Shown here: piece by piece, positions 1-64,000 of the stretch | How positions within the stretch are numbered: the stretch's first letter is position 1 | Layout of the letters: every line of letters starts with the position of its first letter | Assembly (NCBI GenBank): GCA_014323825.1 | Contig: JACONI010000072.1 | Coordinates: 5,398-69,397 of the forward strand | Origin: Ekhidna sp. | Lineage (GTDB): Bacteria; Bacteroidota; Bacteroidia; Cytophagales; Cyclobacteriaceae | Length of the DNA: 64,000 nucleotides | Reading direction: 5' to 3' | Notes under the pieces: model-generated | Database searches by the model: none | The model's input: the letters and a program-made list of their open reading frames with translations, nothing else | What the model was told of the DNA's origin: nothing | Made by a program: the position numbers and the translations under genes

Positions 1-597
1 GGGGGGATTCCAAAAAACATCTTCTTCCTGACCTGTGACGCTTTCGGAGTAATTCCTCCAATTCAAAAATTATCGAAAGGTCAGGCTATGTATCATTTCA
101 TTTCAGGATATACTTCAAAAGTAGCAGGAACCGAGGCCGGAGTTACCGATCCGGAGCCGGTATTTTCTGCCTGCTTCGGTGCACCGTTTTTACCTCTACA
201 CCCTACAAAATATGCGGAGATGTTAGGAGAGAAAATGGATACTTATGATGTAAAGGTGTGGTTAGTCAATACCGGATGGACGGGCGGCCCTTATGGTGTA
301 GGCAGCAGAATTAGCCTTAAATACACCCGAGCCATGATCACAGCGGCACTGGAGGGCAATCTTAATGACGTTGGCTACAGAACACATTCAATCTTCGGTG
401 CTGAGATACCTACAACATGCCCGGGCATTCCCGGAGAGGTCCTGAGCCCTCGCGAGACTTGGAAAAACGATAAGGCATTTTATCGAAAAGCGAATGATCT
501 TGCCGATAGATTCATTGATAATTTTAAAAAGTTTGAAGCGTTTGCTAATGACGAAATCATGGCCGGCGGACCTAAGAAGAATGAAAAATATTTATAA
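1..597 (+). CDS. pckA: Phosphoenolpyruvate carboxykinase (ATP), 3' part; gene begins before the window
   Basis: Frame is open from base 1 ([20 protein letters not shown]...[59 protein letters not shown]), the typical PEPCK-ATP C-terminal motifs. Confidence 0.97.
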
Positions 598-870
598 CTG
601 AAAAACTTCTTTACTCTCAGCTAAATAATGCTCCAACTATGGTATCGGGTTATTACAGCTGCTAATGTATAGCAAGAGTAAGTATCTTAATTCTTATCAT
701 CTTGAATGATTCGAATTAAAAACGGAGTGTGACGATAAATTAAAAGGCAGTGATTCTGTGGGGATCATTGCGCCAAAGAAAGATAATGATAATATTTACC
801 ATTCGAGAGCGGGGAGTACGCGCTATCTAAGTTGCAGATGTATGAAATTTTATAATTTACAATATAAGTT

Positions 871-1953
871 TTGATACGAATAGTTTTATCGGTAGTCTTT
901 TTGATACCGATTTTTTTATTTGCACAGGAGCGTGACCGCACGAAAAAGAAGTCATCGACAGCTATATTTCCCGCAGTCAGTTATGCCCCGGAAACCGGTC
1001 TTCAGTTTGGAGTGGCAGCAGTTCGGGTGTTGAAAAGCAATGAGAAAAATCAATCAGACTATTTAAGGCAATCAACACTGTCACCTTTTTTTCTCTATAC
1101 ATTTAAGCACCAGATTATATCTGCTATTAACCTTACCTACTTTACTCCCAACGATAATTTGCTTGATGGATCCGTTCGGTATTTCAATTTTCCGGATGCT
1201 TACTTTGGAGTGGGAAATGATAATGATCCGAATGTCTCCGAGACTTATACAAATACTTTTTTTCAATTGCGGGGATCCTATCTGAAATCTACTTCAGCAA
1301 AAACATTTTTAGGGATTGGCTGGGATGGACAGTTTAACAGCATAAGGAAAATAATACCAAATGGAATGCTGGCATCGGACAATGCAGCAGGCATTGAGGG
1401 AGGATTGCTGTTGGGCTTGGGACCTGCTTTTCGTTATGATACAAGGGACAATACAATTTATCCTTCCAAAGGGTATTTTGTGACATTAAGAACACTTTTT
1501 ACATACCTTGGAAATTACAGCTATACAAATTATTTGATAGATGCCAGGAAGTATATCAGCCTGTGGAATGAGGCTAATATTCTGGCCTTTCAACTATTCT
1601 CCGGTATGAATACAGGGGATAAAATCCCATTTTACAAACTCCCTCAGTTAGGCGGGGATGATCGTTTAAGAGGTATTTCAAACGCAAGTTTGTATCGGGA
1701 CAGACAGATGATTTATGCTCAGGTAGAGTACAGAAGGCCTCTGTTTTGGCGGTTTGGAATGGCTGCATTTGCCGGAGTCGGAGATGTAGCCGAAGATTTC
1801 GGCGATTTTACTGTTTCGGAATTCAAATATGTTTTTGGTATGGGGGGACGTATGGCTGTTATTCCCGAAGATAAATTAAATATCAGAGTTGATCTAGGCG
1901 TAGCACGGGGAGGTCAAATTGCTATTTATGCCGGTATTAGAGAAGCTTTTTAG
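871..1953 (+). CDS. Omp85 (BamA/TamA-family) outer-membrane barrel without POTRA domains
   Basis: Signal peptide (LFA|Q), P.vsYaPETG start, RYDTRDNTIYPSKG, LGGDDRLRG loop-6 motif, C-terminal Phe (IREAF). Confidence 0.85.
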   Translation: MIRIVLSVVFLIPIFLFAQERDRTKKKSSTAIFPAVSYAPETGLQFGVAAVRVLKSNEKNQSDYLRQSTLSPFFLYTFKHQIISAINLTYFTPNDNLLDGSVRYFNFPDAYFGVGNDNDPNVSETYTNTFFQLRGSYLKSTSAKTFLGIGWDGQFNSIRKIIPNGMLASDNAAGIEGGLLLGLGPAFRYDTRDNTIYPSKGYFVTLRTLFTYLGNYSYTNYLIDARKYISLWNEANILAFQLFSGMNTGDKIPFYKLPQLGGDDRLRGISNASLYRDRQMIYAQVEYRRPLFWRFGMAAFAGVGDVAEDFGDFTVSEFKYVFGMGGRMAVIPEDKLNIRVDLGVARGGQIAIYAGIREAF

Positions 1954-1959
1954 TGCTAT

Positions 1960-1977
1960 GCGGCCCCCGCCTTTTTT
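1960..1977 (+). terminator. Weak intrinsic terminator between convergent genes
   Basis: GCGG-CCC-CCGC hairpin followed by CTTTTTT; the stem is only 4 bp. Confidence 0.35.
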
Positions 1978-1991
1978 AAGGAATTGATACG

Positions 1992-4900
1992 TTATCGAAT
2001 GATTTGAAGCCATCCTTTACAAATGAAACTATTGGGAAATTGAATATGATAGTAATAAACCCCGGAGGGCGAGTCACCGCCGTCCCAATTATTATCATAG
2101 TCGTCTTTTTCATAAATAGTTTTTCCGGCTCTGTTTACAATGACTACATCTACGGGGACCGGAGTTTTAATTTCAAAACGGTCATTTAGCTTATCATTGT
2201 TGGGCGTGATTACGTTAGGGATAAATATCTCAGAAGTTTCGACTGTCAGCGTTTGCTCTATCAGACATTGCTCATCTATCTCCAGTCCTATGGAATAGAC
2301 TCCGGGGTTTTGATAAGTATGTACGGGGTTGAGCTCAAAAGAAGTTTGGCCGTCTCCAAAGTCCCATGCCATTGCCCGGTTGTACTCTGTTTTGTTGAAA
2401 AACCGGAAGGTACTTGAACTAAAACAGTTCATAAATACCTCTTCTACCTCTATTTGTTCTATGGTTGTAGTATTTACTTCTACGGTTACACTTTCAGTAA
2501 ACTGACAACCATTTGGTGTGGTAATATCTACTTCATAGACGGTACTTGTCGGAGGGTTAGCTATTGGATTTGAAATGCTTGTATTACTTAGTCCTATTTC
2601 AGGTCTCCAGTTATAATTCACTCCGCCGGCAGCAAGTAACTTGGTAGAGACTCCGTCACAAATTATCACATCGGGCGATATGCTCACCTGATCATCATAG
2701 ATATTGATTGTGGTCTCAAAAGTATCTTCAGAGATACACGTGTCGTCATCTCTTACCGTCAGCCTTACGTTGTATGCTCCCGCTTTGTCAAAAGTCACCA
2801 ATATGGCATCAGAAGTAGTTGAAGTCACTCCATTACCAAAATCCCAAAAGAACTCTTTACCTCCGGCACTTGTGTTGATAAACCGGATTGAACTTGGCAA
2901 GCACCCTGAGTTGATACCCTCGTTTTCTCTATTTTCATCAGTAGTTTGAAAGCCTGCCCGCAATGTTGCCAGGTCAAACTTGAATGCGACATTATTGCAT
3001 CTCCGTGCTCTATTGGTTTCAGACCATGCGTTTTGAGTGGTCGGAAAATCATCCGTAGGCCCTCCGCAAGAACAAACAGATTGATAAACAATTCCTTTTT
3101 TATCAAACCTGCTTGTGCCCCCGTCAACATGGTCAGGAGTACCATTTGTGCTCCCGAAGTAGGTGGCGTAAAGCAGTTCAGACCCGTCTCCGGATAATAC
3201 AAATAAATAGAAGTCGCCCCCGTCCGTTCTTCTTTGGTATGCATCCGAGGTAATCGGGAGGCCCCGCATGTTCAGGTTGCTGAAGCGAATACTCCCACCC
3301 CAACCGCTTAGGAAAAGGTTACCGCATTCACTGGCAAGGAACGCTGTCGGTGAAATATTGGGTATCGGATTTCCTGTCCCAATGGTGGTCGAAAAGATTG
3401 TTGAGTTAATACCGGCGTTGAATTTATGTATAAACTGCCCGCTATTGGGATTGGAATACACCCCGTTTGATATTGGGTAATTTCCTGTTGTTTGTCCCAT
3501 AGCGTAAACGTTTTGTTTTGAATCAATATCTATAAAATAGATTTGATCGTATGACGGAGTACCAACATAAGTACTGGTGATTAAAATGTCATTTTCAGTA
3601 TCAATTAATGTGATAAAACCATCAATGCCTCCAATTTGAGCACCAATGAAAGCATTGGAAGTAACCGGAAATCTTGAGCTGGTTGTCCCCCCGCCGACTG
3701 CAACCTGACCAAGTTTATTCAACTTAACAGAATATGCGGCATCATCCTTTTCACCACCGAGATAAGTGCTCCATAAGAGATTGCTTAAGTTTGAATCAAA
3801 AGAAAAAACCACCGCATCAGAATTGCCGCCGCCGTATAACGGTTGTATTCCGCTTGTCGTTGGAAAATCCAAGTTACTTGTTGTTGGAAAAACGGGGGGT
3901 TCGGTGCTTGAAGCTACATAAACATTGTCTTTCTCATCAATGATTATATCACCTCTTTGATAATCTCCGTAATTGTAGATCAATTCATTAACGGGATCGG
4001 GGATCGAATTTATTGCAAGCACCCCGTCATTACCGGAACCACCGATGTAGGTAGATGCTGCCAGTCGGCCATTCGGATCAAGCTTAGTGACCACAATATC
4101 TGTTCCCCTAGCATAGTATTCGAATAAGTTAAACGGGTCACCTCCGTTGTAGGTTCTGTCAAAAGCTGAATTTGAAGTAGGGTAGTCGGTGGATCCCGAC
4201 GTGCCCAATATGAGGAGTTCATTCGCATTATTTACCACCAAACTATGAGGTGACTCTCCCCCGCTACCCCCGATAAAAGTAGCATAGAGGAGCTTCTGAC
4301 CAATTGAGTCGTATTTTTGAATGACAATGTCGGTTATGCCCCCGCCAAACGGCTGTCCGGTGGTGACAGGAAATGATGAACCGAATACAATTCCACCACT
4401 GTAGAGATTCCCGTTATCATCAAAACACGCTGTATATCCAAAATTATTAGAAATCGAACCTGAGAATGTTGAGAAGACAAGTTCAGGGTCTATTACCAAC
4501 GCTTTATTCGGATCATAGTTTTTTGACAAGACATAAGACAGTTCATTATCTTTAAGGGCATAGCTAGTCTCGATCATTATCTTATCTCCATTTTCATCGG
4601 TTTGATAAGAAACGGGCTTATTTTCCATCATCGAAGCTGATTTTAACACGATAAAAGCACATTCATCTTCTAAAAAAATATTTGTGGCATCACTGTATTT
4701 AATGATGATCTTTGAGGCATCCGCATGTTCGCCCACAAGCCAATCATACTTTATTGCACCTTCACCACTGTACATGCGGAGGTCAATTTCCCGATAAACA
4801 TCTTTAAAAAGCAACTCATCATACACACTACAGTTTTCTGCCCATTTCGATGGGTCGGAACCCAAATAAAAATTGTATTGCTCCTGATGTTTTTTAGAAG

Positions 4901-5225
4901 GGACTACCCAAAAATGGTTTGAATCTTTGAACTCCAAATCAACTTTGGAAAAAGACGATTCTCTTAGTCCGTGAGAATGACCGTGATGATGGCGCTTTTC
5001 TTCTGCTTTAATATTTGTTAAGCGATAAGAGAGTCCGTTTTTCTTGATATACAGTTTCCCTTCCGGCAAGTCCACACCGAAAAGCACCTCACTATTCCAC
5101 TGACCTTTATTTTCCACGAAGGGAAAAGCACTTTTCTGTTGTGCCGGCACTGTAAGGCTCGCAGACAAAAAAAAGAATAAGGAAACTGTTCTCAAGGTTG
5201 AAAGTGTAATTTTCTTGTATCGCAC
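1992..5225 (-). CDS. T9SS type-B (gliding-motility CTD) cargo with N-terminal FVENKGQW domain, SBBP-like propeller repeats and PKD domains
   Basis: Signal peptide (VPA|QQ), FVENKGQW motif, repeated STYxGG motifs, WDFGxG PKD motifs, C-terminal IPNVITPNNDKLNDRFEI...GVYYYHI...KGWLQIIR. Confidence 0.9.
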   Translation of the reverse strand: MRYKKITLSTLRTVSLFFFLSASLTVPAQQKSAFPFVENKGQWNSEVLFGVDLPEGKLYIKKNGLSYRLTNIKAEEKRHHHGHSHGLRESSFSKVDLEFKDSNHFWVVPSKKHQEQYNFYLGSDPSKWAENCSVYDELLFKDVYREIDLRMYSGEGAIKYDWLVGEHADASKIIIKYSDATNIFLEDECAFIVLKSASMMENKPVSYQTDENGDKIMIETSYALKDNELSYVLSKNYDPNKALVIDPELVFSTFSGSISNNFGYTACFDDNGNLYSGGIVFGSSFPVTTGQPFGGGITDIVIQKYDSIGQKLLYATFIGGSGGESPHSLVVNNANELLILGTSGSTDYPTSNSAFDRTYNGGDPFNLFEYYARGTDIVVTKLDPNGRLAASTYIGGSGNDGVLAINSIPDPVNELIYNYGDYQRGDIIIDEKDNVYVASSTEPPVFPTTSNLDFPTTSGIQPLYGGGNSDAVVFSFDSNLSNLLWSTYLGGEKDDAAYSVKLNKLGQVAVGGGTTSSRFPVTSNAFIGAQIGGIDGFITLIDTENDILITSTYVGTPSYDQIYFIDIDSKQNVYAMGQTTGNYPISNGVYSNPNSGQFIHKFNAGINSTIFSTTIGTGNPIPNISPTAFLASECGNLFLSGWGGSIRFSNLNMRGLPITSDAYQRRTDGGDFYLFVLSGDGSELLYATYFGSTNGTPDHVDGGTSRFDKKGIVYQSVCSCGGPTDDFPTTQNAWSETNRARRCNNVAFKFDLATLRAGFQTTDENRENEGINSGCLPSSIRFINTSAGGKEFFWDFGNGVTSTTSDAILVTFDKAGAYNVRLTVRDDDTCISEDTFETTINIYDDQVSISPDVIICDGVSTKLLAAGGVNYNWRPEIGLSNTSISNPIANPPTSTVYEVDITTPNGCQFTESVTVEVNTTTIEQIEVEEVFMNCFSSSTFRFFNKTEYNRAMAWDFGDGQTSFELNPVHTYQNPGVYSIGLEIDEQCLIEQTLTVETSEIFIPNVITPNNDKLNDRFEIKTPVPVDVVIVNRAGKTIYEKDDYDNNWDGGDSPSGVYYYHIQFPNSFICKGWLQIIR

Positions 5226-5815
5226 AAAATTTGCCTATTTTACATAAAAAAGTAATTAAACAAATAGATTTTAAACCAATACAACTTCATAACCTACCTG
5301 TTTCTATTTACTTCAATATGTTTTTACTAATACAACTTATTATGCGTTATCATTTAGAATAAAAAAATCATTCACCTTACTAAAAATCAGTAAATGGTTT
5401 TAGCTGTAAAATATCAAAAACAAACAACTTAAATGCAATTTACGAAAAAATATTAGATCAGCATTACTTAAAATGCACAACGGGTTAATGCCTTTAAAAC
5501 AGCATTTTATTTTCCGTATGTTTTTACAAAAAACTCACTACTACAGTATATAAACTTCTAAAAAAAGTATTTCAGGTTATAACTTATTTAAGCCACTTAA
5601 TATCTCTTCCTTTCTCACATTTTAAAGACTCATGGTCAAATCTCTAATAATAAATTATTCCGGACACATACACCGCTTCTATCTCTTCTCACTTTTAAGA
5701 CAGCTATTAAAATCGCTCGTCTTTTCATTTTTATCTTGAGTGCTTTGCCTTCAATGACAAGTCAGTTTGCAGATGGTCTCCGCAACTCCGGGAAGCTTTT
5801 TGTAAAACCTTCTTT

Positions 5816-5823
5816 TACCTTTG
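5816..5823 (+). promoter_or_regulatory. Bacteroidota primary-sigma -7 element for leuS
   Basis: TACCTTTG matches TAnnTTTG, 24 nt upstream of the leuS ATG. Confidence 0.6.
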
Positions 5824-5847
5824 CATGCTTTCAAATGAAGAGATAAC

Positions 5848-8613
5848 ATGGCTGACTACAATTTTCGGGAGCTTGAAAGCAAATGGCAGAGATATTGGGA
5901 AGAAAACGATGTTTACCGCACTTCCAACCTTTCAGAAAAGCCCAAATACTATATCCTCGATATGTTTCCTTACCCGTCCGGTGCGGGTCTTCACGTAGGA
6001 CACCCGCTGGGCTATATTGCCTCAGACATTGTAGCGAGGTATAAGAGATTGAGAGGATTTAATGTACTGCACCCGATGGGCTTTGACAGTTTCGGCCTGC
6101 CCGCCGAACAATATGCGATTCAAACGGGACAACATCCGGCCGTTACAACGGAAACGAACATCAACCGATATAAAGAACAGTTAAAGGCTCTGGGGCTTTC
6201 TTATGATTGGTCAAGAGAAATCAGAACCGGCAACCCGTCATTTTACAAGTGGACACAATGGATTTTTAAATTGATTTACAACAGTTGGTACAACAATACT
6301 TCAAATCAAGCCGAGCCTATTGAAGCACTCATTGAAATACTTGAGAAAGAAGGAAATGCAGCGATCAATGCAGCCTGCGACAGTGATACACCTTTGATTA
6401 CCGCCAAAGAATGGAGAGAATATACTGAAAAAGAGAAAGAAGCCCTTCTTATCAAGTATCGATTGACTTATTTGTCTGACTCAACGGTCAATTGGTGTCC
6501 TGCACTCGGAACAGTCCTTTCCAATGATGAGGTGAAAAACGGATTTTCAGAACGAGGGGGGCACCCGGTCATTAAGAAAAACATGCCTCAGTGGAGTATG
6601 CGCATTACAGCTTATGCAGACCGACTGCTTTCCGGTTTAGATGAAATAGACTGGCCGGAACCCGTCAAGGAAATCCAGAGAAATTGGATCGGCAAATCAG
6701 CGGGTGTGGAAATTGATTTTCAAATTGAAAATACCGAGGAGAAAATTCGGGTTTTTACTACGCGGATGGATACCATCTATGGGGTGACCTTCATCGTACT
6801 TGCTCCCGAAAGTGAACTTACCTCATTACTTACCGATCCGGAACAAAAAGAAGAAGTCAATGCTTACATAGAAACGGTAAAGAATCGCTCCGATCGAGAC
6901 CGAATGAGTGAAGTGAAAAACATCACCGGAGTGTTTACCGGAAGCTATGCCGTACACCCGTTCTCCGGTAAAAAAATACCTGTTTGGATCGCTGATTATG
7001 TACTGGCAGGTTATGGCACCGGAGCAGTCATGGCCGTTCCCGGCGGGGATCAACGTGATTTTGATTTTGCAAAGCACTTTGATCTGCCGATTGTGCAGAT
7101 TAATGATGCACAAAAAATTACGGAGACGGCAGCCGATCCTACGAAAGACGGAAAGATCATCCATTCCGATTTCTTAAACGGGCTTACACCTAAAGAAGCG
7201 ATGGAAAAGGGAATGGAGGAGGTAGAGAAGAGAGGGATTGGAACCCGAAAAGTAAACTTCAGGTTACGAGATGCCGTCTTTGGACGCCAGCGATACTGGG
7301 GAGAGCCTATTCCGGTATTTTATGAAAACGAAATACCCCATCCGGTTGATAACCGGGAACTTCCCCTTGAGCTCCCTTCCATTGACGAATACCTGCCGAC
7401 AGAAGAAGGAGCCCCCCCATTAGGAAGAGCCAATGACTGGAACCGTCAGGGAAACCCTTACGAACTGAGCACGATGCCCGGGTGGGCGGGCAGCAGTTGG
7501 TATTTCTTTCGATACATGGACCCGTCAAATGAAAATGAATTTTGCGGTAAGAAAGCACTGGAATACTGGCGGGATGTAGACCTTTACATGGGAGGAAGTG
7601 AGCATGCAACAGGCCACCTGCTCTATTCGCGCTTCTGGACAAAGCTCTTATATGACAGAGGATACGTCGGTGTAGAGGAGTACGCAAAGAAGCTCGTAAA
7701 TCAAGGAATGATACAGGGGAGATCAAACTTCGCTTACCGAATCAAAGGAAAAAATACGTATGTTTCAAAAGGACTGAAAGATAACTATGATACCGTACCG
7801 ATCCATGTGGATGTCAATATCGTAAACGATGATATATTAGAAGTGGGCGCATTTAAAGATTCAAGACCCGATGCGAAGGATGCGACATTTATCCTCGAAG
7901 ATGGAAAATACATCTGCGGCTGGGAAACAGAGAAAATGTCCAAGTCCAAATTCAACGTCATAAATCCCGATACCCTGATCAAAAAGTACGGGGCTGATAC
8001 TTTACGAATGTATGAAATGTTCCTGGGGCCGATTGAACAAAGCAAACCCTGGAATACGAACGGCATTGAAGGAGTTTTTAAGTTCTTAAAGAAATACCGG
8101 TCATTGTTTTATCCGAACGGCGCATTTGAGGTGTCAGCCGGAAAGGCCGCTCATGAAGAGCTGAAAGTGCTTCATGCAGCCATCAGGAAAGTGACAGAAG
8201 ATGCGGAAAGGCTTTCACTGAACACGTCCGTGAGCACTTTTATGATAACCGTCAATGAATTATCCGCATTAAAATGTAATAAGCGGGAAATATTAGCGCC
8301 GCTTACCGTCATCCTCTCCCCTTTCGCACCACACATTACCGAAGAAATCTGGTCACTCTTGGGTAACAAAAGCTCAATTGTGAATGCTGTCTATCCTGAA
8401 CTCAAAGAGGAATACCTGGCAGAGGATACTTTTGAATACCCTGTTGCCATAAATGGAAAAATGAGAACCAAAATCAACTTCCCCGTCAATGTAGGTAAAG
8501 AGGAAATGGAAAGAAGAATACTTGCCAATGAAGTCATTCGGAAATGGATGGAGGGTAAAACACCTAAAAAAGTGATTGTAGTGAAGAATAAGATTGTAAA
8601 TATTGTCGTTTAA
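5848..8613 (+). CDS. leuS: Leucine--tRNA ligase
   Basis: LDMFPYPSGAGLHVGH (HIGH), KMSKS, GxQRYWGEPIP, editing-domain FTTR, C-terminal VIVVKNKIVNIV. Confidence 0.99.
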   Translation: MADYNFRELESKWQRYWEENDVYRTSNLSEKPKYYILDMFPYPSGAGLHVGHPLGYIASDIVARYKRLRGFNVLHPMGFDSFGLPAEQYAIQTGQHPAVTTETNINRYKEQLKALGLSYDWSREIRTGNPSFYKWTQWIFKLIYNSWYNNTSNQAEPIEALIEILEKEGNAAINAACDSDTPLITAKEWREYTEKEKEALLIKYRLTYLSDSTVNWCPALGTVLSNDEVKNGFSERGGHPVIKKNMPQWSMRITAYADRLLSGLDEIDWPEPVKEIQRNWIGKSAGVEIDFQIENTEEKIRVFTTRMDTIYGVTFIVLAPESELTSLLTDPEQKEEVNAYIETVKNRSDRDRMSEVKNITGVFTGSYAVHPFSGKKIPVWIADYVLAGYGTGAVMAVPGGDQRDFDFAKHFDLPIVQINDAQKITETAADPTKDGKIIHSDFLNGLTPKEAMEKGMEEVEKRGIGTRKVNFRLRDAVFGRQRYWGEPIPVFYENEIPHPVDNRELPLELPSIDEYLPTEEGAPPLGRANDWNRQGNPYELSTMPGWAGSSWYFFRYMDPSNENEFCGKKALEYWRDVDLYMGGSEHATGHLLYSRFWTKLLYDRGYVGVEEYAKKLVNQGMIQGRSNFAYRIKGKNTYVSKGLKDNYDTVPIHVDVNIVNDDILEVGAFKDSRPDAKDATFILEDGKYICGWETEKMSKSKFNVINPDTLIKKYGADTLRMYEMFLGPIEQSKPWNTNGIEGVFKFLKKYRSLFYPNGAFEVSAGKAAHEELKVLHAAIRKVTEDAERLSLNTSVSTFMITVNELSALKCNKREILAPLTVILSPFAPHITEEIWSLLGNKSSIVNAVYPELKEEYLAEDTFEYPVAINGKMRTKINFPVNVGKEEMERRILANEVIRKWMEGKTPKKVIVVKNKIVNIVV

Positions 8614-8680
8614 AGGATTTTTCTGCCGGGCATTGTTATCCCATTATATTTAATTGACGGTTTCTTTTTAACGTCCGCAT

Positions 8681-8712
8681 GGTAACCGCTTCAGGTTACC
8701 CTTTTATTTTTT
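8681..8712 (+). terminator. Intrinsic terminator of leuS
   Basis: GGTAACC-GCTTCA-GGTTACC perfect 7-bp stem followed by CTTTTATTTTTT. Confidence 0.75.
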
Positions 8713-8828
8713 GCTTGTACAACTTATTTCAGGACGAGCCCCCTGCGACAAGCTCTCCCGCAGATTTCGCTGACGGACGCAGACGTGTTTTGATGAAGAA
8801 AAAGAGCCCTTATTAAGGATATTAGAGC

Positions 8829-8860
8829 AACCTTGAAGGTTTTGAAAACCTTGAAGGTTT
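8829..8860. repeat. Tandem pair of short palindromic REP-like units (AACCT-TGA-AGGTTT)
   Basis: aaccttgaaggttttgaaaaccttgaaggttt; the 15-mer aaaccttgaaggttt (8846-8860) recurs exactly at 40689-40703. Confidence 0.7.
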
Positions 8861-8912
8861 AAAATAACGACGATAGCATTGCAGCAGTCCTCTCTGATTT
8901 GGCGAATCATTC

Positions 8913-8943
8913 ACTTTTGGGAAGTTTGAAACTTCCCAAAAGT
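8913..8943. repeat. Perfect 31-bp palindrome (15-bp arms, 1-nt loop); REP-like element or bidirectional terminator
   Basis: acttttgggaagttt-g-aaacttcccaaaagt, 44 nt past the stop of the 4663-aa gene. Confidence 0.75.
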
Positions 8944-8987
8944 TTCCGAGCATGTTTTCACTTTGCCGGAGACCTTAATTCTTACCT

Positions 8988-11900
8988 CTAATGAATGACG
9001 ATCACGCGTTTGGACTGACGCTTGTGATCTGCTCCGTAAATGTGAATAAAATACAAACCGCCGGGCACCTCTTCCGTGTTCACGTTTATCCGATGCGAGC
9101 CCTTGGCAATCGTTCCGGCAGCGGCTTCTCTACCGGTTTGATCCAGCAGCACCCACGCTGCATCCGCCGTAATTTGCGATGCAAACTCAACAATAAATCC
9201 GCTATTCGCCGGATTGGGATAAAGTACAAACCCGGAAAGATCATTGGCTGTTGTACCGGTAGCCGATAAGGTCTTACCTGTGACAGCAAGGTCGCCTGCC
9301 TGGAGCACTCTTCGGGTATTATTATCCTGTACAAACGCAATGACACGAAGCTTATCTATATCATAAACATTATAAATTTCCCATTCGGCACTCACATTAA
9401 ACACCGTGTCTGTGGTAAAAGACCCCGTATGGTTGGTAAACGGCTCTCCGTCCGCATTGGGCATAAAGACCCTGAATACGTTATAAACCGAGTCTATACT
9501 CAGATCAGTGTATGCATTCTTACCATCCGCATCGGTGATATTATCTACGGAAACCGCCTCCTCAATGACCGCAAAATAGAAGGAATAATCCTGATCCTGA
9601 AGGGTGATATTACCGCCGTCTATTGGCAGCTGATATCTCCAAGCGGCCGAGACCGATATAACATTCGGTTCGGAAGCATTGGATACCAGACCAAAACTGC
9701 CGCCGGCATCTTCCAGTAAAAAGTCCGCTACAGCCAGTTCCTTGATGGAAATATCTACATCACTCCAGCCGGGTAACACCTCCGAATTCTTGCTTATCAC
9801 CTCTCCGTCCAATACCGAAGTGCCCAGTTCTGCAATACCGTAGTACGCTCTGCGCTGTGCAGGGTCCGAAGCGTTCCTCGCATTCAAGACATCCGACCGG
9901 CCTCCTGCGTTGGCAAGTGTGGTAAAGTAATTGATATATAATCGACCGCCGGCATACAGCTGTGCCGTTGTATCCACCCGGATCGCATCACCATCTATTG
10001 AACTGGAGAATTGCTCCACTAACACCGATTTTTCAAGATTGAATATTCTTATATTATCAAAACCGAAGCCATTGCCCAGTTTTGCCTCGTCTACAGCCCC
10101 TTGAGCGGAAAGTGCAAATCGGAAACGAACCGTGCTCGGATCCGCAATGCGTACCAATTCATGGGTACTGGTCAGCCACCCGTTTGTTGATCTTGAATCC
10201 TCCTCCTCATTCGCATCATACTGCCCGGACCATCCCTCTTTGGCGGTATTTTCCGGTGTCTCATTTACCACTGCGGACTGCCCCACGGAAGCAGAAATCT
10301 GGCGTGCGTTAAACCAATTCAATCCGGAGGAGGGGGAGGTCCCGTCGGTGGTCGGTGCAAATTCTCCAAGCGTGATCCAGTTCGTCCCATTGTCCGTGGA
10401 ATACTGGAAGGTCACGCCGTCTTTTGCTTCCAAATCACGGTACGTTTCAAACTGGATCGCAGGGTTGGGAATGTTACTAAAGTCAAAAGAAGGGGAGTAC
10501 ACCCAGGAATCTTCATTGCCCACATACGTATTGGAAATCGTTGAACCCGGATCATACGTGCCGGTGGTAGACCATGCCTGACCCGAACCGCTTCCTCCGC
10601 TCGTTCCGTTAATATTTACGCCATCCGGAGTACCGTGCACCCACGTTGAGACTCGCGCAACAGCATCTTCGGTACTTCCGATCGGATAGCTTCCGGTTCG
10701 GCCGTCATCCGACTGAAACTCCGCAAACCAGCCGCCATCGTCGGTTTCAAAAAATTGCTGGTAAACCCGAGTGCCGAGATCCGGGAGGTCAATGTGCTCA
10801 AGTATCCGGAACCTTCTGATCTCAACGGCATTACAGCCGGCGAGAGAAGTAACGGACAATTCCGCTTCGTAAACACCCGCAGATGCAAAGGTCGCGGTCA
10901 ATTCCGAATTACCGGCACGCAAATCTACCGCTCCCGAAGTACGAGTATTACCGGAGAAGAGCGGGGAACCTGTCCGGGTGCCGCTTGCATCTACCGCATA
11001 GATGTCAAAGTCATAATTTACCGTGGTTCCGGCATCGGCCGCCTCATCAATAAGGTCAAAAACGGTAGGCTGACCGGCCGTGATACCTGTCCAGGTGAAT
11101 TTCGGAACAGGCACCGTGCTGATGTTCACCCTTACATAGACCGTATCCTTCCTGTCACTACGGCAGCCGTCAAAAAAAGTGTATCCGTCAATGAAGTTCT
11201 CTCGGTGGACCACGGCAAAGTGGAAGGTGCCATTTTCAATTCCGTCCATCTGCAGCGCAGATGCAGGCAGTTCATCTGCGGAGAGATCTAAAGTGCTCGC
11301 AATGGGATTATTGTTTAACACTCCGCTGGCATCCGCTTCTGCGGTAAACCACAAGACTTCATTGTTCTCATCAGGGGCTTCCGCTCGCGGGGTTGGAACG
11401 TTCTGATCGAAAACAACCATCGACTCAAAAAGCGTATTAGCATCCAAGCCTCCCGCGTCGGCCGTGCTACCGTCCACACAGAAGTTATATTGAACATCAA
11501 AATTATCAATATCGGCAGCGGTAGCTTCAAGCTGCGAACCGCCGTCACTCTCACGATCCGCCACATCAGCCACACTAATAACAGGCACATCAGCCGTAGG
11601 ATAAACCACAATATCCACTCTTTGGGAAGAACTCAGACATCCATCGTACCCGGAGTTCTGGTTGATATTCGTGACAATACGCACATAATAGGTATATATG
11701 CCCGGAGTGACCGCAGCAAAAGTACCCTTACCACTCCCGGTATTGTTTTCCAAATCTTCTTGAGTAACTACCTCACCCCTTCTGTTGGTGATGTCCAGCA
11801 AATCACCGAATGAAGCGTCAGCAGACCACTGAAACGTATAGTCATTGGTAAGTCCGCCCGGAGGGTTCAACCCGATATCGGGAAATTCCTCACCGGCACA

Positions 11901-14900
11901 CATGTAGTAGGTATAAATATCATCCGTACCGTCATTATCAAATCTTGGATCCCCTGTGAATTCACTGTTACCCGGGATGGGCTGGGGTTCACCTCCGATG
12001 AGCCGGCGCTCACCCGGGATGTCCGGGAGATTATAGATGATCGCCGTTACTTTGGTGCGTGCTCCTTCACAGCCCTCAAAATCAGCTGTCCCATCCACGA
12101 TTGTACTGTCCGCCACTACTTTAGAGATCCAAAACTCCCCGGAAGTGATGGTATTTGCCATATTATCCGTACCCGCCACCGGAGCAGAGACAGGAGCCGC
12201 AGACAAGTCCGCAATTTTATAATTACCACCTGCATTCCATCTAATCGTATTTATTGGATCAATCGCCGTTTCACTGTCCCAAACTGCAAAATAAGACCGA
12301 TCCTGAATATATTCTCTGCCATCAGGATCATCAAGGCTCGAAGCAATCCGTAGCATATCATAAGTTACGGGATTAGCCGCATCACGATCCCAACAGTACT
12401 CAAAATAATATTCCCCCCCGTCCTCATGGATGTTGGGGTCGGTATCCGGAGCATCCAGAACTACCGGATCGGGTATAGCAAATGTCCTGATGTCAACAGG
12501 CACGGCTTCCGATTCGCAGCTACGAACCGTCCTGGTTACATATATATTTTCCCGGAGCGTGCCCGAGACGGGATTGGTTCGAAACAAATTTGGTGTCGGA
12601 GCCAGCACATTCGTATTACCTTCAATTAAAACATCATCACTTAAAGCATCATCACGATACCATTTATAGGCTGAGTTTGGATTTGTTGTTGAGCCTACTT
12701 TTACTTCATCAGCACCGGTTGATGCTATGTCTATTTTAATGTCAGGAATAATGTCTGTTTCGCAAAACTCAAATACATATCTACCACTACCCAAACCTCC
12801 ATAATCGTCTAATGCTTTGGAGAGGGTGGTGAGCGTTCCACCGATTTCAGTAGTGTTAGCGCTCAAATCGATCGCAGGGGCAGATACTTTAGGACGGATT
12901 TCAAATTCCAGTGTGTCCTGCACAACGATTTCCGCATCTGTCAAAGGCTTTGATCGATAGATGATCCTGAAGAACCCTGTTCTATTGTTACCATCCCCGA
13001 ACGGGTTTTTGATAGAAAAGTTATTCTTCTTCGTACTCGGAGCTACACCAGCTACACCATTTATCATCTCCTCTGAAAAATTAACCCTTCGAAGAGCGGT
13101 AAAAGGACTATTGCTGTCTGAGTACTCAAGCAAATAGCCATTCTGAATATTATTATCATCATCACTATCATCTACATCAACATTATCAGCTACCCCTGGT
13201 ATATCTCCCTGATCATCGTAGTTGGAGATTGCTGCTCGAACTCTTGGATTGTCTCTATCATCTTCACAATTAAAAAATATACCCGGTTTCATTTCTTCTT
13301 CTTCTTCATTCTTTAATCTTTGTAAGGTAATTGTAATTTCAGGCTCCGGATATAAATAAATATCTTGCCTTCCTATTTGGCCGTACCTGGGAGTCGCATC
13401 ATCGCTCCTCCATATCATATACAGCCGGATGGTAACTCTATCATCAAGTCCATAGATTGCATCCATAGGATCATCAAATAATTCATTTTTAATAGTTGAA
13501 TTCAAATTATCCAAAAACGTTTTTGGACGGATCTCCCACGCACCGTCAATCCTACTAGGAGCTGCATTTCCGGTAGTACCTGTAGTAGCAGGGACTGTCC
13601 CGGTAGTATTATAATTAAGAATCTGCGGAGCGATGTTACCACCATCATCAACTATACCTACTTCTCCGACAAGTGTTTTAGTGCCGGCAACATCAACGGA
13701 ATCAATCCGTTCATCATCTTCATCAATAAAGTAAGCTTCTATGGTATAAAAATCCTGATCCTTACTGCCTTCCGTTGGGCCTACATCGAAATCATCTAAC
13801 GAGGTATTAAGCATTAGTGTTTCGGGAGCACCTTCCCGAGCAAAAGAGCGGTCTACAATACTACTACTCGCCGCAAAAACATCTTCCCGAGAAATGATAT
13901 TAAAAGCAAGTTCGGACGGCTCAAAGGTTGCCTGTACACCGGAAGTATTGCTCCTCCAGATAATGCTTGTTTGATTTTCGTCGGCGGTGGCAGCACCAAC
14001 CCGGAATTCAACGCTAGAGGTACCACCCGGATTATCAACCACAGATCGAAGCGCACTTCCTGTAAAATCCAATATTTGACCCGTTGGATGGGCTAAGGAA
14101 ATATTCACTATAATTTCGTTCTGATCTTCATTGAATGTAGTAGCATCATCGGGTGTAGGTCCGGCAATCGTTTTTGTAATATCATCTAAAAAGGCAATGG
14201 AATATGGGATGGCCGGGCCTCTGCTAGATCTCCCATTGCCGGCTGTTTCCGTGATATAAAATGTATAGACACCGTTATCATCATCTCCTGAAAAATCAAT
14301 GAACCCTGAAAAAGGAGGCATACTAAAGAATTGACCCACAGTAGGCGAATAACCGGAACTTTTAGAAGTGCCTGTATTTTCAAGAACCATATTTGTCAGG
14401 GCAGCATCGCTGTACACCGTTATCGTACTTCCGTCAATACGAGGGGTGATCTTAACCGGTGTTCGTCCGCTCGGATCAGCGGGTTGTGATACTCCACTGA
14501 CGATCTTACCGGTTCGGAATAAGGCCAATTGATCTCCATGATCAGTAGGAGTCGGCATTCCAGGCGGCACATAATATATGGCTTCGGTGGATGCAGGCAG
14601 TGAGCCTCCACTTAACTCCGGAGCGAAACGCATACTCTGCTCTATGGTAATTGTAGTATTGTTGGGATTGTTGTTCCCGCCGATATCAACCCCGCCGATA
14701 TCAACAATATAATCATTTGCAGCGTTATGTGCATAAGATACCAGTAAGTCACCTACGGAACCGGAGAGATCTTCGGTATCCAGTACGATATCCGTATCAC
14801 CGCCTGTTCCGTCAGCCTGGCCGGTCACAGCATAAGTGCCCCCGGCTTCATCCTCGACCGTGAAACCGAATGTTGCCGGTGATGCTGTTCCTCGCACAAT

Positions 14901-17900
14901 TTGAACCGGCTCATTAAATGTGGCGGTGATTTGCGTATCCGAGTCTCTTGTTGCACTGCTAAATTCAGGAACTCTATCATCTCCGGTGATGGTCTGCTCT
15001 TCGGTTGTTGGGTCGGCGGCATTGTTGTTGCCGAAATCAGCAATGTAATCATTTGCATCATTATGCGTATAAGACACCGTTAAGCTGCCTACGGCATTGG
15101 AGAGATCGGCGGTGGTCAGTACGATCTCCGCATCCGGGACAGTTCTGGCAGTTCTGTAAGCCTGGCCGGTCACAGCATAATCAGTCCCGGCTCTATCTTC
15201 AACCGTGAAACCGAATGTTCCTCCCGGTGTGCCTGATATGATTTGAACCTCCTCATCAAATGTCACGGTGATTTGCGTATCCGAGTCTTTTGTCGCACTA
15301 CTAAAGACAGGAGCTTTATTATCTCTACTTATGGTCTGCGTTCCGGATGGGGCAGTGTTCCCGCCGAAATCAGTTATTTCCGCATTCCTGTTATTATACT
15401 CAACGGTCAAATCACCCAAAGCACGATCCAGGTCTTGCGTTCTGATGGTAATCTTACTATCTCCCGGTGTCCCGTCAAGCTGATTGAATACTGTGTAAGG
15501 GGGGCTTCCGGCTCCGTCTGTTACGGTAAAGTCACCGTGATTTACTCCTCTGGTCCGAATGGGTTCACTGAATGTCAACTCTATGTTATTTTCATCTATA
15601 TACGCTGCTGAAGTAAACGTCGGGGCGGTATTATCATTCTCCACCGCTGCGGATTGGCTATTCTGCAATTCATTGAAACCAAAATCTTCTATGCTGCTTG
15701 TTGTTTTGCGGTATGTAACGGTCAAGTCACCGATTGCACCGGAAAAGCTTGCTGTCGTAATCGTTATTTGGTTGTCACCGCTTGTCCCGTCGTTCCAGTC
15801 CGAAACGGCAAAGGCATTTCCCAAACCTAAACCGGGAAAGGCATTTCTTAAACCATCTACAACCTCCATCTCCGCTGCTATCTTGTTTTCGATGAATACA
15901 GGCTCGCTAAATGTCAGTTCAATTTCAGTATCAGAGCTTCTTGTTGCTCCGGTCAGTGTCGGAACGGTATTGTCCAGATCCACTACCAATGAATTACCTG
16001 TAATAGCTGAAAGTTCCGGTGTTGAAGCCCCTGCAAGTGTTACTCCGCCAGCCCCGCCATCCGTATAAGTTATCACCAGATCGCCGGCAGGAGTGCCCGT
16101 ATAATTTAAAACGAGGAATTCATCATTATCCGTACCATCCGCTAATGAGGTAATCGTGATTGTATTTCCAGTCGTTGTAGAGCCACCCCCGTCTCTAATA
16201 CTAAAGAAACCCTGCACCGTTCCTCCACTTGTTGTTACCGGAATACCGCCTTCGGTAATGTCTACGTTCTCATTAAATTCCAGGGTAACCGTACCACCTG
16301 TAGCCGTTGTACTTGTACTCGTTGCATTTACGGCCGTAAGAACGGTTTCCATGTCCCAGTTCCATTCCGTGCCCATCGTATAACCGGCAAAATCATTTTC
16401 TAGCCCCCCAATAGTACCTTCTGTATCATCTCTGAACGTACCCTGCGGGATGTTTACGAAATAATCAATGTCGGAGGTCAAGTTGGCGGGCAGCGTAAGC
16501 GTAACGGTACTTCCGGATGTAGGAGGGCTACCTGTACCTGGTGCTACGGATACTTGAGCGGGATTGCCGATATCCAAAATATACTGCTCTGCAACAGGTG
16601 TGGTACTTCCCTGAACGACAATGACCCCTCCGGCCGGGTTCACTTCGATTTCCTCGTCAAACACCATGGTTAATGTTCTTCCAACACCTCCCACACCTGC
16701 GATGGGGACATTTGTAGCATTGTCTGCGGGCATAACCGATGTTACGGAGGGAGCCGTCGTATCATACACATCAAACGGGTCGCTTGTTCCGGCATTACCG
16801 ACCTCGGATGAGCCATCTCTTGATCCTGCATTCGCATCCGCATCCGATATTTCAAGTCGTAAACTCTCATGCTCCGTTGTTATCCGGATGGTATCGTTCA
16901 CCTGCCCGTTCGTAAATTGTGTGCGATCATCCATTGTGCGAAAATCGGGTGTGCCGCCCATTGAGCTTGTTCCGGTGATGGTTAAAGCTGAGGCCTCATC
17001 CGTATCCAAATTTCCATTGACATCCCGGGCCTCAATCGTAAAAGTGATGTTTCGGCTTCGGGTTATTCCGCTAGACGTTACGGTTGCTGACTCGGAGGTT
17101 AATCCGGTTGATCTTTCATAAACCCTTGCTCCCCTCACTACCCCCGGATTTGTAGTATAAACGATCCTGTCTGCTATCACATCAAGTACATTATCATCAC
17201 CGGTAGTGGAAGTCCTGATGTTTCGACTATTCATGACCTCGGTAGGAGAGGTTACAATTGTTGACGTACTACGTGTAAAATAAGAACGCGTATCACTATT
17301 CGTTACATTGGTAATATCGGTGAGGGTAACTTGTATTTGCTCCTTATCCGTGATGCCGGATTTTTGCTGAAATGTCGCATAAAGGGTGTAAACATGATCA
17401 TCCGTATCATCAATCACATCATTGCCTGAAGCTCCCGCTTCATCGAAATCAAATATAACATTAGTTGCTGCTGCTTCCTGGTTCCCCCGCTGATTTCCGT
17501 CCTGATCAAACAATGCTAAATTCTCAATAACATTCGGAGTATTGAGATCTAACCGGAACGTTACCGCTGAAATTTCCGTAGGTCTGCCATCGCTATTATC
17601 TCCCGTACCTCCATCTCTTACCACAAATTGAGCAATCGCTAGCGCTTCGTTATTAGTAATAGCAGTATTATCAATAGTAGAAGCATCATACGTTTCGTAA
17701 TCAAAGAACTTTGGATAGGTAAATCCGGGGTCTGCTATCACATCAGAGGTCTTAAACAAGGCCACGATGTCACCGCTCTTTACAACATGAGATGGAGTTC
17801 CTGATGAGGTGAAGGTTATCTTATGATCTCCACCGTTATTCAGCTGTAGGTCGCTAAAGGTGTACACCCCATCAGTAACTGACAGGGAACCGACAGTAAT

Positions 17901-20900
17901 CGTACCGCTGCCATCATCTGTCTCAACAGATGCTGTCAGGGTTTCCGTATAGTCTTTATCCACGTTGCCATTGGCATCTTCAGCTTGTACCACCGCATTA
18001 AAAGCTTCATTCACAAATACAATAGCATCTATGCTTGTATTATTTAATTGAGTGGCTTTCACATCTATCGTATTATCATTAGTTGTGGTTCTGGAAACTG
18101 CACTGATCGGTCCTCCAACGGTAGAAGTAGTTACCGTTGACAGGGGAGTCACAGCAGAAATCATAAATTCAAATTGACTCTTGTCTGTAACCATTGTTTC
18201 GAAGGACACCCTGATCTGGAGAGTTTCCGTATCATTATTCGCTACTTCAAGGCCACCGGAACCTAAGCCTATCGTGCTGGAAGCGGTGGCAGGTGCTGCA
18301 CCATACTTGACACTTGCATCACTGCTAAATATACCAATACTGTCAAGTTCAGCATCGGGACCTTTTGTTATATCAATTGTAATGTCTCCAATGAATGTCG
18401 GGATACCGTCGAAACCCATATCTTGAATAGAAAAAGTCATGACCTGAACGGAACCCGAACCTCCCGCCGGTATCGGGTTATCCGCATTATTAATATAGGG
18501 TATCAGTGTGGTTTGCTCTCCGCCAACAGGAAGAATCTCTGAGTCGTCATCCGGAATGGACGTATTAATTTCCGGAGTTGAGGTGACTGCTGCAAGTGGA
18601 GTCGTTACGGTATTATCACTGACTGTAAAAGTATAGGAAGGAGTAGTATTGTCAAACATATCTACTTCAAGATCTGTCCACTCAAACACACCTGAAGAAA
18701 GATCCCGGGTTAAACCGGAAGCACTAGTAAGCCCCCCCGCACCTGTAGCCTTACTAAGCGTTACATTATTATCTACATCTACATCACGGTTTCCATTGGC
18801 ATCTGCTGCTTCAACCGTTAATGAGAAGTCAAAGTTAATATAAATTCTAGGAGGCAGCGCATGGAAATCAAGCTCGGTGGCGACGACCTCAGTATTTACC
18901 GCCCCACTGGATATGGATGCCGTAACGGTTGAACCTGTAAAATTACTGCCCGCTGCACTCGTCATAATATCAGTTTTCGCTACGGAGAAGTCAAAAGATT
19001 TATTATCGAAATTTTCAGGCAGTGTTCCGGGGAGGGTCGTTTCCAGCCAAATAGACAATGTATAAGTTTTAGAAGCACTTTCTGCTATTTCTCCTAATGC
19101 TCCGGGGCCAATCGGAATAGTATTAAACTGAATAGAAGAACCATTAATCATGGATGCATCAACAGAATTAGTACCATCAAAGAGACGTGCTCCGGCAATC
19201 ACCTGATCCCAAACCCCGCTCAGTTCAGTTGATGATGCAGTTCCGGATCGTATGGTTAAACCGGTAATTAATGTAGGAGCTCCATCTCCACTCTGATCTG
19301 TGACCGTAAAATCAAAAACTTCAATGCCCGGAGTTACATTAGAAACAGAGCTAATATCCACCGAAGACTCATCCAGCGTAGTACTTGTGCTGATCTGCGA
19401 ATTATCATCCGCAGTGGCAGTCGTAGCATCAATCTGACTCACCGGTGAGCTAAGATTGCCTGATTGATCTTCTGCTACCAAGTAAACTTCGTAAGAGGTA
19501 CTTCCTGATAAGTCATAGGTATTGACAGCTTCCGAAACATCAGTTCCTACTGTTGAAATTGTAATTGTACCACTGACAATAGCTGCATCACCTCCATCAT
19601 CCTGTCCGGCTTTAACTTGTAAATTTGTCGGAGGACTTTCACCGTCTGCTAACACCACGTAGTGTACTTCGCCCGCTTCACTCATTTGAGCATTAATAGT
19701 AAACCCGGACACCATTGGTGAGGTAACTCCGGGTGTTCCGGTAATGGTTGGCAGCATATCATCATAAGTAAAGTCGCGAGTAGTACTCACGGGGGTGGCG
19801 GCATTGCCGGCTTGGTCACTTACATTGGCTTCAATTGAATACATTGTCCCGTTCGTCAGTCCTTGTAAGCCCGTAGCGGGGATCGTTACCTGCCAGACTC
19901 CTGAAGTTACATTTCCGGTGTAAGTTGCCGAATTTAATGTCAAGGTTACCTCCCGTCCGTCTTCCGCACCGGCGGCGGTTCCCGTAATTATCAGGTCTGT
20001 GTCATCTTCCGCTGCATTCAAAAAACCATCTCCTAAAACCGACATGTCAAACATCATGGCATTGAAGGTATTGAAAGAGAGGGAGGGCGGGGTATTATCA
20101 ACGATATAGGTGAACTCATCGGGGGACGGAGTGGTTCCAAGATTCAGTGTATTTGTTAATACATCGGTAATGTTATTTCCCGGATCTGCTATACTCAGTG
20201 TAACATTAGCAGTTAAATCTGCCAGGTCTCCGCTGCTCACCGTAACGGTATAAGTAGTGCCGCTTCCCGTGACATTGGTTACTGTAGCAGTAGTACCGCT
20301 CACCATAAAATCCATTGCCTCCACATTCTGAACCGCTTCACTGAACATAATCTCCCAGACAAGCATATCTGCATTGGTGGGAGAAGCTGTTGATCTTGTA
20401 ATGCTTTGAACTGTCGGCGGGATATTATCAACGGTATAGGTGACCTGATTGGGGGATGGCGAAGTGGGTGGGGATAGATTCAGGGCATTTCTTGCTTCAT
20501 CGGTAATGCTATTTCCCACACTCAGCATAACATCATCATCTAAACCCGTCGACAGGTCTCCGCCGCTCACCGTAACGGTATAGTTCATTCCGCTTCCGGT
20601 AACGGCAATCGTTGGACTATTAGTAAACACGCTCCCACTCCCCCTGCTAACCGCAAAGTCTCCCGGAACCACAGTCGAAACCTCTTCACTGAATGTAATG
20701 TCCCAAACAAGCATATTTGCATTGGTGGGAGAAACTGAAGGCATGTTGTATGCAATTGCGGTGACTGTCGGCGGGGTATTATCAACTTCATAGGTGACCT
20801 GATTGGTGGACGGAGGGGTGGTCAGATCAAGGGCATTTCCTGCTGCATCGGTAATGTTATTTCCCACATCTATACTCAGTGTAACATCAGCATTTAAACT

Positions 20901-22979
20901 TGCCAGGTTTCCGCCGCTCACCGTAACGGTATAAGTAGTGCCGCTGATTTCGGTAACGGCAATCGTTGGACTACCAAGCCCAGTCCCCGAAACCATAAAG
21001 TCTGCCATATCCACATTCTCAACCGCTTCACTGAATGTAATGTCCCAAACAAGCATATTTGCATTGGTGGGAGAAGCTGAAGGCATGTTGTATGCAATGG
21101 CGGTGACTGTCGGCGGGGTATTATCAACTTCATAGGTGACCTGATTGGTGGACGGAGTGGCTCCAAGATCAAGGTCATTTCCTGCTAAATCTTCAATGTC
21201 ATTTCCCGGATCTGCTATATCCAGTGTAACATCACCGTTTAAACTTGCCAGGTTTCCGCCGCTCACCGTAACGGTATAAGTAGTGCCGCTTCCGGTAACG
21301 GTAATCGTTGGACTACCAAGCCCAGTCCCGGTAACCGTAAAGTCTGCCGGAACCACAGTCGGAACCGCTTCACTGAATGTAATGTCCCAGACAAGCTCAT
21401 CTGCATTGGTGGGAGAAGCTGAAGGCATGTTGTATGCAATTGCGGTTACTGTCGGCGGGGTAGTATCGGTTGGGCCATTCAGCATAACCTCGTTTGAGGA
21501 AGAGGACTGCATAGCCATTGCGGCATTACCTGCTGCATCGTACACACTATTAGCTATTAAATCCACTTCTAATGTCTCCGCACCGTCTGCTGTGCCGTTC
21601 AATGAAAAGCTCAAACGAACAACGGTCTCTCCCCCTGCTAATGTAGTACCTCCGCTGGTTACACTTGTGACACTTCCAAACGTTGCGGTACCTCCACTGA
21701 TGCTGATGGCAAAGTCCGAAGCCTCCAATGCACCGCTCCCACCGGCGGCGTTATAAACTCCTTCACTAAAGGTGACATCTACATAGGTGTTATCCGAAGC
21801 TATTGCAACACTTTGGATGGCGGGCAGGGTATTATCAACGGTATAGGTAACCTCATTGGGGGACGGAACGATGGGCAGATTCAGTGCATCTCCTCCTAAA
21901 TCAGTAATGTCATTTCCCGAACGTATGCTCAGTGTAACATCACCGTTTAAACTTGCCAGGTTTCCGCCGCTCACCGTAACGGTATAAGTAGTGCCGCTTC
22001 CCGCGACATTGGTTACTGTAGCAGTAGTACCGCTCACCATAAAATCCATTGCCTCCACATTCTGAACCGCTTCACTGAACATAATCTCCCAGACAAGCAT
22101 ATCTGCATTGGTGGGAGAAGCTGTTGATCTTGTAATGCTTTGAACTGTCGGCGGGGTAATAACAGTACTACTAGTAGTGAACATCGTAAGGTCAGGTGGA
22201 AATTCAGCGCCCCTCGAATTACTTGCAGCACCATTTCCATCATCTACACGCCAATTCGACATATCCATAATCTCCGGAAGGTAAGCTGCATACGACATTT
22301 CAGTGTTCCGAGGCCCAATATATTCCAATACATCCCGGTTATTCGTTATTTGCTGTCCATTAAAAGCATGTGTACCTATGGTAAGTCCGGAGCCCGTAAT
22401 GAGACTACTAGATATAAGGCCGCCATTAATAACAAATGTACGATTAGGCCTCCCATTACTTATTGCCGCAAGAGGCGTTGGCATCATTGGAGTGCCCGTA
22501 TAGGCCCAGATCGCATCATTTTCTTTAGCCGGATCAAATCTACCGCTTCTGCTAATAGTTCCCGTGGAGGGAGTAGGAGTTGTTGTATCTACATTGGAAA
22601 AGAGCACCACCGTACCTGCCGGTATTTCTGCATTTATGGTCCAGGTAAGTACACCCTCTGTAGTATTCCAGCGGGAACCGTCGCTATCATCATTGTCCCA
22701 TTGATTGTCCGTAAAGAAAATATTAGCGGTTGGTGTAGATACATTTATATTAACAAGTGTTACGATCGCAAAGCCCTTTCCTTCGGTACTACCATCATCG
22801 CTATTGTACGCTATAAATGCAATATCTCCGGCAGCTAAGGCTGAAACTTCTTTAGACGTTTGGGCTAAAATGCTGCCACAGATGCCGGTAAGCAGTAATA
22901 AATAAAGTTTTAACCTGTGAAGAACCCCTCTGTGGTAAAAGGTTTCCGTTTGTTTTTGAGTGCTTTTCTCCATTTCCAA
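8988..22979 (-). CDS. Giant (4663 aa) T9SS type-A secreted surface protein or adhesin with Ig-like repeat arrays, PKD, MAM-like and Omp28-like domains
   Basis: Signal peptide (SILA|Q), five TPPTV...FSEAV...VDN Ig repeats, SbsA-like (TTAPSVTSVMPADNATNV) and SwmB-like repeats, C-terminal FVLYPNPAN...GLYFIHI...KRVIVIH type-A CTD. Confidence 0.9.
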   Translation of the reverse strand: MEMEKSTQKQTETFYHRGVLHRLKLYLLLLTGICGSILAQTSKEVSALAAGDIAFIAYNSDDGSTEGKGFAIVTLVNINVSTPTANIFFTDNQWDNDDSDGSRWNTTEGVLTWTINAEIPAGTVVLFSNVDTTTPTPSTGTISRSGRFDPAKENDAIWAYTGTPMMPTPLAAISNGRPNRTFVINGGLISSSLITGSGLTIGTHAFNGQQITNNRDVLEYIGPRNTEMSYAAYLPEIMDMSNWRVDDGNGAASNSRGAEFPPDLTMFTTSSTVITPPTVQSITRSTASPTNADMLVWEIMFSEAVQNVEAMDFMVSGTTATVTNVAGSGTTYTVTVSGGNLASLNGDVTLSIRSGNDITDLGGDALNLPIVPSPNEVTYTVDNTLPAIQSVAIASDNTYVDVTFSEGVYNAAGGSGALEASDFAISISGGTATFGSVTSVTSGGTTLAGGETVVRLSFSLNGTADGAETLEVDLIANSVYDAAGNAAMAMQSSSSNEVMLNGPTDTTPPTVTAIAYNMPSASPTNADELVWDITFSEAVPTVVPADFTVTGTGLGSPTITVTGSGTTYTVTVSGGNLASLNGDVTLDIADPGNDIEDLAGNDLDLGATPSTNQVTYEVDNTPPTVTAIAYNMPSASPTNANMLVWDITFSEAVENVDMADFMVSGTGLGSPTIAVTEISGTTYTVTVSGGNLASLNADVTLSIDVGNNITDAAGNALDLTTPPSTNQVTYEVDNTPPTVTAIAYNMPSVSPTNANMLVWDITFSEEVSTVVPGDFAVSRGSGSVFTNSPTIAVTGSGMNYTVTVSGGDLSTGLDDDVMLSVGNSITDEARNALNLSPPTSPSPNQVTYTVDNIPPTVQSITRSTASPTNADMLVWEIMFSEAVQNVEAMDFMVSGTTATVTNVTGSGTTYTVTVSSGDLADLTANVTLSIADPGNNITDVLTNTLNLGTTPSPDEFTYIVDNTPPSLSFNTFNAMMFDMSVLGDGFLNAAEDDTDLIITGTAAGAEDGREVTLTLNSATYTGNVTSGVWQVTIPATGLQGLTNGTMYSIEANVSDQAGNAATPVSTTRDFTYDDMLPTITGTPGVTSPMVSGFTINAQMSEAGEVHYVVLADGESPPTNLQVKAGQDDGGDAAIVSGTITISTVGTDVSEAVNTYDLSGSTSYEVYLVAEDQSGNLSSPVSQIDATTATADDNSQISTSTTLDESSVDISSVSNVTPGIEVFDFTVTDQSGDGAPTLITGLTIRSGTASSTELSGVWDQVIAGARLFDGTNSVDASMINGSSIQFNTIPIGPGALGEIAESASKTYTLSIWLETTLPGTLPENFDNKSFDFSVAKTDIMTSAAGSNFTGSTVTASISSGAVNTEVVATELDFHALPPRIYINFDFSLTVEAADANGNRDVDVDNNVTLSKATGAGGLTSASGLTRDLSSGVFEWTDLEVDMFDNTTPSYTFTVSDNTVTTPLAAVTSTPEINTSIPDDDSEILPVGGEQTTLIPYINNADNPIPAGGSGSVQVMTFSIQDMGFDGIPTFIGDITIDITKGPDAELDSIGIFSSDASVKYGAAPATASSTIGLGSGGLEVANNDTETLQIRVSFETMVTDKSQFEFMISAVTPLSTVTTSTVGGPISAVSRTTTNDNTIDVKATQLNNTSIDAIVFVNEAFNAVVQAEDANGNVDKDYTETLTASVETDDGSGTITVGSLSVTDGVYTFSDLQLNNGGDHKITFTSSGTPSHVVKSGDIVALFKTSDVIADPGFTYPKFFDYETYDASTIDNTAITNNEALAIAQFVVRDGGTGDNSDGRPTEISAVTFRLDLNTPNVIENLALFDQDGNQRGNQEAAATNVIFDFDEAGASGNDVIDDTDDHVYTLYATFQQKSGITDKEQIQVTLTDITNVTNSDTRSYFTRSTSTIVTSPTEVMNSRNIRTSTTGDDNVLDVIADRIVYTTNPGVVRGARVYERSTGLTSESATVTSSGITRSRNITFTIEARDVNGNLDTDEASALTITGTSSMGGTPDFRTMDDRTQFTNGQVNDTIRITTEHESLRLEISDADANAGSRDGSSEVGNAGTSDPFDVYDTTAPSVTSVMPADNATNVPIAGVGGVGRTLTMVFDEEIEVNPAGGVIVVQGSTTPVAEQYILDIGNPAQVSVAPGTGSPPTSGSTVTLTLPANLTSDIDYFVNIPQGTFRDDTEGTIGGLENDFAGYTMGTEWNWDMETVLTAVNATSTSTTATGGTVTLEFNENVDITEGGIPVTTSGGTVQGFFSIRDGGGSTTTGNTITITSLADGTDNDEFLVLNYTGTPAGDLVITYTDGGAGGVTLAGASTPELSAITGNSLVVDLDNTVPTLTGATRSSDTEIELTFSEPVFIENKIAAEMEVVDGLRNAFPGLGLGNAFAVSDWNDGTSGDNQITITTASFSGAIGDLTVTYRKTTSSIEDFGFNELQNSQSAAVENDNTAPTFTSAAYIDENNIELTFSEPIRTRGVNHGDFTVTDGAGSPPYTVFNQLDGTPGDSKITIRTQDLDRALGDLTVEYNNRNAEITDFGGNTAPSGTQTISRDNKAPVFSSATKDSDTQITVTFDEEVQIISGTPGGTFGFTVEDRAGTDYAVTGQAYRTARTVPDAEIVLTTADLSNAVGSLTVSYTHNDANDYIADFGNNNAADPTTEEQTITGDDRVPEFSSATRDSDTQITATFNEPVQIVRGTASPATFGFTVEDEAGGTYAVTGQADGTGGDTDIVLDTEDLSGSVGDLLVSYAHNAANDYIVDIGGVDIGGNNNPNNTTITIEQSMRFAPELSGGSLPASTEAIYYVPPGMPTPTDHGDQLALFRTGKIVSGVSQPADPSGRTPVKITPRIDGSTITVYSDAALTNMVLENTGTSKSSGYSPTVGQFFSMPPFSGFIDFSGDDDNGVYTFYITETAGNGRSSRGPAIPYSIAFLDDITKTIAGPTPDDATTFNEDQNEIIVNISLAHPTGQILDFTGSALRSVVDNPGGTSSVEFRVGAATADENQTSIIWRSNTSGVQATFEPSELAFNIISREDVFAASSSIVDRSFAREGAPETLMLNTSLDDFDVGPTEGSKDQDFYTIEAYFIDEDDERIDSVDVAGTKTLVGEVGIVDDGGNIAPQILNYNTTGTVPATTGTTGNAAPSRIDGAWEIRPKTFLDNLNSTIKNELFDDPMDAIYGLDDRVTIRLYMIWRSDDATPRYGQIGRQDIYLYPEPEITITLQRLKNEEEEEMKPGIFFNCEDDRDNPRVRAAISNYDDQGDIPGVADNVDVDDSDDDNNIQNGYLLEYSDSNSPFTALRRVNFSEEMINGVAGVAPSTKKNNFSIKNPFGDGNNRTGFFRIIYRSKPLTDAEIVVQDTLEFEIRPKVSAPAIDLSANTTEIGGTLTTLSKALDDYGGLGSGRYVFEFCETDIIPDIKIDIASTGADEVKVGSTTNPNSAYKWYRDDALSDDVLIEGNTNVLAPTPNLFRTNPVSGTLRENIYVTRTVRSCESEAVPVDIRTFAIPDPVVLDAPDTDPNIHEDGGEYYFEYCWDRDAANPVTYDMLRIASSLDDPDGREYIQDRSYFAVWDSETAIDPINTIRWNAGGNYKIADLSAAPVSAPVAGTDNMANTITSGEFWISKVVADSTIVDGTADFEGCEGARTKVTAIIYNLPDIPGERRLIGGEPQPIPGNSEFTGDPRFDNDGTDDIYTYYMCAGEEFPDIGLNPPGGLTNDYTFQWSADASFGDLLDITNRRGEVVTQEDLENNTGSGKGTFAAVTPGIYTYYVRIVTNINQNSGYDGCLSSSQRVDIVVYPTADVPVISVADVADRESDGGSQLEATAADIDNFDVQYNFCVDGSTADAGGLDANTLFESMVVFDQNVPTPRAEAPDENNEVLWFTAEADASGVLNNNPIASTLDLSADELPASALQMDGIENGTFHFAVVHRENFIDGYTFFDGCRSDRKDTVYVRVNISTVPVPKFTWTGITAGQPTVFDLIDEAADAGTTVNYDFDIYAVDASGTRTGSPLFSGNTRTSGAVDLRAGNSELTATFASAGVYEAELSVTSLAGCNAVEIRRFRILEHIDLPDLGTRVYQQFFETDDGGWFAEFQSDDGRTGSYPIGSTEDAVARVSTWVHGTPDGVNINGTSGGSGSGQAWSTTGTYDPGSTISNTYVGNEDSWVYSPSFDFSNIPNPAIQFETYRDLEAKDGVTFQYSTDNGTNWITLGEFAPTTDGTSPSSGLNWFNARQISASVGQSAVVNETPENTAKEGWSGQYDANEEEDSRSTNGWLTSTHELVRIADPSTVRFRFALSAQGAVDEAKLGNGFGFDNIRIFNLEKSVLVEQFSSSIDGDAIRVDTTAQLYAGGRLYINYFTTLANAGGRSDVLNARNASDPAQRRAYYGIAELGTSVLDGEVISKNSEVLPGWSDVDISIKELAVADFLLEDAGGSFGLVSNASEPNVISVSAAWRYQLPIDGGNITLQDQDYSFYFAVIEEAVSVDNITDADGKNAYTDLSIDSVYNVFRVFMPNADGEPFTNHTGSFTTDTVFNVSAEWEIYNVYDIDKLRVIAFVQDNNTRRVLQAGDLAVTGKTLSATGTTANDLSGFVLYPNPANSGFIVEFASQITADAAWVLLDQTGREAAAGTIAKGSHRINVNTEEVPGGLYFIHIYGADHKRQSKRVIVIH
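14650..16350 (-). repeat. Array of about five SwmB-like Ig domains in the giant type-A protein
   Basis: Recurring P.F.SA..(DS)D.(Q/E)I..TF.E.V...F.V...V....G.L.VSY; the last two copies also share DNA blocks (cctggccggtcacagcataa, atttgcgtatccgagtct). Confidence 0.65.
14676..14705. repeat. Exact 15-nt tandem duplication (VDIGG-VDIGG)
   Basis: cccgccgatatcaac twice in tandem, in frame. Confidence 0.9.
20094..22157 (-). repeat. Five ~112-118 aa Ig-like repeats with high DNA identity, one unrelated Ig domain between copies 1 and 2
   Basis: Repeated (T/I)PPTV...SPTNA..LVW.I.FSE.V...YTVTVS.G.L....VDN; 20235-20421 and 21969-22155 are identical over 187 bp except one base. Confidence 0.92.
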
Positions 22980-23072
22980 GTTGATTAAATAGTGGTTATT
23001 GTATTTTTTCCAAGTGGAATATTTCTATTCGTTTATTTTCTTTATGTAAGTTTAACGTCTTTTTGATGTATT

Positions 23073-23102
23073 CAAATATAGATCGAGCGAAAATAATTTC
23101 AA
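23073..23102 (-). promoter_or_regulatory. Primary-sigma promoter for the 4663-aa gene
   Basis: Minus strand reads TTG-N19-TATATTTG, the Bacteroidota -33/-7 consensus with canonical spacing, ~93 nt upstream of the ATG. Confidence 0.7.
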
Positions 23103-23118
23103 TAAATAATTATATATG

Positions 23119-24591
23119 CTAATTTTCAATTTTTCCATTGTCATTGGTCTTGATCAGTGAGACGAGTTTCACGCCTCCGCCAAAATCCATGTTGGCAAGT
23201 ACCATGATCTTATTGTCGCTAAGCAAAAGGCCGTCAATGGCTTCATCGTTTCCGTCGGCGGATCCGTAGTGCGTTTCTGCGACTCTTGAGCCCGCCGGGC
23301 TCACTTTCATGAACATGACTTCTTCGGCTCTTTCATTTACCTGTTCACCGGCAGGGTTCAGTTGGCGGAAGCTTTCGTAAGCTCCCAGAATGACGAAGTC
23401 TCTATCACCGGCCTGTACAATTCCCGTTCCTTTTGTTTGCAGCGCCGGGTCAAAACCGCTGGTGAGTGTGGTGCCGGCTATGAATCCTCCCGAACGTGTG
23501 AGGTTCATGAAAAAGGCGTAATTATCTCCCGATGATAAGGTAGAGGTGCCGGTTATGACAAACCCCGATGCTATTTGAACCGCATCACTTACCACTTCAT
23601 TAGAAACGACATCGGTATCGTTTTCTAATCCGTAGGTAATACTGTTGAGTTGGTTCCCGTCCGAAGTTAATTCATAGAACACAACGTTTGTCCCGTTGTT
23701 TCCCCCGTTTTCTCCGAACACACTTCTGTCTGAGGTCGTACCTATTATGACAAGGTTTCCGTTGTCTTTTTCAAAGATCCGGGCTAAGATATCGTCCTGC
23801 CCGCTGCCCTCTAACCCTAATGTTCTTTGCCAGACGGTGGCGATCCCCTCTGCGTTCAATTCAAATTTTATGAGCCGGAAGTCCAAATCGGCAGGTCTCC
23901 CCATCCGTTCGACTTCTATCGTTCCCGCAAAGATGAAGGCTCCGTCCGAAATTTGAATCACATCATTGCCAAAATAGTCGAGGCCGTTGGAGGGATTTCC
24001 ATTGAACAATAACACGGTATCGGCCACTGCGTTTAGCTGCGCATCGTAAAATCCCAGATAAGCGGCATTTACGTTGGCGATGCCCAATGCGTTATCGTTG
24101 AAGCGATAGGTGCCTGCGGTTAAGAATCCGCTTGCCATCGTACCCGTTCGTACAGGTTCGATTCGGGAGCCGGAGGCACTCCCTTCAAGCAGTATAGGTT
24201 CAAACCGGTCATCCGGTACATCCCCTTTGGAGACCATATTTCCATCCTCGTCCGTACCTAATTCCCTGTCGCCGAAGCCATCTCCGTCCGTATCTATCCT
24301 CACTTTTATCTCGGGGGTATAAAAAGCCGAATTAAGATATAAACCCTCGGCAGTCATCCGAATAATGGTAAAGTCGCTATTTCCGGTTTCAACGTTGGTC
24401 TGCGCTCCGAAGACGATTAAAGTGTCTCCGTCAAACGCCAAATCACTTGCATTACTTGTACCATAAGCCGTAATGTCTTCCCCAAAGAAGCGGATGAACC
24501 CTTCTTCCGGCTTGGGGGTTCCCTCCTCCTCTATTTGGCAGGTTGTAAACAACCCTGCCGCACTTATGATCGCCAGCATTCTTTTCATCAT
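23119..24591 (-). CDS. Lipoprotein (490 aa), probable beta-propeller, likely surface exposed
   Basis: Signal II-like leader GLFTT|C followed by acidic QIEEE; recurring blade-end motifs (IIRMTAEG, LIKFELNAEG, FYELTSDG, FMKVSPAG, LIKTNDNG). Confidence 0.7.
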   Translation of the reverse strand: MMKRMLAIISAAGLFTTCQIEEEGTPKPEEGFIRFFGEDITAYGTSNASDLAFDGDTLIVFGAQTNVETGNSDFTIIRMTAEGLYLNSAFYTPEIKVRIDTDGDGFGDRELGTDEDGNMVSKGDVPDDRFEPILLEGSASGSRIEPVRTGTMASGFLTAGTYRFNDNALGIANVNAAYLGFYDAQLNAVADTVLLFNGNPSNGLDYFGNDVIQISDGAFIFAGTIEVERMGRPADLDFRLIKFELNAEGIATVWQRTLGLEGSGQDDILARIFEKDNGNLVIIGTTSDRSVFGENGGNNGTNVVFYELTSDGNQLNSITYGLENDTDVVSNEVVSDAVQIASGFVITGTSTLSSGDNYAFFMNLTRSGGFIAGTTLTSGFDPALQTKGTGIVQAGDRDFVILGAYESFRQLNPAGEQVNERAEEVMFMKVSPAGSRVAETHYGSADGNDEAIDGLLLSDNKIMVLANMDFGGGVKLVSLIKTNDNGKIEN

Positions 24592-25716
24592 CTATCGAAA
24601 TTCTTTTCGTTTTCGCGGCACGTAGAGGGATCTTGTGAACCCCAATGAAAACGTAAACGCATTGATGGTGAGGTCATCCTCTACATGCCCTATTCCAAAC
24701 CGTAGATCATCATTATCCCATCGGGTCTCCGGGTTGATATAATTAAAGAGGGAGTTTTCGTACCTTAGTTCCACGGTAAGAAAGTTAACCTGCGCTCTGC
24801 CCAACCGATACTTGGCTCCAATACCTCCAAAGACGGATACATTTTGATTCGCCGTCTGGTTAAAGTCGGTCAAACCGGTACTGCCGTCCGGGAGTGTAAA
24901 TGTGACTCCTCCCGACCTGCTGGTATCAATGTATTTGGCATCGATCACCCAATCGAGGGATCCTCCTATGTACACATAAGGTATGAGTTTGGCCCGCTTA
25001 CCCTCTTTATTGAGTGCCGAGTAACGGTAATTGTATCTGATCAGTAATGGGAATCTTAACATCGTACTTCTATTTACGGCTACATAGGTCAGTTGGTCGG
25101 GTTCAATGATTTTTCCTTCCACCCCATACGATAACACGCGATACTGGATACCGGCCGCTGCCTCTATCCCTTTTCTTATGTATTTTTCAATGGTGGCTTC
25201 GGCATTAAATCCAATGCGCAGCCCTACTTCTTCACTTTGATAATCTTTGGTTGTTTCCCGGGAGGCAAAGGTATTGAATTCTTGTAATACGGTTATGCTG
25301 GGTATATTCAATCCGCCCTTTATCGCTATCCTAAAGATGGGTTCGGTTTTAAATTTAGCATATAAGAAGTAAAGTTCTGCCGGGTCTTCAGCTGTCAATT
25401 GATGCTCTTTATCTACGTCAAGGAGGTCTATCAGTTTATTTTCGGCTTCCTCTTCATTATCGGTAAAAAGATAAGCCTTGACCAACAGCTTCCTTGCTCT
25501 GATTTCCTCTTCCACTGAAAAACCATTGTTTTCCAAGCACTCGTAGAACTTCTTTTTATCACCTCTACTATCCGTTTGCTCCAGGATAAAGAGCAGCCTT
25601 CCCTGCTCAAAAGCCAATTCGGCTTCTTCGAGTGCCCGCACGCATTCGTTAGCAGACTGAGCAATGGTTGAATAAGAGCAAACCGAAAGGGAATAAATCA
25701 GTAAAAATTTCTTCAT
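24592..25716 (-). CDS. PorT-like/porin-family outer-membrane beta-barrel with N-terminal helical (TPR-like) domain
   Basis: Signal peptide (TIA|Q), ~105-aa helical region with two Cys, then amphipathic strands (IAIKGGLN, LRFPLLIRY, PYVYIGGS, LTVELRYE, FTFSLGF). Confidence 0.75.
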   Translation of the reverse strand: MKKFLLIYSLSVCSYSTIAQSANECVRALEEAELAFEQGRLLFILEQTDSRGDKKKFYECLENNGFSVEEEIRARKLLVKAYLFTDNEEEAENKLIDLLDVDKEHQLTAEDPAELYFLYAKFKTEPIFRIAIKGGLNIPSITVLQEFNTFASRETTKDYQSEEVGLRIGFNAEATIEKYIRKGIEAAAGIQYRVLSYGVEGKIIEPDQLTYVAVNRSTMLRFPLLIRYNYRYSALNKEGKRAKLIPYVYIGGSLDWVIDAKYIDTSRSGGVTFTLPDGSTGLTDFNQTANQNVSVFGGIGAKYRLGRAQVNFLTVELRYENSLFNYINPETRWDNDDLRFGIGHVEDDLTINAFTFSLGFTRSLYVPRKRKEFR

Positions 25717-25725
25717 TCAATCGTT

Positions 25726-28700
25726 TTAGTTATCCTTTCGTTGTTTATCAATATTACATGTTTTCTCATAAGGTATCTCTACGCCTACATACTGGATCCA
25801 TTCGTTTGGCGACATATTCCCCAGGGTAATGTGGCTGCAAATTTCAGCTGCCATCTTGTCAACTTTGGCTGGGTATCTTCTGATGTTTCCATCAGCCGCA
25901 GCCGTCACAAAGAATTTTCCGTCCGGGCTGAAATCCGCGTCATATACCCATCCTTTTTCAAATCCCGGGGCCTTATAATCGCGAAGAACAATTGGAAGAT
26001 CGTAGAGATTTCGGGTATCCCAAATCCTGATTTGCCTGTTGGTGGATGTACCGATTATCAGGCGGTTGTCCGGGCTAAATTCGATGTCGGTAACGGGTGC
26101 TCTGAATCCTGCGAGGGTTGGTTGTTCCTGCTCGTCTTTTTCCAGATTCCAAAGCACAATAGCTCCGTCTTCACTTCCATAAGCCAGAAACTTACCATCC
26201 GGACTAAACCTGACGGAACGAATTGACGGTCTTCTTTTTTTCCTCCTGAGATTTCCGCTACTTTCGGTTCCTTCATTGTCTTCTGTCTTAATCAGTTTGG
26301 AGGGTTTCTCTTCTATCCTGCTCAGATTCCACAGGTATACATGTCCGTCCCTGCCGCCCCCTGCAAGTGTAACCGCATCCGATGAGAGTGCAATTTTATT
26401 GATCCTGACCTTGGATCTGGCCAACTCTTGAGATGTCTTGAAGTCACTTTTTAAAATTCGGTTATCTTCTCCAACCGATATAAATCCTGAGTTATCGGGC
26501 AGGAAAACCAAATCGAAAACAGTGCCCCCCTCATGACCTCCGATTCGAATCGGATCTGCTTCTATGTCTTTAATATTAAACAAAAGAATGTTGTCTTCAT
26601 CCGTACCTAATGCAAGATATTTTTCATCAGGACTAATGTTGACGACCCTTGACACATTATCATTTTGGAAGATCACCTCATAATCTCTTGTTTCAACGTC
26701 CCACTTGATCACTTCTCCATCCGAATTTGCCGAAAACATTGAATTTCCATCATTGGAATAGGCTACCGACCTGGTTCCTTTAGCCTGCTTGGCCTCGGGA
26801 GTCAAGGGGACCCTATATTGATTTAGTGCGGAATCTCCTACCAGCGGGGTAGCCGTCCCGTATTTTACTTCATAAATTCCCTGAAGGGCACTGTAAACAC
26901 CGGCATAGATATCTCCATTATAGTCTTTGCCTTCATCCTTATATTCTTCATAAAAAAGGTAAGCCTGCCGCGCCACCAGTCCTCTTAACTCAGCTTGGGC
27001 TGTGTCTTCGGGCAAAATGTTACTTGCTTTGATCGCCATGGACTGCGCAAGGGACTGATACCTCAGCCGTTCCGCTCTTTTAGTCGCTTCCTCCGCTTTT
27101 AACCTTTCCGCATCAGCAGCTTCCCTTTGCTTATCCGCTTCCTCTTTTGCACGCTCAGCGGCTTTTTGTTGTTCCTGTGCCTGTCTTCTGGCTTCATTTG
27201 CTTCCTGCTCCCGCTGCCGTGCCAGGGCAAGGCTTGTCTCTGCCCGCTTTGTTGCAGCCAGTGCGGCATCTCTCTGCTCTGCTGCCTCAGTAGAGGCTTT
27301 CTGCGCCTCGGCAGCCCTTGTCTGCGCGAGGTCGGAGAACGCTTCAGCTTCAGCTTTCTGCTTTTCTGCCTCCAATTTTTGTTTTTCGGCTTCCTTCAAA
27401 GCCTTTGTTGCATCATTTGCTTTAATGAATGCAAAGATCACAAGCGTGAGAGTTATCAAGGTGGCAATGGCCAAAATAACAGCCGTAAGGCGCATACGCT
27501 TTACCTGCTTCTTCTGAAGGATTTCCTTGTTGCGTTGTTCGGTCAGGTAGGCTTTCTCGGAAGTTTCCAGGAATACCATGGTACGCTCAAAGGCAGGATT
27601 GTATCGCTGCCCCCAAACGAGTGTCGGTTTGTTTTCATCTCTCCAGTTCAATGCTAACTGAAGGTCCGGCATCTGCCAGAGCCCTGCTCTACCTTCCTGA
27701 TATCTTTCGGATGCTTCGGAAAGCTTGAGATACATTTCAGCGGCCTTGGATTCTTCGTCCAGCCATCTTTTCAGTCGAATCCAAATTCTCATTAAACTTT
27801 CATGAGAAATATCCACCACAGTATCCGACTCCAGCATTACACCGGAAGGAGGCATCAGTAAGGACCTTCCCGGCTCCCTAAAACGCTCGACAACTCTTCC
27901 TACCTCATCCTCATTCACACCCGTAATCGCAGCAATCGTAGATAACTTAGTCGGCCGTCGGATTCCCTGACTGTCGGAACTTTTTTCCGTGAGGGCTTTA
28001 AACATCACCTCACATATTTCTTTCTCTCGTTTGGTCAGCGAATCATACGCTTCATTGGCATGCTGAGATAATGCCTCTCTAAGCGTACCCACTGCGTTGT
28101 AATGTCTTAAATCAATGGGCTCCCCTTCTTTTCTGTTGTCAGTCCAGTAAGACCAGGTTCTCATCAAAGTATGCTGAAGGATCGGTAATTGATCCGGGTT
28201 ATCTCCCACATCATTCAATAACTGCTGTATCAGCCTTGGAGCAATTTTACCGCCTCCTACCGCAACGGGGCCTTCGATCGCCGTTCTCTTCTGATCTCTT
28301 GTCATCTGGGGGATCAGATAGTGAGAGTCGTTGATCATTTGTGTCAAATCAGGGAATTGCGCACACTCTCCGATAAAATCGGAACGCATCGTCAATGCGA
28401 TGTAGATAGGTTCGTCGTGTTGGTGAATTGCCTCCAAAAGAAGGTTCACAAAAGCACTTGATTCGTCTAAATCCGATGTATCAGCCTCTAATTTTCGATA
28501 CCTGAAGAGCTCTTCAAACTGGTCAACAAGGATGAGAATATTTTCGTGATCCGCTGTTTTTAACTGTCGAACTACCTCTACCAATCCCAGAGAACTGCTT
28601 CTGAGCACCGTGCTCATGATCGTTTTTCTTATGAGCTTATCTTCGTCCCCAAGGCTTGAATATTCTCGATCTTTTATCAATAAGGCTTCTGCCAGGTTAT

Positions 28701-29019
28701 CTATCGGCCCTCCACCCGGTCGGGTAACAGCAATCTTCCAGTTGGAGCCGGCCTGTGTCATGAATCCTCCGTAAAGTGTAGGGATAAGCCCGCAATACAT
28801 CAGCGAAGACTTACCGCTGCCGGAAGTGCCCAGAATGGCTACAAATTTGTTGTCCGACAGCTTAACCAAAATCTCGTCGCTCTGACCTTCGCGCCCGAAG
28901 AAGAGATGACTTTCTTCAATACCGAATGGCCTCAGTCCCGGAAACGGATTGATAAGTTGGGTAATGTCAACAATATCGCGGGCTTCCTGCCCTTGAATAT
29001 CAATTTGTTTATTGCTCAT
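25726..29019 (-). CDS. nSTAND1-type P-loop NTPase + TM helix + coiled coil + WD40 beta-propeller
   Basis: NPFPGLRPF...FFGRE, Walker A GTSGSGKS (aa 64-71), Walker B ILVDQFEELF, TMRSDF, DQLPILQH; TM aa ~511-532; E/A/K/R coiled coil; WD repeats (VAYSNDG, VRFSPDG, IEFSPDN, IRIWD, ADFSPDG). Confidence 0.9.
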   Translation of the reverse strand: MSNKQIDIQGQEARDIVDITQLINPFPGLRPFGIEESHLFFGREGQSDEILVKLSDNKFVAILGTSGSGKSSLMYCGLIPTLYGGFMTQAGSNWKIAVTRPGGGPIDNLAEALLIKDREYSSLGDEDKLIRKTIMSTVLRSSSLGLVEVVRQLKTADHENILILVDQFEELFRYRKLEADTSDLDESSAFVNLLLEAIHQHDEPIYIALTMRSDFIGECAQFPDLTQMINDSHYLIPQMTRDQKRTAIEGPVAVGGGKIAPRLIQQLLNDVGDNPDQLPILQHTLMRTWSYWTDNRKEGEPIDLRHYNAVGTLREALSQHANEAYDSLTKREKEICEVMFKALTEKSSDSQGIRRPTKLSTIAAITGVNEDEVGRVVERFREPGRSLLMPPSGVMLESDTVVDISHESLMRIWIRLKRWLDEESKAAEMYLKLSEASERYQEGRAGLWQMPDLQLALNWRDENKPTLVWGQRYNPAFERTMVFLETSEKAYLTEQRNKEILQKKQVKRMRLTAVILAIATLITLTLVIFAFIKANDATKALKEAEKQKLEAEKQKAEAEAFSDLAQTRAAEAQKASTEAAEQRDAALAATKRAETSLALARQREQEANEARRQAQEQQKAAERAKEEADKQREAADAERLKAEEATKRAERLRYQSLAQSMAIKASNILPEDTAQAELRGLVARQAYLFYEEYKDEGKDYNGDIYAGVYSALQGIYEVKYGTATPLVGDSALNQYRVPLTPEAKQAKGTRSVAYSNDGNSMFSANSDGEVIKWDVETRDYEVIFQNDNVSRVVNISPDEKYLALGTDEDNILLFNIKDIEADPIRIGGHEGGTVFDLVFLPDNSGFISVGEDNRILKSDFKTSQELARSKVRINKIALSSDAVTLAGGGRDGHVYLWNLSRIEEKPSKLIKTEDNEGTESSGNLRRKKRRPSIRSVRFSPDGKFLAYGSEDGAIVLWNLEKDEQEQPTLAGFRAPVTDIEFSPDNRLIIGTSTNRQIRIWDTRNLYDLPIVLRDYKAPGFEKGWVYDADFSPDGKFFVTAAADGNIRRYPAKVDKMAAEICSHITLGNMSPNEWIQYVGVEIPYEKTCNIDKQRKDN

Positions 29020-30530
29020 TAGCTTTTAATTTTAGTTAGAAAGGGTTTCAAGTGTTCAGGCGTGAAGAATCCTCCGTTGTTACCTAACACTAACGCATTA
29101 TTTTTCTTATAGTGTTCAAGATCTACATCCTTTTGACCGTCAAAATAAACCGCTTTAGCCTTTAAAGGTTTCTTGCGGCCAAAACCGGGTGCTTTAAGCA
29201 AGTCCTGTAATTTTGTCTTTATCCAATCTTCGGTAGCCTCACCGAAGTATATGATTGATGCGTCGCATCTTCTTAAATTCTCTTGGTGAATGTACCTAAG
29301 GTCGACCAAATCTCCTTCATAGCTGGGAGATACAACATGGAATCCTTTTTTCTTCAGGTAATCCTGTAATTTATCTATCTGATCAATATCTCTTTTATCT
29401 GCAATCAGATAGATCATTTTGGCCTGATCACCTTCTTTCTGACCTTCCGGTCTTTCCATTCCTCTTTTATTCCTGAATCGTCCTCCCGTAACCAACTCCT
29501 CCTGTATGATGGTCTTTAATTTCTGTAACTGAATCTGGAGCACTTCAACCTCTTCCAGTGCAGCGGCATCACTTTTCAGGTCTTCAATGAAGATTTTCTG
29601 ACGCTCGGTAACGTTTTTCAAATCAGGGGAGACCCAAATTAATCTGCTGAACGGCTGTTTGTTTTTTTCATCTAACGAGTTATTTTTCTCAACCATTTGA
29701 TAGGTATGGTCGGAAGCAACTCTATTTTGAATGTCCACAACGGATAATTTCGAACCTTTAGGTTGATGTCCATAATCTTCCCCTACTATGTGTATTGAAA
29801 GACAACACCTCTCCAAATCCTCCCTAATCATTTGATCCAGTGCTTTAGCTTCCTTAGGCAGCGAATGGTCAGGCAATACTTTGTAACCATGCCTAATCAG
29901 TTCTCTTTTGATAATATCACGATGAGTTACCATATCAACACCGGTACTTGCCAAATACACTGTCTTTTCTCTGGGAATTGTATTATAACTACCTTCGGCT
30001 TTGCTTTTTCCTTTGGTATGAAGCACGCGGCTGACATCATAAGCCATGTCTACCAACTTCGTCCAATAACTGCGTTCAGCATCATTACCAAAAAAATGTA
30101 TAAACTCCTGAGAATCTCCTGTTAATGGATCTATCAAATAAAAATCATAAGTCAAGAGCTCTTCAAACTCCGGCAGCTTAGGATCGGGATCATAGGGTTT
30201 TTTCAAGATTTTAAAAACTCTGGGTATGCCGTCTGCGATAAACTTTTCAACCTCCTTTAATTTTTTTCCGTACAGGTTCAATATCTTTATTATATTGGCA
30301 TTTTCCGTGAAATTTTCAGTAATCACGGTAAGCACAACGTTAAAACTATTCAGTTCAGAGGGGTCGAAGTTTTTTTCATTGATGAGTTTAATTTTAATGT
30401 TTTCTTTTGTGCTCTGATACATGAGCGTTGAAAAGAATCGGTGAAAATTAGTCACCCACCCTCTGACATCTCCCTTAACGGGCTGATCATCTTTGGTAGA
30501 ATAAATCAAGGCTATGTTTTTGTTGCTCAT
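29019..30530 (-). CDS. Protein with three tandem TIR/DUF4062-like domains
   Basis: Domain 1 IALIYSTKDD...GWVTNFH; domain 2 TVYLAST...RELIRHGYKVLP...SIHIVGEDYG; domain 3 IYLIADKRD...YLKKKGFHV...RCDASIIYFG...W. Stop overlaps the STAND ATG (TAATG). Confidence 0.65.
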   Translation of the reverse strand: MSNKNIALIYSTKDDQPVKGDVRGWVTNFHRFFSTLMYQSTKENIKIKLINEKNFDPSELNSFNVVLTVITENFTENANIIKILNLYGKKLKEVEKFIADGIPRVFKILKKPYDPDPKLPEFEELLTYDFYLIDPLTGDSQEFIHFFGNDAERSYWTKLVDMAYDVSRVLHTKGKSKAEGSYNTIPREKTVYLASTGVDMVTHRDIIKRELIRHGYKVLPDHSLPKEAKALDQMIREDLERCCLSIHIVGEDYGHQPKGSKLSVVDIQNRVASDHTYQMVEKNNSLDEKNKQPFSRLIWVSPDLKNVTERQKIFIEDLKSDAAALEEVEVLQIQLQKLKTIIQEELVTGGRFRNKRGMERPEGQKEGDQAKMIYLIADKRDIDQIDKLQDYLKKKGFHVVSPSYEGDLVDLRYIHQENLRRCDASIIYFGEATEDWIKTKLQDLLKAPGFGRKKPLKAKAVYFDGQKDVDLEHYKKNNALVLGNNGGFFTPEHLKPFLTKIKS

Positions 30531-30562
30531 GAGATTTATTTGTTGTAAATTTACTTTTCTAA

Positions 30563-33500
30563 TCAGTTATCTCCAAATAAAACATCTACAATTACCTCTT
30601 CCTCTTGTGTTTCTCCATTCATAATATCTATCCAACACTCCAAAATTTCCGTATGCCTGGACATTAAATTGAGCAATTCTTCTTTCCTTATATATAGAAG
30701 CGTACACTCACTCCCTGCTAAAGCCGTAAACTCAAATTTTTCAGTTTCCAGGAGGATTTTTTCCCCAAACACTCCATTTTCTTCTCTCTCCCCGACTTTA
30801 TGAGCACCTTCATAAATGTTTACTACTCCATCCAGTACGATATAAAAAGGTTCCGATCCCTTCTTCCCCTCTTTTATTATTATATCGCCAAGTTTAACAT
30901 TAACTTCTTCAATCACCTCAGCCATGTAAGTGATGACCTCGCCCGGAATTCGTTTAAAAAGTTCTATTTTTCTAAGTATAATAACCCGCTCAATCAGCAA
31001 TAACTTTTGATGGAATCTCTCTTCCTTAGCTCTAAATATCGGAGGTAATATGGCTTTATCAAGCGCTTTCTTAATTGTAGGTTTAAGTCTCTTGGTGTGG
31101 TTATGATACGCCTCTTTTTCTATTTTATAAATGGCAAAAGCGGCGGTCTGCCGAAGTAACGGATCAGGGTTAAACAGATTTGCAATTAAGTCAGCGGTAA
31201 TGTGTGTACTAAGTTCACTGAATCTGAACATTGCAAGTGCTTTGGTGTACCTGTTGATTCTATTATAATCTCTGTTGATTATCTGAAGGAGTAAATCTTC
31301 ATAAGAATCAAAATCTTCCGGGGGATAATTATTTTGCAACTTTGCGAGTCTATCATTAATTTTCAGGTCGTCCATGATAGGCAGAAGTTTGGGTTTCAAT
31401 TCTTCTTCCACAAAAATATCCATCATTTCTACGGCAAACGTTATGCTGTCCGTAGTTCCATTCATGATATTTTCTTTTGCCAGTTTCACACTCTGAGGAT
31501 CGTAAAGCATGGAGAGAAGCATAAAGATATTATCATAATTATTAATATCTTCTTCCACCATCGCTGACTTCATCAATACATCTGTCTCATGCTCTTCGGG
31601 AATTTCCAAACTCGATTTTATGTTCCAGGCTATATCTCCGATTTCTGTTTCTAATGAAAGTTTAATTCGGGCTGACTGAAAATCTCTTGCCACAAACCCG
31701 GAATAGCTCAATGAAAGTAATAATTGAGTAAGGATTTTCCGGTCAGGGAAGTCAATCTTTTTCCAGAGTAATTCAACCGCTCCTCTGCCTCCTATTCTTC
31801 CAATAATTTGAATAATCCTGAGCATCGTCAAGTGGTGTTGACCCGTTTTATAAAATGCAGTATCCAGGGTGTGGAAGGCACTTTCTCCTGCCAGTTTAAG
31901 GGCGGACATTGCAACATTCCCATACGCCGAAAGGTGAAGGTTTTCAATCAAAACAGGCCAAAGTTCCGGTCTTCTTACCTTACCGGCACTCAGCATAGCG
32001 GCAGTTCTTACATCGGGATTAATATCTCGAAGTAATTCGACGATATAAGCAATGTGTCTATCTTCCGTAGCCATTGCCAACAACTTGGCACCTCTTATCC
32101 TCTTGTTTGCGTCGGCTGATCTTACTAATTCTTTGATGGAGACATCTGTTAAATCGAATGAAACAGCCCCTTTAAGCTTCCTCACTGTCTCTTTTGCGAC
32201 AAGAAGCACCTCTTGGTTTCCTTCGGATTTGAAATCCCTGAAGATGATATCGTAGGCCTCCCAACAGAGTCTCTCCCCGAGCTTTTGATAGCCATATTTG
32301 CGAAGCTCAGGATTTCTATGATTGATCAAATCCAGAAGGGTGAACTCAAATTCAACAGGGTCAAGTTTTTCAAAAAGTTTTAAAGCATTAATAACACGAT
32401 CAACTTCTTTTGATTTAATCTCACTTTTCAAAATACTAATCGTATTATTTTCATTTCTCTTACCTTCTCCTTTAAGCCCCGCTTTCTGTTTTTCGAGTGT
32501 TTTTTTCAATGTTTTCTTATATTCCTCAAACAGTTTTGAGGAGAGATAAATCACCATTCCTGCCAACACTAAGATAAAGTACGAATAATGAATCAGCTTA
32601 AAGAAAACCAGCAATCCGAAAGCCATTTGAATAGCACCGGCTAGAAAAGCGCCTACTTCACTGATGACTCCCTCAATTCTTGTTTGAATATCAAAGCGAA
32701 TCTTAAAGTCCAGCGGCAAAAAGAATAACTTAAATGCAGGGCCTTCAAGCGCATCTCTCAGCGCGGCTGTAAATAATCTTGCCGTTCCGGTCAATACGAA
32801 AAATAGAATGAAGTTATCTGTTTTGATTTCATACCCAAAAATATGACCGGCAGTAATTGCCCCCACAGTGAACAGGATGAGAATGAGGGGCATTGTCATT
32901 AAAGCAACTTTCAATCCGAATCGACCTATTATAAGATCATTAACAAAACTTTGTATAAAGAATGAGACGAGTATAACTGTTCCGGAGAAAAAGGATAAAA
33001 AATTGGAAAGATCATCCTCATCAGGATACATCGTTTCCGTTGCACTCAAAAATGTATATTCGGTAAAAATGGCTACACCGGTAGAGAAAACAAGAAATAC
33101 GGAGAGCAGCTGCAAATATTTATCCTTCAACAGAGTCACAAAACTCACTTTCCTGACCTCTTCGCCTTTCAGGATATTTGATGCCTTATTGAGATTGAAA
33201 TTGATGGTTAGCAAAAGTGTAAACACAAAGACACCAATAGAGGCCACAGATGATATTAACAGCAAATCATACGTTTCATCAATTACGTAAGTAGTTAAAA
33301 CCGGAATACTAAAGAAAGCAATCATTGTTGCCATCAACTGACCCGTATCAATTCCTCCAATGATTCTCTTTGAAGCACGCAGGTCGAATATCCTACCAAA
33401 AATCCCCCAAAAGCCCACAAGAATTATTGTTGTTACCGGGCCGATCATTACAAATAAAACAAAAGGCAGGATTTGGAACTCACCCTTCAGCGAGTCATCA

Positions 33501-33820
33501 TATCCAATAAACTCAAAAGCGATACGAATTCCGCCGATAAATACCAGAAGCAGGAAAGTAGTGGAGAGAATGAGTGTTGAGTAATTGATTTTTCGCTGGA
33601 GATATACAAAAATGGCGGTACTGACTATACCGGCGGCCCCGGCCATAAAAAAAGCGTTATCCAACCATTCATCTCCTAAGACATCTAAAAACAGGGTCTC
33701 AGCTCCTATCTGATAGGTTGCCAGAAGAATACCCATAAAGAAACCTTTGCCAAGTAGTAAAAGCATTGGTTTTTCTTCACCCCTCTCTCCTCCTAAGAAC
33801 TTTAAAAAAGCTTGGATCAC
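30563..33820 (-). CDS. NTT/Npt1-like (ADP/ATP translocase family) membrane domain fused to HEAT repeats and a C-terminal cNMP-binding domain
   Basis: About 12 hydrophobic segments with FWG.FGRIFDLRASKRI.G.I..G and PAFKLFFLPL motifs; HEAT units (LLRDINPDVRTAA, LFNPDPLLRQTAA); cNMP fold ERV.ILRKIELF...GDIIIKEG...FYIVLDG.V...FGE. Confidence 0.82.
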   Translation of the reverse strand: MIQAFLKFLGGERGEEKPMLLLLGKGFFMGILLATYQIGAETLFLDVLGDEWLDNAFFMAGAAGIVSTAIFVYLQRKINYSTLILSTTFLLLVFIGGIRIAFEFIGYDDSLKGEFQILPFVLFVMIGPVTTIILVGFWGIFGRIFDLRASKRIIGGIDTGQLMATMIAFFSIPVLTTYVIDETYDLLLISSVASIGVFVFTLLLTINFNLNKASNILKGEEVRKVSFVTLLKDKYLQLLSVFLVFSTGVAIFTEYTFLSATETMYPDEDDLSNFLSFFSGTVILVSFFIQSFVNDLIIGRFGLKVALMTMPLILILFTVGAITAGHIFGYEIKTDNFILFFVLTGTARLFTAALRDALEGPAFKLFFLPLDFKIRFDIQTRIEGVISEVGAFLAGAIQMAFGLLVFFKLIHYSYFILVLAGMVIYLSSKLFEEYKKTLKKTLEKQKAGLKGEGKRNENNTISILKSEIKSKEVDRVINALKLFEKLDPVEFEFTLLDLINHRNPELRKYGYQKLGERLCWEAYDIIFRDFKSEGNQEVLLVAKETVRKLKGAVSFDLTDVSIKELVRSADANKRIRGAKLLAMATEDRHIAYIVELLRDINPDVRTAAMLSAGKVRRPELWPVLIENLHLSAYGNVAMSALKLAGESAFHTLDTAFYKTGQHHLTMLRIIQIIGRIGGRGAVELLWKKIDFPDRKILTQLLLSLSYSGFVARDFQSARIKLSLETEIGDIAWNIKSSLEIPEEHETDVLMKSAMVEEDINNYDNIFMLLSMLYDPQSVKLAKENIMNGTTDSITFAVEMMDIFVEEELKPKLLPIMDDLKINDRLAKLQNNYPPEDFDSYEDLLLQIINRDYNRINRYTKALAMFRFSELSTHITADLIANLFNPDPLLRQTAAFAIYKIEKEAYHNHTKRLKPTIKKALDKAILPPIFRAKEERFHQKLLLIERVIILRKIELFKRIPGEVITYMAEVIEEVNVKLGDIIIKEGKKGSEPFYIVLDGVVNIYEGAHKVGEREENGVFGEKILLETEKFEFTALAGSECTLLYIRKEELLNLMSRHTEILECWIDIMNGETQEEEVIVDVLFGDN

Positions 33821-33925
33821 AATTATAAATATATTATATGGCTATAAATTAAATAACTATAAATGGAAATATTCAAAAATTACCGTTATAAAATGTACAT
33901 TAAAAATTGAACGCAAATAGTTTAA

Positions 33926-34750
33926 TTATTTCTTCTTTTTATTACTTTCTCTGGCAGTACTTTTTCCTTTTCTCTTGAGCTGGCTGTTGTAGTCAAACAT
34001 ATAGGCAACTCCTAAAGTTGCAATACCGTGGTAGTATTCAAAATTTTCACGGTAACTGTCAAAAGCTAAAAAATCATCGCTGTCATTAGTGCCCATGTTA
34101 CTATGCACCCACGTATATCTAAAGTCGAATTGCAAGCGGCCGCCGCCCTGAATATCAAAAAACAAGCCGCCGCCCGCAGTAAGCCCGAATTGTAGTCGAT
34201 TAGGGTTACTTATATAGGCAGGATCAAAGTTGTCTGCCTCCAATAAAGCAGACTCTTTAAAGGTGATGGTGTATTCGACCGGTAAGGCGTTTTCATTTTC
34301 GTCAATTCCGGCAGGAGTAGACTCGTCAAACTCTTCGAGTGATATTTTTCCTTTTCCACCTAACCAAAATGAAATCCTCGGCCCGCCGTTTATATAGTAG
34401 TGAAACGGAACACGACCAAGCGTAATTCTTAACATTACCGGCACTGATAAAAAATGGTTGGTCATCTCCGTACTTACGTTTTCACCATCTGTGGCTAAAT
34501 CCGTAATTTTCTTTCCTATCTTCTCGTATAATAATTCTCCATACACAGCATACCTGTCGGTGGCCGAATAGCTGACTGCTAATCCGGCCTGAAAATTCCA
34601 ATTTTTAGGGATATTAAAAGAATCACTTTCATAAGTGCTTTCCTGAAAAATATGATCTATATAGCTAAACCCAACTTTGGGACCAAACCAATACTGGGCA
34701 AACACCGAAGAGGTGAAAAAGGAAAAAGCAAAAACAAGAAGATATCTCAT
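33926..34750 (-). CDS. PorT-like/porin-family outer-membrane beta-barrel
   Basis: Signal peptide (VFA|Q), WFGPKVG, LSVPVMLRI, YINGGPRISFW, LQFDFRY, ATLGVAYMF. Confidence 0.8.
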   Translation of the reverse strand: MRYLLVFAFSFFTSSVFAQYWFGPKVGFSYIDHIFQESTYESDSFNIPKNWNFQAGLAVSYSATDRYAVYGELLYEKIGKKITDLATDGENVSTEMTNHFLSVPVMLRITLGRVPFHYYINGGPRISFWLGGKGKISLEEFDESTPAGIDENENALPVEYTITFKESALLEADNFDPAYISNPNRLQFGLTAGGGLFFDIQGGGRLQFDFRYTWVHSNMGTNDSDDFLAFDSYRENFEYYHGIATLGVAYMFDYNSQLKRKGKSTARESNKKKK

Positions 34751-34827
34751 TGATTGTAATTTACCGGCGTAATAATAATAAATAAAAGCATTTTTACTAA
34801 GACTTTTATCAGATATTTACGGCAAAA

Positions 34828-34860
34828 TAATTTTGATTCTCTACTATTCGGGCAAATGTA
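34828..34860. promoter_or_regulatory. Overlapping divergent -7 elements
   Basis: TAATTTTG (+, 34828-34835) toward PorP-SPOR and TACATTTG (-, 34853-34860) toward the barrel/NTT arm. Confidence 0.45.
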
Positions 34861-34940
34861 AACCTAGTATTTGTTACGGTGTTAGAGTGATGATGTAATA
34901 ATTTATCTATTTTAGAACTTGAAACTTAACATATTTCTAC

Positions 34941-36821
34941 TTGAGAAAAGATAGCAATTTTAGATTTTACCGCTCCGCCCGCAGCGGCTTTCTCATTCTG
35001 ATTGGCATCATCGGAAATTTTATCACTGCCTCTGCACAACAGCCGCAGGTATATAATCAATTTTTCATGAATCCCTACATATATAACCCGGCTTACGCAG
35101 GTGTAGAGGGGCATGCAACCTTTTTTCTAACTCACAGAAATCAGTGGGCTAATATTGAATCTGCTCCTACTTTATCTGATTTTAGCTTTCATGTGCCTTT
35201 AAAAGGCGGGGTAGCCTTAGGTGCTTCAGCCTTTAATATCACACAAGGGTTACTTGAGACCTCAGCAGTCAAAGTGACAGGATCATATTTAGTTAATATC
35301 GACAGAACACACTTTTTAAGATTTGGAATGTCCTTAGGAGCCGGAATCAATTCTGTAAACCTGAATGAATTGGCAGATGCTGCCGGTGATCCTGCCATAG
35401 CCGGATTTTTAGATGAATCCACATTTTTTCTGGGAGATTTCGGCATGACGTATCATTTCGGACATTTCAATGTTGGTTTTGCATTGCCTAACCTTTTTTC
35501 TTATAACCCAATCACCCAAACCGAACTATCATCTCCGGAATTTTCCCCTGTTGACAACGTCCTCTTCAAAATGAATTACAGGGGACATGTGAGCGACGAT
35601 TTTGCATTTGAACCTCACCTGATTTACAGGTATAGCAGCGTAATACCTCATCAGTACGAAGCAGTTTTAATCGCTCATTTATATCATATTGCATGGGTTG
35701 GGGGATCTTACCGTCAGGATTCAGGAATTATTGGGTTAGCCGGAGCAAAAATTAAAGAAAAAATAGGGTTGGGTTTTTCTTATGAACTGGGCAATCCCAA
35801 TATCTCCTCTCAGTTAGGCCCTACCCTTGAAGTCACGCTAGGCTACCATTTAGGTACAAAAAAGGAACATGCAGAACACGTCTCAAGCTTTATCAAAAGT
35901 CATCGGCTATCTGCTGAAGAAAGGGCCAAAAAGGCCGAATTAGAAAGAGAAAGACAACTCGCAGCCTTAAAAGAGAGCAGAAATCAACAGGAGAACGCAG
36001 GAGATGAAAGTCAACCCGATACTGTCGGGTCAAATACTCCGGACACAGAGGCTTCAGGATCAAATACTCCGGACACAGGTACATCTCTAAAGCGGCTGGA
36101 AGCAGCGGCCGCTATTCCAACCGAAAGGGCGGACGATTGGAACCATCGGGAGGAGCAAGAACCCGTCACAAGAACAAACCAATTTGGTGAAGAGGAAACA
36201 GGAATAAGGTTAGAAAAGCAAGGTGCAAGTGAGGAAAAGAGTATCGTATTTAGCTGGGTTCCTTCAAGTGAAGCAGAAAACCTGAGCGTTGCGGATAAAG
36301 GTCACCTGGAAAGACAACTTCCGGATGGCACCAAAGAAGTGGGTATTAAATACGAAAAAATCAACCCGGAAGGAGAGACGGAGCATATCATAAAATGGGA
36401 TCGGGCTATTTCCGAGAACCAGGCCGAACTCATTGTCTCCAATCCTGACATGACAGAAGAACAACATGAGCAGATAGAGAAAGGCAACCCGCAGCTAACA
36501 GAAGATTTTAGGACACATGAAGAGCTGGCTAACTCAAAGGACGTAGTTTCCACCATAAGAGGCTCTCATTTGCTTGAACTGCCTGCCGGTAATTTTGTGA
36601 TCGGAGGTGCGTTTTCTGTTTTTGACAATGCCGTAAATTACAGCGACGAACTGTTCCTGGAAGGCTACCATGACACTTTTGTGGGATATTCTTCTGCACG
36701 CGGATACTATTATGTGGTTGTTTTTCAGTCTCCGAATATCAATAGAGTTAAATCAAAAAGGGATCAGTTTAGAAAACGAAATAACTTATCAAAAGCATGG
36801 GTATTAGAAGTTACGGAATAA
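34941..36821 (+). CDS. PorP/SprF-family T9SS barrel fused to a linker and a C-terminal SPOR-like domain
   Basis: QQPQVYNQFFMNPYIYNPAYAG...THRNQW, GFSYE...LEVTLGY typical of PorP/SprF; C-terminus FVIGGAFSVFDNA...YYYVVV...AWVL resembles SPOR. Confidence 0.85.
   Translation: MRKDSNFRFYRSARSGFLILIGIIGNFITASAQQPQVYNQFFMNPYIYNPAYAGVEGHATFFLTHRNQWANIESAPTLSDFSFHVPLKGGVALGASAFNITQGLLETSAVKVTGSYLVNIDRTHFLRFGMSLGAGINSVNLNELADAAGDPAIAGFLDESTFFLGDFGMTYHFGHFNVGFALPNLFSYNPITQTELSSPEFSPVDNVLFKMNYRGHVSDDFAFEPHLIYRYSSVIPHQYEAVLIAHLYHIAWVGGSYRQDSGIIGLAGAKIKEKIGLGFSYELGNPNISSQLGPTLEVTLGYHLGTKKEHAEHVSSFIKSHRLSAEERAKKAELERERQLAALKESRNQQENAGDESQPDTVGSNTPDTEASGSNTPDTGTSLKRLEAAAAIPTERADDWNHREEQEPVTRTNQFGEEETGIRLEKQGASEEKSIVFSWVPSSEAENLSVADKGHLERQLPDGTKEVGIKYEKINPEGETEHIIKWDRAISENQAELIVSNPDMTEEQHEQIEKGNPQLTEDFRTHEELANSKDVVSTIRGSHLLELPAGNFVIGGAFSVFDNAVNYSDELFLEGYHDTFVGYSSARGYYYVVVFQSPNINRVKSKRDQFRKRNNLSKAWVLEVTE
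36030..36078. repeat. 30-nt-period tandem duplication (SNTPDT x2) in the PorP-SPOR linker
   Basis: tcaaatactccggacacag at 36030 and 36060. Confidence 0.85.
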
Positions 36822-39800
36822 TAAAAATCGTTATCGGCTTTGTACTGATGGCACCACTACTGCTGAATGCACAAGAACCGGTCATTAACAGTATTTCTCC
36901 GACTCATGCAACATACGGGGAAACCATCACCATCACAGGAAGTAATCTTACCGGCATTGATAGAGTATTTTTTGGCAGCGTGAGCGTCACAGGGGGAGAC
37001 ATCACGGTTGTTTCCGACAACCTTATCCGTGCTGTTGTCCCCGAAGGAGTCACGCACGGACCGATTACCGTACTTAACAGCAGCAGCAATCTGATTGCGC
37101 AGTCATCCGAACTTTTTTATATCAGTTTCGGAGGGACCGGGACACCGTCGTTCGCATCGGAATTCACAATACCCACCGCTACCGATGCTGCAACACTCAA
37201 CGTCTTTGATATTTGCCTCTGTGACATCAATGCAGATGGCCTTAACGATGTCATTCTTACCCATGAGAATTTTGACGGATCTCTCGCCAATCTTGCCGAG
37301 TTCACGTATTTTTTGAATGCCAGTACGCCGGCTGCAACTAACTTTGGGACTCCAAACACCGTCAATCTACTCCCTCCTTTCGCTGAAGTTGACGGGTTTG
37401 TATCCGTTAAATGCAGAGACCTTGATAATGACGGAGACAATGAGGTGGTGTTTATCGTATCCGAAGAAACATTGAATGAGCACATTTTTATTTTCGACGA
37501 CATCACTGTGACAAACCCAATGCCTGATAGAAGGCTAACCCTCCCCAGAACTTCAAACGGTGATGTAAGAGATGCTAGGGGCTTTAGTATAAGCGATGTA
37601 GATGGTGATGGCCTAGAGGATGTTTTAGTAGCCAACGGTACGGATAACGTCATTGTAATATTTAGAAATGCCGGCGGTACAAATCCGTTTGAGGTAGTGG
37701 AAGTAGCCGTTGAAGGCCCTGCAAGAACAGGCAGCATTGACGTTGCAGACCTTAACAATGATTTGCTGCCGGACATCGTGATAGTACCATTCGGAACAGC
37801 GAACGAAAACATCTATTTCCTGAAGAACAACAGCATCAACGGAAACATTTCTTTTCTACAGCAACCACCGGTAACTAATCCGGACACTCGAAGAAATGTA
37901 AAGATAGGTGACTTTAACAATGACGGACTCCCCGATATAGCAGCAACCGCACTCACAACCAATACGCATAGGATAACCATCCTGCGAAATACATCCGCAC
38001 CCAAAGGAGACATTGCCTTCTCTTTTGAAGAAAACATTAACATACCCACAGACTTTCCGTGGAGTTTGGACTTGGGGGATATAAACGGTGACGGGTTATT
38101 AGACATTGCGGTGAGTGATGCTACCCCTAACAACGGAGAAGTTTATGTCATTGCAAATAATACAACGTCCTCCGATATTTCATTTGAAAGCCCTTTAGCT
38201 GTCTCGATAAACAGGAATGCCAGAAACATTCTTATTGGAGATTTGAATGGGGATGCCAAACCGGATTTGGCCTATTCCGAAGGAGTTAATCTTAATGGTA
38301 ACGGAGGCTTAGGCGTATTGATCAATACTACCTGCATCGAGCCGGTCATTACACCTCCCGACTTTACCTATTGTAACGGTGATCCTTTTACTTTGGCAGC
38401 CACTAACACTCCTAACGCTGCCTATAATTGGTCTATCCTACCCGGCGGTGCCCCAACCTCTACCTCCGCAAATACAGCCACATTTACCATCAACTCCGGT
38501 TCAGACGAAAGCATTGAAGTAGAAATCGTACAAGAAGGATGTACTACCACAGAACAAATCATGGTCACTTTCGGCGGAACTGCATCCGCTACACCAGCCA
38601 TCAGAGTCAGTGGTACGAGAGGCACAGGCACAATATGCGAAGGTGACGATATTATGCTAGAGCCAAACATTACTACTGCGGAGGATTATTTCTGGACATT
38701 ACCGGATGGCTCTACCTCAACTGCCAGCGAAATTGTACTGAATGGCGTAAGTGCTTCCGATGCCGGTGAATACACATTAACCGTAAGAGCCGGACCCAAT
38801 AACTGCACCAGCCCCCCGGGAAGATTCAACCTTCCTGTAGAGGCCTTTCCCCCACCCGTAATTTTTACCAATAATAGCATTGTATTTTGTGATAACGGAG
38901 CTAATAATCCGGAACTGGAGATAGAAGGGATCACAGGCGGCTCATACCAATGGAAACTGGACGGTACGGACATAAGAGGAGCAACAGGAACTCTCCTCAC
39001 AGCAAACGCATCAGGTAATTACACCGCAGCGGCTGTGAATGCTAACGGATGTGTTAATACATCCGGTGCCATTACTTTACAAGCTGTGAGTGAGCCGGTC
39101 TCCATGATTACCGGAGTTACGGCAACCTGTAATCAGCTGGCCACCCCATTTACCGCATCTTCAACGGGAGAAACGGGATTTACACTTGAGCACGTATGGG
39201 AAGTGGATTCTCTCACCGACATGTTAGCGACCTTCACCGGTCCCAACTTTACTTATACATTTAAAACCCCTTCCCCTTTTGATTACCTTTTAAAGCTCAA
39301 AACGAGCTACCTGTCAAGCGAAGTAGCTGCCTGTACTAATGAACAAAACGTCATTGTACGCGTTTCCCCTCCCCCCGCAATTTCTTTCAATGTGCCGGAT
39401 AAGACTCAAAAATGTTCGGCAGATGCCTTAGATGTGAGAGTGACCAATCCGGGAGATACCGAAATATCAAGCTACAACTGGTCTACCAGAAATGCTGCAA
39501 ATGCTGCCATTATCTCTTCGGACGCATCAAGCACAAATTCCGTCTTACTCGCCACACCCACCGGAGTGGACTCTGCGTATGCGACAGTGAATATTATCAC
39601 AAACATCGGTTGTACCGTTAGAGACAGCATTTTAATCAGAAACTTACCCATCACCGCTGATATCAGTTCTCCTGACTTTGAGCGTATTCTGACCAAAGAC
39701 TCAGCCACTCTTGAAGATGACATCTCAATAAAGCTTGAGGCTGTAAATCTTATCTCGGACTTCTCATGGGAACCTGCCGCACAAATCGACAATCCAACAG

Positions 39801-40192
39801 CGGCAAGCATATCCTTTTTTCCTCAAAACCCAAAGAGTACCGTAGTACTCACCGGTATAGATGAAAACGGCTGCCGAGTATCCAGCCGGGTTGTCATCAC
39901 GCTGGATAATATAAGGCCCAAGAAGACGTTCTCACCAAACGGTGACGGCAATAATGATTGCTGGGAGATATTAAATATCGGCGACATGGGTGAAACACTC
40001 GGATGTAAGGTCTACATTTTTGATGCAAGAGGTAGAAATGAAACCCCGGTGATAGAACAATTTGATGATGAGAATTGCGTGTGGGATGGAACCGCCTCGG
40101 GATCTCCTGTCCCGGAGGGTGTTTATTATTTTGTTTTAAAATGCAGCGATGATACCTTCTCCAGATCGGGAAGTATTTTACTTGCCCGTTAG
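36797..40192 (+). CDS. T9SS type-B cargo with IPT/TIG domain, FG-GAP/VCBS propeller and Ig/PKD domains
   Basis: Signal peptide (LNA|Q), PVINSISP...ITITG, repeated D.(N/D).DG..D motifs, C-terminal KKTFSPNGDGNNDCWEI...GVYYFVL...GSILLAR. Confidence 0.9.
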   Translation: MGIRSYGIIKIVIGFVLMAPLLLNAQEPVINSISPTHATYGETITITGSNLTGIDRVFFGSVSVTGGDITVVSDNLIRAVVPEGVTHGPITVLNSSSNLIAQSSELFYISFGGTGTPSFASEFTIPTATDAATLNVFDICLCDINADGLNDVILTHENFDGSLANLAEFTYFLNASTPAATNFGTPNTVNLLPPFAEVDGFVSVKCRDLDNDGDNEVVFIVSEETLNEHIFIFDDITVTNPMPDRRLTLPRTSNGDVRDARGFSISDVDGDGLEDVLVANGTDNVIVIFRNAGGTNPFEVVEVAVEGPARTGSIDVADLNNDLLPDIVIVPFGTANENIYFLKNNSINGNISFLQQPPVTNPDTRRNVKIGDFNNDGLPDIAATALTTNTHRITILRNTSAPKGDIAFSFEENINIPTDFPWSLDLGDINGDGLLDIAVSDATPNNGEVYVIANNTTSSDISFESPLAVSINRNARNILIGDLNGDAKPDLAYSEGVNLNGNGGLGVLINTTCIEPVITPPDFTYCNGDPFTLAATNTPNAAYNWSILPGGAPTSTSANTATFTINSGSDESIEVEIVQEGCTTTEQIMVTFGGTASATPAIRVSGTRGTGTICEGDDIMLEPNITTAEDYFWTLPDGSTSTASEIVLNGVSASDAGEYTLTVRAGPNNCTSPPGRFNLPVEAFPPPVIFTNNSIVFCDNGANNPELEIEGITGGSYQWKLDGTDIRGATGTLLTANASGNYTAAAVNANGCVNTSGAITLQAVSEPVSMITGVTATCNQLATPFTASSTGETGFTLEHVWEVDSLTDMLATFTGPNFTYTFKTPSPFDYLLKLKTSYLSSEVAACTNEQNVIVRVSPPPAISFNVPDKTQKCSADALDVRVTNPGDTEISSYNWSTRNAANAAIISSDASSTNSVLLATPTGVDSAYATVNIITNIGCTVRDSILIRNLPITADISSPDFERILTKDSATLEDDISIKLEAVNLISDFSWEPAAQIDNPTAASISFFPQNPKSTVVLTGIDENGCRVSSRVVITLDNIRPKKTFSPNGDGNNDCWEILNIGDMGETLGCKVYIFDARGRNETPVIEQFDDENCVWDGTASGSPVPEGVYYFVLKCSDDTFSRSGSILLAR

Positions 40193-40280
40193 CAATAAAA
40201 AAATATGGAAAATAATTTGAAGTTGGGAGATATAATACGTATATTTAATAAGTTAAGAAAAAAATAAAATTTTAAAAAAT

Positions 40281-40621
40281 ATGAAAGAGATAAAAACACT
40301 AAGCGGAAGAGGACAAACTATTAGATACCGTAAGTCTAAGTTAATGATTGATAAACTCGAGGTACAATGGAGGGGGTTAAATTCTCATTTACCTCAGAAA
40401 CAGTGAATAAAATACGGAATGAACTCTTCAAAAATGAAGGGAGATGGTATGAGCTGGGCGCTTCAATGACAGACCCGCCAAAAGATGGATTTGGGTATTT
40501 TTTAACGACTCTGAACATAGGTTTATCATCCAGACATGGAACGGCAGTAGCAGCGATTTTAGTAGCAGAAGGATATTTGGAACATCAAGGGCAAAAACCA
40601 ATTTTACTGCGAAAAAAATAA
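40281..40621 (+). pseudogene. Frameshifted small hypothetical gene (~113 aa if repaired)
   Basis: ORF 40281-40406 (MKEIKTLSGRGQTIRYRK...VQW) joins ORF 40367-40621 (GVKFSF...WYELGASMTDPP...) if one G is added to the G5 run at 40372-40376. Confidence 0.6.
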
Positions 40622-40640
40622 CCCCTCAACAGCAAAAAAT

Positions 40641-40703
40641 AACCATTGAAGGTTTTACAAGAAGATGAATTTACAAACGACATCGGGGAAACCTTGAAGG
40701 TTT
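40641..40703. repeat. Degenerate and exact copies of the AAACCT-TGA-AGGTTT REP-like unit
   Basis: aaccattgaaggtttt (40641-40656) and aaaccttgaaggttt (40689-40703). Confidence 0.65.
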
Positions 40704-40806
40704 AATTATATTGCATGAAGTCAATAAGTATGATTAAGTAACAAGACCAAAATAAAATCGAAAAAATATAAAAGAGCTGCCCACAATTATAGAAAACCGA
40801 ACTGAA

Positions 40807-41370
40807 TTGAAAAATCTGAACTTTGAAACGATATTAAAAGATGCATAAGAAATTCGTTCTTCCCAAGAATGATTTATACATCCGGAGTTTCTAAAATACT
40901 TTGTGAATATTGACCGAATAGAGAAACACCATTTGGTAATTGCGAGTCATTTTGTTTATGGTTGGATGCCAACAATTATCCAATTGAATTTGAAACAAAA
41001 AGATAAAGTGTTGTGCTTATTGAACGCAACGAAAAATGAACACATTTTGAACAAATCGGAACTGGAAATTCTAAAGAGCTCGATAAATAACTCACTCGTT
41101 GGACTTTCAAAGCTATTGCATTTTATCAATCCAAAAAATTATGCGATTTGGGACAGTCGGATTTTTAGATACTTGACCGAAAAGAAAAGCTATTACGGAA
41201 TTGATGAGCCTGAACACTATCTCAAATATTTAAAAGGACTTGAAATTATTGCGAAGCATAAAGATTACGGAAAATTGCACAATATTATCGCTCGGAATTT
41301 TGACTACGAAATCCATCCGAATAGAGCTATTGAAATCACAATGTTCGAGACTGAGAGAAATAGACAATAG
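40807..41370 (+). pseudogene. Hypothetical gene (YGWMPT / SKLLHF..P..Y.IWDSR family) with two in-frame stops near the 5' end; 40903-41370 is still open
   Basis: The same frame upstream of the GTG reads LKNLNFETILKDA*EIRSSQE*FIHPEFLKYF, with TAA at 40846-48 and TGA at 40870-72. Confidence 0.55.
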
Positions 41371-41832
41371 CGGACTGAAAGATGGATTTGAATACTTTTT
41401 AAAAAATCTGGTGGATGTTTATCTTTTGGATAGGCCGGTAGGCAGCCTTGTTTGGATTATTTAAACTGTTCATCCCATAGAACATTTGATTTCAATATCA
41501 GAAGTAGGCATTTTAACTTCTTAAATTCGCAGCATTGACCACTTTACAGGTAAAAACTTAAACCAAATCCAAACCCCACAATACATTCAGCGTTGTTAAT
41601 CAGAATAATTTCCCATGCTTACCCGTTAATAAAGAAGTGTTTTATCTGAAAAATATTTAAAAATAATTATACCTTATGCCAATAAATTTTTACTTTGATT
41701 TTTATCCGTAACTTTACTTGATTGAGTTTTACTTTTTGGTTTTCAAAGCGTTTGATTAACTTTTCAAATTTATTATAGTTACATTATATTTATTAAGCGT
41801 ATATATACATTGAACTTACTTCAAATAATAAA

Positions 41833-44800
41833 ATGAATAACTATCTTCAAATCTTACTTACAATAATATTTACATTCGTCACATTTCTAGCTTCTGCACA
41901 AACGGAAATTTGTAATAATAAAATTGATGACGATGGTGACGGAATGGTGGACTGTTTTGATGGAGATTGTTCAACAAACAACGATTGTGACGGTTTCTTT
42001 TTCGGAAATGCAGTATCCTGTTCAGACGAAATTGAAGTCAGCACATTTGCAATTCGTCAGCAATGGACATCTGATAATGAAACGGCAACCAGCCACGCAA
42101 CCCCCGTAGTAGGAGACCTGGACTTGAACGGAATTCCTGAAGTAATCTCAGTTAATAATAGAGGAACTCTTGACCTTTTTGTACTTAATGGAGCTACGGG
42201 CGAAACTATTGCCGCCGCCGATATAGGATTTGTACCTGAAAACACCCCTGTTATCGCTGATGTAAATAATGATGATGCTGGTGATATTATTGTGGCTCAA
42301 GATAAAGGAAATAACTTAGCATTGTATAATGTTAATATCGACAATGGTACGCTTACGCTTGTTTGGAGAGAGCGAGCCTCCAGAAACATGGGAGTAGGAA
42401 CTCCCGGAGTCGCTGACTTTGACGAGGACGGAGATGTAGAAATCTACTATCGGAACGAAATCATGAATGCTTCTGACGGAAGCATTTTAATAGCGGGAGA
42501 TCCCGGTGGAAACTGGGTTCGAAAATATATCTCTCAACCTATCGCCGCAGACATCTTTGACAGCGGAGATTGCCCCGATTGCGCCGGACTTGAGTTAATC
42601 ACCGGAAATGAAATCTGGTCAATAAATGAGGCAGCAGGGACAAGACAGATTGTTGCCGACCTCGATGATGTCATCCATGATGACATTGATGCTAACCTCA
42701 ACTATTATCCTGCTTACGAACCGGGAGTATCAAGTAACAACTTTTCTTCTGCTTCCATTGCCGATTACAACCTGGACGGTAATCTGGATGTTATTTTATC
42801 CGGCAAAATCGGTGAAAATATTGCTAATGCAGAAACTGCTGTCTTTTTCTGGGATGTAGCAAATCAAAACGTGATAACCTGGGACGACGGAAAGAATTTT
42901 AAAAATGGAACGGGAAGAATAAATATTGGAGATGTGGATGGGGACGGCCGGTTAAATGCCAGTTTCGTCATGGACCAAAAATTGATCTCTCTTGATGAGA
43001 ATTTTAATTTTCATTGGGACTTCTCTATTGACGAGGGATCCTCGGGTTACTCAGGATGTTCATTGTTTGATTTTGAAGGTGACGGCTCCACTGAAATCGT
43101 GTATCGAAGTGAAGAGTTACTCTTAATCCTTCGAGGTGAAGCAGGGTTATCAGATGTTGATAGGGTGAGAAAAAGTATTGCATGCCGCTCCCGAACCCAG
43201 GAAGAATATCCGGTAATTGCAGATGTGGACGGAGACGGCAACAGTGAGATATGTGTCGCCTGCTATTTCGATAACACACTTTCATTTGACCCGTACAATA
43301 ACACTCAATTCAGCAGTATAAGAGTCTACGAATCTAACGGGGAGGCATGGATGCCTGCAAGAAGAGTCTGGAACCAGCACGGATATTATAATGTAAATAT
43401 TAACGATGACCTGACCATACCAAAGGAAATTCAAGACCACGCAGTAAAATTTGCTAATCCCGGAACTTGTCAATACGCAGACGGTACCCCAATTCCATTT
43501 GATAGCAAACCACTCAACACATTCCTGAATCAAGCTCCGATTCTGAACGAACAAGGATGCGTAGAATTTGTATCACCGGACATCAACTTTGTGAGTGTAA
43601 TTCGCGCCGATCCCGTTGCCTGCCCGGACGCAACCACCGAAGTGGAGTTTCAGCTTACCAACAGTGGAGAGGCAGACATTTCAGGCAACCTTCCCGTCTC
43701 CTACTACTCCGGTGATCCTACTACTCCGAATGCCACTTTATTAGATACGGAAGTTACATTATTAGAAAATTTCCAAGTAGGTGAAACAATGAATGTCACA
43801 CAAAACGTAACAGCCCTCGGTGGAGAGTATCAATTATATGTTGTAATTAATGACAATGGTTCAACACCTCCCATCAGCGTCCCGCCTCCGACAGCAACCA
43901 TTCCCGAATGTAATACAGCTAATAATATTGGAAGTACGGCAGTAACTTTCTTAACTTTTACACTACAAACAGAAGTCCTCAGCAGCAATGAAAAATGCGC
44001 CGATTCTTATTTTGCGGATACAAATAGCGACGGTATTGATGAAGAAATAATTATACCGGATAATGGAGCAGCCCGGGCTTATTATCGTGGAACCATCCCC
44101 GGCTCAACAGGAACTTTCTGGCTGGAAAATTTTGAAGATAGCAATGCCGGAGATACAGATGACACCGGAGCAACATCCTGGTCTTCCGACCCAGGTACCA
44201 TAACACCCGATTTTTATGGGGTAGCCGAGGAGGATGGAGGAAAGTGGTTCCAAGCAAGGCACACAGGAGATGAAGATGATGAAGGAGTGGTAACCTGGAC
44301 ATCTGAAACCATTGACATCTCAGGGCACACCGATATTTCTCTATTCATAGACCTGTATGAAACGGGACAACTGGAAAGCTCCGGAAGAAATCGCGATTTT
44401 ATACGAGCAGAATATATTTTAAGAAATAACTCAAACACAATCACTGCCTCAGGAACACTTGACAACGGGGAGCATTACGGCAACTTTGATTACGCTCGAG
44501 CCTCCCTCACGAATATTAACGATGCCGGACAGAATAACAGCTCTTTGACGATAATCGTAAGTATGCATAATAGTAGCAGCAACGAAAGTCATTACATTGA
44601 TAACATTGAACTTCAGGGAACTACTACCTCTACTCCCGCAGAACTAACGGAAGGGGATGGCTTTGAATTTTATTGGTATGATGCCGCAGATACGGATTAT
44701 TCAGACCTTTTAAATAATACAAGCACCTTCTCTCAAATGGACGGCGGCCAGTACAATGTCTTAGGATACTTCCCCGCTACCGATTGTTATTCCGATACTA

Positions 44801-47800
44801 CAACGGTAACAATACCTGAATCCACAACCACGATCTATGTCTGGGCCTATCAAGAAGCTCCCAATACCAATTGTGAAACCCCCAATGGGATCACCGCTGC
44901 TTTCGTTTACACATCCACTCAGGACGGAACATTTCCCGCAACAGCAGCCAATATCCCTTTAGACACTTTGAAAACGGCAGACGGATACACGTTTACATGG
45001 TTCTTTGAAGGAGATGCTGCTACTGCCATCGGGACAGGCGATCGACTGACCAACCGTAATCAAACCGGTTATACGGTAGAAGTATTCCAACCTTCTACAG
45101 GATGCACCTCATCTACAAATGTCGATGTCACCTCAACAAATACTCAGATAACCGGCGTAAATAAGCAAATACGAAATATTACGGAATGCGAAGGGCTCGG
45201 GTGGTTAGGGGCCAATGTAGGAGGATCTGTAAGTGGATTTACATTCTACTGGTACGATGGCACTTCAATAAAGCCAACCCCGGATTTTGTTGGTGTTTTG
45301 TACTACCCCTTGTATGATCAGGGAGACTTCCTGCTAGTGGTTGAAGATGATATTTCAAAATGTACTTCTGCTCCCATTCCTTTTCGCCTGGAAGATGAGT
45401 CCCCTGCCCCTACCCCTACCGCTTCATTATTTACAAACAACACCTCGTGTGTCGCAGGAAATGGAATTGTAACCGCTGACGGGGACGGCAGTGGAACTGT
45501 TGCAGGATATACGTTCGAATGGTTCTTAGGAGACAACACACTCGCCTCCAATGCACTCCCGGGCGATGCCGCCCCCGGAGCGTTCTTACAAAACGACAAT
45601 CCTTACGAACTGGGCGGACTGAAAGAGGCGACTTATACTGTCAGAGTGACCGAAGATGCCACAGGATGTGCCGAAACCAGGACGGTAAGGGTAAATGACG
45701 CACCGACCTCTCTTATGATAAACAATACAGCAATAAATACGGATATAATTATCGGAAGCTGCGATCCGGCGGAACTTGGCGTTATTGATGCCTCCGGAGT
45801 CGTATTAGACGATATAACCGCTATTTCCATCGGAAACATAAATGGCAACTTTGAAATTCCGGATATTTCCGGATATACGTTTTTGCCTCAAGAGGATTTG
45901 CCCGGATGGTCAACAACGGCTACGGATAATGAGGTAGAGTTATGGAATGACGGTACTTTTGGAGTGGACGCATTTGAAGGCGAGCAATTCGCAGAAATCC
46001 TGGCAAATGAAATTGGCGCACTGTATTTTGATTTAAGTACCGTACCGGGATCTTTATTCTCGTGGGCATTCGCACACCGGGGAAGAGCAAATGGAAGAGC
46101 ACCCGGAAGAGGACCTCGTGACTCTCTTAGAGTAAGTATTGGCAATCCGAGTGCCGTGTTACGGCAGGGAGATTTTGGAACAGGCACTACAGCCTGGGAA
46201 GTTTATTCGGGAACCTACGTGGTCCCTGATGATCAATTCGTTACCCGATTCCAATTTGAAAGCCTAGACCCCGGTTCTGTTGGTAACCTTATAGACTCGG
46301 TCTCTTTCGTCCTGCTCCCGTATCGATTCCAGTTATACGAAGGGACTGTGGCAAGCGGCGACCCGGATTATATGAATGTTGACGGCCAATTTGAAGACCT
46401 GGATCCGGGTAATTATGTTCTGGTTGTTAATGATAATTTGACCGGCTGTGCAGCAGTTGAAATTCCAATAACGATTACCAGGGAAGAGACAGCTCCTGTC
46501 ATACCCGCTCCTGCCATTACCCATGATGCCCATTGCAAAGACGATGCAGGTGCGATCGAGATTTCCGCAGCATCCACACCTGAACCTGCCACTTACACTT
46601 ACGAACTTTTTGACGGACATTCATTTGCGACCCAGATTGGGCCTGCTCAGACCGCAGCATCCGGCACATCATTTACATTTGATAATATCGGCCCGGGAGA
46701 TTACCGAGTTAGAGTTACCAATGACGCAACACTTTGTACTTCTTTCGTTGATGAAATCATAAATGATGCGACCGTCATTCCGGTATTTAACACAAGCTAT
46801 GTGTTAAACCACAATACCTCTTGTAATCCATTAAATCCAAATGGTCAGATCATTGTCAGCATTGACATATCGGGCTATAATCCGAATAATTACAATTTCT
46901 CATGGTACGAGGGATCTTCAGTAGCTACAGGTACTCCCTTACCGGCCCGGTCCGGCGTAGGTGCCAACTCACTTAGTGACCTTTCCGAAGGTGACTTTAC
47001 CGTTGTTGCCGAGAATATTAGTGACGGATGTGAAACAATGGAGCTTACCATCCCACTTTTAGATCAACCTTTTGTGCCTGATGTATTACTCACTCAGGAC
47101 AATCCTGACACTTCATGTGATGTCGGTAACGGACAGTTGAGTGCATTAGTCAATAATGATCCCAACTCATCCGGTTCAGCTCCTTTCTATAACAATTATA
47201 CCTTCGAATGGTATTATAACGGAACAGGGCCAATAACCGCAGGGAGTGATCTTGGGAATAATTCAAATGTATCCTTCTCAGGAACGAATAATAGCACCAT
47301 AAGCGGACTTTCCGGCGACCTAAATGAATATTCCGTAACGGTAATGCATAACGACCTTGAGTGCAATACTACCGAAAGGATTATTTTAACGGAAGACTTA
47401 AATGTTCCTACAATTACAGCCGTTCCAGCTTCAAATACAACTTGTATTCCTGCTGCGGCAACGGGAACAATTACGGTTACTAATGACATTCCTACAGCAA
47501 CAGACAGATACTACTATTATCGTTCCGACGGGACGTTGGTGACAGATGCTGCACCCGTCTCGGGTTCATCTACCGATAATGTGAGCGGCTTAACAGATGA
47601 TACCTATAAAGTGGTTGCAGAAACTAACTTAGGATGTACTTCGGATACATTGACTGTTGTGGTAGGATTAACCGAACCTACTCTTGGAGCCGGCGAATCG
47701 GGACTTACCAATAATACAGTCTGTGACCCCGCAGGCAATGATCCCGGCAGTCCTGATGCAAACGGTGCCGTAACCTTCACTCCAACAGGAGGAACAGGCA

Positions 47801-50800
47801 CAAACCTCTTCTCCTTTGCACTCCGGCGCAGGCGCGGTATACCCGTCGCAAACGATGGAACAACCCCGGTACATGAGGATGTCAGATACAACAATGCAGG
47901 AGTAACCACTACTACCGTAACCGGAATTCCGCGTGGAAATTACATCATGGAAATCACCGACGAAACCTCAGGATGCTCAATAGATCACCCGTTTGCTATC
48001 CGTGATGAGCCGGAAACGCTAACACTCAATACAACCGCTATTGATGCGTCCATAAACCCTAATAACTCATGTAACCCCGCAAACTACACAGGTACAGCTA
48101 CCGTCAATGTGGCTGATATTACCAACGGTGCAGGAACAGCCCTGACAGACTACTCCTTCTCCTGGGCTGCTGCTGCGGACCCTGCAACAGAAATTGATGA
48201 TGATGATGTCCTTGATGATGATGTATCCGGCAACACCGGTGTGGAAGACGGAGATTACATCCTCATCGTAACCGACCGGATAACCGGTTGTGTGTCTGCC
48301 GCTGCTAATTTCACCGTACCGGAAAATTCACCTTCGATTACATCCACGACTAATGTACTTCAGGACAACTTTAGTTGTAATGTGGCTGCACCAACCGGAA
48401 GTGCAACACTCACAATTGCTGAAGGTCCCAACTCCAATTATTCATTTGCCTGGTATCAGGGGACATCGGCAACAGGCCCTGTAATTGATACGGATGATCA
48501 AATTGACAATCAATTACATGGAACTTATACCGTTCGAATAACCGATAATGCCACAAGTTGTACCGAGACTGCCTCGGTAGTTATTGGAGAATTTGCTCCA
48601 ACACTAAGCATCGGTAGTTCTTCAAGCGGAGACCATTCGGATTGTTATCCTGCAAATGGTGATGTTACGGTCACACCGAACCTGACATTTACTCCGGCCG
48701 GACCTCCGACAGGATTTGCCGCTGCATATACCTATCAATGGTATTTTGGCACGAGTGCGACCCTCGGCAATGAACTTTTAGAAGGTATGGACCCGGGTAA
48801 CCTCTCTACACCTACAAATGTCACAACTAATAATGTGACCGGACTTGCTGCCGGTGACTACACCGTTGTCATTACAGAGACACAAACCGGATGTGTGAGC
48901 GGCATAGAGACCGTCACCGTAGCTGATGAAGTTTCGCCTTACAAACCCACGATCACTTTTACATCGAATATCATTCCAAGTTCTTGTGATGCCCTCAACG
49001 GACGAATTACCGCTGAAATAACCGGAATGCCTGCCGGTCCCAGTGCATCAGGTGGTGGTGTCGGTTTTTCTTTTGAGTGGTATGAAGGGGCACAGAATTT
49101 TGCAACGCTTGCTACGACCGGTTCCGGGACAGAACTTGAAACAGGAGATAACCTTGTAGCAGCTCCGGGGACTACTGTGACGGTCACCAATACCGGTGGA
49201 ACAGGCTTAGGAGCAGAAACCACACTAGACGCAATAATCTCCGGACTCTACACACTGGTGACCATTGATAATACAACCGGATGTAGATTCTCCGATATTT
49301 ATGAATTAGGTTTTGCCGGCCAGCAGGTAACCACAACACTGACCGTAGAGAATGTAGAGGAATGCCCGGATAATGGAACCGCAAGAGTAGGATTAGCAGA
49401 CAACATCATTTTAACGGTAAGTGCTGCGTCAGGCACGTTCACGGTTGGAGAACCCTTTACAACCCTCGGTGGTGCTTCCGGTACAATAGCATCGGATAGG
49501 GGTCTAGGCGAGGTGCAAATTGCCCTTGACGGAGCTACTGTACCAGTTGTTGGTGAAACAATAACAGAAACATCAAGTGGAGAAAACGCAACTATTGATG
49601 CTGTAAATAACGTTGATTATGCAACGGGACTCAGACACTTCGATGATATAAGTCAATATTTAATTTATCTGTATGCAGGAACCGGGGTTCCCGCTGATCC
49701 CTTCGCCCCATATACGTATGCCGGTCGTTCGTTCCCATATACTTATGATCCGGCCACCGGTGAGATATTAGATGGAAACGGAGATGCATTGGCCGGCAGT
49801 CCGGGCCCGGTTCTCAATGCCGGACAAGAAGCAGAATTTCCTGAATTGCCCGCAGGGGATTATGTAGCCATCGCTCGGGAAATTCTAAATCCGGCATTCA
49901 ACCCGGGCTCTACTTCACAATGCTGGACAGCAGCATCGCTGGACGAAGAAATACTTGATCTGGCTTATGAACCAATTATCCAAAGCAGGACTGTTACCAA
50001 CAATACAAATTGCGATATTACTAATGGCAATGGAGCGATATCACTTACGGTCATTGAAAATCCGGCTGAAAACAGAAACCCTCCGGCAAATCGGCAGCCT
50101 AACGGCTACCGGTTCACATGGTTAAGAGTTATAGATGGAACAATCATTCGAAATGTAGATACTCCCGCTGAAACGGCCATATTTACTCAAACAGACCTCA
50201 ATGCCGGTGATTATACCGTAACCATCCAAAGGTTGGGCGGACCCGGCGGCACTCCTAATAATTGTGAGACCTCTGTCACAATCACTGTCGGGAATAATCC
50301 TGAACAACATCTCATTACAGGTGCAACGATAGGTGCAAATGATGACTGTAATCCGTTAGACGGTTCAATCGTAATCAATGATACTGATGTCACAGATAAT
50401 ACTAATGATTATAGATTTACCTGGTACACTACATACATCGCTGATGGAGATCCCGGTAATGTTCTGCTCCCGGATGCTAACGTTGATGGCGGTCTGAATG
50501 GAGATATAAATGCAAGCAGCGTGTCCGACTTGGAAAGCGGCACTTACTCTGTACAGGCGGTGCATGTTACTAAAACATGTATAACCAATGTCTTTGAGGT
50601 TGAAGTGGACGATAATCGTTTAGACCCTGCTTTCAATGTGGCACAAACAGCCCGGGACATCGTCTGTGACGATGCTGCCTATACCCCTACCGGACAAGCT
50701 ACTCTGACCATTACCAATGGACTGCCAGCCAATCCTGCTGATTACACCATCTCATGGTTTGAGGATGCGGCCGAAACTCAACTACTTGATGGTTCGGGTG

Positions 50801-53800
50801 CCGTTGACGCACCGCTATTTTCTCTTAATAACAGCGTTGCAGACCAACTCCCCGAAGGTACCTATTACGTCCGAATCGAAGATAATGTCACCCCCGGCGA
50901 CGGATGTATAAGTGCATTGCAGTCTGTGACCATCGATCAGTTCAATACGACCATCTCCGTTACTAATTCCGATGTAACCCACAACATTAACTGCGACCCG
51001 GACAACGGGCGAATTCAGGTCAATGACATCTCCGAAGACAGACCGGGTATTGCTCCCCTTACCGTTTCAGGAGGGGGAATCGCATTAACCAACTATGACT
51101 TTACCTGGTTAGAAGGTGATGCTGCTACTCCTGTGGCTGTACCATCCGTTACTTTCTTGCAAAGCGGCGGTGGAGCAGCTGCCAATGGCGGTGCGGATGC
51201 AAGTGTTGCGGCCGGATTGCCTACAGGCACTTATTACCTGCAAATCGAAAACAATACAACCGGATGTGAAAGCGAACTCATCGAATTCTCTATTGAAGAT
51301 AACACAGCCATTCCTACTTTCAATGTGGCACAAACAGCCCGGGACATTGTCTGTGACGATGCTGCCTACACTCCTACCGGACAAGCTACTCTGACCATTA
51401 CCAATGGACTGCCAGCCAATCCTGCTGATTACACCATCTCATGGTTTGAGGATGCGGCCGAAACTCAACCACTTGACGGAACTCCCGCAGGTACGGTCGT
51501 CTCCGAAACGCTAACTGCCAATAACACAAGAATCGATGGGCTCCCCGCAGGTACCTATTACGTCCGAATCGAAGATAATGTCACCCCCGGAGACGGATGT
51601 AGAAGTGTACGGCAGTCTGTGACCATTGATCAGTTCAATACGACCATCTCCGTTACTAATTCCAATGTAACCCACAACACTAACTGCGACCCGGACAACG
51701 GGCGAATTCAGGTCAATGACATCTCCGAAGACAGACCGGGGGGTGTTACCCTTAGCGTTTCAGGAGGTACAGTCGCATTAACTGACTATAACTTTACTTG
51801 GTTAGAGGAAGATGCAGCTACTCTCGTGGCCGTAGCTGCATTCCCATCCGTTACTTTCGAGCTAAGCGGAGGTGGAGCGGCTGCCAATGGCGGTCCTGAT
51901 GCCAGCGTTGTGGACGGATTGCCTACAGGCACTTATTATCTACAGCTTGAGAACAATACAACCGGATGTGAAAGCGACCTCATCGAATTCTTTATTGACG
52001 AGGAGGCGGAAGACCCCGTCATCAATCTTGAATCAAAAAATCCGGACACCTTCTGTGCCGGAAATAATCGGGGTGACGGAACACTGGCCGTAAACATTTT
52101 CTACGATGGAGCTCAAATTGATAACCCGACTACAAATGCAGCAGAGTACGTGGTAGAATGGTACCGCGGAACATTTCGTTCAAGACCTGCTGCCGGTACC
52201 GGAGATGCTTCTTTCCTATTTGACAATCAAGGAAATGTAGGTACGGTACCTAATATCGGGGATGCTGCTCAAGGGGCTGATATCTCCGTCCTTTCAGGAC
52301 TTGCAGATGGTACTTACAGTGTATATGTCAATAAAACAGGAACCGAACCCTATACAGGTTGTAATACCATTGCGACCTTTACCATTGATCCAAATGATGA
52401 TTACTACTTCCTTGCCATTGATTTCATTCAGAGTGAAGTAGAAGCGGATACAATCTGCACCGGGACTCCCAGTGGGACAATAACTATTAATGATGCAAGT
52501 ATCACCGGAAATCTCAATGATTTTACGATTGAAGTTCGAGAAGGTTCCGTTACCGGAGCGCATATCGGAGCTTCTCCTTTTACAAACAATGGCTCTCCGG
52601 AAATTAGAATTACAGGTTTAACAGCCAATGAATATTTTATCTTAGGAACCCATACCGGAACGGGCTGTAGAATACCTACCGGTTCTGTGATCATTGAAGA
52701 TCTTCAGGAAGCCCCCATTATTTCGTTAGTTAGCATGGAGCCGGATGAAAATTGTGGAACCAGTGCCATGGTCGGGGAATTAGAAGTTTTGGTAAATGGC
52801 GGTGAAGACCATACAAATCCAAGATTGTCATTCCAATGGGTAAATGATGCTACCGGAAATAACGTATCTGCTGACTTCATTGGTGTTACAGACACAGAAG
52901 CGACTCTAACCGGAGTCCCTGGTGGTGATTATTCAGTGACCGTTACCGCTAACTTACCAACTGATACGCCTCCGAGTACCGGTTGCTCTGCAACCGCATC
53001 TTACACGATACTCACCGAAATGCCTCTCCCAAGCATTGAGGATATTGACATAACACCTAACAACATTTGTGATGATGACGGAGATGATACACCAGCCAAG
53101 ACCGGTTCATTCCAAGTCCTTAGAGTGAATTATGAAGGAGCAAGTGCTGCACCGACCGCAGGGGAATATACGCTGACTGTATTTGAAAGTAACGGAACAA
53201 CACAGGTTGCTGCACCCGACGATGCCGCTAACCCGGTGTCAAACTTAGATGCGGGCACTTACTTCGCATCTATTGAAAGGGTAAGTACATCCTGTGCTTC
53301 TGAACTCCTGCAATTTGAAATAGAGAATAATGTGCTAAAACCACTGATCGCTATTGATCTTATGACTGCGGACCCAACCTGTACTGCCGGTTTTACTTCG
53401 GAAGGAACACTACGTGCTACGGCTACATTAAATGACGGAAGCGGTCCTTTTGATGATACGAATACGGACTATACGTTCCAGTGGTATGACGGGGCAGGAA
53501 CCGGTACAGTACTCACCGGAGAAACAAGCTCTACGATTAGTAACTTGGATGCAGGAACCTACACGGTAGAAGTTGAGCGAGTGTCTACAGGTTGTGTTAC
53601 TACTCAAGAGTTCGAACTACCGAATGTACCCGTCACCGTTGAAATATTAAGGGCAGATACCGTTAGCTCTACAAACTGTAATGGAAATGGAAGCATTACA
53701 GTTGCTTCCGTAAGTAGAGATAATGTCACTGATTACGATTTTGATTATTATGATACCGACCCGACTTCAGGGTCTCCTGCTCCGGTCTTTGCATCTACCT

Positions 53801-55605
53801 TAGGAGGTGCGTACAACACCGCAGTTCCCGGTACCTATTGGATCATCGGAACTAATACAATTGTTGGATGTACAACACTGCCACTCCAAGTTGTAATCGG
53901 TGAAAACTTTGAGTATCCAACAATCACACTTGAAGAATTTGACAACCCGTCAAATTGTGACCCCGATATGCCTGACGGGAGACTACGCGTTTTAGCAAAT
54001 GGAGAAGAAGAAGGTACGAATTATGACTTTGAATGGTATTTTGGAGATGATACTACCAACCCTCTGACCTCTGATGACTATACCGGAGGCGCGGAATTGG
54101 CAGGAGCAAACACAAATGAGGTTACCGGAGTTGCAGCCGGTACCTATACGGTAGAGGTTACTGACTTAAATACGGGATGTACAATTACCCGGACGGAGAG
54201 ATTACAGGATGATAACCCTAATCCAATAGCAATTTCAACAAGTTCGTCAGCTAACACCAACTGCGTCAGTTTTAACGGATCAGCAGCTGCATCCGTAATT
54301 ACTTTTGCTCGTGGAAGAAGAGTGAATGATTACAGTTTTTACTGGTTCACGGGAGATTTGGCAGCAGTGGGTACAAGCCCGGATACTACGGCTGCGGATT
54401 TCAAAGGAACACTGGTTCAAAATCTCCGGGAAGGTGAGTATGTCGTTTTAGCTGTTGATAAAACTGACCTTTTCTGTCAGTCCGACGCAACTCAGGTTAC
54501 CGTTGAAGATGGAACCAACAGAGAGTCCATCCCATACACACTTAATATTAATAATGTAACGGTTTGTTTTGATCAGAAGAACGGAGGTGCTAATCTGGCA
54601 TTCATCAATCCCATCAATGCAACAACAACTTCAATAGAATGGCAGGATGAGAGTGGTAATAAGATCGGCAGTTCGTTGACCAACAGTGAATTCGTGATCG
54701 ACAGCCTTGAAGTAGGTACTTACAAAATGGTCTTGACTGATAATAATACGCTATGCACAACGAATGAGATATTTGATATCACAGATGAGTCCATGCCTCC
54801 AAGTGCCCCAACTGTTCAGGTTATTAATAACAGAACGAACTGTGCGGAGGCAAATGGAAGTGCTGTCGCAAACGTAGCCGGATCAACGCTAAATATGTTC
54901 TTTGAATGGTTTGATCCAACTAATATGAACACACCGGTGTTTACCGGCAGTAGTGTTTCAGTTTTAGACTCGATAACTTATCTGGTTCGAGCAACTAATT
55001 TGAACACAGGATGTATTTCTCCACTTACTCAGGTCGAAATTCTTTATCAGATTACCGATCCGGTATTCTCCATAGAAGTAGAAAGCTCCCTGTGTCTTAG
55101 AACAGAAGACGGAGTTCTTAATCAATTTACCGGCACTGCAATCGTAAACTTTGCTGAATTTAACGATGCTTCCCTATCATCTTATGAATGGATTTTCCTC
55201 GAAACAAACGAAGTGGTTGGTATGGGAACGAGACTGATAGATGCAATTCCGGGGAATTATGGCGTTCGTTTTACAGCAGATAATGGCTGCGAATACTATG
55301 ATGAATTTGAACTGGGAATTGACTTAAGCATTTATAACGGCGTTTCCGCTAATGGAGACGGAAAGAATGACTTCTTCCTGATCGATTGCGTGGACTTATT
55401 CCCTAACAATAATGTGAAGATATTTAACAGAGCAGGCCAAAAAATTTATGACGTAGATACTTATAATAATACTTCAACCAGGTTTGAGGGTGTTAGTAAC
55501 GTTGGTGCCGGAGGACTTGTGCTGCCGGTAGGAACTTACTTCTATCTGATAGATTTAGGTACCGGAGGAGACCTAATTCAGGGGTATTTAGAATTAGTAA
55601 GGTAA
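41833..55605 (+). CDS. Giant (4590 aa) SprB-like T9SS type-B surface protein or adhesin
   Basis: Signal peptide (ASA|Q), EICNNKIDDDGDGMVDC Cys/Asp motif, FG-GAP propeller, dozens of Cys-paired Ig repeats (F.WY.G...Y.V.V.D..TGC), CTD IYNGVSANGDGKNDFFLI...GTYFYLIDLG...GYLELVR, followed by PorP/SprF. Confidence 0.92.
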   Translation: MNNYLQILLTIIFTFVTFLASAQTEICNNKIDDDGDGMVDCFDGDCSTNNDCDGFFFGNAVSCSDEIEVSTFAIRQQWTSDNETATSHATPVVGDLDLNGIPEVISVNNRGTLDLFVLNGATGETIAAADIGFVPENTPVIADVNNDDAGDIIVAQDKGNNLALYNVNIDNGTLTLVWRERASRNMGVGTPGVADFDEDGDVEIYYRNEIMNASDGSILIAGDPGGNWVRKYISQPIAADIFDSGDCPDCAGLELITGNEIWSINEAAGTRQIVADLDDVIHDDIDANLNYYPAYEPGVSSNNFSSASIADYNLDGNLDVILSGKIGENIANAETAVFFWDVANQNVITWDDGKNFKNGTGRINIGDVDGDGRLNASFVMDQKLISLDENFNFHWDFSIDEGSSGYSGCSLFDFEGDGSTEIVYRSEELLLILRGEAGLSDVDRVRKSIACRSRTQEEYPVIADVDGDGNSEICVACYFDNTLSFDPYNNTQFSSIRVYESNGEAWMPARRVWNQHGYYNVNINDDLTIPKEIQDHAVKFANPGTCQYADGTPIPFDSKPLNTFLNQAPILNEQGCVEFVSPDINFVSVIRADPVACPDATTEVEFQLTNSGEADISGNLPVSYYSGDPTTPNATLLDTEVTLLENFQVGETMNVTQNVTALGGEYQLYVVINDNGSTPPISVPPPTATIPECNTANNIGSTAVTFLTFTLQTEVLSSNEKCADSYFADTNSDGIDEEIIIPDNGAARAYYRGTIPGSTGTFWLENFEDSNAGDTDDTGATSWSSDPGTITPDFYGVAEEDGGKWFQARHTGDEDDEGVVTWTSETIDISGHTDISLFIDLYETGQLESSGRNRDFIRAEYILRNNSNTITASGTLDNGEHYGNFDYARASLTNINDAGQNNSSLTIIVSMHNSSSNESHYIDNIELQGTTTSTPAELTEGDGFEFYWYDAADTDYSDLLNNTSTFSQMDGGQYNVLGYFPATDCYSDTTTVTIPESTTTIYVWAYQEAPNTNCETPNGITAAFVYTSTQDGTFPATAANIPLDTLKTADGYTFTWFFEGDAATAIGTGDRLTNRNQTGYTVEVFQPSTGCTSSTNVDVTSTNTQITGVNKQIRNITECEGLGWLGANVGGSVSGFTFYWYDGTSIKPTPDFVGVLYYPLYDQGDFLLVVEDDISKCTSAPIPFRLEDESPAPTPTASLFTNNTSCVAGNGIVTADGDGSGTVAGYTFEWFLGDNTLASNALPGDAAPGAFLQNDNPYELGGLKEATYTVRVTEDATGCAETRTVRVNDAPTSLMINNTAINTDIIIGSCDPAELGVIDASGVVLDDITAISIGNINGNFEIPDISGYTFLPQEDLPGWSTTATDNEVELWNDGTFGVDAFEGEQFAEILANEIGALYFDLSTVPGSLFSWAFAHRGRANGRAPGRGPRDSLRVSIGNPSAVLRQGDFGTGTTAWEVYSGTYVVPDDQFVTRFQFESLDPGSVGNLIDSVSFVLLPYRFQLYEGTVASGDPDYMNVDGQFEDLDPGNYVLVVNDNLTGCAAVEIPITITREETAPVIPAPAITHDAHCKDDAGAIEISAASTPEPATYTYELFDGHSFATQIGPAQTAASGTSFTFDNIGPGDYRVRVTNDATLCTSFVDEIINDATVIPVFNTSYVLNHNTSCNPLNPNGQIIVSIDISGYNPNNYNFSWYEGSSVATGTPLPARSGVGANSLSDLSEGDFTVVAENISDGCETMELTIPLLDQPFVPDVLLTQDNPDTSCDVGNGQLSALVNNDPNSSGSAPFYNNYTFEWYYNGTGPITAGSDLGNNSNVSFSGTNNSTISGLSGDLNEYSVTVMHNDLECNTTERIILTEDLNVPTITAVPASNTTCIPAAATGTITVTNDIPTATDRYYYYRSDGTLVTDAAPVSGSSTDNVSGLTDDTYKVVAETNLGCTSDTLTVVVGLTEPTLGAGESGLTNNTVCDPAGNDPGSPDANGAVTFTPTGGTGTNLFSFALRRRRGIPVANDGTTPVHEDVRYNNAGVTTTTVTGIPRGNYIMEITDETSGCSIDHPFAIRDEPETLTLNTTAIDASINPNNSCNPANYTGTATVNVADITNGAGTALTDYSFSWAAAADPATEIDDDDVLDDDVSGNTGVEDGDYILIVTDRITGCVSAAANFTVPENSPSITSTTNVLQDNFSCNVAAPTGSATLTIAEGPNSNYSFAWYQGTSATGPVIDTDDQIDNQLHGTYTVRITDNATSCTETASVVIGEFAPTLSIGSSSSGDHSDCYPANGDVTVTPNLTFTPAGPPTGFAAAYTYQWYFGTSATLGNELLEGMDPGNLSTPTNVTTNNVTGLAAGDYTVVITETQTGCVSGIETVTVADEVSPYKPTITFTSNIIPSSCDALNGRITAEITGMPAGPSASGGGVGFSFEWYEGAQNFATLATTGSGTELETGDNLVAAPGTTVTVTNTGGTGLGAETTLDAIISGLYTLVTIDNTTGCRFSDIYELGFAGQQVTTTLTVENVEECPDNGTARVGLADNIILTVSAASGTFTVGEPFTTLGGASGTIASDRGLGEVQIALDGATVPVVGETITETSSGENATIDAVNNVDYATGLRHFDDISQYLIYLYAGTGVPADPFAPYTYAGRSFPYTYDPATGEILDGNGDALAGSPGPVLNAGQEAEFPELPAGDYVAIAREILNPAFNPGSTSQCWTAASLDEEILDLAYEPIIQSRTVTNNTNCDITNGNGAISLTVIENPAENRNPPANRQPNGYRFTWLRVIDGTIIRNVDTPAETAIFTQTDLNAGDYTVTIQRLGGPGGTPNNCETSVTITVGNNPEQHLITGATIGANDDCNPLDGSIVINDTDVTDNTNDYRFTWYTTYIADGDPGNVLLPDANVDGGLNGDINASSVSDLESGTYSVQAVHVTKTCITNVFEVEVDDNRLDPAFNVAQTARDIVCDDAAYTPTGQATLTITNGLPANPADYTISWFEDAAETQLLDGSGAVDAPLFSLNNSVADQLPEGTYYVRIEDNVTPGDGCISALQSVTIDQFNTTISVTNSDVTHNINCDPDNGRIQVNDISEDRPGIAPLTVSGGGIALTNYDFTWLEGDAATPVAVPSVTFLQSGGGAAANGGADASVAAGLPTGTYYLQIENNTTGCESELIEFSIEDNTAIPTFNVAQTARDIVCDDAAYTPTGQATLTITNGLPANPADYTISWFEDAAETQPLDGTPAGTVVSETLTANNTRIDGLPAGTYYVRIEDNVTPGDGCRSVRQSVTIDQFNTTISVTNSNVTHNTNCDPDNGRIQVNDISEDRPGGVTLSVSGGTVALTDYNFTWLEEDAATLVAVAAFPSVTFELSGGGAAANGGPDASVVDGLPTGTYYLQLENNTTGCESDLIEFFIDEEAEDPVINLESKNPDTFCAGNNRGDGTLAVNIFYDGAQIDNPTTNAAEYVVEWYRGTFRSRPAAGTGDASFLFDNQGNVGTVPNIGDAAQGADISVLSGLADGTYSVYVNKTGTEPYTGCNTIATFTIDPNDDYYFLAIDFIQSEVEADTICTGTPSGTITINDASITGNLNDFTIEVREGSVTGAHIGASPFTNNGSPEIRITGLTANEYFILGTHTGTGCRIPTGSVIIEDLQEAPIISLVSMEPDENCGTSAMVGELEVLVNGGEDHTNPRLSFQWVNDATGNNVSADFIGVTDTEATLTGVPGGDYSVTVTANLPTDTPPSTGCSATASYTILTEMPLPSIEDIDITPNNICDDDGDDTPAKTGSFQVLRVNYEGASAAPTAGEYTLTVFESNGTTQVAAPDDAANPVSNLDAGTYFASIERVSTSCASELLQFEIENNVLKPLIAIDLMTADPTCTAGFTSEGTLRATATLNDGSGPFDDTNTDYTFQWYDGAGTGTVLTGETSSTISNLDAGTYTVEVERVSTGCVTTQEFELPNVPVTVEILRADTVSSTNCNGNGSITVASVSRDNVTDYDFDYYDTDPTSGSPAPVFASTLGGAYNTAVPGTYWIIGTNTIVGCTTLPLQVVIGENFEYPTITLEEFDNPSNCDPDMPDGRLRVLANGEEEGTNYDFEWYFGDDTTNPLTSDDYTGGAELAGANTNEVTGVAAGTYTVEVTDLNTGCTITRTERLQDDNPNPIAISTSSSANTNCVSFNGSAAASVITFARGRRVNDYSFYWFTGDLAAVGTSPDTTAADFKGTLVQNLREGEYVVLAVDKTDLFCQSDATQVTVEDGTNRESIPYTLNINNVTVCFDQKNGGANLAFINPINATTTSIEWQDESGNKIGSSLTNSEFVIDSLEVGTYKMVLTDNNTLCTTNEIFDITDESMPPSAPTVQVINNRTNCAEANGSAVANVAGSTLNMFFEWFDPTNMNTPVFTGSSVSVLDSITYLVRATNLNTGCISPLTQVEILYQITDPVFSIEVESSLCLRTEDGVLNQFTGTAIVNFAEFNDASLSSYEWIFLETNEVVGMGTRLIDAIPGNYGVRFTADNGCEYYDEFELGIDLSIYNGVSANGDGKNDFFLIDCVDLFPNNNVKIFNRAGQKIYDVDTYNNTSTRFEGVSNVGAGGLVLPVGTYFYLIDLGTGGDLIQGYLELVR
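46081..46116 (+). repeat. 12-nt-period triplication (GRAN-GRAP-GRGP)
   Basis: ggaagagcaaat ggaagagcaccc ggaagaggacct. Confidence 0.75.
50630..52000 (+). repeat. Tandem duplication of a two-domain unit (~229-234 aa) in the 4590-aa gene
   Basis: ctttcaatgtggcacaaacagcccgggacat at 50630 and 51317 (offset 687); the 3' ends align with offset 702. Confidence 0.92.
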
Positions 55606-55618
55606 TTTTGAGGGGAGA

Positions 55619-56539
55619 ATGAGAAAAATATTCATTGCTGCCATCTTCTTCACCTTTAGTGTTATTGGCTTTGCACAACAAAGACCTGTGATATCCACAT
55701 ATATGTTTAACGGGTTAGCACTTAACCCTGCATACGCCGGCAGCTTGAATATTTTCAGTGCAAGTTTTATTCATAGAAAACAGTGGATCAATGTAGAAGG
55801 TGCTCCTGCCTCTAACATTTTTTCTGCAAATACCTCCTTGTATGGCAATCAGTTAGGGCTTGGAATATTATTATCAAGAGACGATATCGGTGTCCATCAG
55901 GAATCAGCATTTTATCTCAGCGGAGCTTACAAGATCAGAACCGGCGGCGGAATCCTGGCGATGGGGCTTTCAGGAGGCTTTGATAACAGAAAGTCAGACT
56001 TCAACCAGTTGAATATATTGAATGAAGATGACCAATTACTGACAGGTACACCAACGCAATTCACTCCGAATTTTGGAACGGGACTTTACTTCGCCAATCC
56101 TGTAATGTATGCCGGTATTTCAGTACCGTATATTCTTGAGAACACATTGTATGATGTTAGTGCTGAAGGTACAGTTTCCGAAGCGAAAGAAAGTAGATAT
56201 TATTATGCTACAGGTGGATTTATCTTCAGCATCAACCAAAATGTAAAATTTAGTCCATCAACCTTGATCAGATACCAAGATAACAGTCGGATTGGATGGG
56301 ATTTGAATGGAACCCTGATCTTTGACGGTATTGCGTATGCAGGCATTTCATATAGAAGCGGAGATGCGTTGATCTTCTTAACCCAATTAATATTAAATGA
56401 AAACTTCAGGATCGGATATGCCTATGACACTACAGTAAATCCACTTAATGATGCATCAAGAGGAACTCATGAAATTCTTTTGAACTATAGAATTAAAATC
56501 AACCTGACAAGAGATCCTCAGTGCCCCGTTTATTTTTGA
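55619..56539 (+). CDS. PorP/SprF-family T9SS membrane protein
   Basis: QQRPVISTYMFNGLALNPAYAG, HRKQW, RIGYAYD...GTHEILLNY; lies 13 nt after the type-B cargo. Confidence 0.93.
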   Translation: MRKIFIAAIFFTFSVIGFAQQRPVISTYMFNGLALNPAYAGSLNIFSASFIHRKQWINVEGAPASNIFSANTSLYGNQLGLGILLSRDDIGVHQESAFYLSGAYKIRTGGGILAMGLSGGFDNRKSDFNQLNILNEDDQLLTGTPTQFTPNFGTGLYFANPVMYAGISVPYILENTLYDVSAEGTVSEAKESRYYYATGGFIFSINQNVKFSPSTLIRYQDNSRIGWDLNGTLIFDGIAYAGISYRSGDALIFLTQLILNENFRIGYAYDTTVNPLNDASRGTHEILLNYRIKINLTRDPQCPVYF

Positions 56540-56892
56540 TGCTTTCCGCTTAGACCCATCAACAGTGAGTTGATTATCCACATCAGCAAGCTAAAAATAA
56601 GTGCCCACCAAAAACTATCTACAATAAATCCGGGCACTATTACATCTGTAGCCAAAATAATGATGGCATTGATTACCATAAGAAAAAGACCAAATGTGAC
56701 AACTGTAATTGGAATGGTAAGAATGATTAATAATGGTTTCACCGTTGCATTTAGCAATGAAATAATTACAGCCACAATGAATGATGTAATAAAAACTTCA
56801 AGGCTGTCCCCAATGATTGCAATACCCGGCAAAAGATAGGTTGCAATAATCACTGCTATTGTTGATAGAAATAATCTTGTAAAGAAGTTCAT
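56530..56892 (-). CDS. Phage-holin-family (superfamily IV/YvlD-like) 4-TM membrane protein
   Basis: LLPGI...A...LLNATVKPLL.ILT.PIT..TFGLF..VINA...VPGF....FWWA..FS. Confidence 0.85.
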   Translation of the reverse strand: MNFFTRLFLSTIAVIIATYLLPGIAIIGDSLEVFITSFIVAVIISLLNATVKPLLIILTIPITVVTFGLFLMVINAIIILATDVIVPGFIVDSFWWALIFSLLMWIINSLLMGLSGKHQK

Positions 56893-56895
56893 ATC

Positions 56896-57414
56896 CTAAT
56901 TCTTGTTTTTAAACCAACTCGCATAAAGATTGTAGTTTCCGGCAATTCTTCTTAGCATTTCTTTGTTTTCTTCATCCATTTCCTTTAGTTTTCGTGCAGG
57001 TATACCTCCATAGACGCTGTTTTCTTCGACAGTAAATCCTGACTTAACCACAGCCCCTGCTCCTACAATAGTGCCTGATTTTACAACTGCATTATCAAGG
57101 ACAATCGCACCCATGCCAATGAGCACGTTATCTTCTATGGTGCATCCGTGCACAACCGCATTATGTCCAATCGAAACGTTGTTACCTATGGTGGTTCCTG
57201 CCTTTTCATAGGTCCCGTGTATCGTAACATTATCCTGAATGTTTGTATTATTTCCTATTCGAATGAAATTAACATCACCTCTTACAACAGCACTAAACCA
57301 AACAGTGCAGTTATCGCCCATTGTTACATCACCAATAATAACTGCATTTTCAGCAAACCAACACTCATCTCCATATTGAGGTATTTTTCCCTTTACCGAC
57401 CGAATTAATGTCAT
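56896..57414 (-). CDS. Gamma-carbonic-anhydrase-family (hexapeptide repeat) protein
   Basis: IGDV.MG....VWFSAVVRGDVN.IRIG..TNIQD...H, IGH..VVHGC; start reassigned to MTLIRSVKGKIP (ATG at 57414). Confidence 0.92.
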   Translation of the reverse strand: MTLIRSVKGKIPQYGDECWFAENAVIIGDVTMGDNCTVWFSAVVRGDVNFIRIGNNTNIQDNVTIHGTYEKAGTTIGNNVSIGHNAVVHGCTIEDNVLIGMGAIVLDNAVVKSGTIVGAGAVVKSGFTVEENSVYGGIPARKLKEMDEENKEMLRRIAGNYNLYASWFKNKN

Positions 57415-57474
57415 AATTGATAAAAGTATCATTAATTCCAATAAAATATGCTGACAAAGTGTCATTATTATTTC

Positions 57475-57482
57475 TATCTTTG
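57475..57482 (+). promoter_or_regulatory. -7 element directly before the miaB start
   Basis: TATCTTTG followed by only CAGA before the ATG at 57487. Confidence 0.55.
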
Positions 57483-57486
57483 CAGA

Positions 57487-58941
57487 ATGCAAGGATTAAT
57501 AGCAGATATTGACTTATTAGAAGAGGAAAAAAACCGGGCAAAAGTTTGTGATTTCAAAACAACAGAAGATAACGGCATAAAAACAAACCGCAAACTGTAC
57601 ATTGAGAGTTATGGTTGTCAGATGAACTTTTCCGATAGTGAGATTGTCACTTCCATTTTACAAAAAGAAGGCTTTGGAACTACATCCTCAGCAAAAGATG
57701 CAGATGTAATACTCATAAATACCTGCTCCATCAGAAAGAAAGCCGAACAAACAGTACGTAACAGGCTGAGTTACTTCAATGGAGTTAAGAAAAAAAATCC
57801 GGATGTTACCGTGGGAGTATTAGGATGTATGGCTGAGAGGTTGAAAGCAAAACTCCTGGAAGAGGAAAAGATAGTCGATCTTGTGCTTGGTCCGGATGCT
57901 TACAGAGACCTTCCCGAGCTTGTGAAGAAGGCTGAGGAAGGAGAAAAAGGAATCAATACTTTTTTATCAAGAGAAGAAACCTATGCAGATATATCTCCCG
58001 TCCGGCTAAACTCAAATGGAGTTACCGCATTCATTGCTATCATGAGAGGATGTGACAATATGTGTTCCTTCTGTGTTGTTCCCTTCACAAGAGGCCGTGA
58101 AAGAAGCAGATCTCCCCATTCCATCGTCAAAGAGGCAAAAGATCTTTTTGACAGAGGTTATCGGGAGGTGACATTGCTTGGACAAAATGTAGACTCGTAC
58201 AAATGGTCTGCTGAAGAGAACAACAAAGCAAGACTTAATAAAAAAGAGAATGTTGCTACTGTCAACTTTGCAAACCTCTTGGAAATGGTCGCAAAAATAG
58301 ACCCTAAATTACGCATTCGATTTTCTACTTCTCATCCAAAAGATATCACTGATGAAGTATTATTTACGATGAAAACTTATGATAATATTTGTAAGTACAT
58401 TCACCTTCCTGCTCAGAGCGGTAATTCTAAAGTACTTAAATTAATGAATAGAACCTACGATAGAAAGTGGTACATCAATCGTATAAATGCAATAAGAAGC
58501 ATTCTTGGAACATCATGCGGAATCAGTTCAGACATCATCGCCGGATTTTGCACCGAAACTGAAGAAGATCATCAAGAAACACTTACGTTAATGGATTATG
58601 TGAAGTATGACTTCTCGTATACATTCTTCTATTCGGAAAGACCCGGCACTTTAGCTGCTAAAAAATACGAAGATGATATTCCTCTTGAAGTAAAGAAAAA
58701 GCGGCTACAAGAAATCATTGATAAACAGAGAGAGATTTCTCTGGAAAGAAATCAACTTGATTTGGGTAAGACCTTTGAAGTACTTATTGAAGGAAAGAGT
58801 AAACGTTCGGAAGAGAAAATGCAGGGACGAAATTCCGCTAACAAAGTTATTGTTTTTGAAGGAAGTTATCCAAAGGGCTCCTACGTAAACGTGAAAGTAA
58901 CCGATTGCACGGCAGCTACACTTTTTGGAAAAATAGTATGA
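57487..58941 (+). CDS. miaB: tRNA-i6A37 methylthiotransferase MiaB
   Basis: [26 protein letters not shown], radical-SAM [11 protein letters not shown]-terminal TRAM; start reassigned to MQGLIADID. Confidence 0.96.
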
Positions 58942-60218
58942 GTTATAAAATAGATTCTGAAATACAAGCTGTAAAACAGCGATTCGAGATCATAGGGAAT
59001 GCTCAAAAGCTAAATAACGCCATTCGTGTTGCAATCCAAGTTGCTCCTACTGATATGAGTGTACTTATCACCGGTGAAAGTGGCGCAGGTAAAGAGTCTT
59101 TTTCAAAGATCATACACAGCCTTTCTCACAGAAAGCATGGTCAGTTTATTGCCATAAATTGTGGAGCCATTCCGGAGGGAACCATCGATTCCGAATTATT
59201 TGGTCACGAAAAAGGGGCCTTTACAGGTGCAACAGGCGACAGAAAAGGTTATTTTGAAGTAACTGACGGTGGAACCATCTTCCTTGACGAAATCGGAGAA
59301 ATGCCTCCCGGCACGCAGGCTCGTCTTCTACGAGTTCTGGAGAATGGAGAATTCATTAAAGTTGGATCTTCTAAAGTTCAAAAAACCAACGTTAGGGTCA
59401 TAGCTGCTACCAATGTAAACCTTCTGGAGGCTGTGGGTAAAGGTAAGTTCAGGGAAGATTTGTACTATCGATTAAGCACTGTGCCCATTTACGTTCCCCC
59501 ATTAAGAGAACGTAACAGTGATGTCATCCTTCTCTTCAAAAAGTTCGCCTACGATTTCGCAGAACATTATAAGACCGACCCTATCAAACTGACTCCGGAA
59601 GCAGAAGAGTACTTAAAATCTCACCGATTCCCGGGAAATATCAGACAGTTGAAAAATATTGTAGAGCAAATTAGTCTTTTAAGCCCGGAGAGGGAGATAG
59701 CTGTAGACCAATTGCAGCGGTACCTTCCCAGAACAGGGAGTAACCTTCCGGCACTGGTATCTAATGGTGAGTCCCGGGAAGACTTCTCAGAAAGAGATAT
59801 TTTGTACAAAGTGCTATTTGACATGAAAGCTGATATGGCTGAGTTGAAAAAGTTAGTATTTAAAATGCTTGAAGGAAATGATAGTGAGAATGAAATATTA
59901 GAAGACCATAAGCAGCTTTTTCAAAATATTGAAACCCCTTATAATCAGCTAAGCGAGTATCATCTAGAAGCACATGAAGAAAGTGAACCTCGTGTAATAA
60001 TTGCCAATGAAGAAGAGCACTATGATGCTGATGTAGAAGACATTACTCATGAAACAGCATCAGATGAGTCCCTTTCGTTAGAGAGGAAGGAAAAAGAACT
60101 TATTATAAGAGCTTTGAAAAAAAATAACAACAAACGAAAATATGCAGCAGAAGACCTGGGCATTTCGGAACGAACTTTGTATAGAAAGATAAAGCAATAT
60201 GAACTTGAAAAACTTTAG
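58938..60218 (+). CDS. Sigma-54 interaction (bEBP) AAA+ regulator with Fis HTH and no N-terminal sensor domain
   Basis: [63 protein letters not shown]; ATGA overlap with the miaB stop. Confidence 0.93.
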
Positions 60219-60723
60219 TCCGGCTACTTTTCTACTCATACTTTGTATCTCTACAGGCTGCGGAGTTTATTCTTTTACAGGAGCATCAATCTCTCCTGAT
60301 GTAAAAACGATCTCAATCCAAACATTTTATAATAATGCCCCCCTTGGCCCCTCAACGATGAGTGTCACATTTACTGAAAAAATTAAAGATTACTACCAGC
60401 AAAATACAAGTCTTCAACTTATAGACAATAATGGAGACCTTCAAATAGATGGATTCATTACAAACTACACCATTACCCCCGTAGCGGCAAATACCGGAGG
60501 TAATCAGGGTCAAGATTTTTCCGCACTCTCCAGAATTACCATCACAATTTCTGCAACTTACATTAACCTAAAAGATCCTACTTTTGATTTTGATAAAAAT
60601 TTCTCGTTTTTTAGAGATTATGACACAGACATTGACTTAGCTTCTAATGAAGAACAATTTGTTGAAGAGATTTTTGATCAAATAATTTTAGATATCTTCA
60701 ATGCATCTGTTGCAAATTGGTGA
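60199..60723 (+). CDS. lptE: LPS-assembly lipoprotein LptE family
   Basis: Lipobox STG|C-GVYSFTGASI, RITITI...F...FS, EQFVEEI..QI..DIFN..VANW; conserved position after the bEBP. Confidence 0.8.
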   Translation: MNLKNFSPATFLLILCISTGCGVYSFTGASISPDVKTISIQTFYNNAPLGPSTMSVTFTEKIKDYYQQNTSLQLIDNNGDLQIDGFITNYTITPVAANTGGNQGQDFSALSRITITISATYINLKDPTFDFDKNFSFFRDYDTDIDLASNEEQFVEEIFDQIILDIFNASVANW

Positions 60724-60764
60724 TTTTACTGTAATTTTAGATTTAATATCTTTTATCTAAGCCC

Positions 60765-62153
60765 GTGAACAAAACCGAGTTAATCGAATTCTTGAGATAC
60801 CCAAGTAAACTCACCTCATCAAACTTAGACGAACTTGAAGGTGTTATTCGGGAAGCTCCTTATTTTTTAAGTGCCCGGTTGCTGTTAGCTAAAGGAAGCA
60901 AAGAACTTGGTGATAAGAAAACCCAAAAAAGGATAGCTTCGGCAGCTATTTATTCAACAGATCGGATACTTCTAAAAAAATACCTAAGTAGTAATCTGTT
61001 TTTCTTGGGACAGGCAGTTGCAGAAGAATCAGCTACTCCATCCAAAACCAAAAAAGTAGCTTCACAACCTGATTCAGTAGAGGGAGTTAATAGGCAAGAA
61101 GAATTCAGACCCAGAGCAGATAAACGTCCCAGTAATCTGAAAGTGGAGAAAAAAGGTCTCTCTACACCTCAGGTACCGGTAGGAGGTCTCGATGCTTTAC
61201 TTGATGAGCTGGAACACGACATGAAAAATCTCAAAGCCTCCAGACATCATTTTGCAGAAATTCAACAGAATATTGAAGAGGAAGATGCTGTAGCTAAAGC
61301 GATTAATGAAAATAAATTAGAAATAGAAAAAAGTCCTTCCTATCCTTCTGAAAAACAGTCAGAGGAACCAAAAACAGTTTATTTCGAGGAGAAGCCAATT
61401 AAATCTAAGAAGGAAGATGAAGCCGAAACAGAATTTAAGATTGAACTTAATCCGAAAGAAGAACAGATTTTTAGCAAAAAATTAGAAGAACTCTCCGGAG
61501 AAAAGAAGAAAGAAGTCAAAAAACCAAAAGAACAAGAAGAGAGAGAAGAAAAACTAGTTGATCAAAAAAATGATAAAGGAGTTGAAAAATCAATTAGCGA
61601 GCCACGTTTCTCCAGATTTTCTACAAGAAGCTACCTTAAAAATTTAAAAACAGATTTTGAAAGTGACTTTGATTTCTTTGGTAAGGACGAAAAAAAAGAA
61701 GATGCAAATACTAAAGCAGCATCTTCTGAAAACAAAGTCAAAAAAATAGAAGAGAAGGAAGCATTTAAGAAATTAACTTCAAAAAGCAGAGAAGCAGATA
61801 AAGCACCATCTTCAAAATCAGCTAAAAAAAAGGGGGGCACAAAAAAAGATGAGCCTAAAAAGGACGACTCAAAAGAAAATGACAAATCTGATCGTGAGAA
61901 ACAAACAAACGTCATTGATAAATTCATTAAAGAGTCACCTTCCATAAAGTATACCAAAAAAGATGAGATTTCAACCACCGACCTGGCAGAGACCAGTGCT
62001 TCATGGGATAGAAACCTTGCCTCTGAGTATCTCGCAGAAATTTATCTTAAACAGGGGAATAAAAAGAGGACAAAAGAAATCTATAAAGCGTTGATGTTGA
62101 AATATCCGGAAAAAAAACCTTACTTTGCAGATTTAATTTCAAAGATCGAATAA
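60765..62153 (+). CDS. Conserved hypothetical protein with K/E-rich disordered centre and C-terminal TPR-like helix pair
   Basis: N-term PYFLSARLLLAK...AAIYSTDR..L; C-term IDKFIKESPSI...SEYLAEIYLKQG..K...IY..L.LKYPEK..YFA..I. Confidence 0.75.
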   Translation: MNKTELIEFLRYPSKLTSSNLDELEGVIREAPYFLSARLLLAKGSKELGDKKTQKRIASAAIYSTDRILLKKYLSSNLFFLGQAVAEESATPSKTKKVASQPDSVEGVNRQEEFRPRADKRPSNLKVEKKGLSTPQVPVGGLDALLDELEHDMKNLKASRHHFAEIQQNIEEEDAVAKAINENKLEIEKSPSYPSEKQSEEPKTVYFEEKPIKSKKEDEAETEFKIELNPKEEQIFSKKLEELSGEKKKEVKKPKEQEEREEKLVDQKNDKGVEKSISEPRFSRFSTRSYLKNLKTDFESDFDFFGKDEKKEDANTKAASSENKVKKIEEKEAFKKLTSKSREADKAPSSKSAKKKGGTKKDEPKKDDSKENDKSDREKQTNVIDKFIKESPSIKYTKKDEISTTDLAETSASWDRNLASEYLAEIYLKQGNKKRTKEIYKALMLKYPEKKPYFADLISKIE

Positions 62154-62525
62154 ATGTACGGAGTAGTTGTAACGCTGATTGTAATTGTTGCTGTTTTATT
62201 AATCCTTGTTGTGTTAGCTCAAAATCCAAAAGGTGGAGGGCTCTCCAGCCAATTTGGCGGTTCCGGAACCACTCAGTTAATGGGTGTTAAAAAGACAGGT
62301 GACCTTTTAGAAAAGCTCACCTGGGGATTTGCAATCGCTCTTTTAATATTATCTGTAAGTACCAGCTTCATACAACCTGCTCAGGATGAAGAAGATGTGC
62401 TATCAAGTCCAAACATCGACAATGCTCAAAACACAACCCTCCCTCCTGTCATTCAGCCTGCTGATGTCGACAGTGATGTACTTGAAGGTCTGACTGAAGA
62501 CGCAGCAGATAGTGCCGGAAACTAA
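62154..62525 (+). CDS. secG: Preprotein translocase subunit SecG
   Basis: LILVVLAQNPKGGGLSSQFGG...GVKKTGDLLEKLTW. Confidence 0.95.
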   Translation: MYGVVVTLIVIVAVLLILVVLAQNPKGGGLSSQFGGSGTTQLMGVKKTGDLLEKLTWGFAIALLILSVSTSFIQPAQDEEDVLSSPNIDNAQNTTLPPVIQPADVDSDVLEGLTEDAADSAGN

Positions 62526-63238
62526 GCCGCTTCCGAAATTCTTCTTACCAACATCCTCTTTGCTATCGGCAAAACTGTAGACTCTAGAGGAAATTTTAAT
62601 TTGGAGATCGCCGCATAAGTAGCAGGATTTGGGAGGTCAGAGTAGCTACGAGTAAGTTCTATTTTAATATTTTCATAAGTCTTGTTAATTTTCCTGACCT
62701 CATTCCTAATATAATGAGTATTCAAACTTCTGTATTTCTCCTCCGCATGTTCAAATAAAGTCATTTGATAGCGATAAATCGCCACATCAGCCTGATTATC
62801 CTGATTGATTAAAAGGTATCCTTCATCTGCATAGATCGGCGTTAAGCCTACGGGAACCATTTCAATATTTTCTTCCACAAACTCATAAAGTTCCTTACCC
62901 TCCTCCAGAATATCTCTTATTCTGGGCAACGCAAAAAGAAGTATTTCTTCAATCTGACACATTACCTCGTCATCATTTACAATCTTATCGTATGTCAGTT
63001 GAAGCTTGGCAAAATCAGCCCTGGATAGTGATTTGGGAAAATTATCATGAAGTAATTCTTTACTCTCTTTCACTTTGATAAGGTTTCGATAGTGAAATAC
63101 CAAGTCTGCCATAAATGGATAAAGCTCAGACTGATTGAAGCGGCTCTTGACATCTTTCAGATAAGCTAATAAAATATACTTTTTATACTCATAGTCAATT
63201 AATCCTTCCGTTAACCAATCATGCTTAAGTGTATTCAT
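62522..63238 (-). CDS. Conserved hypothetical protein (Bacteroidota)
   Basis: 238-aa ORF, WLTEGLIDYEYKKYILLAYL...P.PATY...P..STVLPIAKR.L; no function recognised. Confidence 0.75.
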   Translation of the reverse strand: MNTLKHDWLTEGLIDYEYKKYILLAYLKDVKSRFNQSELYPFMADLVFHYRNLIKVKESKELLHDNFPKSLSRADFAKLQLTYDKIVNDDEVMCQIEEILLFALPRIRDILEEGKELYEFVEENIEMVPVGLTPIYADEGYLLINQDNQADVAIYRYQMTLFEHAEEKYRSLNTHYIRNEVRKINKTYENIKIELTRSYSDLPNPATYAAISKLKFPLESTVLPIAKRMLVRRISEAA

Positions 63239-63334
63239 ATTATACTTATTTAAACCTGAAACTTAATTTTCAAACGACAAATTGACAAGCTAGTTTCAAC
63301 TGAAATTTAAACAAAAAGAATTAATCTGAAATAT

Positions 63335-63389
63335 TGTCAGTTTAACCTGTCAGATTACCTGACAAAAACCTTTTGGCATATAAAATGAT
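63335..63389 (+). promoter_or_regulatory. Candidate groESL control region: TGTCAG repeats and a sigma-54-like -24/-12 element
   Basis: TGTCAG (63335), TGTCAG-N5-CTGACA (63348-63364), then TGGCA with GG-N10-GA (63375-63388). Confidence 0.5.
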
Positions 63390-63434
63390 AAGGTGATGAT
63401 ATTTATAAAAATTAAACTTTAAACGATTAATAAC

Positions 63435-63713
63435 ATGTCAAAAGTAAATTTCAAACCGCTTGCCGACAGAGTTTTAGTGGAGCCTGCGGCAGCTGAAGAA
63501 AAAACAGCCAGTGGAATTATTATTCCCGATACCGCTAAAGAAAAGCCGCAACAAGGAACAATTGTTGCAATCGGAACCGGCAAGAAAGACGAACCAATTA
63601 ATGTCAAAGTTGGTGATCAGGTTCTTTACGGAAAGTATTCCGGTACTGAAGTTACCATAGAAAATAGTGATTACCTCATTATGAAGGAATCAGACATTTA
63701 CGGAATTATTTAA
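63435..63713 (+). CDS. groES: Co-chaperonin GroES
   Basis: [11 protein letters not shown]...[19 protein letters not shown]. Confidence 0.99.
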
Positions 63714-63727
63714 TCACATTAATCTAA

Positions 63728-64000
<273 letters not shown>

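Follow-up and report, generated by a model that had tools for sequence, protein, structure and literature searches.

STAND/NLR and TIR modules serve as cytoplasmic immune switches, with STAND proteins undergoing nucleotide exchange and oligomerisation. Trans-envelope layouts, in which an inner-membrane protein reaches an outer-membrane (OM) barrel and lipoprotein partners, are found in Tol-Pal/TolB and in T9SS cargo with PorP/SprF. In Pycsar/Thoeris-type defence, CNB- or SLOG-gated effectors have a nucleotide-binding regulatory domain fused to a membrane effector. For nSTAND1 NTPases, Kaur, Burroughs, Iyer and Aravind (2021, eLife, PMC8195603) list 'nSTAND1+TM+BetaPropeller' 278 times in section 8 of source-data file 1, whose table includes a row for Marinoscillum sp., while nSTAND1 comes up a single time in their main text, and there only as an NTPase of conflict systems. 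In PsAvs2 and in human TEP1/NWD1 (DUF4062-NACHT-WD40), a STAND protein is combined with a DUF4062/NIR or TIR NADase effector (bioRxiv 10.64898/2026.09.04.749371, 10.64898/2026.05.01.722283). According to Major, Embley and Williams (2017, GBE, PMC5381601), NTT-HEAT-cNBD fusions occur widely among free-living bacteria and are uncharacterised; in the accessible part of that paper, gene neighbourhood is given only for a separate cNBD gene, and STAND or TIR partners are not mentioned.

The window analysed here, a stretch of 64,000 nt of Ekhidna sp. DNA, contains six co-oriented minus-strand ORFs (g1-g6) separated by intergenic gaps of 105, 32, -1 (TAATG), 9 and 0 nt (TAG directly followed by ATG), and a giant T9SS ORF starts 139 nt beyond g6:

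33926-34750, minus strand: g1, 274 aa; OM barrel with an OMP_b-brl_2 match
30563-33820, minus strand: g2, 1085 aa; 12-TM NTT-like MFS domain, HEAT repeats and a degenerate CNB-like domain
29019-30530, minus strand: g3, 503 aa; cytoplasmic, three TIR-like alpha/beta domains (TIR, DUF4062/NIR, TIR-like)
29727-29729, minus strand: codon of g3 Q268, aligned to the DUF4062/NIR catalytic Glu
25726-29019, minus strand: g4, 1097 aa; nSTAND1 NTPase, one TM helix, coiled coil and WD40 propeller
27424-27480, minus strand: g4 TM helix, residues 514-532, hydropathy peak 2.89
24592-25716, minus strand: g5, 374 aa; signal peptide, helical Cys-pair domain and OM beta-barrel
23119-24591, minus strand: g6, 490 aa; OM lipoprotein, predicted 7-bladed beta-propeller (delta-60/DUF5122-like)
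8988-22979, minus strand: giant T9SS gene, 4663 aa; secreted Ig-repeat protein with a C-terminal sorting domain

The gene order, gaps and domain calls of a preliminary description of this locus were all reproduced by ORF coordinates and profile matches, and its assignment of the products to envelope compartments is plausible. It had also stated that no description of this combination was known, which is only partly true, because Kaur et al. already list the three-gene core in their supplementary table; that row does not extend to the barrel, the propeller lipoprotein or the giant T9SS gene. The NTPase of g4 belongs to the clade covered there, but that work does not deal with topology, the loss of catalytic residues, vertical inheritance or the limits of the unit. 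The locus follows the domain logic of PsAvs2 and TEP1/NWD1, in which a STAND NTPase is combined with a TIR-like module and with a sensor made of WD40 or other repeats, DUF4062 being in the effector position. However, in this locus the TIR-like modules, three in number, are encoded apart from the STAND protein and have no catalytic Glu (K/Q/K), and the STAND protein is membrane-inserted with a predicted sensor across the membrane; NAD+ depletion would not be expected. The predicted three-part architecture of g2 is that of the NTT-HEAT-cNBD fusions (PMC5381601), except that its CNB lacks the phosphate-binding Arg, which is kept in the sister copy L112. Like Pycsar/Thoeris-type systems, the locus combines a nucleotide-binding regulatory domain with a membrane protein, and in one relative, L108, a class III cyclase is fused to the TIR-DUF4062 protein; unlike them, it has no cyclase of its own, its CNB is degenerate and its TIR domains are predicted to be inactive. 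A search of the component proteins against PADLOC-DB 2.0 called no named system, as the preliminary description had anticipated, and returned only weak matches to the PycTIR CNB (E 1e-4) and to the mad3 P-loop. The likeness to Tol-Pal/TolB and T9SS PorP/SprF appears to be one of layout, the genes adjoining T9SS cargo, with no sequence relationship.

The availability of related genomes allowed us to define the unit. The order g2-g3-g4-g5(-g6) on one strand was found wherever the contig permits (80 of 80 family loci), and g2-g3-g4-g5-g6 is also preserved in six other families; at least eight lineages of Cytophagales have the same gene order, among them Rhodocytophaga rosea, where the gene calls are independent. 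Orthologues of g2 and g3 co-occur perfectly (both in 26 and neither in 15 of 41 genomes), and the stop-start overlap or near-abutting junction of g3 and g4 is kept across families. One congener (G021) has lost the giant gene and g6 to g2 en bloc, leaving leuS directly adjoining g1, and G030 carries a whole paralogous cluster. The arrangement is far beyond chance, and the idea that these are unrelated neighbours, co-oriented by accident, is refuted by the cross-family synteny, the g2/g3 co-occurrence, the block deletion, the paralogous cluster and the overlapping or abutting codons, leaving it a negligible probability. The genes are a co-inherited unit, as had been proposed, and a lack of co-occurrence in relatives, which the preliminary description had named as grounds for abandoning its proposal, is not what we found. 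Its boundaries differ from those given before: g1, which had been counted as the first of two barrels in the system, is missing from the clusters of other families and was left behind in the G021 deletion, whereas the link to the giant T9SS gene is conserved in relatives. The unit is g2-g6 with the downstream giant T9SS gene, and g1 merely adjoins it.

The unit is present in single copy in this genome and occupies the same chromosomal site across the whole family, with sequence identity following taxonomy. Its flanks are housekeeping genes (leuS here; YidC, CTP synthase and TamB in L013), and no mobile-element or defence genes were found near it. It is absent from 5 of 24 congeners and from 10 of 16 sampled other families; such patchiness, together with clean deletability, is also compatible with an accessory or defence role. 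In two families a HAMP-PP2C gene sits between g2 and g3, and a second variant of the cluster (L103, L113) combines nSTAND1-TM-WD40 with a TonB-dependent receptor (TBDR) and an NTT/MFS-HEAT protein.

The g4 protein matches nSTAND1 (PF20703) at E 4.7e-98 over profile positions 1-374 of 379, with intact Walker A (GTSGSGKS) and Walker B (ILILVDQFEE) motifs. No effector domain lies N-terminal to the NTPase, only ~24 residues preceding the nSTAND1 match; the TIR-like modules are carried by the separate, overlapping g3 and are not fused to g4. A single TM segment at ~505-530 is present in all g4 orthologues and is flanked on its N side by KKQVKRMR, which fits an N-in orientation. By topology, the NTPase is predicted to be cytoplasmic and the WD40 domain (E 2.8e-33, with many beta-propeller models matching residues ~740-1060) periplasmic, separated from the TM helix by a coiled-coil stalk of ~135 aa. 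Conservation drops along the protein: the NTPase is 87-90% identical within the genus and 58-66% between families, the WD40 domain 55-70% and ~30%, respectively.

The g3 gene overlaps g4 by 1 nt (TAATG). DUF4062 matches 28 of 29 orthologues of its product and TIR_2 matches 17 of 29 (best E 1.1e-7), and an AF2 model (pLDDT 80) contains three beta-alpha domains whose matches in a local Foldseek search include MilB/BcmB and the RUN1 TIR domain; a sequence search gave no relative in the PDB. The catalytic positions of domains 1, 2 and 3 are K, Q268 and K440 (the last within W436-x3-K440), all non-Glu, in a register taken from alignment and spacing and not from a solved structure. For domain 2, the offset from Y192 to Q268 is 76, the same as that from F11 to E87 in Eva01. 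Q268 is shared by all 29 orthologues, the paralogue L109 carries Glu there, and an E-to-Q substitution abolishes DUF4062 NADase activity (bioRxiv 10.64898/2026.09.04.749371). At the catalytic position of domain 1 we observed Glu in L103, L104-L108, L105 and L106, Asp in other Cytophagales families and Lys in Ekhidna.

In g2, profile searches identified HEAT_2 and cNMP_binding, and 12 hydrophobic segments were found. Its relation to nucleotide transporters is indicated by a weak match to the solved ADP/ATP carrier PDB 9j3n (E 4.7e-7, residues 218-411 only) and by the name 'ATP:ADP antiporter' that JGI gives to its orthologues; there was no Pfam TLC match at E<=0.01. The CNB region is recognised by PF00027 (E 6.5e-12) and by the PKG and PKA regulatory domains in the PDB (down to E 3.7e-13), but its phosphate-binding cassette, FGEKILLETEKFEFTA, lacks the canonical phosphate-binding Arg (canonical FGE...R[ST]A), which the L112 copy, from another Cytophagales genome, keeps (FGELSLLDAESRSATAVA). 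Among g2 orthologues the Arg column is variable and the GE pair is not conserved. Because the Arg is missing and this CNB-like region is the least conserved part of g2, control by cyclic nucleotides, suggested by the earlier 'cNMP' label, is doubtful.

Both g1 and g5 match OMP_b-brl_2, in g5 over residues 128-327. The g5 barrel is preceded by a signal peptide and a predicted periplasmic helical domain of ~110 aa, and C25 and C59 are conserved in at least 90% of 20 orthologues. In g6, the lipobox Cys18 after the signal peptide is invariant, and the AF2 model is all-beta (pLDDT 87, pTM 0.85) and matches the CylK propeller in Foldseek (E 1.6e-14). This is the fastest-evolving gene of the unit, with 31-41% identity in most congeneric loci. 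Fast evolution of the outward-facing parts (g6 and WD40) is expected under conflict-driven selection and counts against a signalling role. The giant protein matches Big_5, Big_12 and Por_Secre_tail (residues 4586-4660, E 2e-8). Of 45 family loci, 37 have a giant secreted ORF immediately after g6 (40 with split or one-gene-removed cases), as do L014-L016, L018 and R. rosea; in the last, the gap is 1 nt and the giant protein carries Por_Secre_tail. Among loci this gap is often 0-12 nt.

Building on the computed domain make-up, topology, loss of catalytic residues and conservation gradient, we infer the protein contacts, the cue and the output of the unit as follows. Its single g4 TM helix, the g5 signal peptide and Cys pair and the g6 lipobox and propeller suggest that it spans the envelope. 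The g6 lipoprotein propeller would form an OM platform together with the g5 barrel, whose periplasmic helical domain would be stabilised by a disulfide; the giant Ig-repeat protein is possibly associated with this platform. The periplasmic WD40 domain of g4, on its stalk, would read the state of this platform, and a change there would pass through the TM helix to the cytoplasmic nSTAND1 NTPase and lead to nucleotide exchange and oligomerisation. The translationally coupled g3 product may act as a non-enzymatic scaffold on the g4 oligomer, possibly still binding a nucleotide, and could link it to the HEAT/CNB-like cytoplasmic arm of g2, altering the activity of the NTT-type transporter. The path put forward in the preliminary description, from a surface cue by way of the WD40 domain, a STAND oligomer and TIR recruitment to nucleotide flux or adhesin deployment, is likewise hypothetical. 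This explanation, a vertically inherited, NLR-derived, envelope-spanning signalling device formed by g2-g6 and linked to the adjoining giant T9SS surface protein, is our leading one, and we hold it tentatively, as plausible and somewhat short of probable. If it is true, an immune module has been domesticated into envelope signalling: the STAND and TIR parts are split over proteins, membrane-inserted with a predicted extracytoplasmic sensor, deprived of catalytic residues, vertically inherited and tied to an OM platform, a giant adhesin and a nucleotide-transporter-like protein. A more specific version, which we regard as unlikely, is an 'outside-in' surface recognition of NLR origin, in which a polymorphic giant T9SS adhesin and the fast-evolving g6 propeller are read by the g4 WD40 domain and g4 gates the NTT-type transporter through the dead triple-TIR scaffold. 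If so, g4 would be the first NLR-like protein of bacteria with a demonstrated extracytoplasmic cue (contact, kin/non-self or substrate), and NTT-HEAT proteins would gain their first physiological role in free-living bacteria. On a practical matter, the unit places the NTT-HEAT family, uncharacterised since 2017, in a setting where its function can be tested, and the occurrence of carrier and 'empty-site' genomes within one genus provides a ready comparison for function.

The same parts could instead belong to an NLR-type anti-phage or anti-predator conflict system, in which the outer components sense a surface or periplasmic attack and the STAND oligomer activates an effector. Because the TIR domains lack the NADase Glu, this effector would have to be the NTT-like transporter, draining ATP or NAD+ from the cell. 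We give this a real but minor chance, as nSTAND1, TIR and DUF4062 are hallmarks of conflict systems (PMC8195603), DUF4062 occurs in the defence systems Swarozyc, Vulcan, Vesta and Evangelion, and the g2 CNB resembles, albeit weakly, the Pycsar effector CNB found by PADLOC. The patchy occurrence with clean loss, the faster divergence of the sensor-side parts, the TIR Glu retained in the simpler relatives (L104-L108, L105, L106) and the Glu at the DUF4062 position of L109 point in the same direction. On the other hand, the constant site with identity tracking taxonomy, the unusually conserved NTPase, three catalytic positions that all appear dead in this genome, a neighbourhood free of mobile-element and defence genes, the absence of a PADLOC system and the ties to a giant adhesin (and to a PP2C phosphatase gene in some families) all argue against it. 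An inherited NLR-derived envelope signalling device is most likely, rather than a mobile anti-phage system. With its K/Q/K residues, conserved NTPase, single copy, housekeeping flanks, lack of a PADLOC system and HAMP-PP2C insertion, the unit looks, as far as sequence can indicate, like a signalling device and not a suicide enzyme.

The close and recurrent position of the giant secreted gene behind g6, in most loci and several families, and its loss together with the cluster in G021 would also fit an apparatus for biogenesis, anchoring or quality control of the giant T9SS protein, with g5 and g6 holding or assembling the adhesin and the STAND ATPase and the transporter regulating or energising the process. 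The neighbourhood is rich in T9SS genes, with PorP/SprF and CHU_C cargo next door, and the g5 orthologue of R. rosea is annotated at NCBI as 'PorT family/porin family protein', which we take as a lead only. We consider such an apparatus distinctly improbable, however, since no NCBIfam model, PorT or other, matches g5, no giant gene adjoins the cluster in L013, L017, L109 and 5 of 45 family loci, and giant proteins of different families show no clear orthology. Furthermore, the TBDR variants L103 and L113 have no adhesin gene, and we know of no STAND or TIR protein among T9SS components.

The genes g2 to g6, together with the giant T9SS gene 3' of g6, form a unit that we count among the NLR-like STAND/TIR systems; its mechanism is one that we infer. 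The source assembly (3.0 Mb in 122 contigs, 97.5% complete) carries g1 to g6 as six minus-strand ORFs, and re-reading the junctions confirmed the co-oriented row and the gaps of the preliminary description: from g1 to g6 the intergenic distances are 105, 32, -1, 9 and 0 nt, with AGCTAATGAGC at the g3/g4 junction and TAGATG at the g5/g6 junction.

Features of the window around and within the unit (position, strand, description)
1992-5225, minus: third T9SS cargo gene, 1077 aa, DUF7948/PKD/SBBP/CHU_C
5848-8613, plus: leuS (leucyl-tRNA synthetase), left border of the deletable block
8988-22979: giant gene, 4663-aa ORF with Por_Secre_tail T9SS signal, 139 nt after g6
23119-24591, minus: g6, 490-aa ORF, lipoprotein beta-propeller
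24592-25716, minus: g5, 374-aa ORF, Cys-pair helical domain and outer-membrane barrel
25726-29019, minus: g4, 1097-aa ORF, nSTAND1, TM helix, coiled coil and WD40
29019-30530, minus: g3, 503-aa ORF, triple TIR/DUF4062 protein
30563-33820, minus: g2, 1085-aa ORF, NTT-like, HEAT and CNB-like
33926-34750, minus: g1, 274-aa ORF, OMP_b-brl_2 barrel
34941-40192, plus: PorP/SprF barrel and T9SS cargo, a divergent pair; the 626-aa barrel, with a long C-terminal extension, overlaps a 1131-aa FG-GAP/TIG/PKD protein with CHU_C (type B) signal
41833-56539, plus: second giant protein, 4590 aa, FG-GAP/Ig_7/CHU_C, then a plain 306-aa PorP/SprF barrel 13 nt later

A scan for sigma-70 promoters and terminators was uninformative in this Bacteroidota genome. 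The Bacteroidota -7 motif TAnnTTTG lies 5' of the giant gene (23073-23080) and 5' of g1 (34853-34860), which we take as a hint only, since the window contains no more copies of it than chance predicts (44 found, 54 expected).

The borders of the unit could be read from a natural empty site, which is new here. A congener (G021, 96% complete) is without the cluster, and on its contig the leuS orthologue lies ~380 nt from the g1 orthologue, followed by PorP/SprF, the 1131-aa cargo gene and the second giant gene. Because the absent block corresponds to ~8614-33925 of the window, exactly the giant gene and g6 to g2, and g1 is retained, we place the giant gene inside the unit and g1 outside it. The latter, conserved within the family only, lies beside the unit without belonging to it, so that its inclusion in the proposed six-gene system is not borne out.

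The remaining genes are inherited together. The genes g2-g3-g4-g5 keep their arrangement and strand, at 24-47% identity, in six further families of the order, with a g6 homologue next in five of the six, and the same gene order was found in all 80 family loci whose contigs reach far enough. A search for related loci with five sequences gave ~500 stretches confirmed by tblastn, from close relatives only; homologue searches were dominated by the Ekhidna family, and a profile that excluded this family reached few named organisms. Independent gene calls of Rhodocytophaga rosea (CP048222) give HEAT+cNMP (1063 aa), DUF4062 (497 aa), nSTAND1-WD40 (1040 aa), OMP_b-brl_2 (362 aa) and propeller (414 aa) proteins in succession, and a 3694-aa PKD/Ig_7/Por_Secre_tail protein begins 1 nt after the propeller gene. 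Of 41 genomes, 26 carry orthologues of both g2 and g3 and 15 carry neither, discordance being limited to two distant NTT-HEAT homologues; this perfect co-occurrence is a further addition. The genes form a co-inherited unit, and the outcome that would have refuted the preliminary description, a lack of co-occurrence among relatives, was not observed.

On the membrane and outward side, g4 matches nSTAND1 over its full length (E 4.7e-98) with intact Walker motifs, and has a single TM helix (residues 514-532) that is present in every orthologue, followed by a ~135-residue coiled-coil-like stretch rich in Ala/Glu/Lys/Gln and the WD40 propeller. Given this single helix and the ATP-dependent N-terminal module, we infer that the WD40 would lie outside the cytoplasm. 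Beyond the WD40 there is a conserved C-terminal tail (residues ~1050-1097, window 25726-25900, minus strand; A..iC...NMs..EW.qYVG..i.Ye.TC) whose two Cys recur in 93% of 29 orthologues. Because cytoplasmic WD40 STAND proteins can end in comparable tails, the Cys pair was not taken as evidence of topology. Within the operon, the coiled-coil/WD40 part of g4 has a G+C content of 0.476 and g2 (30001-34000) one of 0.377-0.379; this difference in 26001-34000 probably reflects the Ala/Glu-rich stalk and not foreign origin. The g5 protein has a signal peptide, a ~110-aa helical domain with two Cys that at least 90% of 20 orthologues share, and a barrel of the OMP_b-brl_2 type; an identification as PorT was set aside, no NCBIfam model having matched g5. 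In g6 the lipobox Cys is invariant, and the protein is predicted confidently as a 7-bladed beta-propeller (pLDDT 87, pTM 0.85), with the CylK propeller as best fold match (E 1.6e-14).

On the side of the putative transporter, g2 has 12 hydrophobic segments and matches to HEAT_2 and cNMP_binding, and residues 218-411 give a weak but specific match to the solved ADP/ATP carrier 9j3n (E 4.7e-7). The NTT-HEAT-cNBD architecture, as in g2, is called widespread and uncharacterised by Major et al. 2017 (PMC5381601). The CNB is the least conserved part of g2 (15-25% identity between families vs 30-45% for the membrane part) and is without the phosphate-binding Arg, its cassette reading FGEKILLETEKFEFTA; a stand-alone sister protein of another Cytophagales genome (L112) retains the cassette as FGELSLLDAESRSATAVA.

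The AlphaFold2 model of g3 (29 orthologues, pLDDT 80) has three beta-alpha domains (~1-170, 186-350 and 370-503), and DUF4062 was matched in 28 and TIR_2 in 17 of the 29 orthologues. Three 2026 preprints (including bioRxiv 10.64898/2026.09.04.749371) show DUF4062 (‘NIR’) to be a TIR-like NADase needing an essential Glu (KpSwz E97, PsAvs2 E108, Vulcan E98, Eva01 E87, TEP1 E1008), whose exchange for Gln or Ala abolishes function. In domain 1 of g3 this position is Lys in this genome, Asp in other Cytophagales families (CLDDL, CLEDL, CIEDI) and still Glu in more distant relatives (WCIREV, WCRREL, WNQEF). In domain 2, Q268 is invariant across the 29 orthologues and kept by every aligned relative except the paralogue L109, which has Glu in this column; the spacing from Y192 to Q268 is 76, the same as from F11 to E87 in Eva01. 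The catalytic region of domain 3 reads W436-x3-K440. With Lys, Gln and Lys at the catalytic positions, all three domains are predicted to be inactive as NADases, a call made by alignment and spacing alone since no solved relative of g3 came up when the PDB was searched by sequence and by profile; whole-chain Foldseek with the three-domain model was muddled, giving local TIR and MilB-like matches only. The apparent trajectory from Glu to Asp to Lys in the first TIR domain, alongside a DUF4062 domain whose Gln does not vary, is likewise added here.

We tentatively favour reading the unit as an inherited signalling device, and the earlier interpretation as a trans-envelope signalling system is supported in part. 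A conflict (defence) system with the NTT-like transporter as effector, which we rank second and consider rather unlikely, would fit constituent families that are those of conflict systems, a unit that can be lost cleanly and a patchy distribution, with full-length g3 in five of 12 genomes of the window's own family and in one genome elsewhere in a 400-genome sample of the phylum. Divergence that increases outwards also speaks for it: among congeners identity falls from 87-90% for the NTPase to 55-70% for the WD40, ~54% for g5 and 31-41% for g6 in most loci, a conservation gradient across the envelope first noted here. For an inherited device it counts that the unit occupies one chromosomal site across the whole family, flanked by housekeeping genes and in single copy in the genome, and that the catalytic residues are gone. 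Identity of g3 drops with taxonomic distance, from ~74% among congeners through 52-63% elsewhere in the family to ~30% in other families, and the NTPase, at 58-66% between families, is far above g2 and g3. PADLOC found no defence system, in line with the earlier expectation that no named one is involved, and in two Cytophagales families a HAMP-SpoIIE (PP2C phosphatase) gene of 657-672 aa is inserted between g2 and g3 (L015:7225-9198 and L018:7633-9651).

A third reading, an apparatus for adhesin biogenesis or anchoring, seems to us less probable still. Of the 45 family loci that extend far enough, 37 have a giant secreted ORF directly 3' of g6 (40 with split or one-gene-removed cases); such an ORF also lies 3' of the cluster in four of the six other families, carrying Big_5/Ig_7, SprB repeats or PKD. 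The giant proteins show loose mutual similarity only, and L013, L017, L109 and five of the 45 family loci have the cluster without a giant neighbour. The PorP/SprF-cargo pair at 34941-40192 adjoins g1 throughout the family; the second giant protein and the plain PorP/SprF barrel after it (41833-56539) are a classic pair of type B cargo and PorP. We considered and dropped a connection with the sprCDBF gliding operon: in the one gliding paper searched (PMC12635249) neither WD40 nor propeller is mentioned, and both ‘stand’ hits are unrelated to STAND proteins.

Full-text literature searches found no paper discussing the unit. Kaur et al. 2021 (PMC8195603) name nSTAND1 once in the main text and list ‘nSTAND1+TM+BetaPropeller’ 278 times in the source-data file, where a Marinoscillum sp. 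row holds the orthologous three-gene core from the same family, but neither the barrel nor the propeller lipoprotein nor the giant gene. The claim that no description of the combination was known is therefore correct only in part.

A TM-bearing STAND protein, an outer-membrane barrel and an NTT-HEAT protein are a recurring theme. One genome carries a second, divergent full cluster (L109; G030:C10, 5769-15853) with 26% identity for the g2-like and 40% for the g4-like protein and an M23-LysM peptidase gene 3' in place of the giant adhesin; because of the Glu in the Q268 column its DUF4062 domain may be catalytically active. In a variant operon at two loci, L103 (G290:C5) and L113 (G035:C31), nSTAND1-WD40 precedes a TonB-dependent receptor, then PhzF or GNAT as a small enzyme, and an NTT/MFS-HEAT protein; the TM helix of nSTAND1-WD40 in this variant was confirmed for L103 only. 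In L103 a TrkA_N protein is encoded upstream, and the g3 orthologue still has the catalytic Glu of its TIR domain. Three loci of other Bacteroidota (L104, L107 and L108) show a simpler related system of a TIR-DUF4062 protein, two TM-bearing nSTAND1 proteins (1350 aa) and a 268-aa 7-TM protein, and in L108 (8480-10573, plus strand) the TIR protein carries a class III adenylate/guanylate cyclase domain as an N-terminal fusion.
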